Shown: positions 1-64,000 of the stretch, one piece after another
Numbering within the stretch: position 1 is the stretch's first letter
Layout of the letters: each line of letters opens with the position of its first letter
DNA from: an uncultured virus (IMG/VR IMGVR_UViG_3300027969_000051)
Lineage: Duplodnaviria; Heunggongvirae; Uroviricota; Caudoviricetes
Virus record (IMG/VR): IMGVR_UViG_3300027969_000051
Reading direction: 5' to 3' (one strand)
Length of the DNA stretch: 64,000 bases
Made by a program: the position numbers and the translations under genes
The notes under the pieces: model-generated
What the model was told of the DNA's origin: nothing
The model's database searches: none
Seen by the model: the letters and a program-made list of their open reading frames with translations, nothing else

Positions 1-432
1 AACATCGGCGGGTGTCAGTGTAGTGCCCCACAAATCCGAAGGACTACCATATATATGAAAATCGTCAACTGGATTTATAGTGCTGGCTTTGTTTTCACCT
101 ATAAGAACTCTATCACCTAAGGTTAGTTGTATTAGTAAGTCTTCAATGAGGGCCGCACGTTGTACATTAACTCTTAACTCTATACCTGCAATTGGTCTGC
201 TAACTAGGGGGAATCGAAATTGTGTGCAATACAAGTGTTCCGTTGTGCTGAAATACTTTTCCATCCATAATCCATTGATTGTATATAACGGAGTTATGGT
301 TGATGTATGGTTGTCTGTAGTGCCGGCAAGATAGGTATCTTTCCATTCGATTGGTGCTTGCCCGGAATCTGGATTAAGAGAGTTTATTGTAGAAAATATA
401 GTAGGATTATAAAAATCAGTAGTAGTGGTCAT
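1..432 (-). CDS. Hypothetical, probably late/virion protein; runs off the window edge (not in ORF track)
   Basis: ATG at 432, open for 144 codons to position 1 (MTTTTDFYNPT...YGSPSDLWGTTLTPADV); TGTAAATA late box 4 nt upstream. Confidence 0.7.
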   Translation of the reverse strand, partial: MTTTTDFYNPTIFSTINSLNPDSGQAPIEWKDTYLAGTTDNHTSTITPLYTINGLWMEKYFSTTEHLYCTQFRFPLVSRPIAGIELRVNVQRAALIEDLLIQLTLGDRVLIGENKASTINPVDDFHIYGSPSDLWGTTLTPADV

Positions 433-436
433 ACTA

Positions 437-444
437 TATTTACA
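437..444 (-). promoter_or_regulatory. T4-type late promoter (TGTAAATA)
   Basis: Close to T4 gp55 consensus TATAAATA; between the capsid terminator and the next ATG. Confidence 0.65.
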
Positions 445-445
445 C

Positions 446-474
446 AAAAGAGAAAGGGCTCCGAAGAGCCCTTT
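446..474 (-). terminator. Rho-independent terminator after the major capsid gene
   Basis: AAAGGGCTC-TTCG-GAGCCCTTT stem-loop followed by CTCTTTT on the minus strand. Confidence 0.9.
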
Positions 475-500
475 ATCATATATCAACTTCTAAGGTTTGA

Positions 501-1673
501 TTAGCTAAACTTAACGTTACCGCTAGTAATAGCAACTAGACCTAAGTAGTCAGCCGCATTACCTAATGAAGATGCTGTGTTTGACAACTCAACATATCCA
601 TAACGTGTCATGAAGCTTACGACTGGTTCGAATGTTGATGGATCTAACACAACACCGCTTGACATTAAAGGAATGTATGGGCAGTAGAATGCTGGAGCAT
701 CTGATTCGCTTGAACCTTTGTATCCGATTAGCACTGAAGCTGAATCAGAAGCATAGCTGTTTACATAAACTTTCATTGCGCTGTTCAATGTACCAACAAA
801 CTTAGTGTTTGTAGGAGCTTCGAAAGTGCCTTCAGTTGTACGAGCAAAAGCTGATGTTGTTGCAGATTGTAGAATTGTTAGCGTAAATGGGCTAACAACT
901 GCGTAGTTACCTGCACCACGACGTGTACGTTGTGCAATCAAGTTGCTTACACGATTGATTTGAACTGCCAATGCGGCATGTTCGTCACCAACAAATGTAG
1001 CTGTACCTGACACAGCGGACTGGTCATAAGTTTGTGTAGCTGTACCAGCTAATGATGTTAGAGATGCAATGATCTCTTGATCGATTTCAGCTGTAATTTC
1101 TTGAGCCAATGCAGCCATAACTTCTGCTTCAACGTCAATACCTTGTTGGGCTTGTGCGTCTTGAGCAGCCTCGAATGTCCAACGTGCAGACAATTTACGA
1201 GTTTTAGCTTCGACTGTTTGTTTCAAGATTTGAATTGACATACGGTTACCAGCTTGACCTTCTAGGGTAGCTGTTGAAGCTGCCTTAGCGGTTGCACTTT
1301 GGTTTCCTGAGTATGCCTCAGCAATCTTGAACGGGCTTAGTGCCTCTTCACCAGCTAATACGCCTGAGTTAGCTGAAGTATCAGCATAACGTACACGTAA
1401 AGTGTGAATTTGGCCAACTGGGCCAGTCATTGGTTGTACACCAACTAGTTCATTAGCAATGACTGTTGGCATAACGCGACGGATCACTGGAAGGATCACG
1501 CGATTTAAAGTTGCAACGTTACCAGCAGAAGTAGCACCAGTAGTTGGACTTTCTAACAAATACTTGCGAGTATTTTCTAGAGTCACGCCCATTACTGATT
1601 TTTTAGTGCCTTGTAAGCCTTCTAATAGGGCTTCCTTAGTTTCTGCCCAACGTCCGTTTAGTAGTTCTGACAT
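501..1673 (-). CDS. gp23: Major capsid protein, T4 gp23-like
   Basis: Motifs RRVMPTVIANELVGVQPMTGPVGQI, KTRKLSARWTFEAAQD, AEIDQEII, FYCPYIPL, MTRYG. Confidence 0.97.
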   Translation of the reverse strand: MSELLNGRWAETKEALLEGLQGTKKSVMGVTLENTRKYLLESPTTGATSAGNVATLNRVILPVIRRVMPTVIANELVGVQPMTGPVGQIHTLRVRYADTSANSGVLAGEEALSPFKIAEAYSGNQSATAKAASTATLEGQAGNRMSIQILKQTVEAKTRKLSARWTFEAAQDAQAQQGIDVEAEVMAALAQEITAEIDQEIIASLTSLAGTATQTYDQSAVSGTATFVGDEHAALAVQINRVSNLIAQRTRRGAGNYAVVSPFTLTILQSATTSAFARTTEGTFEAPTNTKFVGTLNSAMKVYVNSYASDSASVLIGYKGSSESDAPAFYCPYIPLMSSGVVLDPSTFEPVVSFMTRYGYVELSNTASSLGNAADYLGLVAITSGNVKFS

Positions 1674-1684
1674 TTAAATTCTCC

Positions 1685-2794
1685 TTAAATTTTTAGTCCT
1701 GCGAGTCTGCGGATGTCAACAATGTTACTTGATGAAGCATCTGACTCACTGCTACGGGTGTTGGAAATCTTATTTCCGGTTATTTCTTTAGCCTCTACTA
1801 GTGCCTGTTTCTTCTGCGGAGCCTTGCCATTGTTGCCAGAGACAACTGATGGTAAGTACTTTTCAAAACTTTCGTTTAGCTTAGTTGTCTTTACAGACTC
1901 CATTAATTCGCCCATGATTTCTTTCTGCTCACTGTTAAGTGGAGCGAGAAGTTCATTCATGATTGCTTTTCTTTCTTGAGCTTCTTTCAAAGCCTGGATT
2001 TCTGCTTGTTTACTTTCTAGGATTTGTTCAGCGTTGACCACAGCTTGCGCCGCTTCTTTCATCGCTAAATCTTTCAAGTCTATGACTTTGAGTAATTTTG
2101 CAGTTTCCGATTTTTCATTTAGGTAGCTTGCTGAATATTCAGAAGCAAAAGCTTCGAATAACTTGCGGCCAAAATCTTGACGACGAGCGGCTTCAATGTC
2201 TTCTTTCAGTGCGTGAATTTCAGAACGGAGTCCTGAACTTACTACTGATTCGACCATCGATGCGGCACGTTGAACAAATTCTTGTTTTACCTTCTTGATT
2301 TCGTTACGACCTTCGCGAACTAGGCGAACCTTCGTTGCTGATAGGTCTTGTTTGTCTTTGTAAAACTCTGTAATTTCTTGAGCTAGGGCCTCAACTACGA
2401 ATTGTTCCAATTTACCAAACTTGTTTGCCATTACTACTTGATCTTCGTGTAGTTCTTTAACTTCACTAGCTAGTTGACGTGTAACAAATTCCTTCATTAC
2501 AGCGGCATCACGCTTCATCTTAGTAGCGTACTTAACTTTCATTTCTGCAAGTTGTTTACGGTCGTCGGCAAACTCGACAATTTCTGCGGCTAGTTGTTCA
2601 GAGATCATACGATCTACTGCTTCAACCATCGTGTTCTTGTCGTGTTCGTATTTTTGTGCAAATTCTTCACGTAATTGTTGAGCAACTTGTTCGCGATTTT
2701 CTGTGATTCTCGCTTCCCAAGCCTGTTCAATTGACTCCTGAATCTCCTCAGAAATCACATTGTTTTCAAATAATTGTTTTAGTGCATCCAACAT
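1685..2794 (-). CDS. gp22: Prohead core scaffold protein, gp22-like
   Basis: Glu/Lys-rich coiled coil between protease and capsid genes; GRKLFEAFASE motif. Confidence 0.85.
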   Translation of the reverse strand: MLDALKQLFENNVISEEIQESIEQAWEARITENREQVAQQLREEFAQKYEHDKNTMVEAVDRMISEQLAAEIVEFADDRKQLAEMKVKYATKMKRDAAVMKEFVTRQLASEVKELHEDQVVMANKFGKLEQFVVEALAQEITEFYKDKQDLSATKVRLVREGRNEIKKVKQEFVQRAASMVESVVSSGLRSEIHALKEDIEAARRQDFGRKLFEAFASEYSASYLNEKSETAKLLKVIDLKDLAMKEAAQAVVNAEQILESKQAEIQALKEAQERKAIMNELLAPLNSEQKEIMGELMESVKTTKLNESFEKYLPSVVSGNNGKAPQKKQALVEAKEITGNKISNTRSSESDASSSNIVDIRRLAGLKI

Positions 2795-2807
2795 GTGATT
2801 CTCCTTG

Positions 2808-3434
2808 TTATTGGAGTTTGCTTATTATACCTAATAAGCTCTCTTTGAGATATTTCTGTGCTTTAGGATCACCCTTAACTTCTTGCGCTATGCGCAAGGC
2901 ACTAAGACCACCGCGATTATTCATCAGGTGTTCATAGATTGGTGTAGGATATGCTCCCGGAGCACTAGGTTGAGCTACCATATCTACTGTGATAATCTCA
3001 AAATCCGATACTTCACCGGAACCGTTATCGCTAACGTTTCCGGATCCGCGACTTGATACTCCTAATTTCACGCCGCTTTCCAGCATTGTGCGAATTAGTT
3101 GTCCCATTGGGGTTGGCAAAACTTTCAATTTGCCGTAACCGTTAGGACCGTCCATCCACATATTAACTATCATGTGGCTGACGCGATCCAGGTTAATTTT
3201 TAGATCATCTGGATGATCCACTTCTCCGAGAACTGAATAACCGTTTTGAATCTGATCGTTTAGGGTTTTGACAGCCTTGCCAATCTCATTCACAGGGTAA
3301 ACACGCTGGTTAGCGTTACGAATACCGCCCTGGATACAAATCCCGGACATGTATAGGTTTTTCCCATCTTTGTCATCAGACTCAACGATCATTTTTGCTT
3401 CGTTGAAACTGAGATTCTCTCGGAGGTATAACAT
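2808..3434 (-). CDS. gp21: Prohead protease, gp21-like
   Basis: NANQRVYP, LGEVDHP, VSH, LGVSSRGSG and D..AQPSAPGAY motifs. Confidence 0.95.
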   Translation of the reverse strand: MLYLRENLSFNEAKMIVESDDKDGKNLYMSGICIQGGIRNANQRVYPVNEIGKAVKTLNDQIQNGYSVLGEVDHPDDLKINLDRVSHMIVNMWMDGPNGYGKLKVLPTPMGQLIRTMLESGVKLGVSSRGSGNVSDNGSGEVSDFEIITVDMVAQPSAPGAYPTPIYEHLMNNRGGLSALRIAQEVKGDPKAQKYLKESLLGIISKLQ

Positions 3435-3450
3435 AGTCTAGTATGTTCTC

Positions 3451-4398
3451 TTATTTCTTAATTGGGCGCAAAACACTTTGTGTGTTCTTTTCGCCGTCTT
3501 TGCTGTTAGCACCAGTGCCTGCACCTACGTTTGCGCCTGGAGCCGCACCTTTCTTCTCTGCACCGTGTCCAGGTTCTTTCTTAGTGAACGCTGTCTTACC
3601 TGCATTTGAGTCTTTACGGTTGTGGATCTTGCCTAGGCCGCTTGTCAAGTCACCTGCTTTAGGACTTGCTAAACCACCTTGTGTGCCACCGCTAGTTGTT
3701 GAAAAGTTTTGTGCAATATTAGCAGTTGTACCGCCCATATTGTTTTTCATGTTATCAATTAATGATTTTGTGTTAGTACCATTATCGCCACCTTTTGGAG
3801 CGGCAACTTTGTTAACGTATTCCATTAAACCTTCTAACTCATCCATTTCACCATCTGCTTCTGGAGCACCCATTTCTTCTTCGTCACCCATGCCTGGTAA
3901 GCTGTCTAAAGCACCACCGTGGATGTCTGGATTTAGTTCTTCTTCGTGTTCTTCGCCTTGCAATAGTTGTTCAAACTCTGCTTTTAGGTCTTCTAATGCA
4001 TCTTCTAGATCCATAACGCGATCTTCGATTGCTCCGTCACCGGCTGCATCATCTTCTTCAGCGCCAAACGGATCTTCTTCAGATTCTTCACCGTCATCTT
4101 CTGCATCATCTTCTGCATCGTCGGCTGGTTCTTCTTCGCCGTCGTCTTCAGTGTCGTCTTCAGCATCGTCTGCTGGTTCTTCTTCGTCATCGCTAGCGTA
4201 TGGATTGCCGCTGTCTTTAGCTTTAGGAACAGCTGAGTCTTCTTCAGCTTCACCTAAGTTGAAGTCTTCTGATAGAAGTTCTTCATAGATATCGCGTGAT
4301 TTTGCTACTACGATGTTGTGGAAAATTTCTTTTGCTTTGTCTTGATCTTCGTTAATCAAAGCCTCAAGCATTGCTTCAAATTGAGCGCGGTCAGTCAT
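3451..4398 (-). CDS. Highly acidic prohead core protein (gp67-like position)
   Basis: D/E-rich low-complexity middle; lies between portal and protease; late box at 4441-4448. Confidence 0.6.
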   Translation of the reverse strand: MTDRAQFEAMLEALINEDQDKAKEIFHNIVVAKSRDIYEELLSEDFNLGEAEEDSAVPKAKDSGNPYASDDEEEPADDAEDDTEDDGEEEPADDAEDDAEDDGEESEEDPFGAEEDDAAGDGAIEDRVMDLEDALEDLKAEFEQLLQGEEHEEELNPDIHGGALDSLPGMGDEEEMGAPEADGEMDELEGLMEYVNKVAAPKGGDNGTNTKSLIDNMKNNMGGTTANIAQNFSTTSGGTQGGLASPKAGDLTSGLGKIHNRKDSNAGKTAFTKKEPGHGAEKKGAAPGANVGAGTGANSKDGEKNTQSVLRPIKK

Positions 4399-4440
4399 GT
4401 TTATTTCTCCTGTGAATTGTATTGATACAAGGCTGTAATA

Positions 4441-4448
4441 TATTTACA
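4441..4448 (-). promoter_or_regulatory. Late promoter (TGTAAATA) for the core/protease/scaffold/capsid genes
   Basis: Late box upstream of CAGGAG SD and ATG at 4398. Confidence 0.7.
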
Positions 4449-4507
4449 CCTTTATTGAAAAAGTGAGCAGATATTGGTGAAAAACTGTCGATCTTGAAGT
4501 TTTTCAA

Positions 4508-4747
4508 TTATTGTGGCGGAGCAACTGGCGTTGCATACATTGAATGTATAAATTCTAGTTCTTTTTCCTGCTCTAGTATATGTGCTTCGCTACTTTTACG
4601 TAGCTCATTAATTTGTCTTAGAGTTAATCTAGTCTTACGTGTGTCATCCCTATGCAACATCGTAGAGTCGCGGGCTGGCTCATAGCGTAAATCGTTAGCT
4701 ACATGCCGTGTATCGGGATCAATATAAAACAGTTCTCTGAGAATCAT
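4508..4747 (-). CDS. Small head-module protein
   Basis: 79 aa, starts MILRELF; directly after portal; TATAAATA 5 nt upstream. Confidence 0.7.
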   Translation of the reverse strand: MILRELFYIDPDTRHVANDLRYEPARDSTMLHRDDTRKTRLTLRQINELRKSSEAHILEQEKELEFIHSMYATPVAPPQ

Positions 4748-4752
4748 ACAGG

Positions 4753-4760
4753 TATTTATA
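4753..4760 (-). promoter_or_regulatory. Late promoter TATAAATA overlapping the portal stop codon
   Basis: Exact T4 late consensus. Confidence 0.7.
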
Positions 4761-6492
4761 CAATAGGACCCGGTGCGCCGCCCATTGGACCTGGAGGTGC
4801 ATTGGCCCCCATTTGAGTTTCTTGTCCCGGTTCTTCTTGCATATCCTCAGGCGGTTCCATGTCAGCTGACATGCCAAGGTCGCCTTCAATTCCGCTTGCA
4901 CTTAATCCTGCTGAGCGTAGTTCGCCAGCGGCATCTGTATCTGTTGGTTGTCCTTTACCGTTTTCTTCGGCCCAGTGACGTTCGTTTTCTGCTACTTCTT
5001 CGTCGGTTAAGCCTAAGAAACGTTTGAGAGCAAAGCGTTTGCTCATAAAAGGCACTGCTTGGATTGTGTTAAATGTGTTAATACGCTCTGCATCAATGCT
5101 AGCTTGACGTGAACTGGCAAAGTTCATCGGAGGATTAAAGTTTAATTCAAATAGACTTGGATCAATGTTCATACCTTTGGCATGCATAAACATCTTAAAT
5201 TCTTCGTCAAACACTGCTGTTAATAGACTTTGTAGGCGTTCACAGTACTTGTTAAAACGTAATTCTTGTATGTAGGCTGTACCAACACGCCCATCATTGA
5301 ATTGATTCTGACTATCCTCAGCACCTGTAGGCAAATAACTACTAGGAATACGCAGTCCGCGGAATAATTTATTAGTAAAATATTTTAAATCGTCAATTTC
5401 ACCAATGTTCTTACCACCTTCAAGCATAGTAACGTCCGAGCCTTTACCATCTGCTGTCTTAGGGAAGAAGTAATCTTCGTTAATTGACAGTGGGTTATAC
5501 GCACTGTCAATAACATTTTGTCCACCGCCGCTTTGGCTAGGAATACGTCTTTGATGAATTTCGTTTTTAACACGTTCTACGAATGCCATTGCCAAGTGAC
5601 TTGGCATATTACCTACGTCAATATGGAATACTCTGCGCTCTGGAGCACGTTGTATACGATAGATAAGGATAGCATCTTCTAATAATTCTTTTTGTTTGTA
5701 AACTTTGAATACATTTTCTAACAAACTGTTACCAAATGGATAGTTTTGATCTAGTCCTTCTGATAAACTTAAATGTACAATGTGTTCTGCGTTAATAGCA
5801 TTTTCTTTTTGGTTTAATCCAAAGCGGGTTCCGCCACTTGCAGTGCCGCCTGTGCCGCCACGTTGACTATTGCTTGACCCCATGTATCCAGGTAGTGCTC
5901 CACCGCCTGAGTTGCGTGGATTAATGTTAGGTGTGATCTGTGTAGCAACTAGATTTTCAAAATTAGGTGCTAGATCTTTAACTACATACTGCTCTGGCTT
6001 TTTGCCTTCGCTTTCGTTAACGATAACTTTGATAATCTGTCCTGAATCAATGAAACTCCATTTTTGATTTTCAGGATCGCGTATGAAAAATGCATCACCG
6101 TACTTGAATACATTGCGTACAATACGGAAAATACGGGTATCAAACTTTTGTAGCTTGTTCCACTGTGCTAGATATTCACCTAGGATCTTAATTTCAGCGT
6201 TAGTAGCCTTGTTGCGCCATTTAACTGAGAATGGACTCTTGCCGTCTTTTAATTTTTGTGTGCAAAATTCTGCTAGGATGTCTAGTGCGGCATTGACTTC
6301 TGGATCGCTATCCATAACTTCATATTGATTATAACGTTCAATGCGGTTTGGACTACCGGTATATACATCAGGCAGATAACTGCTATAGTTAGTTCTTGCA
6401 GGACCTGGACGAGTACTATTATTCAGTCCGCTGACAGGACCTAGCATTTCGCCATTTACTGGTACTGGTGTAAAATATTTCTTCCAACTCAT
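4756..6492 (-). CDS. gp20: Portal protein, gp20-like
   Basis: LLEDAILIYRIQRAPERRVFHIDVGNMP, EDYFFP, IDDLKYFTNKLFRGLRIPSS, ELRFNKYCERLQ. Confidence 0.97.
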   Translation of the reverse strand: MSWKKYFTPVPVNGEMLGPVSGLNNSTRPGPARTNYSSYLPDVYTGSPNRIERYNQYEVMDSDPEVNAALDILAEFCTQKLKDGKSPFSVKWRNKATNAEIKILGEYLAQWNKLQKFDTRIFRIVRNVFKYGDAFFIRDPENQKWSFIDSGQIIKVIVNESEGKKPEQYVVKDLAPNFENLVATQITPNINPRNSGGGALPGYMGSSNSQRGGTGGTASGGTRFGLNQKENAINAEHIVHLSLSEGLDQNYPFGNSLLENVFKVYKQKELLEDAILIYRIQRAPERRVFHIDVGNMPSHLAMAFVERVKNEIHQRRIPSQSGGGQNVIDSAYNPLSINEDYFFPKTADGKGSDVTMLEGGKNIGEIDDLKYFTNKLFRGLRIPSSYLPTGAEDSQNQFNDGRVGTAYIQELRFNKYCERLQSLLTAVFDEEFKMFMHAKGMNIDPSLFELNFNPPMNFASSRQASIDAERINTFNTIQAVPFMSKRFALKRFLGLTDEEVAENERHWAEENGKGQPTDTDAAGELRSAGLSASGIEGDLGMSADMEPPEDMQEEPGQETQMGANAPPGPMGGAPGPIV

Positions 6493-6504
6493 ATGTTATC
6501 CTTA

Positions 6505-8445
6505 TTAATCAAGTCGATTTCCGGATAAACCGCGAGTTGCACTCAATTGTTTATCATTAATATTGACTGATTCAGATGTTAATCTCAGTAATTCACCCAT
6601 ACTAGTATTTAACGTCTCTAGCTGTCCTCTGACATCAGTTATGGTTGCTTCACCACCACCGCCCATACCGCCAAACTCTGGTATCTGTACACTTTGCATT
6701 GCAGACTGCATTGCCGGTACTGCCGCTGATAATGTAGCTTTAACATTACCTAGCATGCCTTGAAGTTGTGGGCCGAGTTGACTTTGCATGTTTGCCATGA
6801 TTGGCATAAACTGACTCGACATATCTTTCATAAACTCGCCAATCTTACCTTCAGGTACTACAGCTTCTTTTCCGTGTAGCATGCTTAATGCACCAGATCC
6901 AAAGTCGGCACCAAACCAAGATCCAAATGTGTCTTTGGATCCACCTGCTTGTGAGGGCATTTCTAAACCACCTTGTGTTCTTCCTGCCGTTGCCGCGGCT
7001 GCTCGTTGCTTGGCTTCCTCTTCAGAATATCCCATACGAAGTTTTTCGGTGATGTTATACTCCATTAATGATTTTTCAGTTTTTTTACTGCCCAACCAAT
7101 CATTTAACGCTTTAAATCCTCCGGTAGAAGCACCTACTTCTTTGTTTAGTTTATCAAAAGTTTCCATAGCGATAATACCGCCAACTTTTCTACCTAGCTC
7201 GTCAATCTGATTAATAGCTTGCGCAACACGAACATCGTCTGGACGACTGCCCGGTGTGGTTGTTATGGCTGCTAGTTTAGCTTTTTCTTCTTCTGTTGTT
7301 TTTCTAATTACTGCTTGGTATTGTTCAGCGGTAGCAGTTAACGGATCTACACCGTCTCTACGCAGTGCCGCGGCATAGACCTGCATGGCACCTGAAGTCT
7401 GTTGCATCGATCGTTGGAAATCTTCATTGAATCTAACTAAATTACCGTTAGCATTATTTGCCTGTTGTGCTAATACTGCCGCTTTAGCTTCTTCGGCTAG
7501 TCTAGCCTGTACTTCCGGAGTCGCAACTCCTAGACTCTCAGAATACCTACGTACTGCCATCTGTGCAGGACCTAAGGTATTATAAAATTCTTCCACCTCG
7601 TCTGATGCTATGCCTCGTTGATTTAAATCTGTAACTAGAGTATTCATCTGATCACCAAAACCTGACATCTCATTTACTGATCTAGTAAGAGCTTCATCTA
7701 GCTTTGGATTCATTAATCTGGCAGCAAGTACATCTCCGCGATTTAATTGTTTTTCCATTTCCTGTGCTTGCTTTTCTGCAGAGGTTCCAGTAATTTTTGC
7801 TGCCAAGTACATGTTTGCTGCCAGGTCACCGGTTGATTTACTTAAAGCTTCTGCAGAAGCTGTTTGTCCTCGGTATGACAGTGATGAAACCCTCAGCGCA
7901 GTGTTTACTATTTCTGCACTGCCTGTGACTTCTTTTAATGCTTGTCCAGTATCAGAATCGTTTATCATCTGCCCCGCTTCTAGAAATACCTTAGCACCTT
8001 TATCCATACTGCCACCCAAGGCAGCAAGATTTGCCGGAGTCTTAGCAAGTAGGTTATTAAAGTTTTCAAACCCGTACTGCGATCTTGTGACTAGTTTATC
8101 ATATTCACCAAGATTTTGATTAAAATTAACACCATATTTGGTGGATTCTTTCATAGCGTCATTAACTCTAATCACATCAAGGCTAATGGTTGAAAAAATA
8201 TTTCCTAAAGATGCACCTGCTTCACCTGCTAACCCCATAGCCTTGCTAAACACAGTTATTGCATCAGCAGTCGTAGCTGTACCAGTGTGCAGTTTTGCAA
8301 ATGCCGCGACTACAAGATCTGCACCTTTTGCTATTCCGTTAACTATAGTAATACCTGAATCTGTTAGAGATTTAGGTTTTAAGACGTTGATTAAACTGGT
8401 AAGATTACTGTTTGTTTGCGCTAGTTGATCTTCTAATGCTGACAT
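6505..8445 (-). CDS. Tape-measure / gp29-like tail length protein
   Basis: 646 aa, Ala/Gly/Met-rich and helical; LHGKEAVVP motif seen near tape-measure C-termini; next to the gp26-like chaperone. Confidence 0.65.
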   Translation of the reverse strand: MSALEDQLAQTNSNLTSLINVLKPKSLTDSGITIVNGIAKGADLVVAAFAKLHTGTATTADAITVFSKAMGLAGEAGASLGNIFSTISLDVIRVNDAMKESTKYGVNFNQNLGEYDKLVTRSQYGFENFNNLLAKTPANLAALGGSMDKGAKVFLEAGQMINDSDTGQALKEVTGSAEIVNTALRVSSLSYRGQTASAEALSKSTGDLAANMYLAAKITGTSAEKQAQEMEKQLNRGDVLAARLMNPKLDEALTRSVNEMSGFGDQMNTLVTDLNQRGIASDEVEEFYNTLGPAQMAVRRYSESLGVATPEVQARLAEEAKAAVLAQQANNANGNLVRFNEDFQRSMQQTSGAMQVYAAALRRDGVDPLTATAEQYQAVIRKTTEEEKAKLAAITTTPGSRPDDVRVAQAINQIDELGRKVGGIIAMETFDKLNKEVGASTGGFKALNDWLGSKKTEKSLMEYNITEKLRMGYSEEEAKQRAAAATAGRTQGGLEMPSQAGGSKDTFGSWFGADFGSGALSMLHGKEAVVPEGKIGEFMKDMSSQFMPIMANMQSQLGPQLQGMLGNVKATLSAAVPAMQSAMQSVQIPEFGGMGGGGEATITDVRGQLETLNTSMGELLRLTSESVNINDKQLSATRGLSGNRLD

Positions 8446-8470
8446 TTAATTTCCTGTGAAAAAGTACGTA

Positions 8471-8496
8471 TATAAATACATTATCATATATTTATC
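8471..8496. promoter_or_regulatory. Pair of face-to-face late promoters (TATAAATA + at 8471-8478; GATAAATA - at 8489-8496)
   Basis: Both boxes lie in the 62-bp gap between divergent genes. Confidence 0.7.
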
Positions 8497-8507
8497 CGGA
8501 GCATAAT

Positions 8508-9335
8508 ATGGCTATAAATCCGCTACAGCAACATTTTAGACAACCAAAAATTTACGTTGGATTGCCTAGCAAAGGGCTATACAACGCACCTGGTTCTATC
8601 CAAGGTGACGCAGAACGAATGCCAGTATACGGTATGACTGGCATGGATGAGATTATTATGAAAACACCCGATGCCTTACTCAACGGAGAAGCAACTGTAA
8701 GGATTATAGAAAGCTGTTGTCCTGTAATCAAGGACGCTTGGGCTATAACAGCACTTGATCTCGATCTTGTTTTAACTGCTATAAAAATTGCCACTTATGG
8801 AAACAAACTAGAAGTTGAACATAAGTGTCCAAAATGCAGTTCTGAAAATCGCTATGAGTTAGATCTAGGTAAATTTGTTGATTACTATAGTCGTTATACC
8901 TACGATAATAAAATCACCATTGACGATCTTGTTATTAAATTACGACCGCTATCTTATAGAATTATTACAGATCTAGGTCTACGTAATTTTACAATCCAAC
9001 AACAGTTAAGACAAGCCCAAGCAATGCTTGATGTTGATGAGCGCAAAATTGAAAATCTTAAACTAGTAGAGTCTATGTCTGCACTGCAAAATGATATATT
9101 TTCTGCAAGTGTTGATTCTATCGAAGTTGACGGCACAGTAGTCACTGAAAAAGAATTTATTGTTGAATGGTTAAATAATTGCGAAAAAAATGTATTTGAT
9201 ATGTTGCAGGCAAAAATCAATGAAGTCCGAGATAGCTTAAAAACACCTCCGCAAGAAGTTATTTGTGATGGGTGTCAAGCTAAAAATATGTTGTCAGTTG
9301 ATCTAGATCCCGCAAGTTTTTTCGTTACAGCCTAA
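8508..9335 (+). CDS. gp26: Baseplate hub assembly chaperone, gp26-like
   Basis: LPSKG, DLDLVLTAIKIATYG, two CxxC pairs (CPKC, CDGC), C-terminal SFF. Confidence 0.8.
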   Translation: MAINPLQQHFRQPKIYVGLPSKGLYNAPGSIQGDAERMPVYGMTGMDEIIMKTPDALLNGEATVRIIESCCPVIKDAWAITALDLDLVLTAIKIATYGNKLEVEHKCPKCSSENRYELDLGKFVDYYSRYTYDNKITIDDLVIKLRPLSYRIITDLGLRNFTIQQQLRQAQAMLDVDERKIENLKLVESMSALQNDIFSASVDSIEVDGTVVTEKEFIVEWLNNCEKNVFDMLQAKINEVRDSLKTPPQEVICDGCQAKNMLSVDLDPASFFVTA

Positions 9336-9556
9336 CTAATCTATTACCGCAAGAGATTGAAGAACGTTTAGTTAGGCTTGACAATCAAGTTAAGGCATTT
9401 AAAGAAGAATTATTTAGAATAACTTGGTATATGCGCGGTGGTGTTACTGTTAGCGATCTATTAGATCGCTACGGTCATGAAGAACGCGAAGCTATTAATG
9501 AAATTATAAAAGAAAATATTGAAGCAAGTAAAAAAGCACAAATGCCTTTACTTTAA
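9323..9556 (+). CDS. gp51-like frame (not in ORF track), probably reached by -1 frameshift from the gp26-like gene
   Basis: -1 frame open for 77 codons from slippery T TTT TTC (9317-9323): RYSLTNLLPQEIEERL...ITWYMRGGVTVSD...KKAQMPLL; first ATG only at 9431. Confidence 0.65.
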   Translation, partial: RYSLTNLLPQEIEERLVRLDNQVKAFKEELFRITWYMRGGVTVSDLLDRYGHEEREAINEIIKENIEASKKAQMPLL

Positions 9557-10470
9557 TACTTGCTAGGTGCTAGATTAAGTTTGGTATTCCATGGTCGGTC
9601 TTTAGTAGGAGCATCTACTACACCTGCTCTTGGCCCGGGATCACCAAATTTTGGTGGCGGTCCAATTGGAGTATCCTGATACGGCACATCCGGGGTATCT
9701 GGTTTTTCTTTACCTGGAGGTAATTGTCCGTGCGTTACAATATATTTTAGATCACTTATTATTTCACCAGATTTAATATATTTAAATGCATCTAACATGC
9801 TGCCACCAACAGCCTCAACTATAATATCATGGATGACTACAAACGCAATCGCCTGATTCCATTTAGGATCATTAGCCACCTTCTGAAAAAATTCGTATCG
9901 TACAACATTAGTCATACCGCCAATAGCATCATCAACAAATTTAAACGGCCCTGTAAAGAAGCTGCCTAGCTTATTGCCAAACCCTTTGATCACCACAGCA
10001 CCAATGCCGTTGGTAATTAACTTAGCTGACAGTTGAGTAAGTTCCTGAGCAACATTACCTTCATACTCTTTTTCGCTTATTTTTTTAGCTGTGAGCTTTT
10101 CATTTTCTGTAGCAATGGCCCTAACGCAATTTCTGATCGGATCATATATTGCAGGCACTGTGCTGAATAAAGTTGTTGCCCAACTTAGATTTGCAACAAT
10201 ATCATTGTAGTGCAGACCCAGTCTAAAGCCCGCTACAGTAGTCGATCCAACTGCTCGTTCAAGAGCCGCATTCCAAATTCCTCGTATTTCCGATGCTGAA
10301 AAATTGCCATTGGCAATCATTTGTCGTATACGTGGAGTAGCTACATCGGCAAGACTTGATATAGACATACCGCTATTTTTAAGCACTTGAATCTCTGCGG
10401 CAATCTCTTTAACTAAAAGTTTAGCCGCATCTGTCCTAATGTCTTCAAAGATTATTTCGTGGATTTTCAT
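9553..10470 (-). CDS. Hypothetical late protein, possible internal head protein
   Basis: 305 aa; GATAAATA at 10479-10486; N-terminus MKIHEIIFE; Pro-rich C-terminus. Confidence 0.6.
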   Translation of the reverse strand: MKIHEIIFEDIRTDAAKLLVKEIAAEIQVLKNSGMSISSLADVATPRIRQMIANGNFSASEIRGIWNAALERAVGSTTVAGFRLGLHYNDIVANLSWATTLFSTVPAIYDPIRNCVRAIATENEKLTAKKISEKEYEGNVAQELTQLSAKLITNGIGAVVIKGFGNKLGSFFTGPFKFVDDAIGGMTNVVRYEFFQKVANDPKWNQAIAFVVIHDIIVEAVGGSMLDAFKYIKSGEIISDLKYIVTHGQLPPGKEKPDTPDVPYQDTPIGPPPKFGDPGPRAGVVDAPTKDRPWNTKLNLAPSKY

Positions 10471-10478
10471 TGTAATTC

Positions 10479-10486
10479 TATTTATC
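10479..10486 (-). promoter_or_regulatory. Late promoter GATAAATA
   Basis: 8 nt upstream of ATG at 10470. Confidence 0.65.
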
Positions 10487-10487
10487 G

Positions 10488-10950
10488 AGATGAACTACGT
10501 TCATCTGTGTTTTTCGCTAGAGCTCAAACACAGCTATTTCTTTTAATGATTAAGTAATCAAGTGCGAAGCACTTAGATATTATCTAGATTGTTCAGTCAC
10601 ACTTTGCCCTGGCCGGGCAAAGCGATTGACATTATCTGAGTTGAACATGTCACACTAGCGTTACACTATTACAGAGGCGGTCGTCCGGTACCTCGAAGTG
10701 CGTCTTTATACGACGGCAGTCTGTGGGCATACGCTAACACGCACACAAACGTAGGGTTTTTCTCCCTTCTTTTAGCCTGGTCAAATCTCTATTCTTACAG
10801 TTCAAACGGGTTAAAGGCTTATCCCATCATCATCCTTGCGGGTAGTGAAACTGCTACTCTACGCCAATTAGAGTTCCTTGCCGTCACACATCAGAACGGA
10901 TTCAGGGCACAATACTATCGCCTGTGCGGGCTTATTTGGCGTTATTTTGC
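10488..10950 (-). ncRNA. Candidate large structured non-coding RNA (or structured replication origin) downstream of the GIY-YIG gene
   Basis: Only long ORF-free gap in a densely coding window; at least 10 hand-identified stems; two GTGTGAC...GATAAT units; no family recognised. Confidence 0.6.
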
Positions 10951-11385
10951 CTAGTTTTCTTGGAGTTTGCGAATATGTGAACCGTGTACACGCACTTGAA
11001 TATGACCGTTATAATAGTCATTTGATTCTAGTACTCTGCGTGAAAACTGTTCTCTAGCCTCTATGTATGAGCATTCTGCCTTGGATTTACAATAGAAAAG
11101 TATTTCTCTACGAAATTTTTCTGTACCTAACTGCGTAACATCTTCGGTTAGCGCCGGCGAACTACCGTAATAGTCCTGCCAATCGCTGTCAATTTTGCTA
11201 CGGATTCGCTTTTTTTTCTTAGTGCCGTTCTTGAGTTTTACTGTTTTATAGGTAGTTTTTGAGAATTTAGCTAGTTTTTTGCCTATGTACATGCGTCCTG
11301 ACTGTGTGTTGGTGATAAGATATACAAATCCCACGCAATCTTCGGGTAGTGTTTCGACGAGTTGATCTTGATAGTACCATGACAT
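10951..11385 (-). CDS. Short GIY-YIG superfamily nuclease with a basic insertion
   Basis: GFVYLITN...GRMYIGKK, YYGSS, YIEAREQ, YYNG; Lys-rich insert KTVKLKNGTKKKKRIRSK. Confidence 0.8.
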   Translation of the reverse strand: MSWYYQDQLVETLPEDCVGFVYLITNTQSGRMYIGKKLAKFSKTTYKTVKLKNGTKKKKRIRSKIDSDWQDYYGSSPALTEDVTQLGTEKFRREILFYCKSKAECSYIEAREQFSRRVLESNDYYNGHIQVRVHGSHIRKLQEN

Positions 11386-11388
11386 CAA

Positions 11389-11655
11389 CTAGTTACCGTC
11401 TACACCACCTCCTGTTGAGCCTTTTTGAGCGAGCCTTTTTGTCTTGCGTTCTTTTAATTTTTCTAATTTTTCCACTTGCCACTCGCGAATGTCTTTTCGT
11501 CGAGCAGAGCAGATGCGCCTAATGTCACTGAGCCTGTGACGAAGTCGTACAGAGCTGGCATGCGTAGCTTCTCCCTGCCACTTTTGATTTTCCTCAAAGT
11601 AGGCTTTGAAAGCTCGCATGAGTTCAGCATGCAGTTGTTCGTCTTGCGATTTCAC
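11389..11655 (-). CDS. Small basic helical protein, resembles the Hc1 histone-H1-like family
   Basis: F..Y..EN.KW...ASSVRLRHRLSDIRRICSARRKDI pattern; Lys/Arg-rich. Confidence 0.5.
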   Translation of the reverse strand: MKSQDEQLHAELMRAFKAYFEENQKWQGEATHASSVRLRHRLSDIRRICSARRKDIREWQVEKLEKLKERKTKRLAQKGSTGGGVDGN

Positions 11656-11858
11656 TTTTTATCTTTTGCTTCTTTATACAGCTCGGGATCTTGAAACTGC
11701 GCCGGATATCGCACATCTAGATACCTAAACCATCTTATAGATTTCCAATAGGTTGCAAACAGGTTGTTTACTATCAAGATCCCGCAGGTGATAATACATA
11801 AACCCATGCACACTAATATTGATGCCGCTAAAAATACGGCAGCTTGATCCATTGTCAT
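11652..11858 (-). CDS. Small membrane protein
   Basis: One hydrophobic segment (AAVFLAASILVCMGLCIITCGILIV); 4-bp overlaps with both neighbours. Confidence 0.6.
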   Translation of the reverse strand: MTMDQAAVFLAASILVCMGLCIITCGILIVNNLFATYWKSIRWFRYLDVRYPAQFQDPELYKEAKDKK

Positions 11859-13633
11859 TCTGTTACCTCTAAATCTGTTGCGTAACTGGTAAACCCATTC
11901 TCTTTGATCACCTTGAGCACGTTGTTTACTCGTCCAATCAGCTCGTCTTTGTGTGAAATTAAGAATATGTTCTTCTTACGTTCACGAGCCATGCGTTTTA
12001 ATACTGCCAGGGCACTTTCAACACCGCTGGCATCGAGACCGTTGTCTACTAACTCGTCAACAAACAACAAGTTAATCTGTTGATATAGGCTTTCCCACAC
12101 ATCGCGGAAGGCCCAACTTAGACCTAATATAAGTCTATTACGTTCACCTCTGCTCAAGTTATCAAAGTCCAAGTCCTGCCCTAGCTGTGTAATTTCAACA
12201 GTGAGGTCATTTTGGAATATAACTGTGTGAGGCAAGCCCATACGATCAAGATAGAATGTCAACCGATTGTTCAAGTAGGCTAAGTTTTGATCGATAATCT
12301 TTTTACGTATAAAGGAATCCTTGCTGGTCAGCAAGCGTAGCAGGAATTCTTGATGCTCTTTGAGATTAGTCAGTTCATTTACCTTGTCCCATGATACATC
12401 CTGCATGGCAGTATGCCGAAGTTCGTCGATCTGTTCTTGATAAGGATCTGACTCTCCAACTTTGATAGTGAGGTTAGTTTCTAAACTGCTAAGATTGTTT
12501 TGATGTTTAAGTGCCTGCTCAACAGTATCGTAATAGGTATTAGGTCGATTGCTGACTTCACCTAGTGCGGCAATTTCCGTGTTAATTTTAGCTAGATCTT
12601 TTGTAACTTTATCAAAGTACTTTTGCGCTTCAGCCAAATGTGTAGTAGCTTCAGCAGACATTTCCTCATGCTTGTGGTCATGTAGATCTTGTTCGCAAGC
12701 GTGACACTTTTTATCCTGCAACTTAGCAAGCTCGCCAGCGTACTTTTTTACGCTTCGCTCCGCTTGCGCTGTCGCGCTATCTAACGTAGCCCTCTCCTTA
12801 GCGAGGCTTTTCAGCTTCGCTGCCTTTTCTTCGAAAAGTTTTAGCTCGCTGTGCTTGGCAAGTTCAGCTTCGATGTCTACACTTTCTAATTCTATAATCG
12901 CACGGCCAATTTTTTCTAACTCTTGCTCGTGCTGAGTGTTCCATGCATGTTGTCTAGTAATTAAACTGTCGATGCTTTGTTGTATCTTATCGTTAGATCT
13001 TTTAGCGGCCTCTATATCTGCATTTTCCTGGAATATTTCATCCTTGGTGATTCGAGTAAGTTCTTTTAATGACTCTGCTTTTTCACTTAACAAAGTAATG
13101 CCTAGCAGTTGCTCAATGATTATTCTTTGATCATTGGCCTTCATACTCAGGAACGGCTCAGTATAGGTGTTAAGTGCTACAACGTGTTTGAACATGTCGT
13201 GACTCATGCCCAGCAAGTCATCTAAGTCCTTCTGGGTTTCACGCATATCTCCCTGTGCATCATCGGTTTCTGCGGTGTCCTGTGCTTGATCGTTGACATA
13301 GAACTGTAGCAAGGTTGGTTTACGACCACGTTCGATGCGATATTCAGTGTTGTCTTTTTCAAACGTAAGGGTAACTAACATATTTTTGTTGTTAATCTTA
13401 TTAATAAGATTATCTTTTTTAATGTTAGTTAAAGCGTTACCGTAGAGCGCATAACTTAAAGCATTAACGATTGTAGTTTTACCAGTACCGTTTCTGCTAC
13501 CGCTATCGTCTCCACCTTGATCTAAGTTTTCACCTAGTACTAGGGTTAAGTTTGCTTTTGTAAAGTCTACGGCCTGGGTTTGATTACCCACACTCATAAA
13601 GTTTTTAACTGTTAATTCTTTTATTTTTATCAT
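11855..13633 (-). CDS. gp46: Recombination ATPase subunit, gp46/SbcC/Rad50-like
   Basis: KNFMSVG, Walker A NGTGKTT, zinc hook CHAC, signature LSRGE, Walker B LLFVDE, ISH. Confidence 0.95.
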   Translation of the reverse strand: MIKIKELTVKNFMSVGNQTQAVDFTKANLTLVLGENLDQGGDDSGSRNGTGKTTIVNALSYALYGNALTNIKKDNLINKINNKNMLVTLTFEKDNTEYRIERGRKPTLLQFYVNDQAQDTAETDDAQGDMRETQKDLDDLLGMSHDMFKHVVALNTYTEPFLSMKANDQRIIIEQLLGITLLSEKAESLKELTRITKDEIFQENADIEAAKRSNDKIQQSIDSLITRQHAWNTQHEQELEKIGRAIIELESVDIEAELAKHSELKLFEEKAAKLKSLAKERATLDSATAQAERSVKKYAGELAKLQDKKCHACEQDLHDHKHEEMSAEATTHLAEAQKYFDKVTKDLAKINTEIAALGEVSNRPNTYYDTVEQALKHQNNLSSLETNLTIKVGESDPYQEQIDELRHTAMQDVSWDKVNELTNLKEHQEFLLRLLTSKDSFIRKKIIDQNLAYLNNRLTFYLDRMGLPHTVIFQNDLTVEITQLGQDLDFDNLSRGERNRLILGLSWAFRDVWESLYQQINLLFVDELVDNGLDASGVESALAVLKRMARERKKNIFLISHKDELIGRVNNVLKVIKENGFTSYATDLEVTE

Positions 13634-14643
13634 AAGCTATTATAAATTGCCAATAAGGTATTCTTGTCAAACTTGTCGGAATCGATATTGATAATCTGAT
13701 TGCTTACAATTTGATCTATACTTTCAAAAGCCTGTATATCTATACTAGTATTAATTTCAATTTCTTTCTTCTCTGCAATTAATGTAAGTTCCCGAATGTC
13801 ATAATCCGCAATAAACTTTTCTTTAATAAAGCTAGCTTCTTCAAAGGTAATATCAATGTCTAAGGCAACACGAAGGTGTTGTTTAGGCTTAATAATAGTA
13901 CTGGCATCGTCGATTAGCTGACTTAGTTTAACTGTGCGGAATGTAGGTTGGTTAGGCCAAGTATGATATTCCGGTTTGCCACCCCATTCTAGTATCATCA
14001 TGCCGCGATCGTCATCCCATGCATCTGAATAATTATGCGGAAATGCGTTGCCGATGTAAATCATATTTTCGTTCTGCTGGCGCTTGTGGAAATGTCCGCT
14101 AAAACCTAGTTCAAAGCCGTGGAACGCATCTACTTGTAATTCGCCGTGGTCTGGCATTTGCACCATGGCGTTCATAAAGAACTTGGGCAATTCAAAATGA
14201 CCAAAGCAATACTTGCCCTTCATGGTCTTTATTCTTTTCCATTCGTCTCCAACAAGCCAGGGACATAATGTAACACCGCCGATAGTAGTAGGCTCGTGTA
14301 CAACAGTAATGCCGGGAATATACTTGCCAAATTCAACTGAATGAATGTCCCGTTTATCTTTGTAGTACAAATCATGATTGCCAGGAAAAAAGTAAAAATT
14401 ATCAAATGCTTGACCCAATTTTTCCAAGGCACGTAAGCTATAATCCATCGTAGTGATATTAAGACTATTGCGATTATGATGCCAATCACCCATAAAGATA
14501 CCTGTATCACAGCCTTCCTCCTTTGCCTTAGCAATGTACCAATCTACAAAATCCTCACAGTCTTGGTTGTGTACCGAGCTGTTAGATTTTAATCCAAAAT
14601 GTATGTCTGTAAAACAGGCTATCTTTTTGAACAAATTACTCAT
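13630..14643 (-). CDS. gp47: Recombination nuclease subunit, gp47/SbcD/Mre11-like
   Basis: Metallophosphoesterase motifs DIHFG, GDWHH, GNHD, GHFE, SGHFH. Confidence 0.95.
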   Translation of the reverse strand: MSNLFKKIACFTDIHFGLKSNSSVHNQDCEDFVDWYIAKAKEEGCDTGIFMGDWHHNRNSLNITTMDYSLRALEKLGQAFDNFYFFPGNHDLYYKDKRDIHSVEFGKYIPGITVVHEPTTIGGVTLCPWLVGDEWKRIKTMKGKYCFGHFELPKFFMNAMVQMPDHGELQVDAFHGFELGFSGHFHKRQQNENMIYIGNAFPHNYSDAWDDDRGMMILEWGGKPEYHTWPNQPTFRTVKLSQLIDDASTIIKPKQHLRVALDIDITFEEASFIKEKFIADYDIRELTLIAEKKEIEINTSIDIQAFESIDQIVSNQIINIDSDKFDKNTLLAIYNSL

Positions 14644-15470
14644 TCAGGTGTGCCTTCTTCGAATCGTTTAACTGCATTTGCATGGTCCGCCGCACCAGTT
14701 CTACTGTAGCTAGGGTTCATGCCATTCATTTCTAAAATATCATCACGGATATTCTGATTACGTTTTTCAATGTTAATAACACGAACAAAACTATTAGTCA
14801 CAGCCGCAGTAAAATAAGCAAATGGATTGTCAGATTTGCTTTCATCAAACTGTAATCCAATCTGTGTTAACTGTAGAATAGCCTGTCCTTTCATCTCATC
14901 GTTGTAGGTATATCCGCGAACGTTGCCGCGAGTAGCGTACCTCTCACATAACTTTAACATCATTCTTGCTAAAGTTGGAGTAATTTGGCCTGCATCTTTA
15001 TCAAAATGCCCTTTCTCTAGGTCGCCCTTCCAATGACTCTTACCTACGCACACCAGTTGATCTTCTTCGTTAAACTTCCAATGCTGGAACGGCGGAAAGT
15101 TAACTTTATCTCTATGATCTGCTAGACTTTTTGGATTCTTTTTTCGAACATTGTTCAATGGAATATGATCATATGTCATAACACGAAATACAACATCTAG
15201 TTTTTGGATCTTTTTATAGTCAACTTCGCAGTCTGCTTGTTTGACTTTTTCTCCTGCTTTTTTACGAGTTTGATATTCCAAATCGCCAATGCGTTTAGCA
15301 CGGTTTCTTTTGGCTTCTGCAATGCTTCGAATGTTTATTTTATCAGTACTTGGTATAATTAGATCGTACTGATGAAACTCTGATTGGGTAAACACACAAT
15401 ACGAACTTTTCGAACGATGTATTTCTAACAACATATCCTTGTTGTTTAGGTAATTTACTTTAGCTGTCAT
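14640..15470 (-). CDS. gp55: Late-transcription sigma factor, gp55-like, enlarged
   Basis: NYLNNKDML, GYTYNDEM, FDESKSDNPFAYFT, FVRVINIEKR; T4 55-47-46 gene order. Confidence 0.9.
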   Translation of the reverse strand: MTAKVNYLNNKDMLLEIHRSKSSYCVFTQSEFHQYDLIIPSTDKINIRSIAEAKRNRAKRIGDLEYQTRKKAGEKVKQADCEVDYKKIQKLDVVFRVMTYDHIPLNNVRKKNPKSLADHRDKVNFPPFQHWKFNEEDQLVCVGKSHWKGDLEKGHFDKDAGQITPTLARMMLKLCERYATRGNVRGYTYNDEMKGQAILQLTQIGLQFDESKSDNPFAYFTAAVTNSFVRVINIEKRNQNIRDDILEMNGMNPSYSRTGAADHANAVKRFEEGTPE

Positions 15471-15492
15471 TAATTCATTCTCCGGATGTTAT

Positions 15493-15521
15493 ATTATAAA
15501 CTACGTACATTAAAAAGTCAA
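15493..15521 (-). promoter_or_regulatory. Sigma70-type promoter for the gp55-47-46 operon
   Basis: TTGACT-17 bp-TATAAT on the minus strand. Confidence 0.85.
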
Positions 15522-15528
15522 CTAAATA
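15521..15528 (+). promoter_or_regulatory. Late promoter (ACTAAATA) for the baseplate operon
   Basis: TAAATA core about 25 nt before ATG at 15553; TAAACTAC 18 nt upstream. Confidence 0.55.
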
Positions 15529-15552
15529 TTATACCAAAAGGGGAATAATAAT

Positions 15553-16527
15553 ATGGCAATAACTGGAAGGCAAATAAGTGCTACAACTGGAGCAATTGGT
15601 GCTGGAGCCGCGGCAGTAAACACCGCAAGTAATCTAGCATCCGCATTTTCAGGAGCGGCAAATGTTGGCACAGCTATCCGAAGTATCAATTTACCCTCCG
15701 CAGGAGAGGCGATTGGTGACATATATAGTGCTGTTGCTGCCTTTGGAGGCGATGCAGCCGCAAATGATTGGCGTGTCAGATTAAGTCTCCCTACGTGGCC
15801 TAGTTTTAGAACTAGTCCGGTTTTAGAACCTTTAAAAGATGCAGGCGGATTGGTGTTTCCATACACTCCGCAGATTACTATGACCAGTTCGGCAACATAT
15901 AATACTATTAAAACTGTTCATACGAACTACCAGTTTCAAGCATATCAGTCTAGCGACCCGGGCGAAATACAAATTACTGCACCAATGAACGTTGAGGATG
16001 CAAGCCAAGGATTATATTGGATCGCAGCCATGCATTATTTACGTAGCCTAACAAAAATGTTTACAGGAACTGATCCTAAGGCAGGCAATCCTCCTCCGAT
16101 TGTATTTCTAAACGGTTACGGTAATTATGTTTTTAAAAATATACCTGTTGTAGTAAAAAGTTTTCAGGCAACGCTAGATGATAAATCGGATTATATTAGT
16201 GTTCCAGTAGTCGGTAGTGCCGCCGGAGCAATTCAGGGAGCCGCTGATACCGCCGCCGCACTAGCCGAGACGCTCGGCGGCGTGTTTGGTACAAATGCAA
16301 TTACTGATACAGTTAGTGAAGTTGCAGGAGGGATCGGCCAAGTTGCAGCCTTAGGCGCACTGCTTGGCATAGGCGGTTCATCATCTGGCGGAATTAGTTA
16401 TGTACCTGCAAAGAGTAGTTTCACTATTACATTGATGCCGATGTACAGTCGAAATAGTGCTCGTAGGTTCAGTCTTGACAGGTTTGTTGAAGGCGGATAT
16501 CTTACTAGTGGTTTTGGATATATTTAA
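15553..16527 (+). CDS. Baseplate tail-tube initiator/cap (gp48/gp54-like)
   Basis: GLVFPYTPQI, GNPPPIVFLNGYG..VFKNIPVVVKSF tube-fold motifs; first gene of the baseplate cluster. Confidence 0.7.
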   Translation: MAITGRQISATTGAIGAGAAAVNTASNLASAFSGAANVGTAIRSINLPSAGEAIGDIYSAVAAFGGDAAANDWRVRLSLPTWPSFRTSPVLEPLKDAGGLVFPYTPQITMTSSATYNTIKTVHTNYQFQAYQSSDPGEIQITAPMNVEDASQGLYWIAAMHYLRSLTKMFTGTDPKAGNPPPIVFLNGYGNYVFKNIPVVVKSFQATLDDKSDYISVPVVGSAAGAIQGAADTAAALAETLGGVFGTNAITDTVSEVAGGIGQVAALGALLGIGGSSSGGISYVPAKSSFTITLMPMYSRNSARRFSLDRFVEGGYLTSGFGYI

Positions 16528-16528
16528 T

Positions 16529-16831
16529 ATGGCAGCTAATTACCTAAATAACAGTCCTTATTTTAATACACCGATAGTTAGAAACTATCTTAGTATTTTA
16601 GAAATTAGGCCAGTGAGTGCAGATGTAGATGATTTTCTCTACACAATAGAACCTCAATATACCTACCGACCAGATTTACTAGCGTATGACCTGTATGGTG
16701 ATGCTAAGTTATGGTGGGTGTTTATACAACGTAACTTAGATGTAATACAAGATCCTATTTTAGATTTTGTTCCTGGCAAGCAAATTTACATTTGCAAATT
16801 AAGCGGGCTAACCTCGGCCCTGGGACTATAA
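16529..16831 (+). CDS. gp53: Baseplate wedge protein, gp53-like (LysM-like)
   Basis: YRPDLLAYDLYGDAKLWWVF..RN motif; start reassigned to ATG at 16529. Confidence 0.8.
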   Translation: MAANYLNNSPYFNTPIVRNYLSILEIRPVSADVDDFLYTIEPQYTYRPDLLAYDLYGDAKLWWVFIQRNLDVIQDPILDFVPGKQIYICKLSGLTSALGL

Positions 16832-16832
16832 T

Positions 16833-19073
16833 ATGCCTGTAAATGCCGCCACAATTGGATCTGCCGCAGTAGCAGGAGTAGCTGTAGTTAAGGGATTAGA
16901 TACGTCGGGTCCGGCAGCCGGCATATCTGAGGGCGGTGGAGGAGGCGGATTCTTAAGTTCGTTTAAAGCATTTTTTAGTTCCGGAGCTTCCGGTATTAAA
17001 TTGCCTATATCTAACCCGCTCCATCGATATGCCAGTTATGATTATGTTTTAGGATTAAGTCCTCTTACTTCAAAAAGTCTTAACTTTCCTAATAGCACGT
17101 ATCGAACTGGCAAGCGTCTAGCTTTGATAGCAAAATCAGCTGGTATGGATCCTAATAACAGGATTTCAACACCATACGGAAAATTTGATTTTTTTATTGA
17201 CAACCTAGACATTAAATCAGTAATGGGCTTTGAAAAAGGAGCTAATAACAATGCGACAACAATCACATTTGACGTAATTGAACCGTATAGTATGGGCATG
17301 TTCCTAATTACCATGCAACAGGCCGCCGCCACAGCGGGTCACAAAAATTGGGCCGCGGCACCGTTCTTGCTTACTATTGATTTCCGAGGCGCAGATGAAA
17401 CTGGAAGGATGTCGTTAGTTAGTGGTGCAAGTAAACAGATTCCGTTTATATTAAAAGACATAGATACTAAGGTAACCGAAGCCGGATCAGTACACAGCGT
17501 AAAAGCACTAGCCTGGCAATTTCAGGGGCACGACACAGCAGTTATAAAAGCAAAATCAGAAATTAGTATTTCTGGAAAAACAGTTCAAGAGATTTTGCAA
17601 ACAGGAAAAAACAGCCTGCAAGCAGTATGGAATCAACGCCAGCAACAACTAGTAGATGACGGTACCCAAGCTACAGCAAATCAGGTATTAATATTATTTC
17701 CAACGAGTATCGATTCCGGTCCTGCACCAGGAGCAGGCGCCGGCGGTATAATTGAAAGTGTTACTGGCGCAACAATTCCTTCGTTTACCCAGTCAGCCGG
17801 CGATATAAAGACATCATTAAACGTATCTGAAAGTTCTGTTAATAAAACCCTAGTTCAGGCAGAAGGAGATTGTAACCCGATAGGCAAGGCCAGCCTTGGG
17901 CATGGTGTTACGAAACCAGCTACAGCACCGATGGGGTCAGACGCAGAACTTTATAGCAAAGAACGCGACCAATGGGTACCTAGTAAAAATACCCCAGACC
18001 CACAAATTACAACTAAAGTCTACCCCCAATCACAGTCTTTGTACACTATTATCAATAATGTAATCCAAACTAGTGACTATGCAGTAACGGCATTAAGTGC
18101 GGACAATATTGATACTTTAGGATTTAGACTATGGTGGCGAATTGATCTTCGTTGTTATAATGTTGACGACCCGGCGAATAATGATACCACCGGAGTACCT
18201 CCTAAATTGTTTGTTTACCAAGTGATTCCATATCGAGCACATACTAGCAATTTACCGGCGGTTAACGTAAAATCACCTGGCTTTGCCGAGATGAAAAAGA
18301 AAGCTGTTAAGATCTATAATTATATCTATACAGGAAAAAATACCGATATCATCAGTGTTAATATTAACTTACACGCATCATTAAGAGCGGCACTGCCTAT
18401 TGATGCCGCAGGTAAAACAAGCGAATCTGTGCAAGATGCAAAAAAGAATGCCAGCTCGGGAAAATCTAAACCAGACGCAGATTTGAAACCATTAGGTAAA
18501 GGTGAAGAAGCTCCAAAGGGTGCGATGTCTCCTGGACAAGCTGTTAATTCAAAAACTGAATCAGCTAATGACCGTGTCGGCGGCGACGGAACCGACACTG
18601 AAGGCACCCGCGCCGCCAAGTATTTTCATGATGCACTAACTTATGGTAGTGATATGATAAAACTTAATATGGATATTATCGGCGATCCGTATTATATTGC
18701 CTGTGAAGGAAATTATCAAGCAGGGGAAAAAGACACCTACCTAGGTGACGACGGAAGTATTAACTATCAACGCGGCGAAGTCGATATAGTAGTTAATTTT
18801 AGAAGTCCTTTAGATATTAATCAACAGTCTGGTTTATATAACTTTGGGATAAATTCACCCACTGCACCACAACAACAATTTTCAGGGTTATATCGAGTTC
18901 AAAAAATTATGAACCACTTTAAAGGCGGTCAGTTTACACAGACTTTAGAATTGCGCAGACGTGTTAATCAAGAAAATAAGATCACAGGGAAAAAAGATCA
19001 ATTGTATAATTCAAGTGAAACTGCACCGGCGGCAAAGAGCGGTGACACTAAAACTGGAAGCGGGGCAGAATAA
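16833..19073 (+). CDS. Baseplate hub protein (gp27-like)
   Basis: Between gp53-like and gp5-like genes; IIGDPYY and FSGLYRVQKIMNHFKGGQFTQTLEL C-terminal hub motifs. Confidence 0.7.
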   Translation: MPVNAATIGSAAVAGVAVVKGLDTSGPAAGISEGGGGGGFLSSFKAFFSSGASGIKLPISNPLHRYASYDYVLGLSPLTSKSLNFPNSTYRTGKRLALIAKSAGMDPNNRISTPYGKFDFFIDNLDIKSVMGFEKGANNNATTITFDVIEPYSMGMFLITMQQAAATAGHKNWAAAPFLLTIDFRGADETGRMSLVSGASKQIPFILKDIDTKVTEAGSVHSVKALAWQFQGHDTAVIKAKSEISISGKTVQEILQTGKNSLQAVWNQRQQQLVDDGTQATANQVLILFPTSIDSGPAPGAGAGGIIESVTGATIPSFTQSAGDIKTSLNVSESSVNKTLVQAEGDCNPIGKASLGHGVTKPATAPMGSDAELYSKERDQWVPSKNTPDPQITTKVYPQSQSLYTIINNVIQTSDYAVTALSADNIDTLGFRLWWRIDLRCYNVDDPANNDTTGVPPKLFVYQVIPYRAHTSNLPAVNVKSPGFAEMKKKAVKIYNYIYTGKNTDIISVNINLHASLRAALPIDAAGKTSESVQDAKKNASSGKSKPDADLKPLGKGEEAPKGAMSPGQAVNSKTESANDRVGGDGTDTEGTRAAKYFHDALTYGSDMIKLNMDIIGDPYYIACEGNYQAGEKDTYLGDDGSINYQRGEVDIVVNFRSPLDINQQSGLYNFGINSPTAPQQQFSGLYRVQKIMNHFKGGQFTQTLELRRRVNQENKITGKKDQLYNSSETAPAAKSGDTKTGSGAE

Positions 19074-20695
19074 TGGCTTACGATCATCAAACCGATCTAT
19101 ATTCACCAAGCGAAGACACCCCAGTAAGAAATTCAGGCCCGTTCACAGCAACTATAGTCGGTCATCAAGACTCTACATTTATGGGTCGATTACAAGTTAT
19201 TTTAAAAAGACCAACTGGTAACGCAAACGTAGACGGCCAAACAATAGCAGTTGATTACATTTCTCCGTTTTACGGAGTAACTGGTGTTGCATATATCGGA
19301 TCTGATAAAGACAACGATGACTATAATAATACTCAGAAGAGCTATGGCATGTGGATGGTGCCCCCTGATGTAGGTACTACGGTAATGGTGATTTTCGCCA
19401 ACGGTGATTTTTCAGCAGGCTACTGGTTTGGATGTGTGCAAGATCAATATATGAATTTTATGGTGCCCGGACTAGCCGCAACACAAAATGTTGTCGACGG
19501 CGACGGCGAAACACGAGAATCAGTTGCAGAGTATAACAAAAATATTAATTCTAATATCAGTGATACAACAAAATTTAAAAAACCTAGACATTATCTGGCA
19601 GATGTAATAGGTAGTCAGGGCCTAGCTAAAGATGATATACGAGGCACAACTACAAGTAGTGCAAGACGAGAGACTCCTAGCTTGGTATTTGGAATTAGTA
19701 CACCCGGCCCTATTGATAAACGACCAGATGCTAAAAGAGGGCCTGTGGGCACTCGAGAAAAGTTAATTTCAAATTATCCAGTTAGTCGTCTAGGAGGCAC
19801 AACTTTTGTAATGGACGATGGAGACTCAAGATTTTTAAGAAAAACTCTTGCAGCCGAAGGCCCGCCAGAATATGCTGAAGTAAACAAAGATGAAAGCGAC
19901 GGTAATGTAACACTGCCACATAACGAACTTGTAAGAATTCGTACACGTACCGGTCATCAAATTTTATTACATAACACTGAAGATTTAATCTACATTGGAA
20001 ATGCCAGCGGTACCACATGGATTGAATTAACTAGCAACGGCAAGATAGACATTTATGCTAAAGATAGTATCAGTGTACATACTAAACAAGATATAAATTT
20101 TCTTGCAGATCGAGACATTAATTTAGAAGCTAATCGCAATATCAATATGAAAGCCGCAGGCTGGGTACAAGTTGAAACTGGCGATAATTTTAATTTAATA
20201 ATCGCAAAAGACGGATTTATCACAACTACAGGCAGTCTACAAGTCAATACTACTGAGATGAATAACTTTACGTCTACTGGTGATACAAATATTAAAAGTT
20301 CTGTTAAAATTAATTTTGCATCTGCTGAAGATACTAATATTCTAGCCGGAGCAAAACTTACACAAAATGCAGCCGCATACTATTCTCTCCCCGGTGGTGG
20401 AGGAGTAGGAGCAGTTACAGCAGTTGCTATGGATGCATCTACTGCATCTGCATTATTAACATTTGATAATATCTATAACGCCAACGGAGATAAAGTAGTT
20501 AGTATTATGAAACGTGTGCCAAACGCTGAACCTTGGCCACAACACGAAAATCTAGACCCAGCAACAATGACTGCTGAAAAAACTGACAGAGAAGATACAA
20601 CACCAATAACATTTAGCAACGGAAAAACAGATGCTCCTGATTTCTATGCAACATACACTACAGCATCTGACACCTTTAATAAGGAAGCAAACTAA
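19073..20695 (+). CDS. gp5: Central spike, gp5/VgrG-like, with no recognisable lysozyme domain
   Basis: GRLQV, SYGMWMVPPDVG..V.V.F..GD OB-fold; RTRTGHQILLHN; beta-helix-like repeats. Confidence 0.8.
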   Translation: MAYDHQTDLYSPSEDTPVRNSGPFTATIVGHQDSTFMGRLQVILKRPTGNANVDGQTIAVDYISPFYGVTGVAYIGSDKDNDDYNNTQKSYGMWMVPPDVGTTVMVIFANGDFSAGYWFGCVQDQYMNFMVPGLAATQNVVDGDGETRESVAEYNKNINSNISDTTKFKKPRHYLADVIGSQGLAKDDIRGTTTSSARRETPSLVFGISTPGPIDKRPDAKRGPVGTREKLISNYPVSRLGGTTFVMDDGDSRFLRKTLAAEGPPEYAEVNKDESDGNVTLPHNELVRIRTRTGHQILLHNTEDLIYIGNASGTTWIELTSNGKIDIYAKDSISVHTKQDINFLADRDINLEANRNINMKAAGWVQVETGDNFNLIIAKDGFITTTGSLQVNTTEMNNFTSTGDTNIKSSVKINFASAEDTNILAGAKLTQNAAAYYSLPGGGGVGAVTAVAMDASTASALLTFDNIYNANGDKVVSIMKRVPNAEPWPQHENLDPATMTAEKTDREDTTPITFSNGKTDAPDFYATYTTASDTFNKEAN

Positions 20696-21126
20696 TGAGT
20701 ATATACAGTAAAATTACACTCCCGGCACACCCTAATCCAACAATCGCCGGCCCCCAAATGTATCGAGGATTTAGCACAGTAAACACTAACACAAAGAACT
20801 TTGCGCTGTACGATTTTGAATTAATTAAACAAGATCTAATTAACCACTTTTATATTCGTCAGGGTGAACGATTAATGAATCCAGGGTACGGGTGCGTTAT
20901 TTGGGATCTAATTTTTGAACCGTTAACTGAAGAAGTCAAAGAACTCATTATCGAAAACGTTAATGTCATTATTAACTCTGACCCTAGAGTACATGCTAGC
21001 AACGTGGTTGTAACTGGTTACGACACTGGTATACAACTAGAATATACGCTAACATACACGCAATATAATCTATCTGAGAATTTAAAATTCCAGTTTGATC
21101 AAGCTGCCGGGCTAGCCGCAGAATAA
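20695..21126 (+). CDS. gp25: Baseplate wedge / sheath initiator, gp25-like
   Basis: IKQDLINHF..RQGERLMNPGYG..IWDLIFEP, DPRV. Confidence 0.9.
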   Translation: MSIYSKITLPAHPNPTIAGPQMYRGFSTVNTNTKNFALYDFELIKQDLINHFYIRQGERLMNPGYGCVIWDLIFEPLTEEVKELIIENVNVIINSDPRVHASNVVVTGYDTGIQLEYTLTYTQYNLSENLKFQFDQAAGLAAE

Positions 21127-21147
21127 ACTACCCACATAATTTTATTC

Positions 21148-21155
21148 AATAAATA
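21148..21155 (+). promoter_or_regulatory. Late promoter (AATAAATA)
   Basis: Upstream of AGGA SD and ATG at 21174. Confidence 0.65.
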
Positions 21156-21173
21156 CAGTTATTAGGACATACA

Positions 21174-24100
21174 ATGAGTTCAACATCGAGACAAAATAAT
21201 TTACTTTTAGCAGAAGATTGGCAAAAGATTTACCAATCTTTTAAAAATGCTGACTTTCAAAGTTACGACTTTGAAAATCTTCGTCGTACGATGGTTGATT
21301 ACATTCGTACAAATTTTCCAGAAGATTTTAACGATTATGTTGAAAGCTCAGAGTATCTTGCGCTTATCGATCTAATTGCGTTTGTTGGGCAAAGCATTGC
21401 ATTTCGTGTCGATTTAAATGCTCGTGAAAACTTTTTAGAACTAGCAGAACGTCGCGACAGTATTCTTCGCCTAGCAAGATTAATTAGCTATAATGCTAAA
21501 CGTACTATCGCCGCACAGGGATTATTAAAATTTACTACAGTGCAAACAACTGAAAATGTTATTGACATTAACGGCCGAAATATTTCTGGGCAATTTATAA
21601 CCTGGAATGACCCTAGTAATTCTAATTGGTATGACCAATTTATTAGAGTGATTAATGCAGCCATGCCGCAGACACAACAATTTGGAAGTCCGGCAGATAG
21701 CGCACAGATATTCGGAGTTCCTACTGCACAATATCGATTTAACGGTACAAACACAGATGTACCGGTTTATGGATTTACTAAATCAGTAGCCGGCCGCAGT
21801 ATGGATTTTGAAATTACAAGTACAACATTCAATGGGCAAACATTCATCTACGAAGAATCGCCTAAAGTTGGTAATTCTATTGCATGTATCTACAAGGATG
21901 ACGGATATGGTCCTGGAAGTCCCGGCACTGGATTCTTTTTTAATTTTACTCAAGGTACATTAAATGCAGGATCGTTTACTGTAACAAATCCAAGTAGCAA
22001 CGAAACTATCGGAATTGACACTCAAAATATTAACAATACCGATGTATGGTTATATCAATTGGATCAGAGTACCGGTAACGAATCTACATTGTGGACACAA
22101 GTGCCCGCACTGACCGGTAACAACATCATCTATAATACTATAAATCAAAAAATTAAAACGATTTATAATGTAATTACACGAGCTGGCGACGCATTAACCC
22201 TATCGTTTAGTGACGGCACTTTTGGCGCTCGCCCCTTAGGAACATTTAGAATTTATTATCGAATCAGTAATAATCTAGCGTATGTTATAAATCCAGCAGA
22301 TATTTCAAACGTGCTAATAAGCATTCCTTATACATCAGCCGCAGGCCAAACGGAAACATTAACAGTATCTCTTAGCCTCGAGACATCAGTTACTAATGCA
22401 ACACAGTCAGAGACTAACGAGAGTGTTAAGACAAATGCGCCACAGACGTATTATACACAAAATAGAATGATCACTGCTGAAGATTATAACATTAGTCCGC
22501 TTGCCGCAAATTCTCAGATTACAAAAGTTAAATCAGTTAACAGAACATCAAGCGGTATTAGTCGATATTTTGATTTAACAGACCCAACCGGAAAATATTC
22601 GTCAACTAATTTATTCGCTGACGACGGAGTGCTATATCAACAGCAATATATAGCTGGTACAAATTTTACCTATATTTCTAAAACAGATATTAGCGGAGTG
22701 ATAGTTAACACTATAACTCCAATTCTTGAAGATGTTAATCTTAGAAACTTTTACTATCAAAATTTTGTAAACTATCTAACATCTAGCTTAAATGTTTCCT
22801 GGTATGGAGTAACTACTGATAGTAACAGCTCGACTGGCTTTATTGGAGAAACAACAACAGCAACGCCACTACCTGCCGGACCAGGATATACACTAACCGA
22901 TTTAAAGTATATAACCAACGGAGCACTTATAAAATTTACAGCACCAGTTATTGCAAACGTTCAGTATTATTTTAATACTAAGCGTAATAATGTGTTAACA
23001 ACAGGGCTTCCAAATACACCCGGATTAGTTACATATCTGTGGGCTACAGTTATTTCAACAACTGGCGATTCTACAGCCAACGGCGCCGGAACGCTTACTA
23101 CTGGGTTTGGTCCAATTAAACTAAGCAAGGCTGTACAAACATTAAGATCTGCATCCGGAGTAGTAGTTGCGGCACCACTGCTATCTCAGATAATTCCACA
23201 GTTTTCTACAAAAATAACATCAAGCGTTAAAGCCGCAATGATAGATTTAATTTATGATAATGCATCGTTCGGTCTTCGGTATGATGCAGCCGCGCAAGCA
23301 TGGCAGTTAATTTTTGAAAGTAATTTAGATTCAATCAGTGCATTTAGTCTAGCTAACCAAGGGTCTACTACTAATACACAGCAAGATGCAAGTTGGTTTT
23401 TATTGTTTACAACTAACACAGAATATTATACTGTTACTGCAAGACAACTAAGATATGTTTTTGAAAGTGATAAAGAAATTTCTTTTTATTTTGATGATGT
23501 AACTAAAATGTTTGATCTTGTAACTGGAAATACTATTACAGATCTAATCAAAGTTTTAGATATTAACACACAGCCTGATAATTCATACCCGTTGTCAACT
23601 ACCTACGAGTGGGGAATTGTTTCAGAATATATTGGACAAGATGGGTATATTGATCCTAAAAAAATTATAGTAACATTTTCAGATCCTCAAGATACTGGAA
23701 CTGTAGATAATCCCCAATTGTTTTTAGATATTGTTAGCCCTACAGTTAACCAGTCAACAAAGTATGTTGTTCAAGAACGATACAATATCACACAAGGGCA
23801 AGAAGATTACAGGTATGTATACAATGAGCCGACATTGGGACCAGTGATTATTTTACCTTCAAGATCAAGTATTTCTTCACTTGTTGATTATGCCGACGGC
23901 ACCTATTTTTACTTTATAGATACGCAAGTTGTAACTCAATTAAATTTAACAACATCAATATTAGAACCGACATTGAATTATAAAGTGTTTGTTGGCAGAG
24001 ATAAACTACGTTTTCAATATCTGCATAGTGCCGACTATGATTCAAGAATAGATCCGGGGATAAGCAACATCATCGATGTGTATGTATTAACAAATAGTTA

Positions 24101-24686
24101 CGATGTTCAGTTTAGGCAATGGCTAAATGGTTCAAATGTTGCGCAACCATTACCGCCAAGCTCTGATGAACTTAATTCAGTACTAGCACCTAATTTAAAT
24201 TTAATTAAATCTATATCAGATGAAATTATATATCATCCAGTTAGCTACATTTTACTATTCGGCGCCAAGGCAGAACCTAGTCTTCAAGCAAATTTTAATG
24301 TAGTAAAAAACCCGACATCTGCAGTGTCTAATGCTGATATTACTGCTAGAGTATTAACTGCAATTAATGAATTCTTTAGTTTAGAGAATTGGGACTTTGG
24401 AGATACATTTTATTTTACAGAGTTATCAACTTATGTGATGACAAAACTAGCACCTGATATTACAAACTTTGTGATAGTACCTAGCCAAACAGGTCAATAT
24501 TTTGGTAGTTTATTTGAAATTAAATGTCCAACAGATCAAATTTTCTTAAGTTGTGCAACAACATCAAATATTATTATAGTGACAGGTTATACATCAAGCA
24601 ATCTTAAAACAGTAACAGGACAAGGGTTAACCTCAACTACAATGACTCAACAAATCAACAGTGCAAATTATGGGGCAAATAATTAA
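21174..24686 (+). CDS. gp6: Baseplate wedge protein, gp6-like
   Basis: DFENLR, ENFLELAERRDSILRLARLISY, FSDGTFG, NAPQTYYTQNRMITAEDY. Confidence 0.9.
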   Translation: MSSTSRQNNLLLAEDWQKIYQSFKNADFQSYDFENLRRTMVDYIRTNFPEDFNDYVESSEYLALIDLIAFVGQSIAFRVDLNARENFLELAERRDSILRLARLISYNAKRTIAAQGLLKFTTVQTTENVIDINGRNISGQFITWNDPSNSNWYDQFIRVINAAMPQTQQFGSPADSAQIFGVPTAQYRFNGTNTDVPVYGFTKSVAGRSMDFEITSTTFNGQTFIYEESPKVGNSIACIYKDDGYGPGSPGTGFFFNFTQGTLNAGSFTVTNPSSNETIGIDTQNINNTDVWLYQLDQSTGNESTLWTQVPALTGNNIIYNTINQKIKTIYNVITRAGDALTLSFSDGTFGARPLGTFRIYYRISNNLAYVINPADISNVLISIPYTSAAGQTETLTVSLSLETSVTNATQSETNESVKTNAPQTYYTQNRMITAEDYNISPLAANSQITKVKSVNRTSSGISRYFDLTDPTGKYSSTNLFADDGVLYQQQYIAGTNFTYISKTDISGVIVNTITPILEDVNLRNFYYQNFVNYLTSSLNVSWYGVTTDSNSSTGFIGETTTATPLPAGPGYTLTDLKYITNGALIKFTAPVIANVQYYFNTKRNNVLTTGLPNTPGLVTYLWATVISTTGDSTANGAGTLTTGFGPIKLSKAVQTLRSASGVVVAAPLLSQIIPQFSTKITSSVKAAMIDLIYDNASFGLRYDAAAQAWQLIFESNLDSISAFSLANQGSTTNTQQDASWFLLFTTNTEYYTVTARQLRYVFESDKEISFYFDDVTKMFDLVTGNTITDLIKVLDINTQPDNSYPLSTTYEWGIVSEYIGQDGYIDPKKIIVTFSDPQDTGTVDNPQLFLDIVSPTVNQSTKYVVQERYNITQGQEDYRYVYNEPTLGPVIILPSRSSISSLVDYADGTYFYFIDTQVVTQLNLTTSILEPTLNYKVFVGRDKLRFQYLHSADYDSRIDPGISNIIDVYVLTNSYDVQFRQWLNGSNVAQPLPPSSDELNSVLAPNLNLIKSISDEIIYHPVSYILLFGAKAEPSLQANFNVVKNPTSAVSNADITARVLTAINEFFSLENWDFGDTFYFTELSTYVMTKLAPDITNFVIVPSQTGQYFGSLFEIKCPTDQIFLSCATTSNIIIVTGYTSSNLKTVTGQGLTSTTMTQQINSANYGANN

Positions 24687-27600
24687 TGGCAACAAATAAA
24701 CTCCCAAACGCAAATGGTCTTAGTGTTAACTTATTACCGGATTTTTATCAAACTTCTACCAATAAGAAATTTTTACAGGCTACGATTGATCAGTTATACC
24801 AACCTGGTACTGTTACCAAGACTAGCGGGTTTATAGGTAGTCAAACGGCCAAAGCTACTTCCGGTGAAGATGTGTATGTTGGAGCGCCGTCGGTCACGAG
24901 ACAAAACTATCAGCTAGACCCTGGAATAGTTATCAAAGACGAATTAGACAACATAACATTTTTTAAAGACTATCAAGATTATATTAATCAATTAGGAGTA
25001 TTCGGAGCTAACACTAGCAACCATGCTCGATTGAATAAGCAAGAATTTTACAGTTGGGATCCGCATATTGATTGGGATAAGTTTGTCAATTTCCAGAACT
25101 ATTACTGGCTTCCGTACGGCCCGTCTCTAATAACAATTTATGGACAGTCGACTGCGATCGCCAGTACGTACACTGTTGAAATTCAAGACGAGCAGAACAG
25201 ATATCAATATTTGTTCACCCCCAACGGATTAGATTTAAACCCATCAATTAAATTATACAGAGGGCAAACGTATCATTTTGATATTAACAGCCCGGCAAAT
25301 CCTTTTTCGTTTAAACTTCTCAGAAGTATAGGGCAGTCTGACAGATATGTTATCCCCGGTATTAGCGGGTACGGTGTTGAGACCGGAACTATTACTTTTA
25401 CTATTCCTAGTGATTCACCAAGTGTGCTGTTCTATCAAAGTGAAGCTGATATTAATCTCGGCGGTATCGTTGAAATATACGATATTGAAGAGTCGTCAAA
25501 AATTGATGTTACAAATGATATTCTAGGTAAAAAAACATATTCGTTAGCAAACGGTCTTTCGTTAAGCAACGGTATGAAAGTAGCGTTCGGCGGCCTCGTT
25601 ACACCTGATACCTATGCATCCGGACAATATTATGTTGAAGGGGTAGGCACTGCAATAAAGCTAGTTCCAGAAAGCATCTTAGAAATTATAAGCCCTTATA
25701 CAACAGCACAATCAATATTGTTTGATTCAACACCATTTGATACTGAACCATTTAGTGATAGCACTGGATTTGCAAGTCTAAAAGATTATATTGTTATAAA
25801 CCGATCAAGCAAAGACCATAATCCGTGGAGCAGATATAATCGTTGGTTTCATAAAGATGTTATTTCAGCGAGTGCATCATACAACGGAACTACTACGACC
25901 TTAAATCAAGAATCTCGTGCTAACAGATCTATTATAGAATTTGAAGCAGATTTAAAATTATTTAATTTTGGCGCAACTGCGATTACTGATGTTGATCTAG
26001 TTGACGACTATACCTCGGATATTTTTTCAGAGATTGAAGGAACTCGTGGTTACAACATTGATGGGGTACAACTAACTGAAGGATTAAAAATATTATTTAC
26101 AGCAGATCCTGACCCTCTTGTAAAAGATAAGATATTTCAGGTGTCGTTTTTAATAATACAAGGGATTCGTCAGATCCATTTAGAAGAGATATTAATTCCA
26201 CAGTACGATCAAGTTACCTTAGTTCGTCAAGGAGTAAAGTATCAAAGTCAAATGCTATGGTACAATGGTATTACATGGATCTCTGCTCAACAGAAAACAA
26301 ATACAAATCAAAGTCCGTTATTTGATCTAGTTGATGAGACCGAAACAAGTTATGGAAATACTGAAGCCTATCCAGGATCTACATTCGTTGGAACTCCGAT
26401 TTTTTCTTACAAGATTGCGACTACTGGCACAACAGACGCTGTATTAGGATTTAAACTAAGCTATCAAAATGTAAACAACGTTGGCGACATATTATTTCAA
26501 TTTAATCTCGCCAATGATACATTTGAATATAAAACAACTTCTTCTGTAGTTTCTCAAGCAATTAATACTGGATATTTAATAAGAAAAGACTATGTAGGTA
26601 ATCCGATATATGTTAACGGATGGCAAATTTGCCAAACAACAAACGTGCAAGCCGCCCGACGAGTTTATAAAAATTCTGGAAAAGTTAATAATTTTAATCT
26701 TGATATTTTTGACGATGTTTCTAAATTAACTGATTTAGTGGTAAAAGTTTATGTTAATGGCGTTCGCCTTGCATCAACTAGCTGGCAATTAGTTAATGGC
26801 TCAAATTATAAGATTATTAATCTTAACGCTGACATTGCATTAACTGACATTCTACTAATTAGAGCATTCTCATCGCAGCCAATTAATGAAAATGGATTCT
26901 ATGAGATACCATTTAACCTGCAAAATAATCCATTGAACGATTACATGGCAGAGTTTACATTAGGTGAAGTATCAGACCATGTAAATTCAATTGTTGATAA
27001 TGTAGCTAACTTCAGCGGAGCATTTCCGGGTGCCAGCAATTTACGAGATTTAGGAAGTGTGTCACAGTACGGTACTAAATTTGTACAGCACAGCGGCCCA
27101 GTTAGTCTTGCACTCTACCATCTTACCTCAGAAAAAAACAACGTTATCAAGGCGATTGAAAAAAGTAGAGAAGATTATAATTCTTTTAAAAGAAATTTTG
27201 TAAATGTTCTAGGAACAGTTGCGGCAGAGGGCGTATCAACATCAGACTTTGTTGAAGGATTAATGGCAAAAATTAATCAAAACTCGGCAGTATCATCTAC
27301 ATACTGGTTCTCCGATATGCTAGCGTTTGGGGCACAAAGCAAGACAGATCTTACAGTCGTGGATTTTCGTATACGGGAATACCCGTTAACAGATCCGTTT
27401 TCTTTAAATGTATTGTCTAGTAAAGCAGTTCACATTTATCTTAATGGAGAACAATTACTATACGGGTTACAGTATACGTTTAATGACCAAGGGTTTGTAA
27501 TAATTTTAGATTCTGTTATTCTAGTTAACGGCGATATTATTACCACAATTGAATATGACAGCACCGATGGCAGCTTAGTCCCAGCAACTCCTACTAAATT

Positions 27601-30600
27601 AGGAATATGGCCAAAATTTGAACCTAAAATTTATCTTGATACAAGTTTAGTTACCCCTCGAATGATGATTCAAGGGCACGACGGAAGTCAAACCTTAGCA
27701 TTTGGTGATTACCGAGATGCTGTAATTTTAGAACTTGAAAAGAAAATTTACAATAATATTAAAGTACAGTATGACCCGTCAATTTTTGATATTAATGATT
27801 TTATTCCTGGATATAATCGAGTAACTGATTATTCATTATCTGAATTTAATACAGTACTAGCACCTAATTTTTACAAATGGATAAATGTTGTCGGAGTAGA
27901 TTTTACAAAACCTCTTAGTTATGACAGAAGTAATAGTTTTACATACAATTATTCGAATGATGTTGCACCAGATGGCAGAAATGTTCCAGGATACTGGAGA
28001 GGAATTTACAGATGGCTGTTAGACACTGATAGACCAAATCTTTGCCCTTGGGAGATGTTAGGGTTTAGTATAGAACCTACTTGGTGGACAACAGTATACG
28101 GACCAGCTCCTTACACTAGTGAAAATAAAGTATTATGGCAGGATTTATCAGATGGCGCAATTAAACAGCCAGGAAAACCTGTAGTAGTTAATAAAAAATA
28201 TGTTCGTCCGTTTTTAATTAATCATATCCCCGTTGACGAAAGTGGAAATATACTTAGTCCTCAAGCATCGGGTCTAGCAACTGGAATCTTTAGACAGAGT
28301 ACTGATAATAATTTCGTATTCGGTGATGTTAGTCCTGTAGAATCTGCATGGAGAAGAAGTAGCCACTTTCCGTTCAGTGTGATAATTGCAACAATGTTAA
28401 TGGCACCTGCAAATACATTCGGGTTGCTTTTAGATAGAAGTCGTATCGTCCGAAACAAGGCTAAACAATTAGTGTATCGAGATACCGGACTTAGAATAAG
28501 ACCGATGGATATTGTTGTACCAAGTACATATTTTAGTCCGACTCGTATCCCAACAGCCGGTATTGTTAATTACCTAGTTGATTACATTCTTAGTTTTTCA
28601 TTCACTGACAATCTTCTTCAGTATACACGATATGCTAGTGATTTATCACTAATAAATGTCCAACTGAGTTATAGGATCGGTGCGTTTACAAACAAAGATA
28701 AATTTAATTTATTGTTAGAATCTAAAACGCCGTTGAGTACTGGCAACGTGTTTATACCTCAAGAAGATTATCAAGTATTTTTAAACACATCTAGTCCTAT
28801 TAAAAAATTAACATATAGCGGAGTAATAATTACCAAGCTATCAACAGGATTTGAAGTTAAAGGATATAGCCTAACCCAGCCGTATTTTAAAATATACAAC
28901 TATTTGCAATCCGGCACTACTATTAATGTGGGCGGTATCTCTGAAAATTATGTTAATTGGACCGCTGGCCAACAATATATTAGCGGCACGATTGTAAAAT
29001 ATTCAAATAAATTCTTTAGATCAATTTCAACAAACACTGCGGCCTCAGCATTCGATGCAACTAATTTTGCATCATTGCCTGAATTACCAATAGTCGGTGG
29101 TGTCAACGCAATTTTTAGAAAAAAATGGGACACTGATGAAGAAGTTACAATCCCGTATGGTACTACATTTAAAACTGTACAACAGGTTGTTGATTTTCTT
29201 TTAGGGTACGGCGAATGGTTAACTGCTCAAGGATTTGAATTTAATACATTCAACAGTAATCTCGGGTCAATCAGCAATTGGTCAACTAGTAGCAAAGAAT
29301 TTATGTTCTGGACTACACAAAATTGGTCAACTGGCCAGGATAAGTGGAGTGACTGGATTGCCGAGCAACCATACACTTATGGATCTATTGTTAGATACAA
29401 CGGGGATTATTACAGTGCAAATTATAACATTTTACCGTCTGCGATATTTGACAGTACTAATTATACTAAATTAGACGGGCTAAGTGAGCTTGGAAGTTCT
29501 GTCATTAGTCTAAGTCCCGGCGCAAGCGGAATTAAATTCACTACGGCGTTGTCAGTAGTAGATAATATTACTAATCCGTTTAACGTATATGAATTTTTTA
29601 AAGTTGACGGCACTCCTATTAATTCTAGAGACCTCGATAGTTACCGAGAAGGAAACGAAGTTTCGTACACTCCAAAAACGAACGACGGAATATACTGCGC
29701 TAGTTTTTATCTAATCCAGAACGAACATGTTATTGTAATCAATAACATTGATATATTTAATGATGTAATTTATAATCCAACTAGTGGATATCGACGAGAT
29801 CGTATTAAAATATCTGGCTATGTGACAACTAACTGGTACGGCGGATTAGACATTCCTGGCTTTATATTTGATCAAGCTGTTATAAACAATTGGCAGGCTT
29901 GGCAAGACTACAATATGGGAGATGTAGTAGCATACCAAGGCAACTATTATAGTGCTATCACTTTCTTAGCCGGCACACAAGCATTTAATACTGCTAGTTG
30001 GTCTCGTCTAAGTAAAAAACCAAACTCTGCAATTTTGCCGAACTGGACGAACCTTGCAACTCAGTTTACAGATTTTTATGGGCTTGATATTGAAGGGTTC
30101 GATACTGCCCAACAAACTATGTCTCATCATTTAATTGGATATCAAAAGCGTGAATATCTTAACAATATTATTCAAGACGATGTTAGCGAATTTAAATTCT
30201 ATCAAGGAATGATTCGAGAAAAGGGTACACAGAACGTTCTTAATAAATTATTCGGGGTGTTAACAAACAACAACGAAGACAGTTTAAAATTTTATGAAGA
30301 GTGGGCACTTCGTGTTGGTAGATACGGTGCAGAATCAGCTTTTGAAGATATTGAAATTGTTTTAGATGAAGCACTTTTTAGAAATAACCCTCAGGGATAT
30401 GTATTAGTTCCTAGGAAAGATAAAAACATTAATTCATTTATTGTTCAGCAAACTCCAAATGATGTGTATTTAAAACCGTTAGGGTATAATTCAAATCCAT
30501 TTCCAGCTGTTGTAGATCACACTCCTCTACTACGATCAGCCGGATATGTTAATCCTGTTGATGTAACATTTAGTCTTGGTACTATAGCTGACATTTTAAC

Positions 30601-33600
30601 TAAAGATATTGATACATTAAACAATGGCGGGTATGCATGGGCGGCGTTTGAAGGAGCCTCTTGGAACATTTATAGATTTACTGATTTACAAATTAGAGTA
30701 ACTGATGTAAGTTATAATTTACCAACTAAAACTTTAAGCATTAGTACAGCAAATATAATTCCGTTTAAGGAAGGGTCGTATGTAGGTCTATCACAAGTTG
30801 CATTGTTAAAAGGATTTTATAAAGTTGAATCAGTTAAACTAAATGTCTTTACGGTATCAGCAACTATTGCTAGTTTTCCGCAGTCGTTTACCCAACAAGG
30901 TGAACTAGTAGTGTATTCATTAATATCACGCCGTGCTCCTTCTATTGATTCGATTGATCAACTGATACTTTCACATCTATCTCCTGGAGAGTTAATATGG
31001 ACTGACGATGACGGCACCGGCAAATGGGCTAGTTGGAAATACGACCCAATTTATAATAGTACTCCAGTTAGAAATCCAACTCCCCAAAGTAATTTCTTAT
31101 TTGGTACCTCGATGACAGTAGATAAAAACAGTTCAATTTTAGCTGTTGGGAATTCTCAAGGAACTGTTCTTATATACGATAAGGTTGGCCGAGCAGTACC
31201 GTGGGTACAGCGAGATACCTTAGATATACCTTTTATAGTTAAAAACAGCCAACTAGATCCTTCTCGAAATCTACAGCCTAATCAAGTTAGTACAATACTT
31301 GCAATTAGTACAGACACTACATGGCTAGCTACTGGTAGTCCCCTTGTAGGTTATGCTTGTTCAGCGTATGTTGGTGACTATGTAAATCAATTATATTCAG
31401 TAGATGATGTTGTAAGAATTCAAACATCAGTAACATCATGGGAATATTATCGAGCGATTGAATCTGTACCCTTAGGTCAAGCGCCGAGCCCGATATCACT
31501 CTATTGGGAAACTATCCCATACATTAGTATTGATAAGAATACTGGCACTGATTCAAATCTTGCAGGCCAAGGAGTTATCAGTATATACAAAAAAGATATT
31601 AATAACGTCTTTTCTCTAGTGGACACGATCATTAGCCCGGTTCCAGCAACTAATGAAAATTTTGGTTCTACATTAAAATTTGGTAATAATACACTATATG
31701 TAGGAGCTACAGGGTATGACAACAATCGCGGCAGAGTATACAAATTAAATTACGTTACAATAATTAACCGCACATATGCATTTAACCCAGTAGGCAGCTC
31801 TGCGAATACTGTAGTGTTGTCTTCATCGTTAGGAGTTCGAGAAGGCATGCTGGTCGAAAGTGTTGGGTTCCCAGCTAGCGCAGAGGTAACAGTTGAGTAC
31901 GTGTTAACTAAGATGACTTTTCTATCGTCGCTGACTATCATTGCCTCAATTACTGCTGGTATGACTGTTGAGGGTAATAATATTCTACCCGGAGTAACGG
32001 TAGTATACAAAGGCGAAGATGTTAACAGTAGTGGCCAAACTACTAATTTATATGTTGTAGTTAAAGGACCACAAGATCTAAGCTCAAACATAACATTAGT
32101 ATTATTTGGCGGTACAATAAGCGTAGCAACTACTGGAGTTTCTAGTTTAAAAACTGTTATCTTAAATGGTACTCCAACTACTACGCCAGTAGGTAATATT
32201 AATTTTGTTACTAAAAACTGGACATATGATTTTAGTGAAGAGTATATTGGCCTAGAAACAGGAAGTAATTTTGGTAGTGCTATCGATTTAAGTATTGACG
32301 AATCGACCCTTGCAATTTCAGCATCTGGCGGGATTAGGGATGGGCAAGTGACTGTTTATAAGAATTCTAGTTTAGTCGGAATACTTTCGTCGCCGACCGC
32401 CGGGGCAGTTTCTAATTTTGGATGTAGTATTTCATTAGACAACACAGGCAGCTTTTTAGTAATTTCAGACCCGTATGCAACACAATCTATTTCCGGGGAA
32501 GGAGTCGTTACAGTATTTTATTACGACACCGTAATTTCTGAATACTTACCATTCCAAGTGCTGACAGATGCACACCCCCAAACAAATGGATTATTTGGTT
32601 ATAAAGTTTCATTTATGAATGACAGCCAGACCATTGCCACACTTAGCAAAAATGGCGATACTTCTATTGAAACTACTTTTAATGTTGGGGGTATAACTAC
32701 TTTCGACAAGCAGTCGACTAATTTTATAACTACACAATTTAATAATGGCCGGGTCGACATTTATGATCGATACAACACTACTTGGGAGTTCAGCGAAAGT
32801 TTAATTTCAACCAATCAACCAAGTGAAGGGTACGGGGTAGGCTTTGCCGTTGGCACAGATCGTGTTGTTGTCAGTGCCCCATTTGCAACTGATAACAGTT
32901 TAAATTCCGGAAGAGTTTACGATTACGGCAAACCTCGTAACACGTTTACCTGGACCATTGATAAATTTGAAACAACAATCCCAGACGTATCTAAAATTAA
33001 AAAAGCGTTCTTATACAACAGAAGTTTAGGAACACTTGTAACATACTTAGACTATGTTGACCCGCTACAAGGTAAAATACCCGGCCCAGCAGAAGAAGAA
33101 ATTAAATTTAAGACATTCTACGATCCTGCAATTTATTCACTAGGAACTGATGCAGTAACCGTTGATAGTAATTCGTATTGGAACGATGAGCAAGTTGGTA
33201 TGTTGTGGTGGAATTTAAGCACTGCTAAGTTCCTTAATAATTATTTTGACGATGTTGGATATAGAAATAATACGTGGAACACACTGGCAACCGGAGCATC
33301 GATTGACATCTATGAGTGGGTTGGCACTAAACTAAAACCGGAACAGTGGGATGCTAAAGCTGACACCCCTGCAGGTATATCGGTTGGTATTAGCGGAACT
33401 TCTTTATACGGAGCCGGAGTATATAGCGCATCACAGACATACGACACTGTTAGTAAGGCTTTTATTACTACATATTTTTTCTGGGTTAAGAACAAAAAAG
33501 TTGTTCCAAATATACCTGGAAGATATTTAACAGCTAGTGATATTTCATCGTTAATTACAAATCCTAGAGGCCAGGGCTATACTTGTTTAGCATTAACTGG

Positions 33601-36600
33601 CACAAATTCGTTTAGTTTAATTAATGCCGGAAAATATTTGCAAGATACTAATGTGGTATTAGCAATAGAATATTGGACCATTGATAAAACTGATCAAAAT
33701 ATTCACAGCCAATGGCGTTTGATTAGTAATAATGATGTGACACAAATTCCGCCTCGTATTGAAACAAAGTGGATTGACAGCCTATGTGGGAAGGATACAC
33801 GCGGTAGAGAAGTACCAGATCGTGGATTGCCAGTTAAATTGCGATACGGTGTTGAAAATAGACCACGCCAGGGTATGTTCATTAATAGAATAGAAGCAAT
33901 CAAAGAAACTGTAGAACATATTAATTCGGTATTAATCCTTAACCAGATTACACAAAGCAGAGATATTTCTCCGTTATTTGAAAAAGATGCTGAGCCAACA
34001 TTACTAAGCGGCGTGTATGACGTTGTAGTCGACACTAATGCAGAATTAAACTATACCGGATATCGTGCGTTTATTCGACCAGAATTACAACCAGTTATCG
34101 TGAATGGTCGCATTACATCGATCTCAATAGTATCTAGTGGTAAGGGATATGCTAACCCACCGTTTATTACTATATCAGGATCAGGTGCTGGTGCAGTAGC
34201 ACAAGCTATTCTTGATATTTCTGGGTCTATTATCGGCGCAAAGATTATTAACAGCGGCGAGGGATATAACAGTAATACTACCGTTAGCATTAGAGATTAC
34301 AGTGTTTTAGTGCATACTGATAACTCTGCAGAATACGGATGGGCTGTTTTTTCATATGCTCCCGAAGTACAACAGTGGGAAAGAGCTAGTACTCAAGGAT
34401 ACGATGTTACAAAGTATTGGAGTTATACAGATTGGTATCTTCCAGATTCTGGAATTAATCAATTTACTGGCCCGGATTTTATTATTGATAGTTATTCAGA
34501 TATAACATCAGTAGAACAATCTTTAATCAAGATAGCAACAGCCGGCCCGACAGTAGCTGATATTTTAAATCCGTTAGTTAAAATTAAAAACGGCAATTCA
34601 GGTAAATGGGTGCTATTATATAGATCTAGTGAAAGTCTTGAATATAATAACGACTGGACAAACTTATATACTGTAGTCGGTGTACAGGATGGAACAATAC
34701 AATTAAATTCTAACTTGTATAGATTTGATAACACAACAGTTGGATATGATTCGAGTATTTTTGATTCATCAGAATTTGACGTAGAGGCTAGTACTGAACT
34801 TCGAATCATACTTACTGCTATTCGAAAAAATATTTTAATCGATGAGCTTGAGCAAGAATATTTAAACACATTCTTTACAGGTGTAAGATTTGCGCATAGA
34901 GAACAACCATATATTGATTGGATCTTTAAAACAAGTTTTGTTAGAGCAACACATGATGCTGGCTCATTAGATCAACCAGTCAATTATCCAGCTGATAATC
35001 TAAGTAATTTCCAAGATTATATTAATGAAGTCAAACCGTACAAAACTAAAGTTCGCGAATACATTACTAGATTTACTAATCTTGATGTAGGGTCAACTGC
35101 CATAACTGATTTTGACCTGCAACCGACATTGATTAATGATGTAATAACAACTATCGATGCAACGGTAGTTAACGGAGCAATAGTATCTAGAAGCTCTGAA
35201 CTAGAAACTTATCCATTTAAATTCTGGTACGATAATGCAGGGTACACTGTTACGGATATACAACTATTCGATGGAGGCAGCGGTTACATAACTGACCCTG
35301 TAGTAATAATCACTGGTTCTAGCAAAGTGCAAGCGACCGCAAGAGCATATGTATCTAACGGAAAAGTTAATCGAGTAATAATGATAACTACCGGTGCGGG
35401 ATACTTAGTAGCCCCTACGATTACATTTGCAGGCGGTCTAGCACTGGGCGGTGTTAATGCAAAAGGAGTTGCTATACTTGGCAATGGTGTTGTTAGGTCT
35501 CAACGCACTGCACTTAAATTTGATAGAACAACTCAAACATATTATATCACTGATCTGCAAGTAGTAGAAACATTTACAGGGTCAGGCAGTCGATTGCAGT
35601 TTGCACTAAAATGGGCTCCAGATATTCGCGTAGGTAAGACTTCGGTCGCTATTAACGGGTTTCCTATTCTGAGAGAATTATTTAAGGTAACATTGATTAC
35701 GGAAAAAATCAATGGAGTAACACAATACTCTGGAAAAATTACGTTTGTAACAGCCCCAGCAAATGCTTCTACAATCGTAGTTACATACACAAAAGATACT
35801 GTAATGTTAAACGCCGCAGATAGAATCTTACATTACTATAATCCAACAACTGGACAACTAGGTAAAGATCTAACTCAGTTAATGACCGGGGTTGACTACG
35901 GCGGTGTGATAGTTAGCGGTTTAGGGTTTGATATAAGTGGCGGCTGGGGAACACAAGGTTGGGGCACCGATAAATGGGATAATCGAGATCCAACATTTAA
36001 CGATTATATTGTTCAAGTGTCGGCAAACACGCATTCATTTACTTACCCTAATAACTTCGCAGCCCCAGCGGTTGGAACAGCAATAAATGTATACTATGTT
36101 GAGAAAAAATCAGTTACATATACTGTTGATAGTACTCGTGCAACCGGATACAACTTTGATGTTGAAATTATTTCACCTGCTGTGTCTATCTCGTCTACAA
36201 CAACCTCAGCGGCTGTTACGTCAACATATGATGCGTTAAACAGTTTTGGTTTTACATTGCGAGTAGCAAGTACAGCAAATATCGTAGTAGGAATGGTAAT
36301 TAGTGGCACTGGATTCACATTAAGGCAACAAGTAACTGCTGTTGTTAACTCTACAACACTAACTATTAGTGCAGTTCCTGACAGCGTGCCTAGCGGTACT
36401 TTGAGATTTTCAAATAATGCTGGTAGTTTTATATTGTCAGTAGCAAGCGTTGCAAATTTAGAAGTTGGCAATATTGTTACCTGCGCATCGGTAAGTGCAT
36501 TTAGTTATAACACAACAATTAAATCAATTGATACAACAAATAACGCGATTACATTGAGCAACGTTCTATCTCGCGTGTTAGCAAGTGGGGTAACGATCAC

Positions 36601-39400
36601 ATTTACCCAACAGCTAGTAGAGCCTACTGATATATTCATTAGTGCCGCAGGAACTTTTAAATTATCGTCAGCTCCGATCGTAGGGTCAGTGATTACGCTT
36701 GTTGGTACATATCCGTCGATTAGGTTAGATGATCCTAATTATGGAACTGCTAATCAAACAAACCCTTCCGCAATTATTCCGACAATTATCGGAAACGGGG
36801 TAACTAAAACTTTTACAATTCCAAATACATTTATTGTAAACGACGGCGACGAATTTATATTCCGACCATCAACTAGCGATGGATCTGTTACGCCAAATGA
36901 ATCAGATTACGATACATCGATATCTGGTGGTAACACAACGACCACACTGTCAGGTGCATTTGCAACAGCAACAGGTATTGCCGCTGAAGATATTGTTATC
37001 GACGGCGACGGCTTTGTGACCCCGACAAGTAGCCCTGCACCTGAAGAAGTTGTTCCAGGCCAGGTAGTTGATACACTTGCTGTTAAGGTATTTGACCAAA
37101 CAGGCGCAGGCTCAGCAACTATTAAAGTTATTAGTAATACCGGCGACGGAACTACATGGGCTTATAAAATTGGCCAAACTCCTAATAGCAACAGAGCTGT
37201 AATTGTTAAACTAGACTCTAATATACTAACTTATATGACAGATTATATTGTTAATTACAAAGATGCAAAAATTGAGTTTGGCACAACAGTGGTATCGCAA
37301 GGTGTGTCAACCTTTACCCCGGCACCTCCGTCTGCGAGTCAAATAGTTAGCATTTATAGTATAGGGTTTAGTGGTGCAAACGTGTTAGATCTTGATTATT
37401 TTGTTGCTAATGGTACAATCACCGAGTTCATTACTAGAGCTCCGTGGTTGGATTCTCTAACATCGTTAGTATATGTTAACGGGATACCGACACAAGTATT
37501 CCTATTTGAAACAGATGCAACTTATTCTCTTGCAGGGGTTGTTGGGATTAGATTTGCAGTTCCACCTGCGGCTAATGCACTAATTAATTATATTTTAGTT
37601 AGCGGTGATCAACAAACTTTTGCGATAACTCATACAGAGACTATTTTAGCTAGCGGTGCGTCGACTTACAAACTTGTCAATCAAATTGGAAATAAGTTGC
37701 CAAATGAAAGTAGTATGTTAGTTAGAGTAAATCAAAATATTTTGCACGGCCCAAGTGACAATTATTTTACAATTGAAAAAAATAAATTAAATTACACATT
37801 AGACCCTGCTAAAGCAACGGCAAACTCTATTGATGCATCTAATATAAAAGTTTATGCAGATGGTAACATATTAAAACAAGGGATAGAATATTCGTTTGAT
37901 CCATCGGGCCCAACAGTTAAAATTACTAAAGCTATCTACGCACAATATAATAGAGCTACTCTAGTTATTAGTGTGTTGACCGATGCAGGGTACAGTTATA
38001 ATCAATCAACAAACATGCTAACATTGGCCCAAACCCCTACGGTAGGATCGATAGTCGAAGTTATTGGATCTTATGTACATGACATTCTCGACATCCAACG
38101 CACCGAAGTTGGGTATACTGCATCGTATCAAGTAACACCTAACACCTTTCAATTTTATAGCTATAATGCAATAACTAGCGGATTGATTGTGTTAGATCGC
38201 CCGGTGATCGACAATCAATATATTTGGGTAGTTAGAAATAATACATTATTAGTACCAAGTATTGATTATAAATTAAACGAGGATTTATTAAGTATCCAAT
38301 TATTACAAGGTGTAGTAGCCGACGACGTTATTACATTAATAACTTTTGGTAGTAATATATTACCACAATCTAGTATATCGTATATGCAATTTAAAGATAT
38401 GTTAAATCGTACAGTATACAAGCGGCTTAGTGCAACTAAACGCACATTATTAGCACAGCCTCTACGCTGGAACGATACTGCTATTCTAGTAAATGATGCA
38501 AGTAATTTTGACCAACCTAATCCTTCATTAAACAAGCCAGGGATTATAGAAATAAATGGAGAACGTATTGAGTATTTTGCAAAGGCGGGTAATGCATTAA
38601 GTAGACTTCGCAGAGGTACATTGGGAACAGGAGTAACTTCATTAAATCCTCAAGGGACGGTTGTACAAGAAATCGGGGCTAGTGAAACAATTCCGTACCT
38701 AGACACTGTGTTAACAGAGACAATAGTATCTGATGGTACTAACTTAGTTACTTTAGGCTATGTCCCGTCGACAATCAACGCAATTGATGTGTTTGTCGGC
38801 GGTTACGATACTGGAACTAGTTGGGAACCTAACACTGCATATGAAGTAGATCAAATCGTTACTGACGGCTGTTATACTTACAGAATTACAGTAAAACATC
38901 GAAGCGGGTCAGCATTCAACCGCAACGTAACTACACTAAACATTGACGGATCAGATCTTCTAAAGAATGTAAGTCCAGCCACTGTTAGAAGTTTCTTTGT
39001 AGGTAATATACGATTGAAAAAACACGCATACTCGGTATTCAACGTAAACACCGCTCCGTATAGTCCAGCTGGCGATGTTACATTCCCAGCAGATTTTTCA
39101 TTGGTCCGAGACCAATACGGGTTGCCTACTAATCAAATTCAGTTGACGAATAAGTTACAATTTGGAACTACTGTAACAGTAGTTAAGAAAACTGGTATAG
39201 ATTGGGATGGTAAAACTACCCCTAGTATTTTAAATGATAACACATCGATTGCAAATTTCTTAAAAGCAGTCCCAGGAGTGTGGTATGTCGAGTACAATAA
39301 ATATTCAACAACCACTACAACTACAACCACAACTGGTGGAACATTTGACAGCGGAACTGCTACATTTGATTCATCAGACATAACATTTGACCAAGGATAA
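24686..39400 (+). CDS. Giant multidomain baseplate wedge/adhesin protein (gp7-like position), 4904 aa
   Basis: Follows gp6; YINEVKPYKTKVRE; FG-GAP-like repeats; CBM5/12-like W..Y..G.V.Y modules; G.GY repeats; C-terminal TFDS repeats. Confidence 0.75.
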   Translation: MATNKLPNANGLSVNLLPDFYQTSTNKKFLQATIDQLYQPGTVTKTSGFIGSQTAKATSGEDVYVGAPSVTRQNYQLDPGIVIKDELDNITFFKDYQDYINQLGVFGANTSNHARLNKQEFYSWDPHIDWDKFVNFQNYYWLPYGPSLITIYGQSTAIASTYTVEIQDEQNRYQYLFTPNGLDLNPSIKLYRGQTYHFDINSPANPFSFKLLRSIGQSDRYVIPGISGYGVETGTITFTIPSDSPSVLFYQSEADINLGGIVEIYDIEESSKIDVTNDILGKKTYSLANGLSLSNGMKVAFGGLVTPDTYASGQYYVEGVGTAIKLVPESILEIISPYTTAQSILFDSTPFDTEPFSDSTGFASLKDYIVINRSSKDHNPWSRYNRWFHKDVISASASYNGTTTTLNQESRANRSIIEFEADLKLFNFGATAITDVDLVDDYTSDIFSEIEGTRGYNIDGVQLTEGLKILFTADPDPLVKDKIFQVSFLIIQGIRQIHLEEILIPQYDQVTLVRQGVKYQSQMLWYNGITWISAQQKTNTNQSPLFDLVDETETSYGNTEAYPGSTFVGTPIFSYKIATTGTTDAVLGFKLSYQNVNNVGDILFQFNLANDTFEYKTTSSVVSQAINTGYLIRKDYVGNPIYVNGWQICQTTNVQAARRVYKNSGKVNNFNLDIFDDVSKLTDLVVKVYVNGVRLASTSWQLVNGSNYKIINLNADIALTDILLIRAFSSQPINENGFYEIPFNLQNNPLNDYMAEFTLGEVSDHVNSIVDNVANFSGAFPGASNLRDLGSVSQYGTKFVQHSGPVSLALYHLTSEKNNVIKAIEKSREDYNSFKRNFVNVLGTVAAEGVSTSDFVEGLMAKINQNSAVSSTYWFSDMLAFGAQSKTDLTVVDFRIREYPLTDPFSLNVLSSKAVHIYLNGEQLLYGLQYTFNDQGFVIILDSVILVNGDIITTIEYDSTDGSLVPATPTKLGIWPKFEPKIYLDTSLVTPRMMIQGHDGSQTLAFGDYRDAVILELEKKIYNNIKVQYDPSIFDINDFIPGYNRVTDYSLSEFNTVLAPNFYKWINVVGVDFTKPLSYDRSNSFTYNYSNDVAPDGRNVPGYWRGIYRWLLDTDRPNLCPWEMLGFSIEPTWWTTVYGPAPYTSENKVLWQDLSDGAIKQPGKPVVVNKKYVRPFLINHIPVDESGNILSPQASGLATGIFRQSTDNNFVFGDVSPVESAWRRSSHFPFSVIIATMLMAPANTFGLLLDRSRIVRNKAKQLVYRDTGLRIRPMDIVVPSTYFSPTRIPTAGIVNYLVDYILSFSFTDNLLQYTRYASDLSLINVQLSYRIGAFTNKDKFNLLLESKTPLSTGNVFIPQEDYQVFLNTSSPIKKLTYSGVIITKLSTGFEVKGYSLTQPYFKIYNYLQSGTTINVGGISENYVNWTAGQQYISGTIVKYSNKFFRSISTNTAASAFDATNFASLPELPIVGGVNAIFRKKWDTDEEVTIPYGTTFKTVQQVVDFLLGYGEWLTAQGFEFNTFNSNLGSISNWSTSSKEFMFWTTQNWSTGQDKWSDWIAEQPYTYGSIVRYNGDYYSANYNILPSAIFDSTNYTKLDGLSELGSSVISLSPGASGIKFTTALSVVDNITNPFNVYEFFKVDGTPINSRDLDSYREGNEVSYTPKTNDGIYCASFYLIQNEHVIVINNIDIFNDVIYNPTSGYRRDRIKISGYVTTNWYGGLDIPGFIFDQAVINNWQAWQDYNMGDVVAYQGNYYSAITFLAGTQAFNTASWSRLSKKPNSAILPNWTNLATQFTDFYGLDIEGFDTAQQTMSHHLIGYQKREYLNNIIQDDVSEFKFYQGMIREKGTQNVLNKLFGVLTNNNEDSLKFYEEWALRVGRYGAESAFEDIEIVLDEALFRNNPQGYVLVPRKDKNINSFIVQQTPNDVYLKPLGYNSNPFPAVVDHTPLLRSAGYVNPVDVTFSLGTIADILTKDIDTLNNGGYAWAAFEGASWNIYRFTDLQIRVTDVSYNLPTKTLSISTANIIPFKEGSYVGLSQVALLKGFYKVESVKLNVFTVSATIASFPQSFTQQGELVVYSLISRRAPSIDSIDQLILSHLSPGELIWTDDDGTGKWASWKYDPIYNSTPVRNPTPQSNFLFGTSMTVDKNSSILAVGNSQGTVLIYDKVGRAVPWVQRDTLDIPFIVKNSQLDPSRNLQPNQVSTILAISTDTTWLATGSPLVGYACSAYVGDYVNQLYSVDDVVRIQTSVTSWEYYRAIESVPLGQAPSPISLYWETIPYISIDKNTGTDSNLAGQGVISIYKKDINNVFSLVDTIISPVPATNENFGSTLKFGNNTLYVGATGYDNNRGRVYKLNYVTIINRTYAFNPVGSSANTVVLSSSLGVREGMLVESVGFPASAEVTVEYVLTKMTFLSSLTIIASITAGMTVEGNNILPGVTVVYKGEDVNSSGQTTNLYVVVKGPQDLSSNITLVLFGGTISVATTGVSSLKTVILNGTPTTTPVGNINFVTKNWTYDFSEEYIGLETGSNFGSAIDLSIDESTLAISASGGIRDGQVTVYKNSSLVGILSSPTAGAVSNFGCSISLDNTGSFLVISDPYATQSISGEGVVTVFYYDTVISEYLPFQVLTDAHPQTNGLFGYKVSFMNDSQTIATLSKNGDTSIETTFNVGGITTFDKQSTNFITTQFNNGRVDIYDRYNTTWEFSESLISTNQPSEGYGVGFAVGTDRVVVSAPFATDNSLNSGRVYDYGKPRNTFTWTIDKFETTIPDVSKIKKAFLYNRSLGTLVTYLDYVDPLQGKIPGPAEEEIKFKTFYDPAIYSLGTDAVTVDSNSYWNDEQVGMLWWNLSTAKFLNNYFDDVGYRNNTWNTLATGASIDIYEWVGTKLKPEQWDAKADTPAGISVGISGTSLYGAGVYSASQTYDTVSKAFITTYFFWVKNKKVVPNIPGRYLTASDISSLITNPRGQGYTCLALTGTNSFSLINAGKYLQDTNVVLAIEYWTIDKTDQNIHSQWRLISNNDVTQIPPRIETKWIDSLCGKDTRGREVPDRGLPVKLRYGVENRPRQGMFINRIEAIKETVEHINSVLILNQITQSRDISPLFEKDAEPTLLSGVYDVVVDTNAELNYTGYRAFIRPELQPVIVNGRITSISIVSSGKGYANPPFITISGSGAGAVAQAILDISGSIIGAKIINSGEGYNSNTTVSIRDYSVLVHTDNSAEYGWAVFSYAPEVQQWERASTQGYDVTKYWSYTDWYLPDSGINQFTGPDFIIDSYSDITSVEQSLIKIATAGPTVADILNPLVKIKNGNSGKWVLLYRSSESLEYNNDWTNLYTVVGVQDGTIQLNSNLYRFDNTTVGYDSSIFDSSEFDVEASTELRIILTAIRKNILIDELEQEYLNTFFTGVRFAHREQPYIDWIFKTSFVRATHDAGSLDQPVNYPADNLSNFQDYINEVKPYKTKVREYITRFTNLDVGSTAITDFDLQPTLINDVITTIDATVVNGAIVSRSSELETYPFKFWYDNAGYTVTDIQLFDGGSGYITDPVVIITGSSKVQATARAYVSNGKVNRVIMITTGAGYLVAPTITFAGGLALGGVNAKGVAILGNGVVRSQRTALKFDRTTQTYYITDLQVVETFTGSGSRLQFALKWAPDIRVGKTSVAINGFPILRELFKVTLITEKINGVTQYSGKITFVTAPANASTIVVTYTKDTVMLNAADRILHYYNPTTGQLGKDLTQLMTGVDYGGVIVSGLGFDISGGWGTQGWGTDKWDNRDPTFNDYIVQVSANTHSFTYPNNFAAPAVGTAINVYYVEKKSVTYTVDSTRATGYNFDVEIISPAVSISSTTTSAAVTSTYDALNSFGFTLRVASTANIVVGMVISGTGFTLRQQVTAVVNSTTLTISAVPDSVPSGTLRFSNNAGSFILSVASVANLEVGNIVTCASVSAFSYNTTIKSIDTTNNAITLSNVLSRVLASGVTITFTQQLVEPTDIFISAAGTFKLSSAPIVGSVITLVGTYPSIRLDDPNYGTANQTNPSAIIPTIIGNGVTKTFTIPNTFIVNDGDEFIFRPSTSDGSVTPNESDYDTSISGGNTTTTLSGAFATATGIAAEDIVIDGDGFVTPTSSPAPEEVVPGQVVDTLAVKVFDQTGAGSATIKVISNTGDGTTWAYKIGQTPNSNRAVIVKLDSNILTYMTDYIVNYKDAKIEFGTTVVSQGVSTFTPAPPSASQIVSIYSIGFSGANVLDLDYFVANGTITEFITRAPWLDSLTSLVYVNGIPTQVFLFETDATYSLAGVVGIRFAVPPAANALINYILVSGDQQTFAITHTETILASGASTYKLVNQIGNKLPNESSMLVRVNQNILHGPSDNYFTIEKNKLNYTLDPAKATANSIDASNIKVYADGNILKQGIEYSFDPSGPTVKITKAIYAQYNRATLVISVLTDAGYSYNQSTNMLTLAQTPTVGSIVEVIGSYVHDILDIQRTEVGYTASYQVTPNTFQFYSYNAITSGLIVLDRPVIDNQYIWVVRNNTLLVPSIDYKLNEDLLSIQLLQGVVADDVITLITFGSNILPQSSISYMQFKDMLNRTVYKRLSATKRTLLAQPLRWNDTAILVNDASNFDQPNPSLNKPGIIEINGERIEYFAKAGNALSRLRRGTLGTGVTSLNPQGTVVQEIGASETIPYLDTVLTETIVSDGTNLVTLGYVPSTINAIDVFVGGYDTGTSWEPNTAYEVDQIVTDGCYTYRITVKHRSGSAFNRNVTTLNIDGSDLLKNVSPATVRSFFVGNIRLKKHAYSVFNVNTAPYSPAGDVTFPADFSLVRDQYGLPTNQIQLTNKLQFGTTVTVVKKTGIDWDGKTTPSILNDNTSIANFLKAVPGVWYVEYNKYSTTTTTTTTTGGTFDSGTATFDSSDITFDQG

Positions 39401-39405
39401 AAAAG

Positions 39406-42099
39406 ATGGCCCAGCAAACTATTAACACAGGAGCAGCCGCAGGGGATAAAACTGGTGACAGTTTACGAACTGCTGGTAATAAGATAAATTTAAATTTTTC
39501 TGAATTATATTCAGTTAAAGTTCCGACAGTAACAGGATCTAGTGGAAAGTTTCTAGCTACTGATGGGCAGAATCTATATTGGGGAATTCCTTCAGTACAA
39601 AATGGGGTAGTAACTACTGGAACATATACTGATCCAAGTTGGATACTTAGTTTAGCCTACTCAAAAATAACAGGTGCACCGGGCGCATATTCTTTACCAA
39701 CATCTAGTACTAGTGTTCTAGGCGGTGTTAAAGTTGATGGTAGTACAATTACAATTAATGGCAGCGGTGTCATCAGTGGCACAACTTCATACACATTACC
39801 GACATCAAGCCCTAGTATACTAGGTGGCGTTAAAATTGACGGTAGTACAATCACAATTAGTAACGGCACTATCAGTAGTGTACTGCCAACAGCAACAACT
39901 GCTGTAAAAGGCGGAGTAACAGTTGATGGTACAACAATTACAATTAATAATGGAACGATTAGTGCTCCGTACTCATATACATTACCGATAGCAACATCTG
40001 GAACATTAGGCGGTGTAAAACAAGGTACTAATGTTTCAATAGATGTTGCAGGAGTAATCAGCGTTGCTACCGGAGCAGGCTATGCACTGCCAACTGCAAC
40101 TACAAGTGTACTTGGTGGCGTCAAAGTTGACGGCACTACTATCGATATAAGTAGCGGAAGTATATCTGCGCTATCAACTAATATTCGTGCAGTTGCCGCC
40201 GCAATGTTTACAGGTGGCACACAGACAGGATTAACCTTCTCGTATAATTCGGGAACAGGATTAATGACATCTACCAACACTAACGGAGCAGGCGGAAGTG
40301 GTATCACTGGGGTTACAATCCAACAGGCAACGGTAACTCAAGGTAGTGCTAGTGCAATTACTACAGTAAACTTTACAGGGGCAGGAGTTACAGCATCGGC
40401 ATCAGGTAGTGTTGCTACAGTTAATATCCCAAGTAGTGCATATACTCTGCCAACAGCAACCGCAAGTGTGCTTGGCGGTGTTAAAGTTGACAACACAACA
40501 ATTACCGTAGCCAGCGGTGTAATTAGTACAGTAGCCCGACCCCAAGCAACAACAAGTACGCTCGGAGAAGTTAAAGTTGACGGTTCATCGATTACAATTA
40601 ATGCTGGTACCGGTGTAATCAGTGCAACAGCCTATAGTTTACCGACAGCGGGAGTAAGTTCAGTTGGAACATTAGGCGGAGTCAAAGTTGATGGTTCTAC
40701 AGTTACAATTAACGGAAGCGGGGTAATTAGTGCAACACTACCCACATCTACATTAAGTGTGATCGGTGGAGTGAAACCAGACGGAACTTCGATTACTATC
40801 AATGCCGGCACCATTAGTGCTACTGCTTATAGTTTACCAACAGCATCTATATCTACATTGGGCGGAGTTAAGATCGATGGTACTACATTAAGCATCAACG
40901 GCGCAGGCGTGCTATCTTCAAACTATGTAAATTATACACTACCTACAGCAGGTGTAGGATCAGGCGGCTCACTAGGAGGCGTCAAAGTCGACGGAACCAC
41001 AGTTACAATTAGTAACGGAGTTATCTCAGCAGTTATTAATACTCCGACAATTTCGGTAGTAACTGCGACACCTGGCATACAATCGTTAAGCTATAGCGCA
41101 GGCACATTATCGTTTACCCCATATCTGTTACCCACTGCTTCAATCAGCACAACTGGGGGTGTTAAGGTCGATGGTAGTACTATTTTAATTAATAACGGAG
41201 TAATTAGTGCTCCAACACAAAGTTCATACACGCTGTCTACCGCTACTGACCAAACATTAGGCGGCGTCACTATCGCCGCTGTTTCTACCAGCGGAATTAT
41301 TAATACAAGCGGAGCAATAAGTCTAGCAACTGCAAGTGTAACACAACTGGGCGGAGTCAAAGTTGATGGTACGACCGTTACTATCAGCAACGGAGTTATT
41401 AGTGCTCCGGTAGCATCATATACTCTGCCAACCGCAACTGCAAGTGTGCTTGGCGGTGTTAAAGTTGACGGCACGTCTGTTGTAATTAATAACGGAGTTA
41501 TTAGTAGTACAGCTTCATTCACATTACCAACCGCAAGTACTTCTATATTAGGTGGCGTTAAAGTTGATGGAACAACTATTACAATTAATTCTGGTACCGG
41601 AGTTATTAGTGCGGCATCGGCATATTCGTTACCAACTGCTAGCACATCTGTATTAGGTGGTGTTAAAGTTGATGGTACGACTGTGACGATTAGTGGCGGT
41701 GTTATTAGTGCTACCGGGTTAAACAGTCGAACAACTATAACAACTACCACAGCAAGTCTAGCTAACAACGCTAATGCTAATGCTAATATTACTGGATATA
41801 AATCCTATGCATTATTAAAAATTCAAACATCGGCAGCAGCCTGGGTCCGAATATATTCAGATGCCGCATCTAGAACTGCTGATGCATCTCGAGCATCTAC
41901 TACCGATCCGTTACCAAGTGCCGGAGTTATTGCTGAAGTAATTACAACTGGTGCGCAGACAATTCTTATTAGTCCTGGAGCATTTGGATTTAATAGTGAA
42001 GCTACACCTACTACTAATGTTCCAGTGAATATTACAAATCTTTCCGGCGCATCGGCAGCAATTACTGTTACATTGACAGTACTACAATTAGAGGTATAA
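39406..42099 (+). CDS. Ser/Thr/Gly-rich fibre with gp9/gp10-like N-terminus and about 17 repeats
   Basis: QTINTG...TGDSLRTAGNKINLNFSELY; repeats of Y(T/S)LPTA...LGGVKVDGTTITI..GVISA. Confidence 0.8.
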   Translation: MAQQTINTGAAAGDKTGDSLRTAGNKINLNFSELYSVKVPTVTGSSGKFLATDGQNLYWGIPSVQNGVVTTGTYTDPSWILSLAYSKITGAPGAYSLPTSSTSVLGGVKVDGSTITINGSGVISGTTSYTLPTSSPSILGGVKIDGSTITISNGTISSVLPTATTAVKGGVTVDGTTITINNGTISAPYSYTLPIATSGTLGGVKQGTNVSIDVAGVISVATGAGYALPTATTSVLGGVKVDGTTIDISSGSISALSTNIRAVAAAMFTGGTQTGLTFSYNSGTGLMTSTNTNGAGGSGITGVTIQQATVTQGSASAITTVNFTGAGVTASASGSVATVNIPSSAYTLPTATASVLGGVKVDNTTITVASGVISTVARPQATTSTLGEVKVDGSSITINAGTGVISATAYSLPTAGVSSVGTLGGVKVDGSTVTINGSGVISATLPTSTLSVIGGVKPDGTSITINAGTISATAYSLPTASISTLGGVKIDGTTLSINGAGVLSSNYVNYTLPTAGVGSGGSLGGVKVDGTTVTISNGVISAVINTPTISVVTATPGIQSLSYSAGTLSFTPYLLPTASISTTGGVKVDGSTILINNGVISAPTQSSYTLSTATDQTLGGVTIAAVSTSGIINTSGAISLATASVTQLGGVKVDGTTVTISNGVISAPVASYTLPTATASVLGGVKVDGTSVVINNGVISSTASFTLPTASTSILGGVKVDGTTITINSGTGVISAASAYSLPTASTSVLGGVKVDGTTVTISGGVISATGLNSRTTITTTTASLANNANANANITGYKSYALLKIQTSAAAWVRIYSDAASRTADASRASTTDPLPSAGVIAEVITTGAQTILISPGAFGFNSEATPTTNVPVNITNLSGASAAITVTLTVLQLEV
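39685..41712 (+). repeat. Coding tandem repeats (about 90-105 bp unit) in the fibre gene
   Basis: Recurrent GGCGGTGTTAAAGTTGA-like core; 40439-40491 and 41417-41469 differ at 2 of 53 nt. Confidence 0.85.
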
Positions 42100-42100
42100 T

Positions 42101-43777
42101 ATGGCTGATATTCAAGAATATATTGTTACAGCAAAGACTATGGACGATGCTACATCTCTACTTGACGATTTAGAAACTCTCGGAGGTGATCTTTATATTC
42201 CTAACAGAGCCGTAGAAGTAACTCAGCGTAGAGAGATAAGTAGAAACACACATTTCTTGTTAACCGCTGAAGAAGCAGACCGACTATGTAACGACTCACG
42301 AGTTATTGCAGTAGAACTAATGCCTAGTTTACAAGGTATAAAAGCAACCCCGCATTGGACACAAACTGGCAACTTTGAAAAAAATGTAACTATTGATACA
42401 AACGATAAAAACTGGGGGCTATATAGATGCACAGCTGGATCAAATCTAGCAACATGGGGAACTAACGGATCATTTACACAAACAACACAGACTATATCTA
42501 CCACCAGTTCCGGAAAAAATGTAGATGTTGTGATAGTCGATGCACATATAAATTTTAATCATCCAGAGTTTGCAGTAAATGTAGACGGCACTGGCGGATC
42601 TAGAGCTGTACAATATAATTGGTTTCAACATAGCGCGGCATTAGGGTATAGCACTGTTGGAATATACGATTACACTAGTATCTCTAGTGCCCACGGCACT
42701 CATACTACGGGTACTACAGCAGGCAACACACAGGGGTGGGCTCGTGACGCAAATATTTACAATATAGAATTTGACTATCCAGGCCCTGCTTTAGGCGGAA
42801 ACGGTCCAGGTGACGATTGGTCAGTTTTCTTATTTGATTATATTCGATATTTCCACAATAATAAACCGATTAATCCTGCAACTGGAAAACGCAATCCAAC
42901 TATCACAAACAATAGCTGGGGATATAGTTATTACGACGCAAATAATTTTGTTCTAACCAATGTTACCAGCGTAACCTATCGAGGAACTACTATTAATTTA
43001 ACTGGGATGAGTGATGCAACTAAGCGTACTAATTTACAAGCAAACGGAATTCCAGTGCCGGCCTCTACCTACCTATATAGACCACCAGCAAGAAGTGCCG
43101 GAGTTGAAGCCGATATTCAGGATGCAATAGCAGATGGAGTTATTGTAGTGGCCAGTGCCGGAAATAGTTACTGGAATTGTGCAACTTCAGATTTATCAGA
43201 TTACAATAATTCGTTTACTTATAGTGGTTCTGTTTATTATCCTACTCGTGGATCATCTCCTGGGGCTGCTGACCAAGTTATCAACGTAGGATCTATAGCT
43301 ACCTCTACCTTAGAATATAAAAGCACTTTTAGTAATTACGGCAAACGAGTTGATATATGGGCTCCTGGGCAATATATTGTTTCAAGTGTATACGATGCAA
43401 ATGCCGCAACTGAATTTGGAATTACCCTTGTAAACGATCCCAGAAATTCTGCGTATAAACTAGGAAGTATATCAGGAACTAGTATGGCTAGCCCGCAAGT
43501 CGCCGGGTATCTGGCATGCTTGCTAGAACAATACCCTAATATGCGTCAAACAGCCGCTTTGCAACATCTAATTACTAATACAACAAAAAATCAAATAGGA
43601 TCAACCGGCGGACTTGCAGGCGATTATACATCATTAGGTACTAACTCAAATAATCGATATTTGTATTATGTGGCAGTTCGCCCTACAACCGGAACAGTTT
43701 CACCGATGAGCAGGTATCAAGATAGGCCTGCAAGCGGTGTAGTTTACCCGAGATCGAGGATTCGAAAGTACGGGTAA
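42101..43777 (+). CDS. Subtilisin-family (S8) serine protease, probably virion-associated
   Basis: Catalytic motifs VDVVIVD, HGTHTTGT, ASAGN, GTSMASP; N-terminal propeptide-like region; no signal peptide. Confidence 0.9.
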   Translation: MADIQEYIVTAKTMDDATSLLDDLETLGGDLYIPNRAVEVTQRREISRNTHFLLTAEEADRLCNDSRVIAVELMPSLQGIKATPHWTQTGNFEKNVTIDTNDKNWGLYRCTAGSNLATWGTNGSFTQTTQTISTTSSGKNVDVVIVDAHINFNHPEFAVNVDGTGGSRAVQYNWFQHSAALGYSTVGIYDYTSISSAHGTHTTGTTAGNTQGWARDANIYNIEFDYPGPALGGNGPGDDWSVFLFDYIRYFHNNKPINPATGKRNPTITNNSWGYSYYDANNFVLTNVTSVTYRGTTINLTGMSDATKRTNLQANGIPVPASTYLYRPPARSAGVEADIQDAIADGVIVVASAGNSYWNCATSDLSDYNNSFTYSGSVYYPTRGSSPGAADQVINVGSIATSTLEYKSTFSNYGKRVDIWAPGQYIVSSVYDANAATEFGITLVNDPRNSAYKLGSISGTSMASPQVAGYLACLLEQYPNMRQTAALQHLITNTTKNQIGSTGGLAGDYTSLGTNSNNRYLYYVAVRPTTGTVSPMSRYQDRPASGVVYPRSRIRKYG

Positions 43778-43801
43778 TTAAACTACCACATTATAAACAT
43801 T

Positions 43802-43809
43802 GATAAATA
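43802..43809 (+). promoter_or_regulatory. Late promoter GATAAATA
   Basis: 20 nt before ATG at 43830; TAAACTAC 17 nt upstream of the TAAATA core. Confidence 0.7.
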
Positions 43810-43829
43810 CAAGATAAAGAGAGACTATT

Positions 43830-44438
43830 ATGCAGAGTAAAGACGTAACAGGTGTTCATATAGAAGGTCATATTAAGATCTATGATCCCGTTTCCAACGA
43901 AGTTTATATTAATAAACGTAATGCTATTCATTATGAAAACATAAGTGTAGCTCTTGCGCAAACTTTATCAAACAGCGGAAACGGATTTGTCTACGAAATG
44001 GCGTTCGGGTCTGGCGGAACTAGTGTTGACCCAACGGGCATTATCACTTACCTAACGCCTAACACTAGCGGTACTAACGCTAGTTTATACAACGAAACTT
44101 ATGCTAAAGTAGTTGATCCTAACTCAGCAGTTAACGTTGACCCGTCAAGAAATTTTACAGAAATTCGACATGTATCAGGCACAAATTACACTGATGTATT
44201 TGTTACTTGTTTATTAGACTACGGCGAGCCCGACGGTCAAGTAGCGGCAGATACTACTAATACAGGCGAAACTTCGTTTGTCTTTGATGAATTAGGGTTG
44301 AAAAGTTATAACAGTACAGGATTAAGTTTACTGTTGACTCATGTGGTATTCCATCCAGTACAAAAAAGTTTAAATCGATTAATTCAAATTGATTATACTG
44401 TACGTATTCAAAGTTTAACCGGTCTAGTAGGAGTATAA
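43830..44438 (+). CDS. Baseplate / tail-fibre attachment protein
   Basis: MAFGSGG, FDELGL, THVVFHPVQKSLNRLIQIDYTVR; directly precedes the fibre genes. Confidence 0.6.
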   Translation: MQSKDVTGVHIEGHIKIYDPVSNEVYINKRNAIHYENISVALAQTLSNSGNGFVYEMAFGSGGTSVDPTGIITYLTPNTSGTNASLYNETYAKVVDPNSAVNVDPSRNFTEIRHVSGTNYTDVFVTCLLDYGEPDGQVAADTTNTGETSFVFDELGLKSYNSTGLSLLLTHVVFHPVQKSLNRLIQIDYTVRIQSLTGLVGV

Positions 44439-44442
44439 TTAG

Positions 44443-46653
44443 ATGACATATACCGTACCATTTACAGACTCAACTAACCCGGCAAAGACTCCACTTGTTG
44501 TACAAGACGGCGCCCTTAATGCACAAACAAATTTACAATTTCCTGGAAAAAATTATGCAGGATACGGTTCGATCATTGCTACTAATTTTATAAAATTATT
44601 AGAAAATTTTGCAAGAAAAGACGCACCGGGATCACTTGTCGGCGAAGGCTTACCAGTTCAGGGACAACTTTGGTTTGATACATCACCAGGTAACAATATA
44701 TTACGGGTGTATGATGGCACTGTGTGGAATGAAGCAGGTAACTTAAAAAAAGCTCCGTATGCTCAGGCTCCTGATCCTGCCGCTAGTACAGAAGGTGACC
44801 TATGGGTTGATACTACAAACAGCCAACTATATTTGTTTTCAGGTTCCCAGTGGTTGTTAATTGGGCCGCAATTTAGTTCAGGGCTACAAACAGGCCCGAT
44901 CATTGAAAAAATTGTCGATACACAAAATATTACACACGCTGTTATTTCAATGTTTGTAGCAGGTACTGATGCAGTTTCGTATCGAGTTGCGATTATTAGT
45001 AAAGATGCATTTACTCCAAAAGCATCGTTAGATGGATACACTGAAATTAAAGCAGGTATCAATTTATATTCAAATTCTCTTACTGCTGATTCTGCATTAC
45101 TATGGGGAACTGCTAAAAATTCTAGTAACCTTATATATAAAGGTACTTCAGTCTCTGGATCAAATTTTGTAAGATCTGATATTTCAAGTACAATTAACGC
45201 CGCTCTTAATATTCAAGATCAAGGCGGTCTTACTATAGGTACAGATTTAGCTTTTAATATTTCCCAAGGTGAAAACTCTACAGTATTGTATTCAAATAGT
45301 AGCACAAAAAATATCGATTTTAATTTGAATGGTACTATTGTAGTACACATTATGCCAAATGGTCGAGTTGGAATCGGCACGTTTAATCCTACATCAGTAT
45401 TAGATATAGCCGGCACGGTTACCTCAACAGGATTACTAGTTAATAAAACAACAGGGGGTATTACAACAGAATTATTTAAAGTTGATGGAACAACGTTAAC
45501 TACTACATCAACATTGCCAACAACATTCGGCGATGACGTTATAGTTAATGGTCAGCTAACAGTTAATTGGGTTGATAATACTAACACTCCGATAGCCGGG
45601 CCAGCATTATTACCTGGTATAGCCGACACTTACGACATCGGTAGTAGCACTTTAAGTTTTAGAAATATATATGCGCAGTCATTTGTTGGATCATTTAATG
45701 GATCATTTACTGGGAATGTGGTCGGTAGTGTATCTGGTTCTGCTGATAATTTAAAAACTGCAACAGTATTTTTGGTAGCAGGTGATGTTCAAACCAGCGA
45801 TCTAGGAGTAAGTTTTACAGGTCAGAGTCAAACAGGCACTGCAATTTTAAATACTACACTTAGTTCAACCGCAATTAGTGGAAAGACTTTAGCACAGTTC
45901 TCGCAAGACACTGATCGATTCTTAGTACTACAAAGTACTACTGCTGGGCAACAACTAGTTAATATGGATAAGAGAACATTCTTAACTGGCACTGCAAGTT
46001 ATGCGACTCCGGTAGGGGTTATTGCTCCATATGCAGGGTTAAGTACAAATATTCCACCTGGATATTTATTGTGTGACGGTAGTGAAATTAGTCGTACTAC
46101 ATTTACCTTGTTGTTTACTAAAATTGGGTATAATTTTAAACCTAAAGATCAACTATTATCAGATAAGGATGCATATTTTGCATTACCTGATTTAAGAGGC
46201 AGTTTTCCGTTGGGTCGAGACAACATGAATAACTATGCTGATGTTTCAAATTTCACCCAGGCAAAAGACACTAGCGGGACTTCAGTTCCGACAGGTGGGC
46301 AATTAGGTCCAGCAAATCGGGTAACTGATGTAGTTGCTAAAGATCTTGGCGGACGAAGCGGCGTACAAAACACAACAATACAACCAGGGCAACTACCACA
46401 GCACTGGCACTCCCTCAATGATGGAGTTGCACAATATTATGCACCCGGAGTAAACGGTGGCATTACTGATACTAGTGCAAAAGCTGCCGCAGCCAAAGGT
46501 CTACCAGCAACTGCTAGTACTGGGTATGGTATTACTAGTACACATGGAGTAATTGATCCACAAACCGGCGCAACTACAGTAGGACAATCATTTAATTTAA
46601 TGAATCCTTATGTGGCTATAAACTATATCATATTCACAGGTGTTTATCTATGA
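44443..46653 (+). CDS. Tail fibre with tail-collar domain (gp12-like C-terminus)
   Basis: PVGVIAPYAG..PPGYLLCDG, FALPDLRG, QLPQHWH, MNPYVAINYII. Confidence 0.85.
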   Translation: MTYTVPFTDSTNPAKTPLVVQDGALNAQTNLQFPGKNYAGYGSIIATNFIKLLENFARKDAPGSLVGEGLPVQGQLWFDTSPGNNILRVYDGTVWNEAGNLKKAPYAQAPDPAASTEGDLWVDTTNSQLYLFSGSQWLLIGPQFSSGLQTGPIIEKIVDTQNITHAVISMFVAGTDAVSYRVAIISKDAFTPKASLDGYTEIKAGINLYSNSLTADSALLWGTAKNSSNLIYKGTSVSGSNFVRSDISSTINAALNIQDQGGLTIGTDLAFNISQGENSTVLYSNSSTKNIDFNLNGTIVVHIMPNGRVGIGTFNPTSVLDIAGTVTSTGLLVNKTTGGITTELFKVDGTTLTTTSTLPTTFGDDVIVNGQLTVNWVDNTNTPIAGPALLPGIADTYDIGSSTLSFRNIYAQSFVGSFNGSFTGNVVGSVSGSADNLKTATVFLVAGDVQTSDLGVSFTGQSQTGTAILNTTLSSTAISGKTLAQFSQDTDRFLVLQSTTAGQQLVNMDKRTFLTGTASYATPVGVIAPYAGLSTNIPPGYLLCDGSEISRTTFTLLFTKIGYNFKPKDQLLSDKDAYFALPDLRGSFPLGRDNMNNYADVSNFTQAKDTSGTSVPTGGQLGPANRVTDVVAKDLGGRSGVQNTTIQPGQLPQHWHSLNDGVAQYYAPGVNGGITDTSAKAAAAKGLPATASTGYGITSTHGVIDPQTGATTVGQSFNLMNPYVAINYIIFTGVYL

Positions 46654-47954
46654 GCTATTCAATAAATTTAACAAATGGGTCGCCGTTAATTAATGTTAAT
46701 GATGGGCAGATTGATCAAACAAAAACTGATATAACGCTAATTGGTAGAAATTCATCAAGCTATGGGTTGTTTATTAACGATAACTTTATTCACATGTTGG
46801 AGAATTTTGCCAACACCTCCCAACCTAATAATCCGTTAAAAGGCCAATTATGGTTTGACACTACACAAAGCAGATTAAAAGTATACGATGGACAAAATTT
46901 TAAAGTCAGCGGAGGCAGCTTAGTTTCTGCATCAGCCCCAAGCGGAATAGCTTCCGGAGATATATGGATTAATAGCGCAACAAAACAGTTATTCTTTAAT
47001 GACGGAGTGCAAACAACACTGGCAGGCCCGGTGTACACATCTGCACAAGGTCCATCTGGATTTGTGGTTGAAAATATTGTTGACACAAATGGGGCAGAAC
47101 ATACAATAGTTAAACTTAAAGTATCTGATAATTTAATAGGAATTTTTTCCGATGCGGCGTTTACTCCAGCTACTAACATAACTGGATATACTTCATCAAC
47201 GCAGTTCATTGGCAATCAATTAGGCAGTACTTTAAATGTAACGCAGATCATTACTGGAACGTTGTCAATTGGACAAACAATTACTGGTGTAGGAATTATA
47301 CCTAATACAAAGATTACTGGATTTTTAACTGGCCCAGGTGGCACCGGAGTAGCATCGGGATTAACTGGCGCATACTCTGTAAGCACAGCGGCAACTGTAG
47401 CATCCGCAACGTTAACAGCAATATACGGAGATGTTAAAATTGGGTTTAATGTTGGAACTTTTGGTGGGGTATCTTTTAATGTGCCAGTATCACAAGCTAG
47501 TGCATTATTAGCATCTGACGGATCTCTTAAAACAGCAGATAGTTTCCTTTCAGTAGCGACAGCATCGTCGACAACTGGTACATTATCGATACAAAATAAC
47601 ATACCGCTTGTATTAGGATCAGCAGGTCAAATACAGGTTAATCTTGACATTCCAACAAACACATTTCAACTCTATTCAAAAATTGCCAATCAAAACTTTG
47701 ATATTAATTTATCAGATGGTACAAATCTATCTGCATTCCGTATCACAGCGGCAACACGTAAAACAGGAATTTATACAGCTACACCTGCTACAACATTAGA
47801 TGTAAATGGTACATTTAGATTTAATACGCTTACTCCCCAAAGCAGTACAGCCGCAGGAACAGCAGGGCAAATTGCTTGGGATAGCAGTTACCTATACATC
47901 TGTGTAGCAACTAACACATGGCGAAGAATAACTATCCCTGGAAGCGGTTGGTAA
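46650..47954 (+). CDS. Tail fibre/baseplate paralogue
   Basis: Shared N-terminus LIGRN..YG...NF..MLENFA...P..GQLWFD; C-terminal GQIAWDSSYLYICVATNTWRR. Confidence 0.75.
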   Translation: MSYSINLTNGSPLINVNDGQIDQTKTDITLIGRNSSSYGLFINDNFIHMLENFANTSQPNNPLKGQLWFDTTQSRLKVYDGQNFKVSGGSLVSASAPSGIASGDIWINSATKQLFFNDGVQTTLAGPVYTSAQGPSGFVVENIVDTNGAEHTIVKLKVSDNLIGIFSDAAFTPATNITGYTSSTQFIGNQLGSTLNVTQIITGTLSIGQTITGVGIIPNTKITGFLTGPGGTGVASGLTGAYSVSTAATVASATLTAIYGDVKIGFNVGTFGGVSFNVPVSQASALLASDGSLKTADSFLSVATASSTTGTLSIQNNIPLVLGSAGQIQVNLDIPTNTFQLYSKIANQNFDINLSDGTNLSAFRITAATRKTGIYTATPATTLDVNGTFRFNTLTPQSSTAAGTAGQIAWDSSYLYICVATNTWRRITIPGSGW

Positions 47955-47968
47955 CGAGCCCAAATTAT

Positions 47969-47976
47969 GATAAATA
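47969..47976 (+). promoter_or_regulatory. Late promoter GATAAATA
   Basis: Intergenic, upstream of AAGGA SD and ATG at 48003. Confidence 0.7.
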
Positions 47977-48002
47977 CACTGAAATAAGGAACGAGCGATA
48001 AT

Positions 48003-49469
48003 ATGTCATACTCAATCAAGCACTATAACGGGGTAGCTATTGCTACAGTCGCAGATGGGACTGTAGATACTTCCCTTGATATTACCCTAATTGGTAAAAA
48101 TTACGCAGGGTATGGCCAAGCCCAAAATGAAAATTTTGTGTATTTGCTAGAAAACTTTTGCAATACCACACAACCACCTAGTCCTACAAAAGGGCAAATA
48201 TGGTACGATAGCGGTAACAAAAAACTAAAATTCTGGGACGGGTCACTGTTCCGTACAACCGGCGGCGCAGAGATTGGTAATTCAGCACCTTCGGGGCTTA
48301 CTACTGGCGATTTCTGGTTTAATACTGCTAGTAATCAATTATACGCATGGACCGGGGCTGCATTTACGTTAATTGGCCCACAAGAAGTTACTGGTCGTGG
48401 TACAACAGAAATGCGATCAACCCTACTGCTAGACGATTCTAATAATCCTCATGCAGTTATCCAAGGATTTGCAGATGGTAATACTATCTTTATTATCAGT
48501 TCAGACGGCCCATTTAACTTAAATCAAACTCAAAATCCTATTTCGGGATTTGATCAAATTCATCAAGGTCTAACACTTTGTTATACTACAAGTTCGACTA
48601 GTGGTGTAACATCGAGTAGTCATAGATTCTGGGGAACAGCTAGTAATTCTGATAAACTAAACGGGCTACCGGCAAGTTCTTATATTCAAGCAGGTAATGC
48701 AAACTTTGGTACTTTGGTTAATTTTAGTGATGCTGGGTTTACAGTTGGTAATCCTATTGCAAAATTAGCAGTGTTTAATGCTAGCCAGACAACACCAACA
48801 ATTCAAAATACTTACGGCCCGACAATTAACTTCCTGACAACAGTTTCCGGTTCAACTAAGAACCCATTAGTAATTACTGGTAACGATGTAACTCCAGGTC
48901 AAAGCGGAGTTAGCAATTTAGGAACAAATTCATTACAATGGGCAAACGTGTATGCTAGTTATGTATACTCAACTGCACAAAAAGCTGATTATCTAAACGT
49001 CGGCGGTGCTTATGTTAGTGCTAGTATTGCGTCAAGCCCTAGTACAATAGTTTCTAGAGATAGTAATCAGAATATTTTTGCAAATCTATTTAATGGTACA
49101 GCAACAGCGGCACAATATGCTGACTTAGCAGAAAAATATCTAGCAGACAAAGAATACGAACCGGGAACAGTAGTTTCAGTTTGCACTCACGGTGATCACG
49201 AAGTCGAAGCAAGCTCCGCAGGTAGACGTGCAGTCGGAGTTGTAAGTACTAATCCAGCTTTTATGATGAACAAAGATTTAGAAGGTGGTACTTATATTGC
49301 TCTAAAAGGAAGAGTTCCTGTAAAAGTTATAGGACCGATTACTAAAGGTGACGAACTTATTGCTAGTGATAACGGATACGGAGTTGCAGGCGACGGCAAA
49401 GTATTTGCTGTTGCTCTTGAATCTAATGACAGCAATGATGTCAAACTTGTAGAATGTGTGATTCTATAA
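48003..49469 (+). CDS. Tail fibre paralogue with C-terminal intramolecular-chaperone-like domain
   Basis: Same N-terminal domain; C-terminal YADLAEKY..D..YEPGTVV, GVVSTNPAFMMN, LKGRVPVKV. Confidence 0.75.
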   Translation: MSYSIKHYNGVAIATVADGTVDTSLDITLIGKNYAGYGQAQNENFVYLLENFCNTTQPPSPTKGQIWYDSGNKKLKFWDGSLFRTTGGAEIGNSAPSGLTTGDFWFNTASNQLYAWTGAAFTLIGPQEVTGRGTTEMRSTLLLDDSNNPHAVIQGFADGNTIFIISSDGPFNLNQTQNPISGFDQIHQGLTLCYTTSSTSGVTSSSHRFWGTASNSDKLNGLPASSYIQAGNANFGTLVNFSDAGFTVGNPIAKLAVFNASQTTPTIQNTYGPTINFLTTVSGSTKNPLVITGNDVTPGQSGVSNLGTNSLQWANVYASYVYSTAQKADYLNVGGAYVSASIASSPSTIVSRDSNQNIFANLFNGTATAAQYADLAEKYLADKEYEPGTVVSVCTHGDHEVEASSAGRRAVGVVSTNPAFMMNKDLEGGTYIALKGRVPVKVIGPITKGDELIASDNGYGVAGDGKVFAVALESNDSNDVKLVECVIL

Positions 49470-49470
49470 C

Positions 49471-49478
49471 TATAAATA
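49471..49478 (+). promoter_or_regulatory. Late promoter TATAAATA
   Basis: Exact consensus upstream of AAGGAG SD. Confidence 0.75.
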
Positions 49479-49496
49479 TTCTACAAGGAGATATGA

Positions 49497-50522
49497 ATGA
49501 CTGGAGTAGGAACAAATATTGCGGCTAATGATTATAATAACATTTATAATACCATAGCACCAATTTTAGGAACCGCGAGCACAGGCTACGGACAAGCAGT
49601 CCAGTCTAGCCAAGTCGCGACAGCAGCCACAATTACAGTCGGGCAATGGAATGCGCTTGAGACAGATATTACTGCAATGTTTTGGCATCAACTGAATTCA
49701 GCTCCTTCACCGGCATTGACTCATGCTACTAACTTAATAAAAATTCGAGAAGACGATCGTGCCAAATATTTGTTAATGGCACAAGCACTGGCTAATCCTA
49801 ATCCCACTTCGGTTAACTCGGTTAGTTATCCTGGATGTTATACTATACCTCCATTAGGACAGACTACTAGCCCGATTAGTGGAACATTCCCTATAGTTAG
49901 TACACGCGGTACTCGATGGGGCGGGACAACATCTGGACCAGTTGTTGAAAGTAATATTCCAACGGTTACCCATACTACTCAACTAGTTTGGCCAAGTGCC
50001 GCAGCCGCACAGTATTTCTTTAATTCAGGCGGAGTTGTTACTTTTTCAGCATCACGATCAGGTGGTACAACTACTACAAAAAATACTTCGTGGACTACAC
50101 TACTGGCTACTACGAATACTGTAACTTTTAGTTATAGTGGCTGTTCCAGCGCAGGCGCAGGTGACGGTACATCATATGGGTGGAGTTGGTTTAACGCTAA
50201 TTTAAATACTGCATCGATTCAAGTTTTTAGTAATAGTTTAGGCGCATCTGGCACTGCCTTATATGCACCAAACAAGTATAATATCTTAGTTAGTATAGAT
50301 GCCGCTGGAAAAGCATTAACATTTGCATGCCAGTTTCAGGATCTTTCAAATTCGACCACTGAAAATTTATACAAAAATACTCCCGGAAACATATTTGACA
50401 TTGACGAAGACATCGACGGTACTTTAACTAGCACTCTTAATATTAAATACGCTTCGGGATCATATGTCTCGGCATCAACCTATCTACCATCACCGGTACT
50501 TGTAACTAGCATTGGGCCTTAA
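49497..50522 (+). CDS. Virion structural protein (fibre-associated)
   Basis: DYN..ILG...GYGQ, WNAL..DI..HQ, AQYFFNSGG, KNTSW; paralogous to the next ORF. Confidence 0.65.
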   Translation: MTGVGTNIAANDYNNIYNTIAPILGTASTGYGQAVQSSQVATAATITVGQWNALETDITAMFWHQLNSAPSPALTHATNLIKIREDDRAKYLLMAQALANPNPTSVNSVSYPGCYTIPPLGQTTSPISGTFPIVSTRGTRWGGTTSGPVVESNIPTVTHTTQLVWPSAAAAQYFFNSGGVVTFSASRSGGTTTTKNTSWTTLLATTNTVTFSYSGCSSAGAGDGTSYGWSWFNANLNTASIQVFSNSLGASGTALYAPNKYNILVSIDAAGKALTFACQFQDLSNSTTENLYKNTPGNIFDIDEDIDGTLTSTLNIKYASGSYVSASTYLPSPVLVTSIGP

Positions 50523-50524
50523 TC

Positions 50525-52831
50525 GTGGCGACAACAGCGGTTAGTTCAGTAAGTGCAGTCGGTGTCCTTTCTGTAGCATCTACAACTGGATTTAGTCTAA
50601 CCGAATCAGTACGGTTAGCCGGAACAGCATTTGGTGGTCTTTTGACCGGCACCACATACTATATCATTAACATAGGTGCCGGCACTATTACTCTCAGCAG
50701 TACAAGAGGCGGGTCGGCCTTATCAATAGCCGGCGGGTCTGGAACACTACTAACATTAAGCTCTTATTTCTCAGTTAAATCAGTATCTACTAGTGGTGTT
50801 ATTTCAGTCTCTTCTGTCAATACATTTGCTATCGGAAACTCTGTACGATTAACTGGAACAGCATTCGGGGGATTATCAAATAGTGTAACTTATTGGATAA
50901 TTGCTGTAGACTCGGGTAATAATCTTATAACACTGAGTGCTTCAATATACGGATCTGTGATAGCTATTGCAGGTGGTACCGGAGTGATGAGCTTGATTCA
51001 TTATCAGTTAATCGGCCCGGGTGCTGGCAATATTATTGAATATACTGATTACAACGCAATACAGTCATTAGTTGCTCCGATACTCGGGCAATATTCTACA
51101 GGTTACGGCCAGGCACTTGCTACAGTAACTACTAACGGTGGCACAGGCACAGTAACATACGGGCCAAACAAAAAAGTTTCGGCAGCATCATGGAACGCAT
51201 TGTTGGCTGATATAACAGCATTAAATTTCCACCAATTAAATACTAGTCCTAAGTTTAATGGGTCGGCATTGACTACAGTGACCACAACGACCTTGATTAG
51301 AGATATAGATCGTTATCAATATTTACAAGTAGCAACTGGACTTACTAGTACTACACCTATTACAATAGGCGGTGTAGCGTATCCGGGATGTTATGTAATA
51401 GTGCCAACCGGACAAAATACAACTCCTACATATGGAATTTTTCCTAAACAATCTATTAGATTAAATGGATGGGGTGGGTCAAAAGTTACAAATAGTGAGA
51501 TTGTTTCTCTAGGATATATTTCCGGAACACGGATGTCATTGACTGGAACGAATTATACATCATCCAGCCCTGGTGCATTAGCCGGAATGAAAGTAACAGG
51601 AGCCGGTATATTACCCAATACGTTTATTTCGTCAGTAGACGAAGCTACATTTCAAGGGTCAATTTCAGGTTCAACGTTAACCCTTAGTGCAACTATCGCC
51701 GGGACTGTTGCGATCGGTATGTTTATTGTATGCGATAAAATTGGTTATCCTGGAGCATTCATTATCGGCGGTGCCGGCACAACCTGGTCATTAAGTTTAA
51801 CTCAAGATGTGCCTATAGCCCAGACTGGTGGAGCATATAACGTATTTTTTGGAACAAAATTTTCAATAACTCAAAGCCAAACAGTTGGTAGTGTAAATTT
51901 TAAGGTATCGATCACTAGCTCGTTTAACGTGCTCGTCTCAGATATATCAACAGTAAATCATGCTCTTACAGTAACATTCCCCTCGGCTAATGCTGCCTTG
52001 TATTATTTTAACTCCGGAAGTATTATAACATTTGCCGGTAGTAGAGATTCTTCAATCGCGCCCGGCGGGTCTTCTACATTGAAAAATACAGCCTGGACGA
52101 CTATGCTGACTAATCAAAAAACCATATCTTTTTCTAAATCAGAGGTTGCTACTAATGGTGCTAGTGGTACCGGATCTATCTTTGGATGGGACTGGTTATA
52201 TGCACATCCGTCGACTGACTACACAATCTTCACTAATAGTTTAGGCAGTGCTGGCTCACAGTTATACTCACCGAATCAATATGATATTGTAGCAAGCCTC
52301 GATGCAACTAAAACTATTATTACCTTTAAGGCAGAATTTAAAGATTTATCTACGCCTGCTAATGAATTAACTTTTAAGGGTGGATCAAATATTTTTGATA
52401 CAGACGAAGATGTTGATGGTACATTAATCAGTACGGTTAACCTAACCTATGCATCTGGATCTTATGTTTCGGCGACAGCATACTTACCGGCACCTGCGAA
52501 CACCATAGAGCTTTCTGCTGGTACAACTGTTGCGATTACTAGTATTCAAGTATCAAATCTTGCGTTAGGTGCCGGCGGATTTGCAACATTTACAATTACT
52601 ACAACTGGGATAGCAAATGGCACTAGTATGACTTGGTTGCAAGTCGGAACGGCAACATCTGGGTATTTCCAAGATGGACTAGTGACTGGCACTTTTAATA
52701 TCAATTCTGATGTTGGAATTATAACACGAGCTGTGGCTATTTCTGGTATTACTGCCTTAAAAACTCTTCAATTAGAACTTTTCCTTAATGGTGTTCCGTA
52801 CGGTGCAACACCAATTGTTACTATATCTTAA
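50525..52831 (+). CDS. Expanded paralogue of the preceding virion protein with added beta-rich modules
   Basis: GTG start; contains the whole 341-aa scaffold plus N-terminal, internal and C-terminal additions. Confidence 0.7.
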   Translation: MATTAVSSVSAVGVLSVASTTGFSLTESVRLAGTAFGGLLTGTTYYIINIGAGTITLSSTRGGSALSIAGGSGTLLTLSSYFSVKSVSTSGVISVSSVNTFAIGNSVRLTGTAFGGLSNSVTYWIIAVDSGNNLITLSASIYGSVIAIAGGTGVMSLIHYQLIGPGAGNIIEYTDYNAIQSLVAPILGQYSTGYGQALATVTTNGGTGTVTYGPNKKVSAASWNALLADITALNFHQLNTSPKFNGSALTTVTTTTLIRDIDRYQYLQVATGLTSTTPITIGGVAYPGCYVIVPTGQNTTPTYGIFPKQSIRLNGWGGSKVTNSEIVSLGYISGTRMSLTGTNYTSSSPGALAGMKVTGAGILPNTFISSVDEATFQGSISGSTLTLSATIAGTVAIGMFIVCDKIGYPGAFIIGGAGTTWSLSLTQDVPIAQTGGAYNVFFGTKFSITQSQTVGSVNFKVSITSSFNVLVSDISTVNHALTVTFPSANAALYYFNSGSIITFAGSRDSSIAPGGSSTLKNTAWTTMLTNQKTISFSKSEVATNGASGTGSIFGWDWLYAHPSTDYTIFTNSLGSAGSQLYSPNQYDIVASLDATKTIITFKAEFKDLSTPANELTFKGGSNIFDTDEDVDGTLISTVNLTYASGSYVSATAYLPAPANTIELSAGTTVAITSIQVSNLALGAGGFATFTITTTGIANGTSMTWLQVGTATSGYFQDGLVTGTFNINSDVGIITRAVAISGITALKTLQLELFLNGVPYGATPIVTIS

Positions 52832-52854
52832 CCAGATATATTTTTCCTAACTAG

Positions 52855-52892
52855 TTGACAAGATAACTATAATAGTGTAACATTGTACACTA
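52855..52892 (+). promoter_or_regulatory. Promoter region of the glycosyltransferase cassette
   Basis: Late-box variant GATAACTA (52862-52869); possible TTGACA-17-TAACAT; hairpin TAGTGTA/TACACTA before GGAG SD. Confidence 0.45.
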
Positions 52893-52904
52893 CGGAGTTT
52901 ATCT

Positions 52905-53255
52905 ATGGACGAAAGAATTGAAAAAGCATTTGCAGTTGCTAATTACACTGCTACCTTGTCAAATCAGCGCAGGATAATTTTAGAAGAATATACTCAAAAG
53001 TTAGTCTACTACACTAATGGCGCAACATTTAAAGTTGACCCAAACCTAATTAACTTTATTAAAAATGTATTAGATTTAGGGCATTCAACAGAGGTTCCAT
53101 TTGTCGATGCAAACAACATACCGGTAGTAATCCCAAATGTTCAAGATTTTTTTGATGCAGTCGTTGGGGTATACTTTGAAGCAGTTAACGACTATTCAGC
53201 CAAGTACAAAGAGATTCGTACAAAAAGAAAAATTGAAGACATAATCGGCCTATGA
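52905..53255 (+). CDS. Hypothetical protein, possibly a fibre assembly chaperone
   Basis: 116 aa; GGAG SD; ATGA overlap with the next gene. Confidence 0.55.
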   Translation: MDERIEKAFAVANYTATLSNQRRIILEEYTQKLVYYTNGATFKVDPNLINFIKNVLDLGHSTEVPFVDANNIPVVIPNVQDFFDAVVGVYFEAVNDYSAKYKEIRTKRKIEDIIGL

Positions 53256-54100
53256 CAGTTGGTTGCTTATTATTTGCTCAAAACACTTCTTCGATTGACT
53301 ATGTTAAGATGGCAGCGTTTGCGGCCAAGAGAGTGCGACAATATTTAGATATACCTGTTACACTAATTACTAATAATAAAACTAGAATTATACACCCTAA
53401 TATTGATAAAGACTTTGACGGTGTTATAGAAATCCCACCAGCAAGATTGACTCAACAACGTGTATTTTATGATGGTAGTTTATATTCTAAGACTGCTGAA
53501 TGGAGTAATTTTTCAAGGAGTCAAGTTTATAACTTAACACCATACGATCAAACTCTAGTAATGGATACTGATTATATATTAAACTCAAGTATTCTTAAAC
53601 CTGCATTCGATAACGATCACGATTTTCAAATTTATAGACGGTGTTTTGATCTATCTTTAGATAGAGAGCCCGATGCATTCAAACGTATTAATAATTACAG
53701 TATACCATTTTATTGGGCGACGGTTTTTGTATTCCGCAAGTCAGTAACAATGGAATGTTTTTTTGATTTAGTAGAATATATAAAAGATAATTGGGTATAT
53801 TTTAGGACATTGTATAGTATTGCGGCTCCGACGTTTAGGAATGATTTCGCTTTCAGTATAGCTATTCATATTATGAACGGAAAAGCTAATGGAGAATTTG
53901 CAGTTGACCTACCTGGAAAAATGATATTTTCTTCAGATAGAGACGTGCTAGTAAACACTGATGGTGATAAAATGAAATTTCTAGTTGAAAAGAAAAACAG
54001 ATTAGGCGAATATAATCTAGTAAAAACTACAGGACTTGATGTACATGTAATGAACAAGTTTAGCCTTAATCGATTTATCGACGGAGGTCTAGGTGTCTAA
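53252..54100 (+). CDS. GT-A fold glycosyltransferase-like (GT8-like)
   Basis: TPYDQTLVMDTD (DxD), WATVFVFRK, FRNDFAFSIA. Confidence 0.65.
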   Translation: MTVGCLLFAQNTSSIDYVKMAAFAAKRVRQYLDIPVTLITNNKTRIIHPNIDKDFDGVIEIPPARLTQQRVFYDGSLYSKTAEWSNFSRSQVYNLTPYDQTLVMDTDYILNSSILKPAFDNDHDFQIYRRCFDLSLDREPDAFKRINNYSIPFYWATVFVFRKSVTMECFFDLVEYIKDNWVYFRTLYSIAAPTFRNDFAFSIAIHIMNGKANGEFAVDLPGKMIFSSDRDVLVNTDGDKMKFLVEKKNRLGEYNLVKTTGLDVHVMNKFSLNRFIDGGLGV

Positions 54101-54935
54101 AGGATTTGTTTTATTTGCACAGAACACTGAGTCTGTTAATTATGTTACCCAAGCCTATGCATTAGCATTAAGCATACAATACAGTCAAAAAGAAATTAAG
54201 AAAGTATCGTTAGTTACCAACAGTCCAGTGCCTAAAAAATATCGTAAGGTGTTTGATCAAATAATTCCTATCCCGTGGTTTGAAGAGGCAGGCAACAGCC
54301 CTCTCAAAGGCGAGCACAGATGGAAATTGTATCATGCTAGCCCGTACGAAGAAACAATTATTTTAGATTCAGATATGTTGTTAGTTGAAGATATTACCCA
54401 GTGGTGGGAATACTGCCATCAGTACGATGTTAAGTTTTGTTCTAAAATAAAAAACTATAAATTGGATCATATTGAAGTAGATATTTTTCATAGAAAAGCA
54501 TTTATTGCAAACAATTTACCAAACCCATATTTTGCATTACATTATTTTAAGAAAGGGGAAGTTGCTCACAACTTTTATAAAGTATTAGAATTCGTCTGTA
54601 ATAATTGGCAATGGTGTTATTCTAAGTTTGCTCCACTAAAATATCAAGATTGGCTTAGTATGGATCTAGCTGCCGCGATAGCAATAGAAATATCTGGTTT
54701 AGATGATGCTGTTGATGTGTGCAGTCCTTTAGAGTTCATCCATATGAAAACTCCATTGCAAGGATGGATAGTAAACGCATACAGTTGGCAAGACACTGTT
54801 TCGTATGTACTAAACACTAAAGGTGAACTGATTGTCGGCAATATCAAACAGACTAAGTTATTTCATTATGTTGAAAAAAACTTTATATCTAAACGAACAC
54901 TTTCTCGATTAGAGGAGTTAGCACATGGCTCGTAA
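54093..54935 (+). CDS. GT-A fold glycosyltransferase-like, paralogue of the previous gene
   Basis: YVTQAYALALSI, FDQII, SPYEETIILDSD (DxD), FIHMK, FHY. Confidence 0.65.
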   Translation: MSKGFVLFAQNTESVNYVTQAYALALSIQYSQKEIKKVSLVTNSPVPKKYRKVFDQIIPIPWFEEAGNSPLKGEHRWKLYHASPYEETIILDSDMLLVEDITQWWEYCHQYDVKFCSKIKNYKLDHIEVDIFHRKAFIANNLPNPYFALHYFKKGEVAHNFYKVLEFVCNNWQWCYSKFAPLKYQDWLSMDLAAAIAIEISGLDDAVDVCSPLEFIHMKTPLQGWIVNAYSWQDTVSYVLNTKGELIVGNIKQTKLFHYVEKNFISKRTLSRLEELAHGS

Positions 54936-55521
54936 ACGTACGGTCCCTATAATTCAAAAATACTATTTGCATTATGATCAAAAGACTGGCAAGATTTTAA
55001 GTGTGTCAAATGAAAAAAATAAAAACGATGAACATAGCTTAGAAGTCTCATTTGAAGAATATGCAGATTTTATGCTCGAAGTTAAAAATGCACGAGAGCA
55101 TACTATTGGCTATGCTAAAGATAGCGAAGGTAAAAATAAACTAGTAGCTATACCATCAGCAGACCAGCATTACGGTTTTCGAAATAATGTGTTCGAATGG
55201 ATAACAGATCCCCCTAATAAGGACACCGAACTAATAGTCACTTGGAACAGCCTAGATAGCGAGTGGGTATTCCAATTGAGTGATGAAGCAAAGCTCCGAG
55301 TATCTAAAGGTATGATCACTACTACAGTGTTTTTTGTAATGTTAGAAAACGATTTTGATTTTTTAATAAGAAGCATTATGATAGATGTATCAACCTTGAT
55401 AGAAAATCCTCAAGTGCATGTTCCTTTCATAAGTAATATTGAACATCAAATTAAAAAGATCTCGATATCATCAAAGATATATTTTCAAAGTTATGGATTA
55501 ATTATAAATGAACAAAATTAA
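54925..55521 (+). CDS. Hypothetical protein in the glycosyltransferase cassette
   Basis: 198 aa; overlaps both neighbours; GAGGAG SD. Confidence 0.6.
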   Translation: MARKRTVPIIQKYYLHYDQKTGKILSVSNEKNKNDEHSLEVSFEEYADFMLEVKNAREHTIGYAKDSEGKNKLVAIPSADQHYGFRNNVFEWITDPPNKDTELIVTWNSLDSEWVFQLSDEAKLRVSKGMITTTVFFVMLENDFDFLIRSIMIDVSTLIENPQVHVPFISNIEHQIKKISISSKIYFQSYGLIINEQN

Positions 55522-56407
55522 AATTATCGATCAGGATATTATTTTCCTCAGTTATGATGAAGATAATGCCGAAAAAAATTACGCAGACTTGCTGACAAAG
55601 GCGCCGTGGGCTAAACGTGTACACGGAGTTAAAGGTAGCGATGCCGCACACAAAGCCTGCGCGGCATTGAGCGAAACAGAATACTTTGTTACTGTAGATG
55701 CTGATAACATTGTTGATCCAAAATTTCTCGAAGTTGAAATAGATATAGAAAAGTTAGGATTAACGCCGGATCACGTATTCAGTTGGTGTGGTAAAATCCA
55801 TGTTAACAGTTTAATGTACGGTAACGGAGGGTTAAAACTATGGACACGTAAGTTTGTAAACAACATGCGTACACATGAAAATAGTGATCCTGCTGATACT
55901 AAAGGCCTAGTTGAATTTTGCTTTGACGACAAGTACTATCAATTTAACGATAACTATTCTGAGAGCTACACTAATGCAACACCTTTCCAAGCATGGCGAG
56001 CAGGATTTCGCGAGGGTGTAAAAATGACACTGAACCAAGGAGCAAAGACTGACAATTTACAACGAGATATATGGTGGCAAAATTATCATCGATTATTAAT
56101 ATGGTGTAGCGTTGGCGCCGATGTCGAACACGGTATATGGTCAGTATTAGGGGCAAGAGAAGGATGTCACATGACCAATTGTACTGATTGGGATTACAGT
56201 AATGTTCGAGATTTTGAATGGTTAACAGAGCATTGGGAAAAACAACATGGTTCTGGAGATCCAGATCTTACAACTGCTTATATTAATTTTTTAGGTGCTG
56301 AACTTAGAACAAAATTAAATTTAGAAATATCAAATTTAGATAGTGCAGGCAGCAAGTTCTTTAAAAAAGTCTACCTAAATACTCCACGAATTATTCATAG
56401 AAGATAA
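55508..56407 (+). CDS. GT-A (GT2-like) nucleotide-sugar transferase
   Basis: DIIFLSYDE, VHGVKGSDAAHKACA, VTVDAD (DxD), YGNGGLK, AWRAGFRE. Confidence 0.65.
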   Translation: MNKIKIIDQDIIFLSYDEDNAEKNYADLLTKAPWAKRVHGVKGSDAAHKACAALSETEYFVTVDADNIVDPKFLEVEIDIEKLGLTPDHVFSWCGKIHVNSLMYGNGGLKLWTRKFVNNMRTHENSDPADTKGLVEFCFDDKYYQFNDNYSESYTNATPFQAWRAGFREGVKMTLNQGAKTDNLQRDIWWQNYHRLLIWCSVGADVEHGIWSVLGAREGCHMTNCTDWDYSNVRDFEWLTEHWEKQHGSGDPDLTTAYINFLGAELRTKLNLEISNLDSAGSKFFKKVYLNTPRIIHRR

Positions 56408-57093
56408 TGTACGATATAATCTTTATTAGCTACAACGAGCCAAATGCAGAAAAAAACTTTTCTGTGTTGAAAGATCGATTCCATCTCTCTAAACGAATAG
56501 ATGGCATAACTGGTATACATCAAGCACATATAGAAGCCGCAAAGAAGTCTTTTACAAAAATGTTTTGGGTAGTTGATGGTGATGCTGAAATATTAGATAC
56601 ATTTAATTTTAATTATAAAGTAGCTGATGATGATTTTGACACAGTGCATGTTTGGAGAAGTTGTAATCCTATTAATGATCTAGAATATGGGTATGGTGGC
56701 GTAAAACTATTACCAAAAAAACTAACAATGAATATGGATACATCTAAACCCGATATGTCTACAAGTATTAGTGATAAATTTAAAGCATTGTCTGAAGTTA
56801 GTAATATTACATCATTTAATACAGACGCCTTTAGTACATGGCGCAGTGCTTTTAGAGAGTGTGTTAAGTTATCTAGTAGAACAATAGATAGACAAGACGA
56901 CGCTGAAACAACTAGTAGATTAATTAGCTGGTGTACTATCGGGGAAGATAGACCTTGGGGAGTATATGCTATTGCAGGTGCACTTGCAGGTAAAGTGTAT
57001 GGTGAAAAAAATGCCTCTAATAAAGAGGCGTTATCTAAGATAAATGACTTTGACTATTTAAAGGTATTGTTCAACCAGCAACAAGGTCAGTAG
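56407..57093 (+). CDS. GT-A (GT2-like) transferase, paralogue of the previous gene
   Basis: DIIFISYNE, GIHQAHIEAA, WVVDGD (DxD), YGYGGVK, TWRSAFRE. Confidence 0.65.
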   Translation: MYDIIFISYNEPNAEKNFSVLKDRFHLSKRIDGITGIHQAHIEAAKKSFTKMFWVVDGDAEILDTFNFNYKVADDDFDTVHVWRSCNPINDLEYGYGGVKLLPKKLTMNMDTSKPDMSTSISDKFKALSEVSNITSFNTDAFSTWRSAFRECVKLSSRTIDRQDDAETTSRLISWCTIGEDRPWGVYAIAGALAGKVYGEKNASNKEALSKINDFDYLKVLFNQQQGQ

Positions 57094-57754
57094 TCATTGG
57101 AAATATTTCTGCAATAACTTTAGCACACGCTATAGCAACTTCTTGGTGCTCTTTCTGAGTGCCGTTAGCACTACGTAATTCAATAAAATGAATCCAACTA
57201 CGAAGTGTTCCATTCATATATAAGCGACTTTCTGTAAGACCTTCTGGTAATACTGCACGGGCCTGCTCCTTAGCAATGCCATTAGCAATAGCCCATTCAT
57301 ATGCTTCTAATGCTTTCAATGTAACACCACGTTGAATGTTTTCCCACCCGGCCGCTAAGAAACGATCTGCATCGATTGACATGTCTAGTTCTACAGAGTT
57401 TTGTCTATTTTTTGTATCTTGGAGTCGTGCTTCTCGCAATACAAACGACAGGTCTTTAGTAGGGTCAGCATATCGCTGACTGAATTCTTGGAAGCTGAAG
57501 CTACGATGTCTAAGGATCTGTCGTGCAATATCTCTTGTGGTTGTGATTTCAATACAGGCGGAGACCATTTCGAGTGGGCTCCAGTGTTGGTGTTTGATGA
57601 GGTATCTGATGAGTTTTTCTGATGTGTCTGTGTTGAGTTGATTGGAGGGATTGGACACACGGGCGCAATACGCAATGAGTTCTTGCGCATCTGCAATGCC
57701 CATATCTGCAAATTCCTGTGTTGGCTGGCTGTAACTGAGTAATCGAACATGCAT
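57071..57754 (-). CDS. thyX: FAD-dependent thymidylate synthase
   Basis: ARVS, HWSPLE, RQILRHRSFSFQEFSQRY (RHRx7S), EQARAVLP, LRSWIHF..LR. Confidence 0.97.
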   Translation of the reverse strand: MHVRLLSYSQPTQEFADMGIADAQELIAYCARVSNPSNQLNTDTSEKLIRYLIKHQHWSPLEMVSACIEITTTRDIARQILRHRSFSFQEFSQRYADPTKDLSFVLREARLQDTKNRQNSVELDMSIDADRFLAAGWENIQRGVTLKALEAYEWAIANGIAKEQARAVLPEGLTESRLYMNGTLRSWIHFIELRSANGTQKEHQEVAIACAKVIAEIFPMTTDLVAG

Positions 57755-57757
57755 TAT

Positions 57758-58078
57758 TTATAGCTTCCGTTTCTTTAAAAATTTATCAGTGGATTTTTTA
57801 ATGTCTTTTTTAACACGTTCTGTGTCTAATTTAAAATCAACGTTCTCGATCCGTTCTTCGTAGGTTTTGCAGATCTCGGCAAGACTCTTTTCAAAAGCAG
57901 GCCATCCTTCTCGCTTGGTTTTTTCTGTTATTTTTATTTCCCAAGTTTTGCCATCTTTAAAATTGACCAAAACGGTATGCAAGTACTTGAGAGGCATCAC
58001 ATTAAGTTCAACCTCGCCAAATACTTCTGGCCAATGTGCTATGACATCCTTGGGAAGAATTCTTCCCGATTTTGTCAC
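57758..58078 (-). CDS. Hypothetical protein
   Basis: 106 aa; overlaps the upstream gene by 4 bp. Confidence 0.65.
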   Translation of the reverse strand: MTKSGRILPKDVIAHWPEVFGEVELNVMPLKYLHTVLVNFKDGKTWEIKITEKTKREGWPAFEKSLAEICKTYEERIENVDFKLDTERVKKDIKKSTDKFLKKRKL

Positions 58079-58680
58079 TTAGCTTTTTTGGTAGGAACCA
58101 ACTCCTCGGCTTTGCGTCTAAATTCAGCTGCCTGTTTGGCTAGCTTATCAGCCTGGCTACGATAAAATTTAGCACTAACTTCTGGAGTAGATCCTTCTGG
58201 TAAAGTTTCATCTACACTTTCGGTTACTGTTGCAGTTACCATTCCAGGTAAATCTTTAATTTCACTTGGAACTGGTTTATCAAGTACACCTTCTTTTAGA
58301 GAAAGCTCATCAACGCTAACTCCACGCTGTTCTGCAATAATCTGATTTAATTCAGATAATTGAATTGATGCACCAGTAGTAGGAGTCATTTCAATTTCAC
58401 TAGTCATTGCTTTAACTAGACGACCAGTTCCGTGTAACGCAGGTAACATTCTGCTACCGTCTGGAAATTGTGTACGATCCATTGCTTCAGCAAACTCATA
58501 TGATGATTGTCCAGCTGGACTTTCTACTAGGTTGATAATAGCATCGTGATAGATGTCTGGTAAATTTTCTGTTGGTACAATTAGGCAATGGTGTGCATCG
58601 CCTGGTAGAGTGCGATAAGCTATTAAACATTTTTTGTTTGTAGCCTTAACACGCCCTACGTGTTTAAGTTCAGTAGCCAT
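58075..58680 (-). CDS. Hypothetical protein (start reassigned to MATELKHVG)
   Basis: GGAG SD before ATG at 58680; the longer track ORF overlaps the upstream gene. Confidence 0.7.
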   Translation of the reverse strand: MATELKHVGRVKATNKKCLIAYRTLPGDAHHCLIVPTENLPDIYHDAIINLVESPAGQSSYEFAEAMDRTQFPDGSRMLPALHGTGRLVKAMTSEIEMTPTTGASIQLSELNQIIAEQRGVSVDELSLKEGVLDKPVPSEIKDLPGMVTATVTESVDETLPEGSTPEVSAKFYRSQADKLAKQAAEFRRKAEELVPTKKAK

Positions 58681-58681
58681 A

Positions 58682-58951
58682 TTATACTCCAGGTGTTGCC
58701 GCAGGTGCGGTGGCTGGTGTTGCAGCCTTGGCAGCTTCTGCTTGTTTAGCAACGGTTTCTAAAAATGAAGCTAGTTTGGTATAAGTCTGACCAACTGCTA
58801 CCATTTCGTTAGGTTTAAATGCGCCTCGTGAACTTGCAAGGTCAATGATCACTTTTAATGCATTTAGATCATTAATTGTAAGATCAGTGCTTTGACCATT
58901 TGGTTCTTGTGGTGCTGCCTGGGTAGGCGGTTGTTGTACTTCGTCTGACAT
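58682..58951 (-). CDS. Hypothetical protein
   Basis: AAGGAG SD; late-box variant GATAATTA at 58977-58984. Confidence 0.7.
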   Translation of the reverse strand: MSDEVQQPPTQAAPQEPNGQSTDLTINDLNALKVIIDLASSRGAFKPNEMVAVGQTYTKLASFLETVAKQAEAAKAATPATAPAATPGV

Positions 58952-58979
58952 AGTATCTCCTTAATATGTACGTATATAA

Positions 58980-59267
58980 TTATCTCATCTGTAAATACGG
59001 GCAGGCGATTGTGAAGAAACTGAGTTCTTTTTCACTCTCAAAACCTATACTAGTATTATAGACAATAGTATTGGTGTTATCTAAGGACAAACTCTGTCCT
59101 ATGTAATACCTATTATTTAAGTTAGCACGGATCCAAGAGTCGATGGATTTGAGCAATACTGGGTTGTATTTTTCAATAGTTGCGTATTTAAAATGCGGAC
59201 AGGCAAACTCAACCCTCCGCAAATCAAAGTAATTTAGAGGATTAGGTTTGCCCGATTTTAATGCCAT
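58980..59267 (-). CDS. Hypothetical protein
   Basis: 95 aa; TAATG coupling to the vWA gene. Confidence 0.65.
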   Translation of the reverse strand: MALKSGKPNPLNYFDLRRVEFACPHFKYATIEKYNPVLLKSIDSWIRANLNNRYYIGQSLSLDNTNTIVYNTSIGFESEKELSFFTIACPYLQMR

Positions 59268-60454
59268 TAAGCAGGAACCTTATCCTGATCGTAATATGCG
59301 TACTCGCCCCATGGAGGGACAATTTTATCATTACCGTGGATAATGAATACTGTATCACAGTAGTTTTCATCACCCCAAGAACCGTATGGGTAACCGTCTG
59401 TAAACATGATAAACTTTTTAGGTTGAATATCATTTTCTTTCATGTATTCCCAGTTGACATCAAATTCTGTACCACCGCCACCCATTGGTTCGTACGCATC
59501 AAACTCGTCCATGGAATATCCATCGTAGTCTGCTTCGTTATAAACTGAAGTGTCAAAGCACCATACTTTAATTTTAAAGTCTCGATACTCTTGCATAATA
59601 CCTTTAATTTCAGACAAGAAGTCTTTTGCTTGCTCGTCACCAATTGAACCGGACATATCAATCGCTACACAGATATCAATAGTCTCCTGGAATTGTTGCC
59701 CTGGTAAAATTGCACTCATGTGCCAACCTTTACGATTAGGACGCATAAAACTAAAATCATTCTTAATAGTACTTTGGATTTGTTGACGCAAAATTTCACG
59801 CCAGTTCATCTTAGGTTCTGTAAGTTCTTTAATCATGCGTTGTACACTTGCTGGAACATTTCCAGCACCTGCCGCTTGTGCCGCCTGCATAGTAGCTTCA
59901 CGGATTTCGTCACGGATTTCTTTTAATTGTTCTTTGGTATATTTCGGTTGTCCGTTACCATTGCCGTCTTCGCCCCAATCAATATGCTCGTCAAGTAGTT
60001 GGCCTAATTGATTAAGTTGTTCTTCATCCATTTCGTCATAGATTTTGTCATAGATTTCTTCAGCACCCATACTGTAGTATTTGGGCTCGTGGAAGATTTT
60101 AATATCTTTAATATTATGATCGCCAATTCCGTCGCGAACAATTTGTCCGTTTACACAATAGTCTGCGGCAATGTTAAATATCTTTGGATCTCGTCCTTCA
60201 CGACGCCCCATGTGATCAAAAACATTGTGTAAGATTTCATGTGCAATTACAAATTCAACTTGTTTAACAGTAAGTGGTTCAAAGAACTTACGGCAGAAAA
60301 AGATAGTACGCCCATCTGTAGCCGCGGTTGGAAGCCAATCGCTAGCTTCTTCAATTTTAAGCCTAGTAGCCATATTGCCAAAGAACGGATGCTTTAGCAG
60401 AAGACTAACACGAGCTACGATAATTTTATCTATGATTGGGTCTGTATGCGACAT
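59267..60454 (-). CDS. Metallopeptidase-like plus vWA domain protein (DUF2201-type), MoxR partner
   Basis: TAATDG, AHEILH (HExxH), NIAAD, IDMSGS (MIDAS), GGGGTEF, FTDGY; start reassigned after AAAGGAG. Confidence 0.85.
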   Translation of the reverse strand: MSHTDPIIDKIIVARVSLLLKHPFFGNMATRLKIEEASDWLPTAATDGRTIFFCRKFFEPLTVKQVEFVIAHEILHNVFDHMGRREGRDPKIFNIAADYCVNGQIVRDGIGDHNIKDIKIFHEPKYYSMGAEEIYDKIYDEMDEEQLNQLGQLLDEHIDWGEDGNGNGQPKYTKEQLKEIRDEIREATMQAAQAAGAGNVPASVQRMIKELTEPKMNWREILRQQIQSTIKNDFSFMRPNRKGWHMSAILPGQQFQETIDICVAIDMSGSIGDEQAKDFLSEIKGIMQEYRDFKIKVWCFDTSVYNEADYDGYSMDEFDAYEPMGGGGTEFDVNWEYMKENDIQPKKFIMFTDGYPYGSWGDENYCDTVFIIHGNDKIVPPWGEYAYYDQDKVPA

Positions 60455-60479
60455 GAACACTCCTTTACTGTATGTATAT

Positions 60480-60508
60480 ATTATAACACCTCCCGAAGGA
60501 GGTGTCAA
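60480..60508 (-). promoter_or_regulatory. Consensus sigma70 promoter whose spacer is a palindrome
   Basis: TTGACA-17 bp-TATAAT; ACACCTCC-TTCG-GGAGGTGT at 60486-60505. Confidence 0.85.
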
Positions 60509-60524
60509 TCGGTACTAATTCAAA

Positions 60525-61622
60525 TTATTTACTAGATTTGTCAGTAGCCGCCGCAATGTACTTGCCAAATTTAGCATGGAAAGAATCAAAGCATTTGATC
60601 TCATCTGGGTCTAGCGGCAATTTGTACGTAGACAATGCCAACTTAGTACCCATGATAACCAATTCTGTTTCAAAATTATCCATCATAAATTGGAAAAAGT
60701 TATTGACTTGATCGTTCCAATTTTTAACGTTCTTATCGCAAGCATCTTTAAGCTCGTAGCACAAAGACACAGTCAAAGAGTACATAGCAGAGATTTCTTT
60801 AGTCTTCATCTCTTTAACTTTACCTGACAAGATTTCTGTAGGATTAGGCATTTTGCTAGAGTGTTTACGATGTGCCATAAACTTAATAGCCAATCCTTCA
60901 CCAACTGAGCCTGAAACCAAATCTGTCAATGTGTCTGCGTCAGTGTCGTCATCGTGCAACAGTTCGCTAACAAACGACCAAGAGCGTGGAGTTGCAAAAG
61001 CACGTGAACTAGATTTTGGATCAAAATCGTACAAGTCTTTCTTGCTAAATGTTAAGTAGCCAACAACATCGCGATGGACTTTATTTTCTACAGCCCACTC
61101 AAAGTAGTCATCCCAATTAACAGTCATCTCTAAGTGAACAAAACGGTTAGCCAACGGAGCAGGCATACGGAATGTAACACCCTTGTCAGTTTCACGGTTA
61201 CCAGCGGCAACTAGCACAACGTTGTCTGGAAGTTGGTAAGTGCCAACCCGGCGATTCAAAATTAATTGATAAGCCGCCGCCTGTACAGCAGGTGCCGCAG
61301 AGTTCATCTCATCAAGAAACAATACAATAGTTTTATGTTTCTTTGCTAGCTCTGCACTAGGCAATTCGCTTGGAGGTGCCCAAACCATTGTGCCAGTATT
61401 TGAGTCGAAATATGGAATACCTTTAATATCTGTAGGTTCCCAAAGTGACAAACGAACATCGATAACATGAGCATCGAGCTCAGTACCAAGTTGTTTGATA
61501 ATGTCAGATTTTCCAATACCTGGAGGACCCCAGATAAAGATTGGACGTTTATTTTTAAACGCTTTGCGCAAAGATTTTTTAGCGCCTTGGGGACCAACTG
61601 TCCGGCTTGTGATTTCTGCCAT
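60525..61622 (-). CDS. MoxR-like AAA+ ATPase
   Basis: Walker A GPPGIGKS, Walker B LFLDE, AAGNR, LANRF, TPRSW. Confidence 0.9.
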   Translation of the reverse strand: MAEITSRTVGPQGAKKSLRKAFKNKRPIFIWGPPGIGKSDIIKQLGTELDAHVIDVRLSLWEPTDIKGIPYFDSNTGTMVWAPPSELPSAELAKKHKTIVLFLDEMNSAAPAVQAAAYQLILNRRVGTYQLPDNVVLVAAGNRETDKGVTFRMPAPLANRFVHLEMTVNWDDYFEWAVENKVHRDVVGYLTFSKKDLYDFDPKSSSRAFATPRSWSFVSELLHDDDTDADTLTDLVSGSVGEGLAIKFMAHRKHSSKMPNPTEILSGKVKEMKTKEISAMYSLTVSLCYELKDACDKNVKNWNDQVNNFFQFMMDNFETELVIMGTKLALSTYKLPLDPDEIKCFDSFHAKFGKYIAAATDKSSK

Positions 61623-61672
61623 TTTGTTTCCTATCTTAAGTTGCGGTTGAAATGTCTTACTTGATGTATAGT

Positions 61673-61701
61673 ATTATACAGTCAACGCAGGCAGAAGTCA
61701 A
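61673..61701 (-). promoter_or_regulatory. Sigma70-type early promoter for the AAA ATPase
   Basis: TTGACT-17 bp-TATAAT with an extended -10 TG; A/T-rich upstream. Confidence 0.85.
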
Positions 61702-61718
61702 TGCGTTTTTAAATTTTT

Positions 61719-62129
61719 TTAGGAATCTTCGTCCGTTTTGGACAATTCTTTTTCACGCTCGTTTATGGCTTTTATGAGTCCAAATTTTCGGATGTCGTCA
61801 GAAAACAACATTAGTTCAAAACTCTTGCGTTCAGAAAACACTGTGATACTTTCTTTGGTTAGGTAGTATGGGCAATCGATGTATCTTTCCAAAAATACGA
61901 TTGTTTGTGGGCTTAACTCAATTGGTTCAGTAAATGGAATTTCGTAACTACGTAGCTCTAACTCAGTTTCTAAAAATTCAAAACCTTCATCACTTAATCG
62001 AAAAGCCGTTTGCTTTCCTGTACGAGTTGACTGCCACCATTTTCTTGAGAATATTTTAAAATTTGCTTCATCAATACTTTTGCCCCATTGTTGTAAAAAT
62101 ATCTTAGTTAGGGCATCTCTAGGAATCAT
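61719..62129 (-). CDS. Hypothetical protein (start reassigned to MIPRDAL)
   Basis: ATGA overlap with the upstream 94-aa gene. Confidence 0.65.
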   Translation of the reverse strand: MIPRDALTKIFLQQWGKSIDEANFKIFSRKWWQSTRTGKQTAFRLSDEGFEFLETELELRSYEIPFTEPIELSPQTIVFLERYIDCPYYLTKESITVFSERKSFELMLFSDDIRKFGLIKAINEREKELSKTDEDS

Positions 62130-62410
62130 TTTATTATTGTGCCTTGTGTAAGCATTACTACTTGGAAATCTTCGCACCCAAAAGTAAGGTTTAATTTCTT
62201 TGCCAAATTACGTGCATGACCAGGATTTGAAAAAGAAACTTTTTTATACTTAGGGCCAGGATAAGATGTAAGGCTGTTGAACGATTTTAGATTAAACGGT
62301 TCGTTCTTATAAAAGACAGCCCAAATGGCTTCAGCTTCGAGAATTTGCTCGGCTTTATAAGTTTTTTTATTAGTATATTCTAATAATACTTTTGGTTTGG
62401 GTCTTGACAT
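62126..62410 (-). CDS. Hypothetical basic protein
   Basis: MSRPKPKVLLE...YPGPKYKKVSFSNPGHA; AGGA SD; late box at 62438-62445. Confidence 0.7.
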   Translation of the reverse strand: MSRPKPKVLLEYTNKKTYKAEQILEAEAIWAVFYKNEPFNLKSFNSLTSYPGPKYKKVSFSNPGHARNLAKKLNLTFGCEDFQVVMLTQGTIIK

Positions 62411-62411
62411 A

Positions 62412-62445
62412 ATATGCGTCCTAATAATATACGCATATATTTATC
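62412..62445 (-). promoter_or_regulatory. Late promoter GATAAATA with an overlapping translation-initiation-occluding hairpin
   Basis: ATATGCGT...ACGCATAT inverted repeat enclosing the AGGA SD. Confidence 0.6.
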
Positions 62446-62446
62446 T

Positions 62447-62695
62447 CTATTTCGACCCTTCGAACCCACCACCGTCAAGCTGTATTTCTACTACTTCTGT
62501 ATCTACACCACGTTTTAATGCGTTATACATACTTTCATAGTCTTGTAGTAGTTTACCTTGTATCTCAGTAAGAGCAAGGCTAAGTAACCTTGCTTGTGCA
62601 ATAGACATTTTAACTTCTTTTTGTTGGCCTAACTCAGCGGCTCTTAATAGTTGAGCAAACTGAGTCAGAGGTGACATGTTAATTTGATTTTGCAT
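62447..62695 (-). CDS. Hypothetical protein
   Basis: 82 aa; ends LDGGGF. Confidence 0.65.
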   Translation of the reverse strand: MQNQINMSPLTQFAQLLRAAELGQQKEVKMSIAQARLLSLALTEIQGKLLQDYESMYNALKRGVDTEVVEIQLDGGGFEGSK

Positions 62696-63227
62696 TTGAC
62701 AGTACCTGTTTCATTTCTAATTCTGATTTAAACGGGCCTTTAAAGTCATTGCGCTCTAGTGTAATTGCCTTAGGGCAAAAACTTTTAACCCAACCTTTGT
62801 TAAATTTGATTGTGTAATATCCTGCACAGTATAGACTCTTGCTAGCATTGCTTTTAGTAAACAATGGAAGTCGACGCCTTACATCGTACATAGAATTATA
62901 TGGTTGGCACGAAGTTGGGAAACCATGGCATTCGTGTGACACTGCCTGGGTAACTTTAACTTTAGTACTTGATAGGAAGAAGTCCTCGCCGAACTGCTTT
63001 TGTAAGTCCTGTTTTTTATTAAACATAACCTCACCGTTAGTACTACTTAAGATGAATTTATTATTCTCTTTTTTATGTAGAGTAGCAATCTTAGTGCCAG
63101 CTTCTTCTACAATCCAAAATTTGCCATCAACGATGGGCTTTGCGTGTATCTCTGTCATAGTTTTTTCCTTACACCCCTTGGTTTTGTTTGGGCATGTTGT
63201 TTCGTATATACATCCTGTATCATACAT
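62679..63227 (-). CDS. Hypothetical protein with two possible starts (63227 or 63158)
   Basis: GGAGG SD before 63227; AAGGA SD before 63158. Confidence 0.65.
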   Translation of the reverse strand: MYDTGCIYETTCPNKTKGCKEKTMTEIHAKPIVDGKFWIVEEAGTKIATLHKKENNKFILSSTNGEVMFNKKQDLQKQFGEDFFLSSTKVKVTQAVSHECHGFPTSCQPYNSMYDVRRRLPLFTKSNASKSLYCAGYYTIKFNKGWVKSFCPKAITLERNDFKGPFKSELEMKQVLSNAKSN

Positions 63228-63240
63228 ATATTTCTCCTCC

Positions 63241-63283
63241 ATTACTGTACCCCGAAGGCGTTATAGTAATATACGTATTTATC
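63241..63283 (-). promoter_or_regulatory. Late promoter GATAAATA (63276-63283) plus a leader hairpin with a TTCG loop
   Basis: ATTACT...CC-TTCG-GG...AGTAAT directly before GGAGG. Confidence 0.55.
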
Positions 63284-63290
63284 TCTCATT

Positions 63291-63809
63291 TTAATCGGTT
63301 TCTCCGCCTTCACTATCAGGCTTAGGATTATCTACACTCCAGGGCCAACTAGTACTAGGATTAGGTTTAGCTTTTAGTTTAACATTTTCTTCAATTACTG
63401 TTCCGTCTTCTTCGCAAAGACTAATTTGATATGGAGCATCTATAAGTAGATAGTCGTCTTCAACTTGCCAATCGTGCTCACCGTCAAATAACCAACCAGC
63501 ACCGCCTTCGTGGTATGATGATTCAAACGCTTCTTTTTGGTCGTCTGTAAAGTCATCGCTGTATTCAAAGTAACAGGCAACACCGTCTTCAAGTTCAGCA
63601 CCCCAACCACAATCTGTACGGGCCATGGCTTGAGTTGCACCTTCGTAGGGAAGGTTTATATCCATGTCTGATTCGACAAATCCTTGACCCCAGCGATAAT
63701 GATCTTCAATATTAATCCAGCTGGTAGAACCGTCTGCATTATCTCGGAACAGTTCTATACACCAACAAATGCTTTTTTTATGTAAAGGTTTGATTAAGTA
63801 TACAGACAT
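63291..63809 (-). CDS. Hypothetical acidic protein
   Basis: 172 aa; AAGGA SD. Confidence 0.7.
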   Translation of the reverse strand: MSVYLIKPLHKKSICWCIELFRDNADGSTSWINIEDHYRWGQGFVESDMDINLPYEGATQAMARTDCGWGAELEDGVACYFEYSDDFTDDQKEAFESSYHEGGAGWLFDGEHDWQVEDDYLLIDAPYQISLCEEDGTVIEENVKLKAKPNPSTSWPWSVDNPKPDSEGGETD

Positions 63810-63818
63810 AGTATTTCC

Positions 63819-64000
63819 TTAAACGTCTAAGTCCATTTCGCCAGCTTCTTTAACAAGAGCTAGTACTTCGTCTAGTGTGTTACACAAGATCTTAGCATTA
63901 ACATAGTCGCCTTTTTTATTACGGCCACCTGCTTCTACCATAAAACCATTGTCATAACGATTGATAGTATATGACTCGTTGATCTTTGTTAGTTTATCAC
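63819..64000 (-). CDS. Hypothetical protein, 5' end outside the window (not in ORF track)
   Basis: Open frame ...DKLTKINESYTINRYDNGFMVEAGGR...EMDLDV*. Confidence 0.65.
   Translation of the reverse strand, partial: DKLTKINESYTINRYDNGFMVEAGGRNKKGDYVNAKILCNTLDEVLALVKEAGEMDLDV

Follow-up and report, generated by a model that had tools for sequence, protein, structure and literature searches.

In the window that was analysed, i.e., a stretch of 64,000 nucleotides from an uncultured virus, an ORF-free gap of 480 nt (10471-10950) is flanked by an ORF for a GIY-YIG nuclease (10951-11388, minus strand) and an ORF of 305 aa (9553-10470, minus strand), which raises the questions what the gap encodes and whether it belongs to the nuclease. 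The sequence-only reading had proposed that the gap specifies an ornate structured RNA, which together with the nuclease might form a ribonucleoprotein. It had called the gap the only long one of the window. The gap is indeed the longest, but it is not the sole long gap, and it was wrong that the others have about 110 bp or less, because gaps of 305 nt (16528-16832), 227 nt (58753-58979) and 217 nt (9336-9552) were found when ORFs of at least 50 aa were considered. The claimed higher GC content could be verified (0.47-0.485 in 200-nt windows versus 0.33-0.42 nearby). The locus is composed as follows:

10951..11388, minus strand: SegE-type GIY-YIG nuclease gene, 145 aa from the TTG at 11388 (PF19835, phrog_447)
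10488..10942, minus strand: structured RNA of about 455 nt, from the pseudoknot strand P0 to the terminal hairpin P15 (conservation and covariation)
10479..10485, minus strand: ATAAATA, similar to a T4-type late promoter, located 9 nt upstream of the start codon (ATG) of the 305-aa ORF; it delimits the RNA unit on the 3′ side
9553..10470, minus strand: variable downstream gene, 305 aa, without a family, outside of the RNA unit

The nuclease was assigned to SegE_GIY-YIG (PF19835, residues 4-130 of 145, E 5e-33) and also to phrog_447, and the alignment with its homologues begins at the ATG (11385) and not at the TTG (11388). The protein thus consists of a bare GIY-YIG domain, as had been stated from the sequence. 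The "very basic insert" that had been described is present as well, but it is not specific for an association with RNA, being a family feature that was also found in homologues without the RNA. PADLOC yielded only a weak match to "HEase" for the GIY-YIG protein (E 2e-6), and ZorD as a neighbour in locus L330.

The gap was found to be conserved over its full length in 79 of the 81 loci compared (blastn), and 128 unique full-length homologous sequences were collected. The longest stop-free stretch varied from 43 to 156 aa over 57 unique flanks and no ORF was conserved. A degraded C-terminal coding region was ruled out, because these flanks shared no conserved frame, and a group I intron was ruled out, because there was no Rfam match and the ORFs on either side are genes in their own right. 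The fold of the single sequence was modestly better than that of shuffled sequences (z of -2.21; 3 of 100 shuffles were equally good). The covariation in the 3′-flanks of the nuclease homologues, which was analysed with 53 homologous flanks and 74 curated pairs, was strong: 87.7% of the cells at these pairs were paired versus 72.5% after shuffling, 52 pairs had changes on both sides versus 38.6, and the covariation score was 0.437 versus 0.161, a value that none of 500 shuffles attained (slid controls 0.06-0.085). In this set P13 sits one column off, and its correct register is that of the RNAalifold pairs. Among 8960 helix cells 675 GU/UG versus 144 AC/CA combinations were counted, showing that the RNA is encoded on the minus strand. 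Covariation and GU/AC asymmetry thus confirmed the proposed structured minus-strand RNA. Its helix P1 starts 0-51 nt past the nuclease stop codon, so that P0 is able to overlap with the end of the ORF.

The RNA consists of the following elements, given in 5′ to 3′ direction; RNA positions (p) correspond to window coordinates 10951-p:

10861..10942, minus strand: pseudoknot P0, leader 10936-10942 with the P3 hairpin loop 10861-10867 (duplex test)
10795..10932, minus strand: 5′ domain with the helices P1, P2, P3, P4 and P4b (Rfam match, RF01718)
10655..10749, minus strand: hairpin P6 (10739-10749 with 10720-10730), the loop of which (10731-10737) forms the pseudoknot PK3 with 10655-10661 (covariation)
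10664..10714, minus strand: H-type pseudoknot, P7 (10710-10714 with 10680-10684) crossing P8 (10697-10700 with 10664-10667) and P8b (10691-10694 with 10674-10677) (covariation)
10631..10637, minus strand: twin heptamer R1, AGAUAAU, framed as ACUC-N7-GUC (ATTATCT on the plus strand)
10602..10622, minus strand: hairpin P10, located between R1 and R2 (CUUUGCCC/GGGCAAAG); pair 332-346 is UA 82, AU 16 and CG 7 times
10579..10585, minus strand: twin heptamer R2, AGAUAAU in the frame AUCU-N7-AUC, identical to R1
10488..10531, minus strand: 3′ module of P14/P14b (10507-10531) and the terminal hairpin P15 (10488-10506) (covariation)

In the 5′ domain three to five pairs each of P1, P4 and P4b had changed on both sides, and the P2 pair 53-69 was UA 62 times and CG 42 times. 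Changes on both sides were also found for all 11 pairs of P6 and for 6-7 of the 7 pairs of PK3. P7 pairs alternated between CG and UA (68/60) and between GC and AU (66/50), all four P8 pairs covaried, and P8b was AU or UA (94/33). P14, P14b and P15 covaried as well, and the letters of the P10 stem differ in the bacterial copies with pairing retained. In addition, cognate duplexes were compared with non-cognate duplexes, whereby the fraction of non-cognate partners that were equally good was 0.55-0.64 in controls. This fraction was only 3.6% for PK3, 0.075 and 0.10 for the H-type pseudoknot P7/P8, and 0.28 for P0, for which the cognate duplexes had a mean of -10.15 kcal/mol versus -8.35 kcal/mol. 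Inspection by eye revealed CUACCG/CGGUAG in the bacterial copies at the place of CGCCAA/UUGGCG in phages. The RNA holds at least two, and probably three, pseudoknots.

Several helices that had been read from the single sequence were supported by covariation in the homologues, namely GCACA/TGTGC, CCGT/ACGG, GGG/CCC, AGGG/CCCT, GTTTGTG/CACAGAC, CACT/AGTG, GAGG/CCTC and CTTTGCCC/GGGCAAAG, and GACAT/ATGTC was supported by eye on the alignment. Pairing of ACGCCAA/TTGGCGT was moderately supported by the duplex test, but it does not close a multiloop and instead represents the pseudoknot P0, in which the loop of the following hairpin takes part. Other predictions were not supported: CGTC/GACG and CGG/CCG overlap with the covarying helix GUCGU/ACGAC, GTAG/CTAC overlaps with the covarying helix p100-105/147-152, and the suggested AGCCT/AGGCT pseudoknot was no better than the controls (0.60 versus 0.55-0.64).

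The sequence-only reading had not recognised the RNA family and had named an Rfam match to a known unrelated family as an argument against its proposal. A match to a known family was found. The 5′-terminal 138 nt matched the Rfam family RF01718 (Polynucleobacter-1) over the whole model (1-141 of 141) with 66.3 bits, at a cut-off of 37 bits, and an E value of 7e-12. The RNA of locus L148 scored 63 bits, and the RF01718 helices are kept by compensatory changes in the homologues. Only the 5′ third of the RNA is covered by the model, which includes neither the leader strand of P0, and thus this pseudoknot, nor PK3, the P7/P8 pseudoknot, R1 and R2, or the P14-P15 module. The RNA is therefore the full-length form, about three times longer, of a known family, and the catalogued 141-nt "orphan" motif is one third of a roughly 455-nt, probably triply pseudoknotted RNA, which is present on hundreds of contigs from uncultured T4-like phages of fresh water and the sea and in mobile modules of Burkholderiales. 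The main-text table of Weinberg et al. (2010; PMC2864571) lists Polynucleobacter-1 for Burkholderiales and for fresh water/estuary and marks it "cis-reg? y". The Burkholderiales setting is common to that table and the genomes analysed here, and the model is matched end to end, whereas the conserved RNA is about 455 nt long and the model has 141 positions. Among the papers that could be searched, the 2010 paper alone dealt with Polynucleobacter-1/RF01718, and none on its occurrence in T4-like phage contigs was found.

The 3′ domain revealed a feature that is new and unexplained, i.e., two 7-nt elements that are identical to each other and yet variable across the family. R1 and R2 were identical in 128 of 128 unique freshwater phage RNAs, which had nine variants, in 26 of 26 profile-detected RNAs of the Melnitz clade, and in five of six bacterial copies, the exception being L353, in which the twins are one purine apart. 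Every heptamer position varies across the family, and at least 42 parsimony changes were counted with a tree that was built from the rest of the RNA. R1 and R2 are about 52 nt apart, and over the family the distance is 47-60 nt. The identity of the twins in spite of changes at every position points to a partner that reads their sequence. No complementary or covarying column was found elsewhere in the RNA, no syntenic reverse complement was found in the flanks within 1.5-3 kb, ATTATCT was not enriched in the window (16 versus 16.1 expected), and the bacterial loci contained nothing consistent. The heptamers offer a direct experimental handle, and the RNA is a rare case of a large orphan RNA with a testable specificity element.

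According to the proposed ribonucleoprotein model, the nuclease would form a particle with the RNA, which, e.g., via the twin heptamers, would provide the domain-poor enzyme with a scaffold or with target specificity. The adjacency that had been described was verified: a SegE-type GIY-YIG gene is followed by the RNA in 54 of 60 RNA-first freshwater T4-like loci, down to a protein identity of 56%, and again in at least 26 of 68 Melnitz-like loci, where the 3′ domain with the twin heptamers was found behind the GIY-YIG genes. It also fits that, apart from PF19835, the protein lacks a domain for DNA binding, that the twin elements behave like a programmable code, and that another nuclease family, PD-(D/E)XK, fills the GIY-YIG slot in L148. 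However, the linkage in relatives is conserved in two phage clades without being obligate. In 34 of the 68 Melnitz-like nuclease loci neither a profile match nor a twin was found, and four inspected GenBank phages with the nuclease (Melnitz-3, phiN3, ACP17, P-HM2) have no RF01718 match and no long gap. In five freshwater loci another gene is inserted between nuclease and RNA, and in Burkholderiales the RNA occurs with no GIY-YIG gene within 1.1-19 kb around it (tblastn). Furthermore, the basic stretch is common to RNA-less homologues, no complementary target was found in the flanks and the window, and the region 10300-11500 has no Rfam match to HEARO or another guide-RNA family at E values up to 10. 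As in IscB/HEARO and TnpB a compact nuclease gene adjoins a long structured RNA; in contrast, the nuclease is a GIY-YIG enzyme and not a RuvC enzyme with or without HNH, and the RNA and the nuclease occur apart. Because each of them is found without the other, the proposed particle is not supported, which corrects the tempting interpretation as an "RNA-guided GIY-YIG nuclease", and we regard it as very unlikely. Since bacteria carry the RNA without the nuclease, the two are probably neighbours and not partners. A facultative partnership may exist, and because the two are mostly adjacent in both phage clades and the slot was refilled in L148, the RNA may have a functional tie to "a nuclease". 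The nearest record (G001), a 5%-complete fragment, had no RF01718 match, and the 80 loci that were analysed among the matches listed by a contig pattern scan represent chance matches, since the profile detected the RNA in none of them.

Matches to RF01718 above the cut-off were obtained in three of 151 Burkholderiales genomes, together with one weak match. The bacterial copies are full-length, with profile matches to the 5′ and the 3′ parts, and in all three bacterial RNA loci with flanks the RNA neighbours a divergent DUF6641 gene. The model yielded no match in 20 other DUF6641 loci; blastn later revealed two further, divergent copies in them, and thus the Rfam model under-detects the family. 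The RNA family is common to freshwater and marine T4-like phages and to small DUF6641-bearing Burkholderiales modules. An AlphaFold model of DUF6641 (pLDDT 83.9) had no PDB fold match at E <= 0.001, the domain was absent from GenBank phages and had one weak IMG/VR match, and no paper that mentions DUF6641 was found. Across 24 bacterial loci with DUF6641 a gene X usually takes the place of the RNA. It has HxH-like and YxxK-like motifs and no PDB sequence match; the best fold matches of its model are to Rep proteins, namely SIRV1 ORF119, PCV2 Rep and the origin-binding domain of AAV2 Rep, with weak E values of 0.008-0.04. The P14-P15 module of the RNA was likewise found at the end of the X loci, and in four bacterial loci with DUF6641 it closes a noncoding stretch that is otherwise different. 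A HUH-Rep-like gene in this position counts against a free-standing RNA that acts in trans, and it would fit a role at the DNA level. The element would then act on its own locus as an origin-like or nick-site region that stems from HUH-Rep mobile modules, comparable to a rolling-circle origin or a ColE1 RNA II-type primer. It would either fold as single-stranded DNA or be a primer RNA that remains attached to its template, and R1 and R2 would resemble iterons or serve as twin cleavage sites. Iterons are indeed direct repeats that are identical to one another. This explanation nevertheless appears unlikely, because neither a Rep nor a HUH gene was found among the window's 48 ORFs, a fold with three interlocked pseudoknots and numerous G-U pairs is typical of RNA and not of DNA hairpins, the distance between the heptamers ranges from 47 to 60 nt, the two framed 7-mers in the X loci are not identical, and the convergent gene layout leaves no room for an unwinding element.

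A cis-acting RNA, i.e., a 3′-UTR that protects or terminates an early/middle operon or a leader that controls the downstream gene, is quite unlikely for other reasons. The order in the minus-strand block of this T4-like phage is gp47, gp46, small ORFs, GIY-YIG and the RNA last. The RNA is the 3′-terminal part of the transcription unit with GIY-YIG and has a hairpin at its own end. In bacteria a gene on the same strand follows the RNA, and the mark in the 2010 table would also agree with action in cis. However, the downstream proteins (224-aa, YbjN-like, small membrane-like, phage 305-aa) had no mutual blastp matches, and the downstream gene is missing in nine phage loci. The RNA directly abuts convergent genes in L013, L015, L016, L041, L043, L045 and L076, and convergent genes lie within about 17 nt of it in L069 and L071. 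The 305-aa gene was present only in L001, which is itself identical to the window; its protein has no Pfam or PHROG match, and searches of GenBank phages with the gap (blastn) and with the protein (tblastn) yielded no matches. A leader of the 305-aa gene was ruled out, because the gene is absent from relatives. Moreover, the phage downstream gene has an apparent late promoter of its own, ATAAATA, which resembles the T4-type late promoter consensus. This motif occurs 13 times in the window versus 31.4 expected, and 74 of 128 homologues have AUAAAUA at most 30 nt past P15. For the mere protection of an end, an RNA of about 455 nt that has three pseudoknots and twin coded loops would be far too elaborate, and the U-tail is weak, with at least four U in the next 8 nt in only 30 of 128 sequences, though the P15 hairpin covaries. 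A scan called a terminator on the opposite strand only and none on the RNA strand.

The best explanation, to which we assign a probability of about 0.5, is that the locus contains a free-standing gene for a multiply pseudoknotted noncoding RNA, which is independent of the nuclease and acts in trans as a scaffold with twin 7-nt elements. Because the RNA is common to phages and to Burkholderiales modules, the family would move and work independently of GIY-YIG, and the adjacency would be inherited gene order. The RNA would be transcribed most likely through, or from within, the GIY-YIG gene and would end at P15, just ahead of the putative late promoter of the next gene. The folded 5′ and central domains would constitute a rigid scaffold, and the 3′ domain would present a single, freely evolving 7-nt element in duplicate. 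Acting in trans, such an RNA could hold two copies or sites of a single sequence-reading partner, which might be a protein dimer or a nucleic acid, by bivalent binding.

A promoter scan near the start of the RNA revealed eight sites versus 6.4 expected, i.e., nothing above chance. The lack of a detected promoter, the weak U-tail of P15, the lack of a detected heptamer partner and the differing twins of L353 count against the free-standing gene. Metatranscriptome contigs from four runs covered parts of the RNA, of the GIY-YIG gene and of the 305-aa ORF with a depth of 2-5; these data are unstranded and without ends, and the libraries may contain DNA. A farther-reaching idea, which we consider decidedly doubtful, is that the heptamers are a programmable specificity code and that the RNA represents a new class of bivalent "reader" RNAs, common to mobile modules of freshwater bacteria and to the T4-like phages of these bacteria. 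The two identical 7-nt loops, which could be rewritten freely, may then direct a protein to a matching nucleic-acid sequence, or two cuts may free a piece of about 52 nt with P10. In phages this protein may be the GIY-YIG or PD-(D/E)XK nuclease, and in bacteria it may be either DUF6641 or the HUH-like protein.

Large ornate phage-associated RNAs have been known before. GOLLD and ROOL comprise several hundred nt with many pseudoknots, are sporadic in bacteria and common in phages, and their function is not known. The RNA of the window is likewise several hundred nt long, multiply pseudoknotted, frequent in phages and scattered in bacteria. In Rfam, however, the region had no match to either family at E values up to 10, and we know of no twin identical variable elements in GOLLD or ROOL. 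With respect to type III toxin-antitoxin systems, only two partial repeats were present, and the downstream proteins had no ToxN/AbiQ match (Pfam, PADLOC). The nuclease has the catalytic domain of the SegE family, whereas a separate DNA-binding domain is lacking (domain 4-130 of 145) and the distribution is not sporadic as expected for Seg-type homing endonucleases. In T4 segB sits in the tRNA cluster, i.e., seg genes are found beside stable RNA genes. The arrangement described here is similar, since a free-standing Seg-type GIY-YIG gene adjoins the gene of a strongly conserved RNA in the genome of a T4-like phage; in contrast to the T4 seg genes, the nuclease gene is single-copy per record in the 40 GenBank phage records listed of 456 with a homologue, and its position is syntenic and fixed in the IMG/VR loci.

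The analysed RNA lies in a gap behind a GIY-YIG nuclease gene, with the following surroundings (window coordinates):

10951-11388, minus strand: ORF of 145 aa, GIY-YIG nuclease (PF19835 and phrog_447)
10471-10950: ORF-free gap of 480 nt between the 145-aa ORF and the 305-aa ORF
9553-10470, minus strand: downstream ORF of 305 aa

The 145-aa protein amounts to a bare SegE-type GIY-YIG domain (Pfam PF19835, E 5e-33, residues 4-130; phrog_447). Its gene is preceded on the same strand by two small ORFs and by T4 gp46/gp47 homologues (SbcCD-like), and the remainder of the window carries T4-type structural genes (gp23, gp20, prohead protease, baseplate proteins). The sequence-only reading had described the gap as GC-richer, which was borne out against the surrounding sequence, and as the only long ORF-free gap; it is the longest of the window, but gaps of 305, 227 and 217 nt are also present. 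Those at 16528-16832 (305 nt) and 58753-58979 (227 nt) are devoid of ORFs of at least 50 aa and gave no Rfam match at the gathering threshold. A single ORF of 4904 aa at 24686-39400 (plus strand), with a CBM_5_12 carbohydrate-binding module as its sole Pfam match, probably encodes a giant fibre or adhesin.

The sole above-threshold Rfam match in the whole window was RF01718, the Polynucleobacter-1 RNA, at 10795-10932 (minus strand; 66.3 bits, gathering score 37), spanning the model over its full length; when 10300-11500 was scanned permissively, no further credible family emerged. RF01718 stems from Weinberg et al. 2010 (PMC2864571), whose main-text table rates the motif probable both as an RNA and as a cis-regulator, with Burkholderiales and fresh water/estuary as its sources, and whose supplement table gives 16 members; within the literature searched, it is named in that paper only. 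An IMG/VR search with the nuclease protein yielded at least 596 relatives, the best 80 of which were retained. In 79 of 81 loci the whole gap, beyond the Rfam part, was conserved with 69-100% identity directly 3′ of the nuclease gene, the exceptions being one short contig end and one locus with a coding insert. No conserved reading frame was found in the gap, the longest stop-free stretch ranging from 43 to 156 aa in 57 unique flanks. A profile made from the flanks detected the RNA in 184 loci, full-length in 151, and 128 unique full-length sequences formed the alignment set. The conserved RNA is three times the length of the RF01718 model, and the family is partly known as RF01718, without known function.

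Thirteen of the 80 IMG/VR contigs stop inside the RNA, at most 500 nt past the nuclease stop codon (L003, L023, L025, L030, L032, L036, L037, L042, L049, L064, L067, L070, L079). Such a number seems to exceed what random breakage would produce, and the ends are probably assembly breaks at a conserved element beside a hypervariable slot.

The structured RNA that had been noticed in the gap was confirmed, and it is more elaborate than was seen then. The helices with compensatory changes were (p, RNA position; window coordinate 10951-p, minus strand):

P1: p24-28 with p40-44
P2: p52-55 with p67-70
P4: p100-105 with p147-152
P4b: p123-128 with p141-146
P5: p184-187 with p195-198
P6: p202-212 with p221-231
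P7: p237-241 with p267-271
P8: p251-254 with p284-287
P8b: p257-260 with p274-277
P10: p329-336 with p342-349
P13: p380-382 with p386-388
P14: p420-425 with p439-444
P14b: p428-429 with p434-435
P15: p445-452 with p456-463

The RNA has three crossing interactions:

PK3: pseudoknot of the P6 loop, p214-220, with p290-296
P7 crossing P8 and P8b: pseudoknot
P0: pseudoknot of the leader, p9-15, with the P3 loop, p84-90

In an alignment-independent test, the duplex energy of a sequence's own segment pair was compared with that of segments from other sequences. The share of foreign partners binding equally well was 0.036 for PK3, 0.075 for P7, 0.10 for P8 and 0.28 for P0, with three unrelated segment pairs as controls at 0.55-0.64. 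An AGCCU/AGGCU pseudoknot proposed earlier scored 0.60, within the range of the controls. Covariation was tested with alignment A1 (53 sequences, 74 curated pairs in fifteen helices; P13 one column off). Paired cells amounted to 87.7% versus 72.5% in shuffled alignments, 52 versus 38.6 pairs were changed on both sides, and the covariation score was 0.437, a value reached by 0 of 500 shuffles, versus 0.161. When the partners were slid by 1-3 columns, the score dropped to 0.06-0.085. Among 8960 cells, GU/UG was far more frequent than AC/CA (675 versus 144), indicating that the strand that folds is the one in which the nuclease gene reads in sense.

The highly conserved 3′ domain contains two 7-nt elements that flank hairpin P10:

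R1: p314-320, window 10637-10631, minus strand, frame ACUC, seven variable nucleotides, GUC
R2: p366-372, window 10585-10579, minus strand, frame AUCU, seven variable nucleotides, AUC

R1 and R2 were identical in 128 of 128 unique RNAs of freshwater T4-like phages, which contained nine variants, from AGAUAAU (56 sequences) to GAAUGAU (1). The flanking letters are conserved, yet R1 and R2 each have their own. Mapped on a tree made from the remainder of the RNA, the heptamer needs at least 42 changes of state, a figure possibly inflated by tree error and recombination; nine states require at least eight. Framed identical twins were present in 26 of 26 profile-detected RNAs of the second, Melnitz-like phage clade, with further variants including ACAUGAA, ACAUGAU and GGUGAAG; shuffling the flanks produced a framed twin 19 times in 1360 trials. 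Identical twins were also carried by five of the six bacterial copies (AGCGAAA, GGCGAAA twice, AGCGAUG, AGCAAUG), and in the sixth they differ by one purine. All seven positions vary across the family, and the spacing is 47-60 nt. No RNA column tracked the heptamers (normalised mutual information at most 0.57 versus 1.0 between the twins), no reverse complement of them recurred at a fixed site within 1.5-3 kb, and ATTATCT was not enriched in the window. The last two letters of R1 pair within P9, an equivalent partner for R2 is absent, and no intra-RNA structure accounting for the identity was found. The simplest reading is that R1 and R2 are read by one common sequence-specific partner. With a probability of about one half, we regard the molecule as an autonomous, horizontally shared non-coding RNA, the scaffold of which would present an evolvable 7-nt element in two copies to this shared partner.

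In bacteria, 3 of the 151 Burkholderiales genomes sampled gave an RF01718 score above the cut-off, a fourth match being weak, and the occurrence of the RNA was sporadic (1 of 4 genomes of one genus, 1 of 33 of its family). A blastn search with the bacterial RNAs added two more divergent copies missed by the Rfam model. The phage profile matched both the 5′ and 3′ ends in the bacterial RF01718 loci, 460-510 nt apart. Within the 1.1-19 kb examined around the RNAs, no GIY-YIG gene was found, and the downstream genes share no relationship among themselves or with the phage 305-aa protein. In locus L330 (12262-16257 and 8730-9368, both minus strand) the RNA lies in a defence-island setting, with a gene for a tyrosine integrase on one side and one for Zorya ZorD (PADLOC 1279.6 bits) on the other.

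A divergent DUF6641 gene (PF20346) adjoins the RNA 5′ end in 3 of 3 loci with flanks. DUF6641 was found in 24 copies in 14 of 401 genomes, up to 4 per genome; the RNA adjoins five of the 24, and most other copies have a gene of 130-200 aa in its position. Five of these genes form family X, divergent from DUF6641 and without a Pfam family, with HxH-like and YxxK-like motifs (LHxH, W..YITKE):

L340 878-1381, minus strand: gene X
L336 1937-2557, plus strand: gene X
L347 2021-2587, plus strand: gene X
L349 766-1362, minus strand: gene X
L342 758-1315, minus strand: gene X

The AlphaFold model of X had its best fold matches, with weak scores, among Rep proteins (SIRV1 ORF119, PCV2 Rep and the AAV2 Rep origin-binding domain); the DUF6641 model gave no fold match. 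DUF6641 is essentially absent from phage collections. DUF6641 and X look like a small HUH-type mobile module. A role of the RNA at the DNA level or as a primer, inherited from HUH-Rep modules, appears unlikely to us. Four RNA-less DUF6641 loci have the divergent gene and then a different conserved noncoding stretch of about 330 nt, ending in the P14-P15 module of the phage RNA, with two framed 7-mers that are not identical; it may represent the second member, as yet undescribed, of an RNA superfamily:

L356 640-1060, minus strand: noncoding stretch
L341 2400-2790, plus strand: noncoding stretch
L334 2390-2830, plus strand: noncoding stretch
L335 620-1000, minus strand: noncoding stretch

The sequence-only reading had proposed a ribonucleoprotein of the GIY-YIG nuclease and the RNA. 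The linkage was approached from the RNA: a 15-base pattern from the P7/P8 core gave 120 matches, 105 of them true RNAs by profile, and 60 of these retained the RNA 5′ end together with 500 nt or more of upstream sequence. In 54 of the 60, a GIY-YIG gene ends at most 120 nt from the RNA (protein identity down to 56%), and in five it lies 810-1062 nt upstream, with an intervening gene. In one of the 60, L148, a PD-(D/E)XK nuclease gene (PF24608, E 6e-30) occupies the GIY-YIG slot, with RF01718 at 63 bits. The linkage recurs in the Melnitz-like clade (phage Melnitz nuclease 48% identical to the window protein), where 26 of 68 loci with enough flank matched the profile, four full-length and the others in the 3′ domain, and eight more had the framed twin element. 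However, 34 of the 68 had neither, and 17 of the 34 have the start of the next ORF at most 150 nt away. Members of the nuclease family are present in 456 GenBank phage records, for the most part of cyanophages and often mislabelled 'NAD synthetase', and four (Melnitz-3, phiN3, ACP17, P-HM2) have a short gap past the gene and no RF01718 match. The basic stretch, taken earlier for an RNA-related insert, is also present in RNA-less homologues. Because RNA and nuclease each occur widely apart, such a particle is not supported and is very unlikely; their adjacency in phages is best explained as an inherited order of genes where a transcription unit ends.

A cis-acting role as UTR or leader is likewise quite unlikely. 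The 305-aa gene was seen only in one contig, identical to the window, and the RNA abuts convergent baseplate-hub genes with nothing between in L013, L015, L016, L041, L043, L045 and L076, and at about 17 nt or less in L069 and L071; a leader of the 305-aa gene is thus ruled out. 

P1 starts 0-51 nt past the nuclease stop codon, with hardly any or no space for a promoter, and a promoter scan detected none for the RNA; we therefore infer that transcription passes through the nuclease gene or starts inside it. Past P15 the U-tail is weak (30 of 128 sequences have at least 4 U in the next 8 nt).

AUAAAUA, which resembles the T4 late-promoter consensus, follows P15 within 30 nt in 74 of 128 sequences. 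In the window, ATAAATA is depleted (13 sites versus 31.4 expected), with sites at 10479-10485 (minus strand), 9 nt ahead of the ATG of the 305-aa ORF, at 8472-8478 (plus strand), at 8489-8495 (minus strand) and 10 more; several directly precede structural genes, which would fit a function as late-promoter core in this phage. On the plus strand at 10488-10506, the P15 hairpin and the GTGTTTTTCG that follows it score as an intrinsic terminator, which could also stop convergent plus-strand genes in relatives without the 305-aa gene. Between the RNA and the baseplate-hub genes lies a hypervariable slot (window 10471-9553, with its counterpart in L002-L081): nine relatives have no gene there, and many have one beginning, by eye, with MK(I/V)..(E/D)II and then diverging completely.
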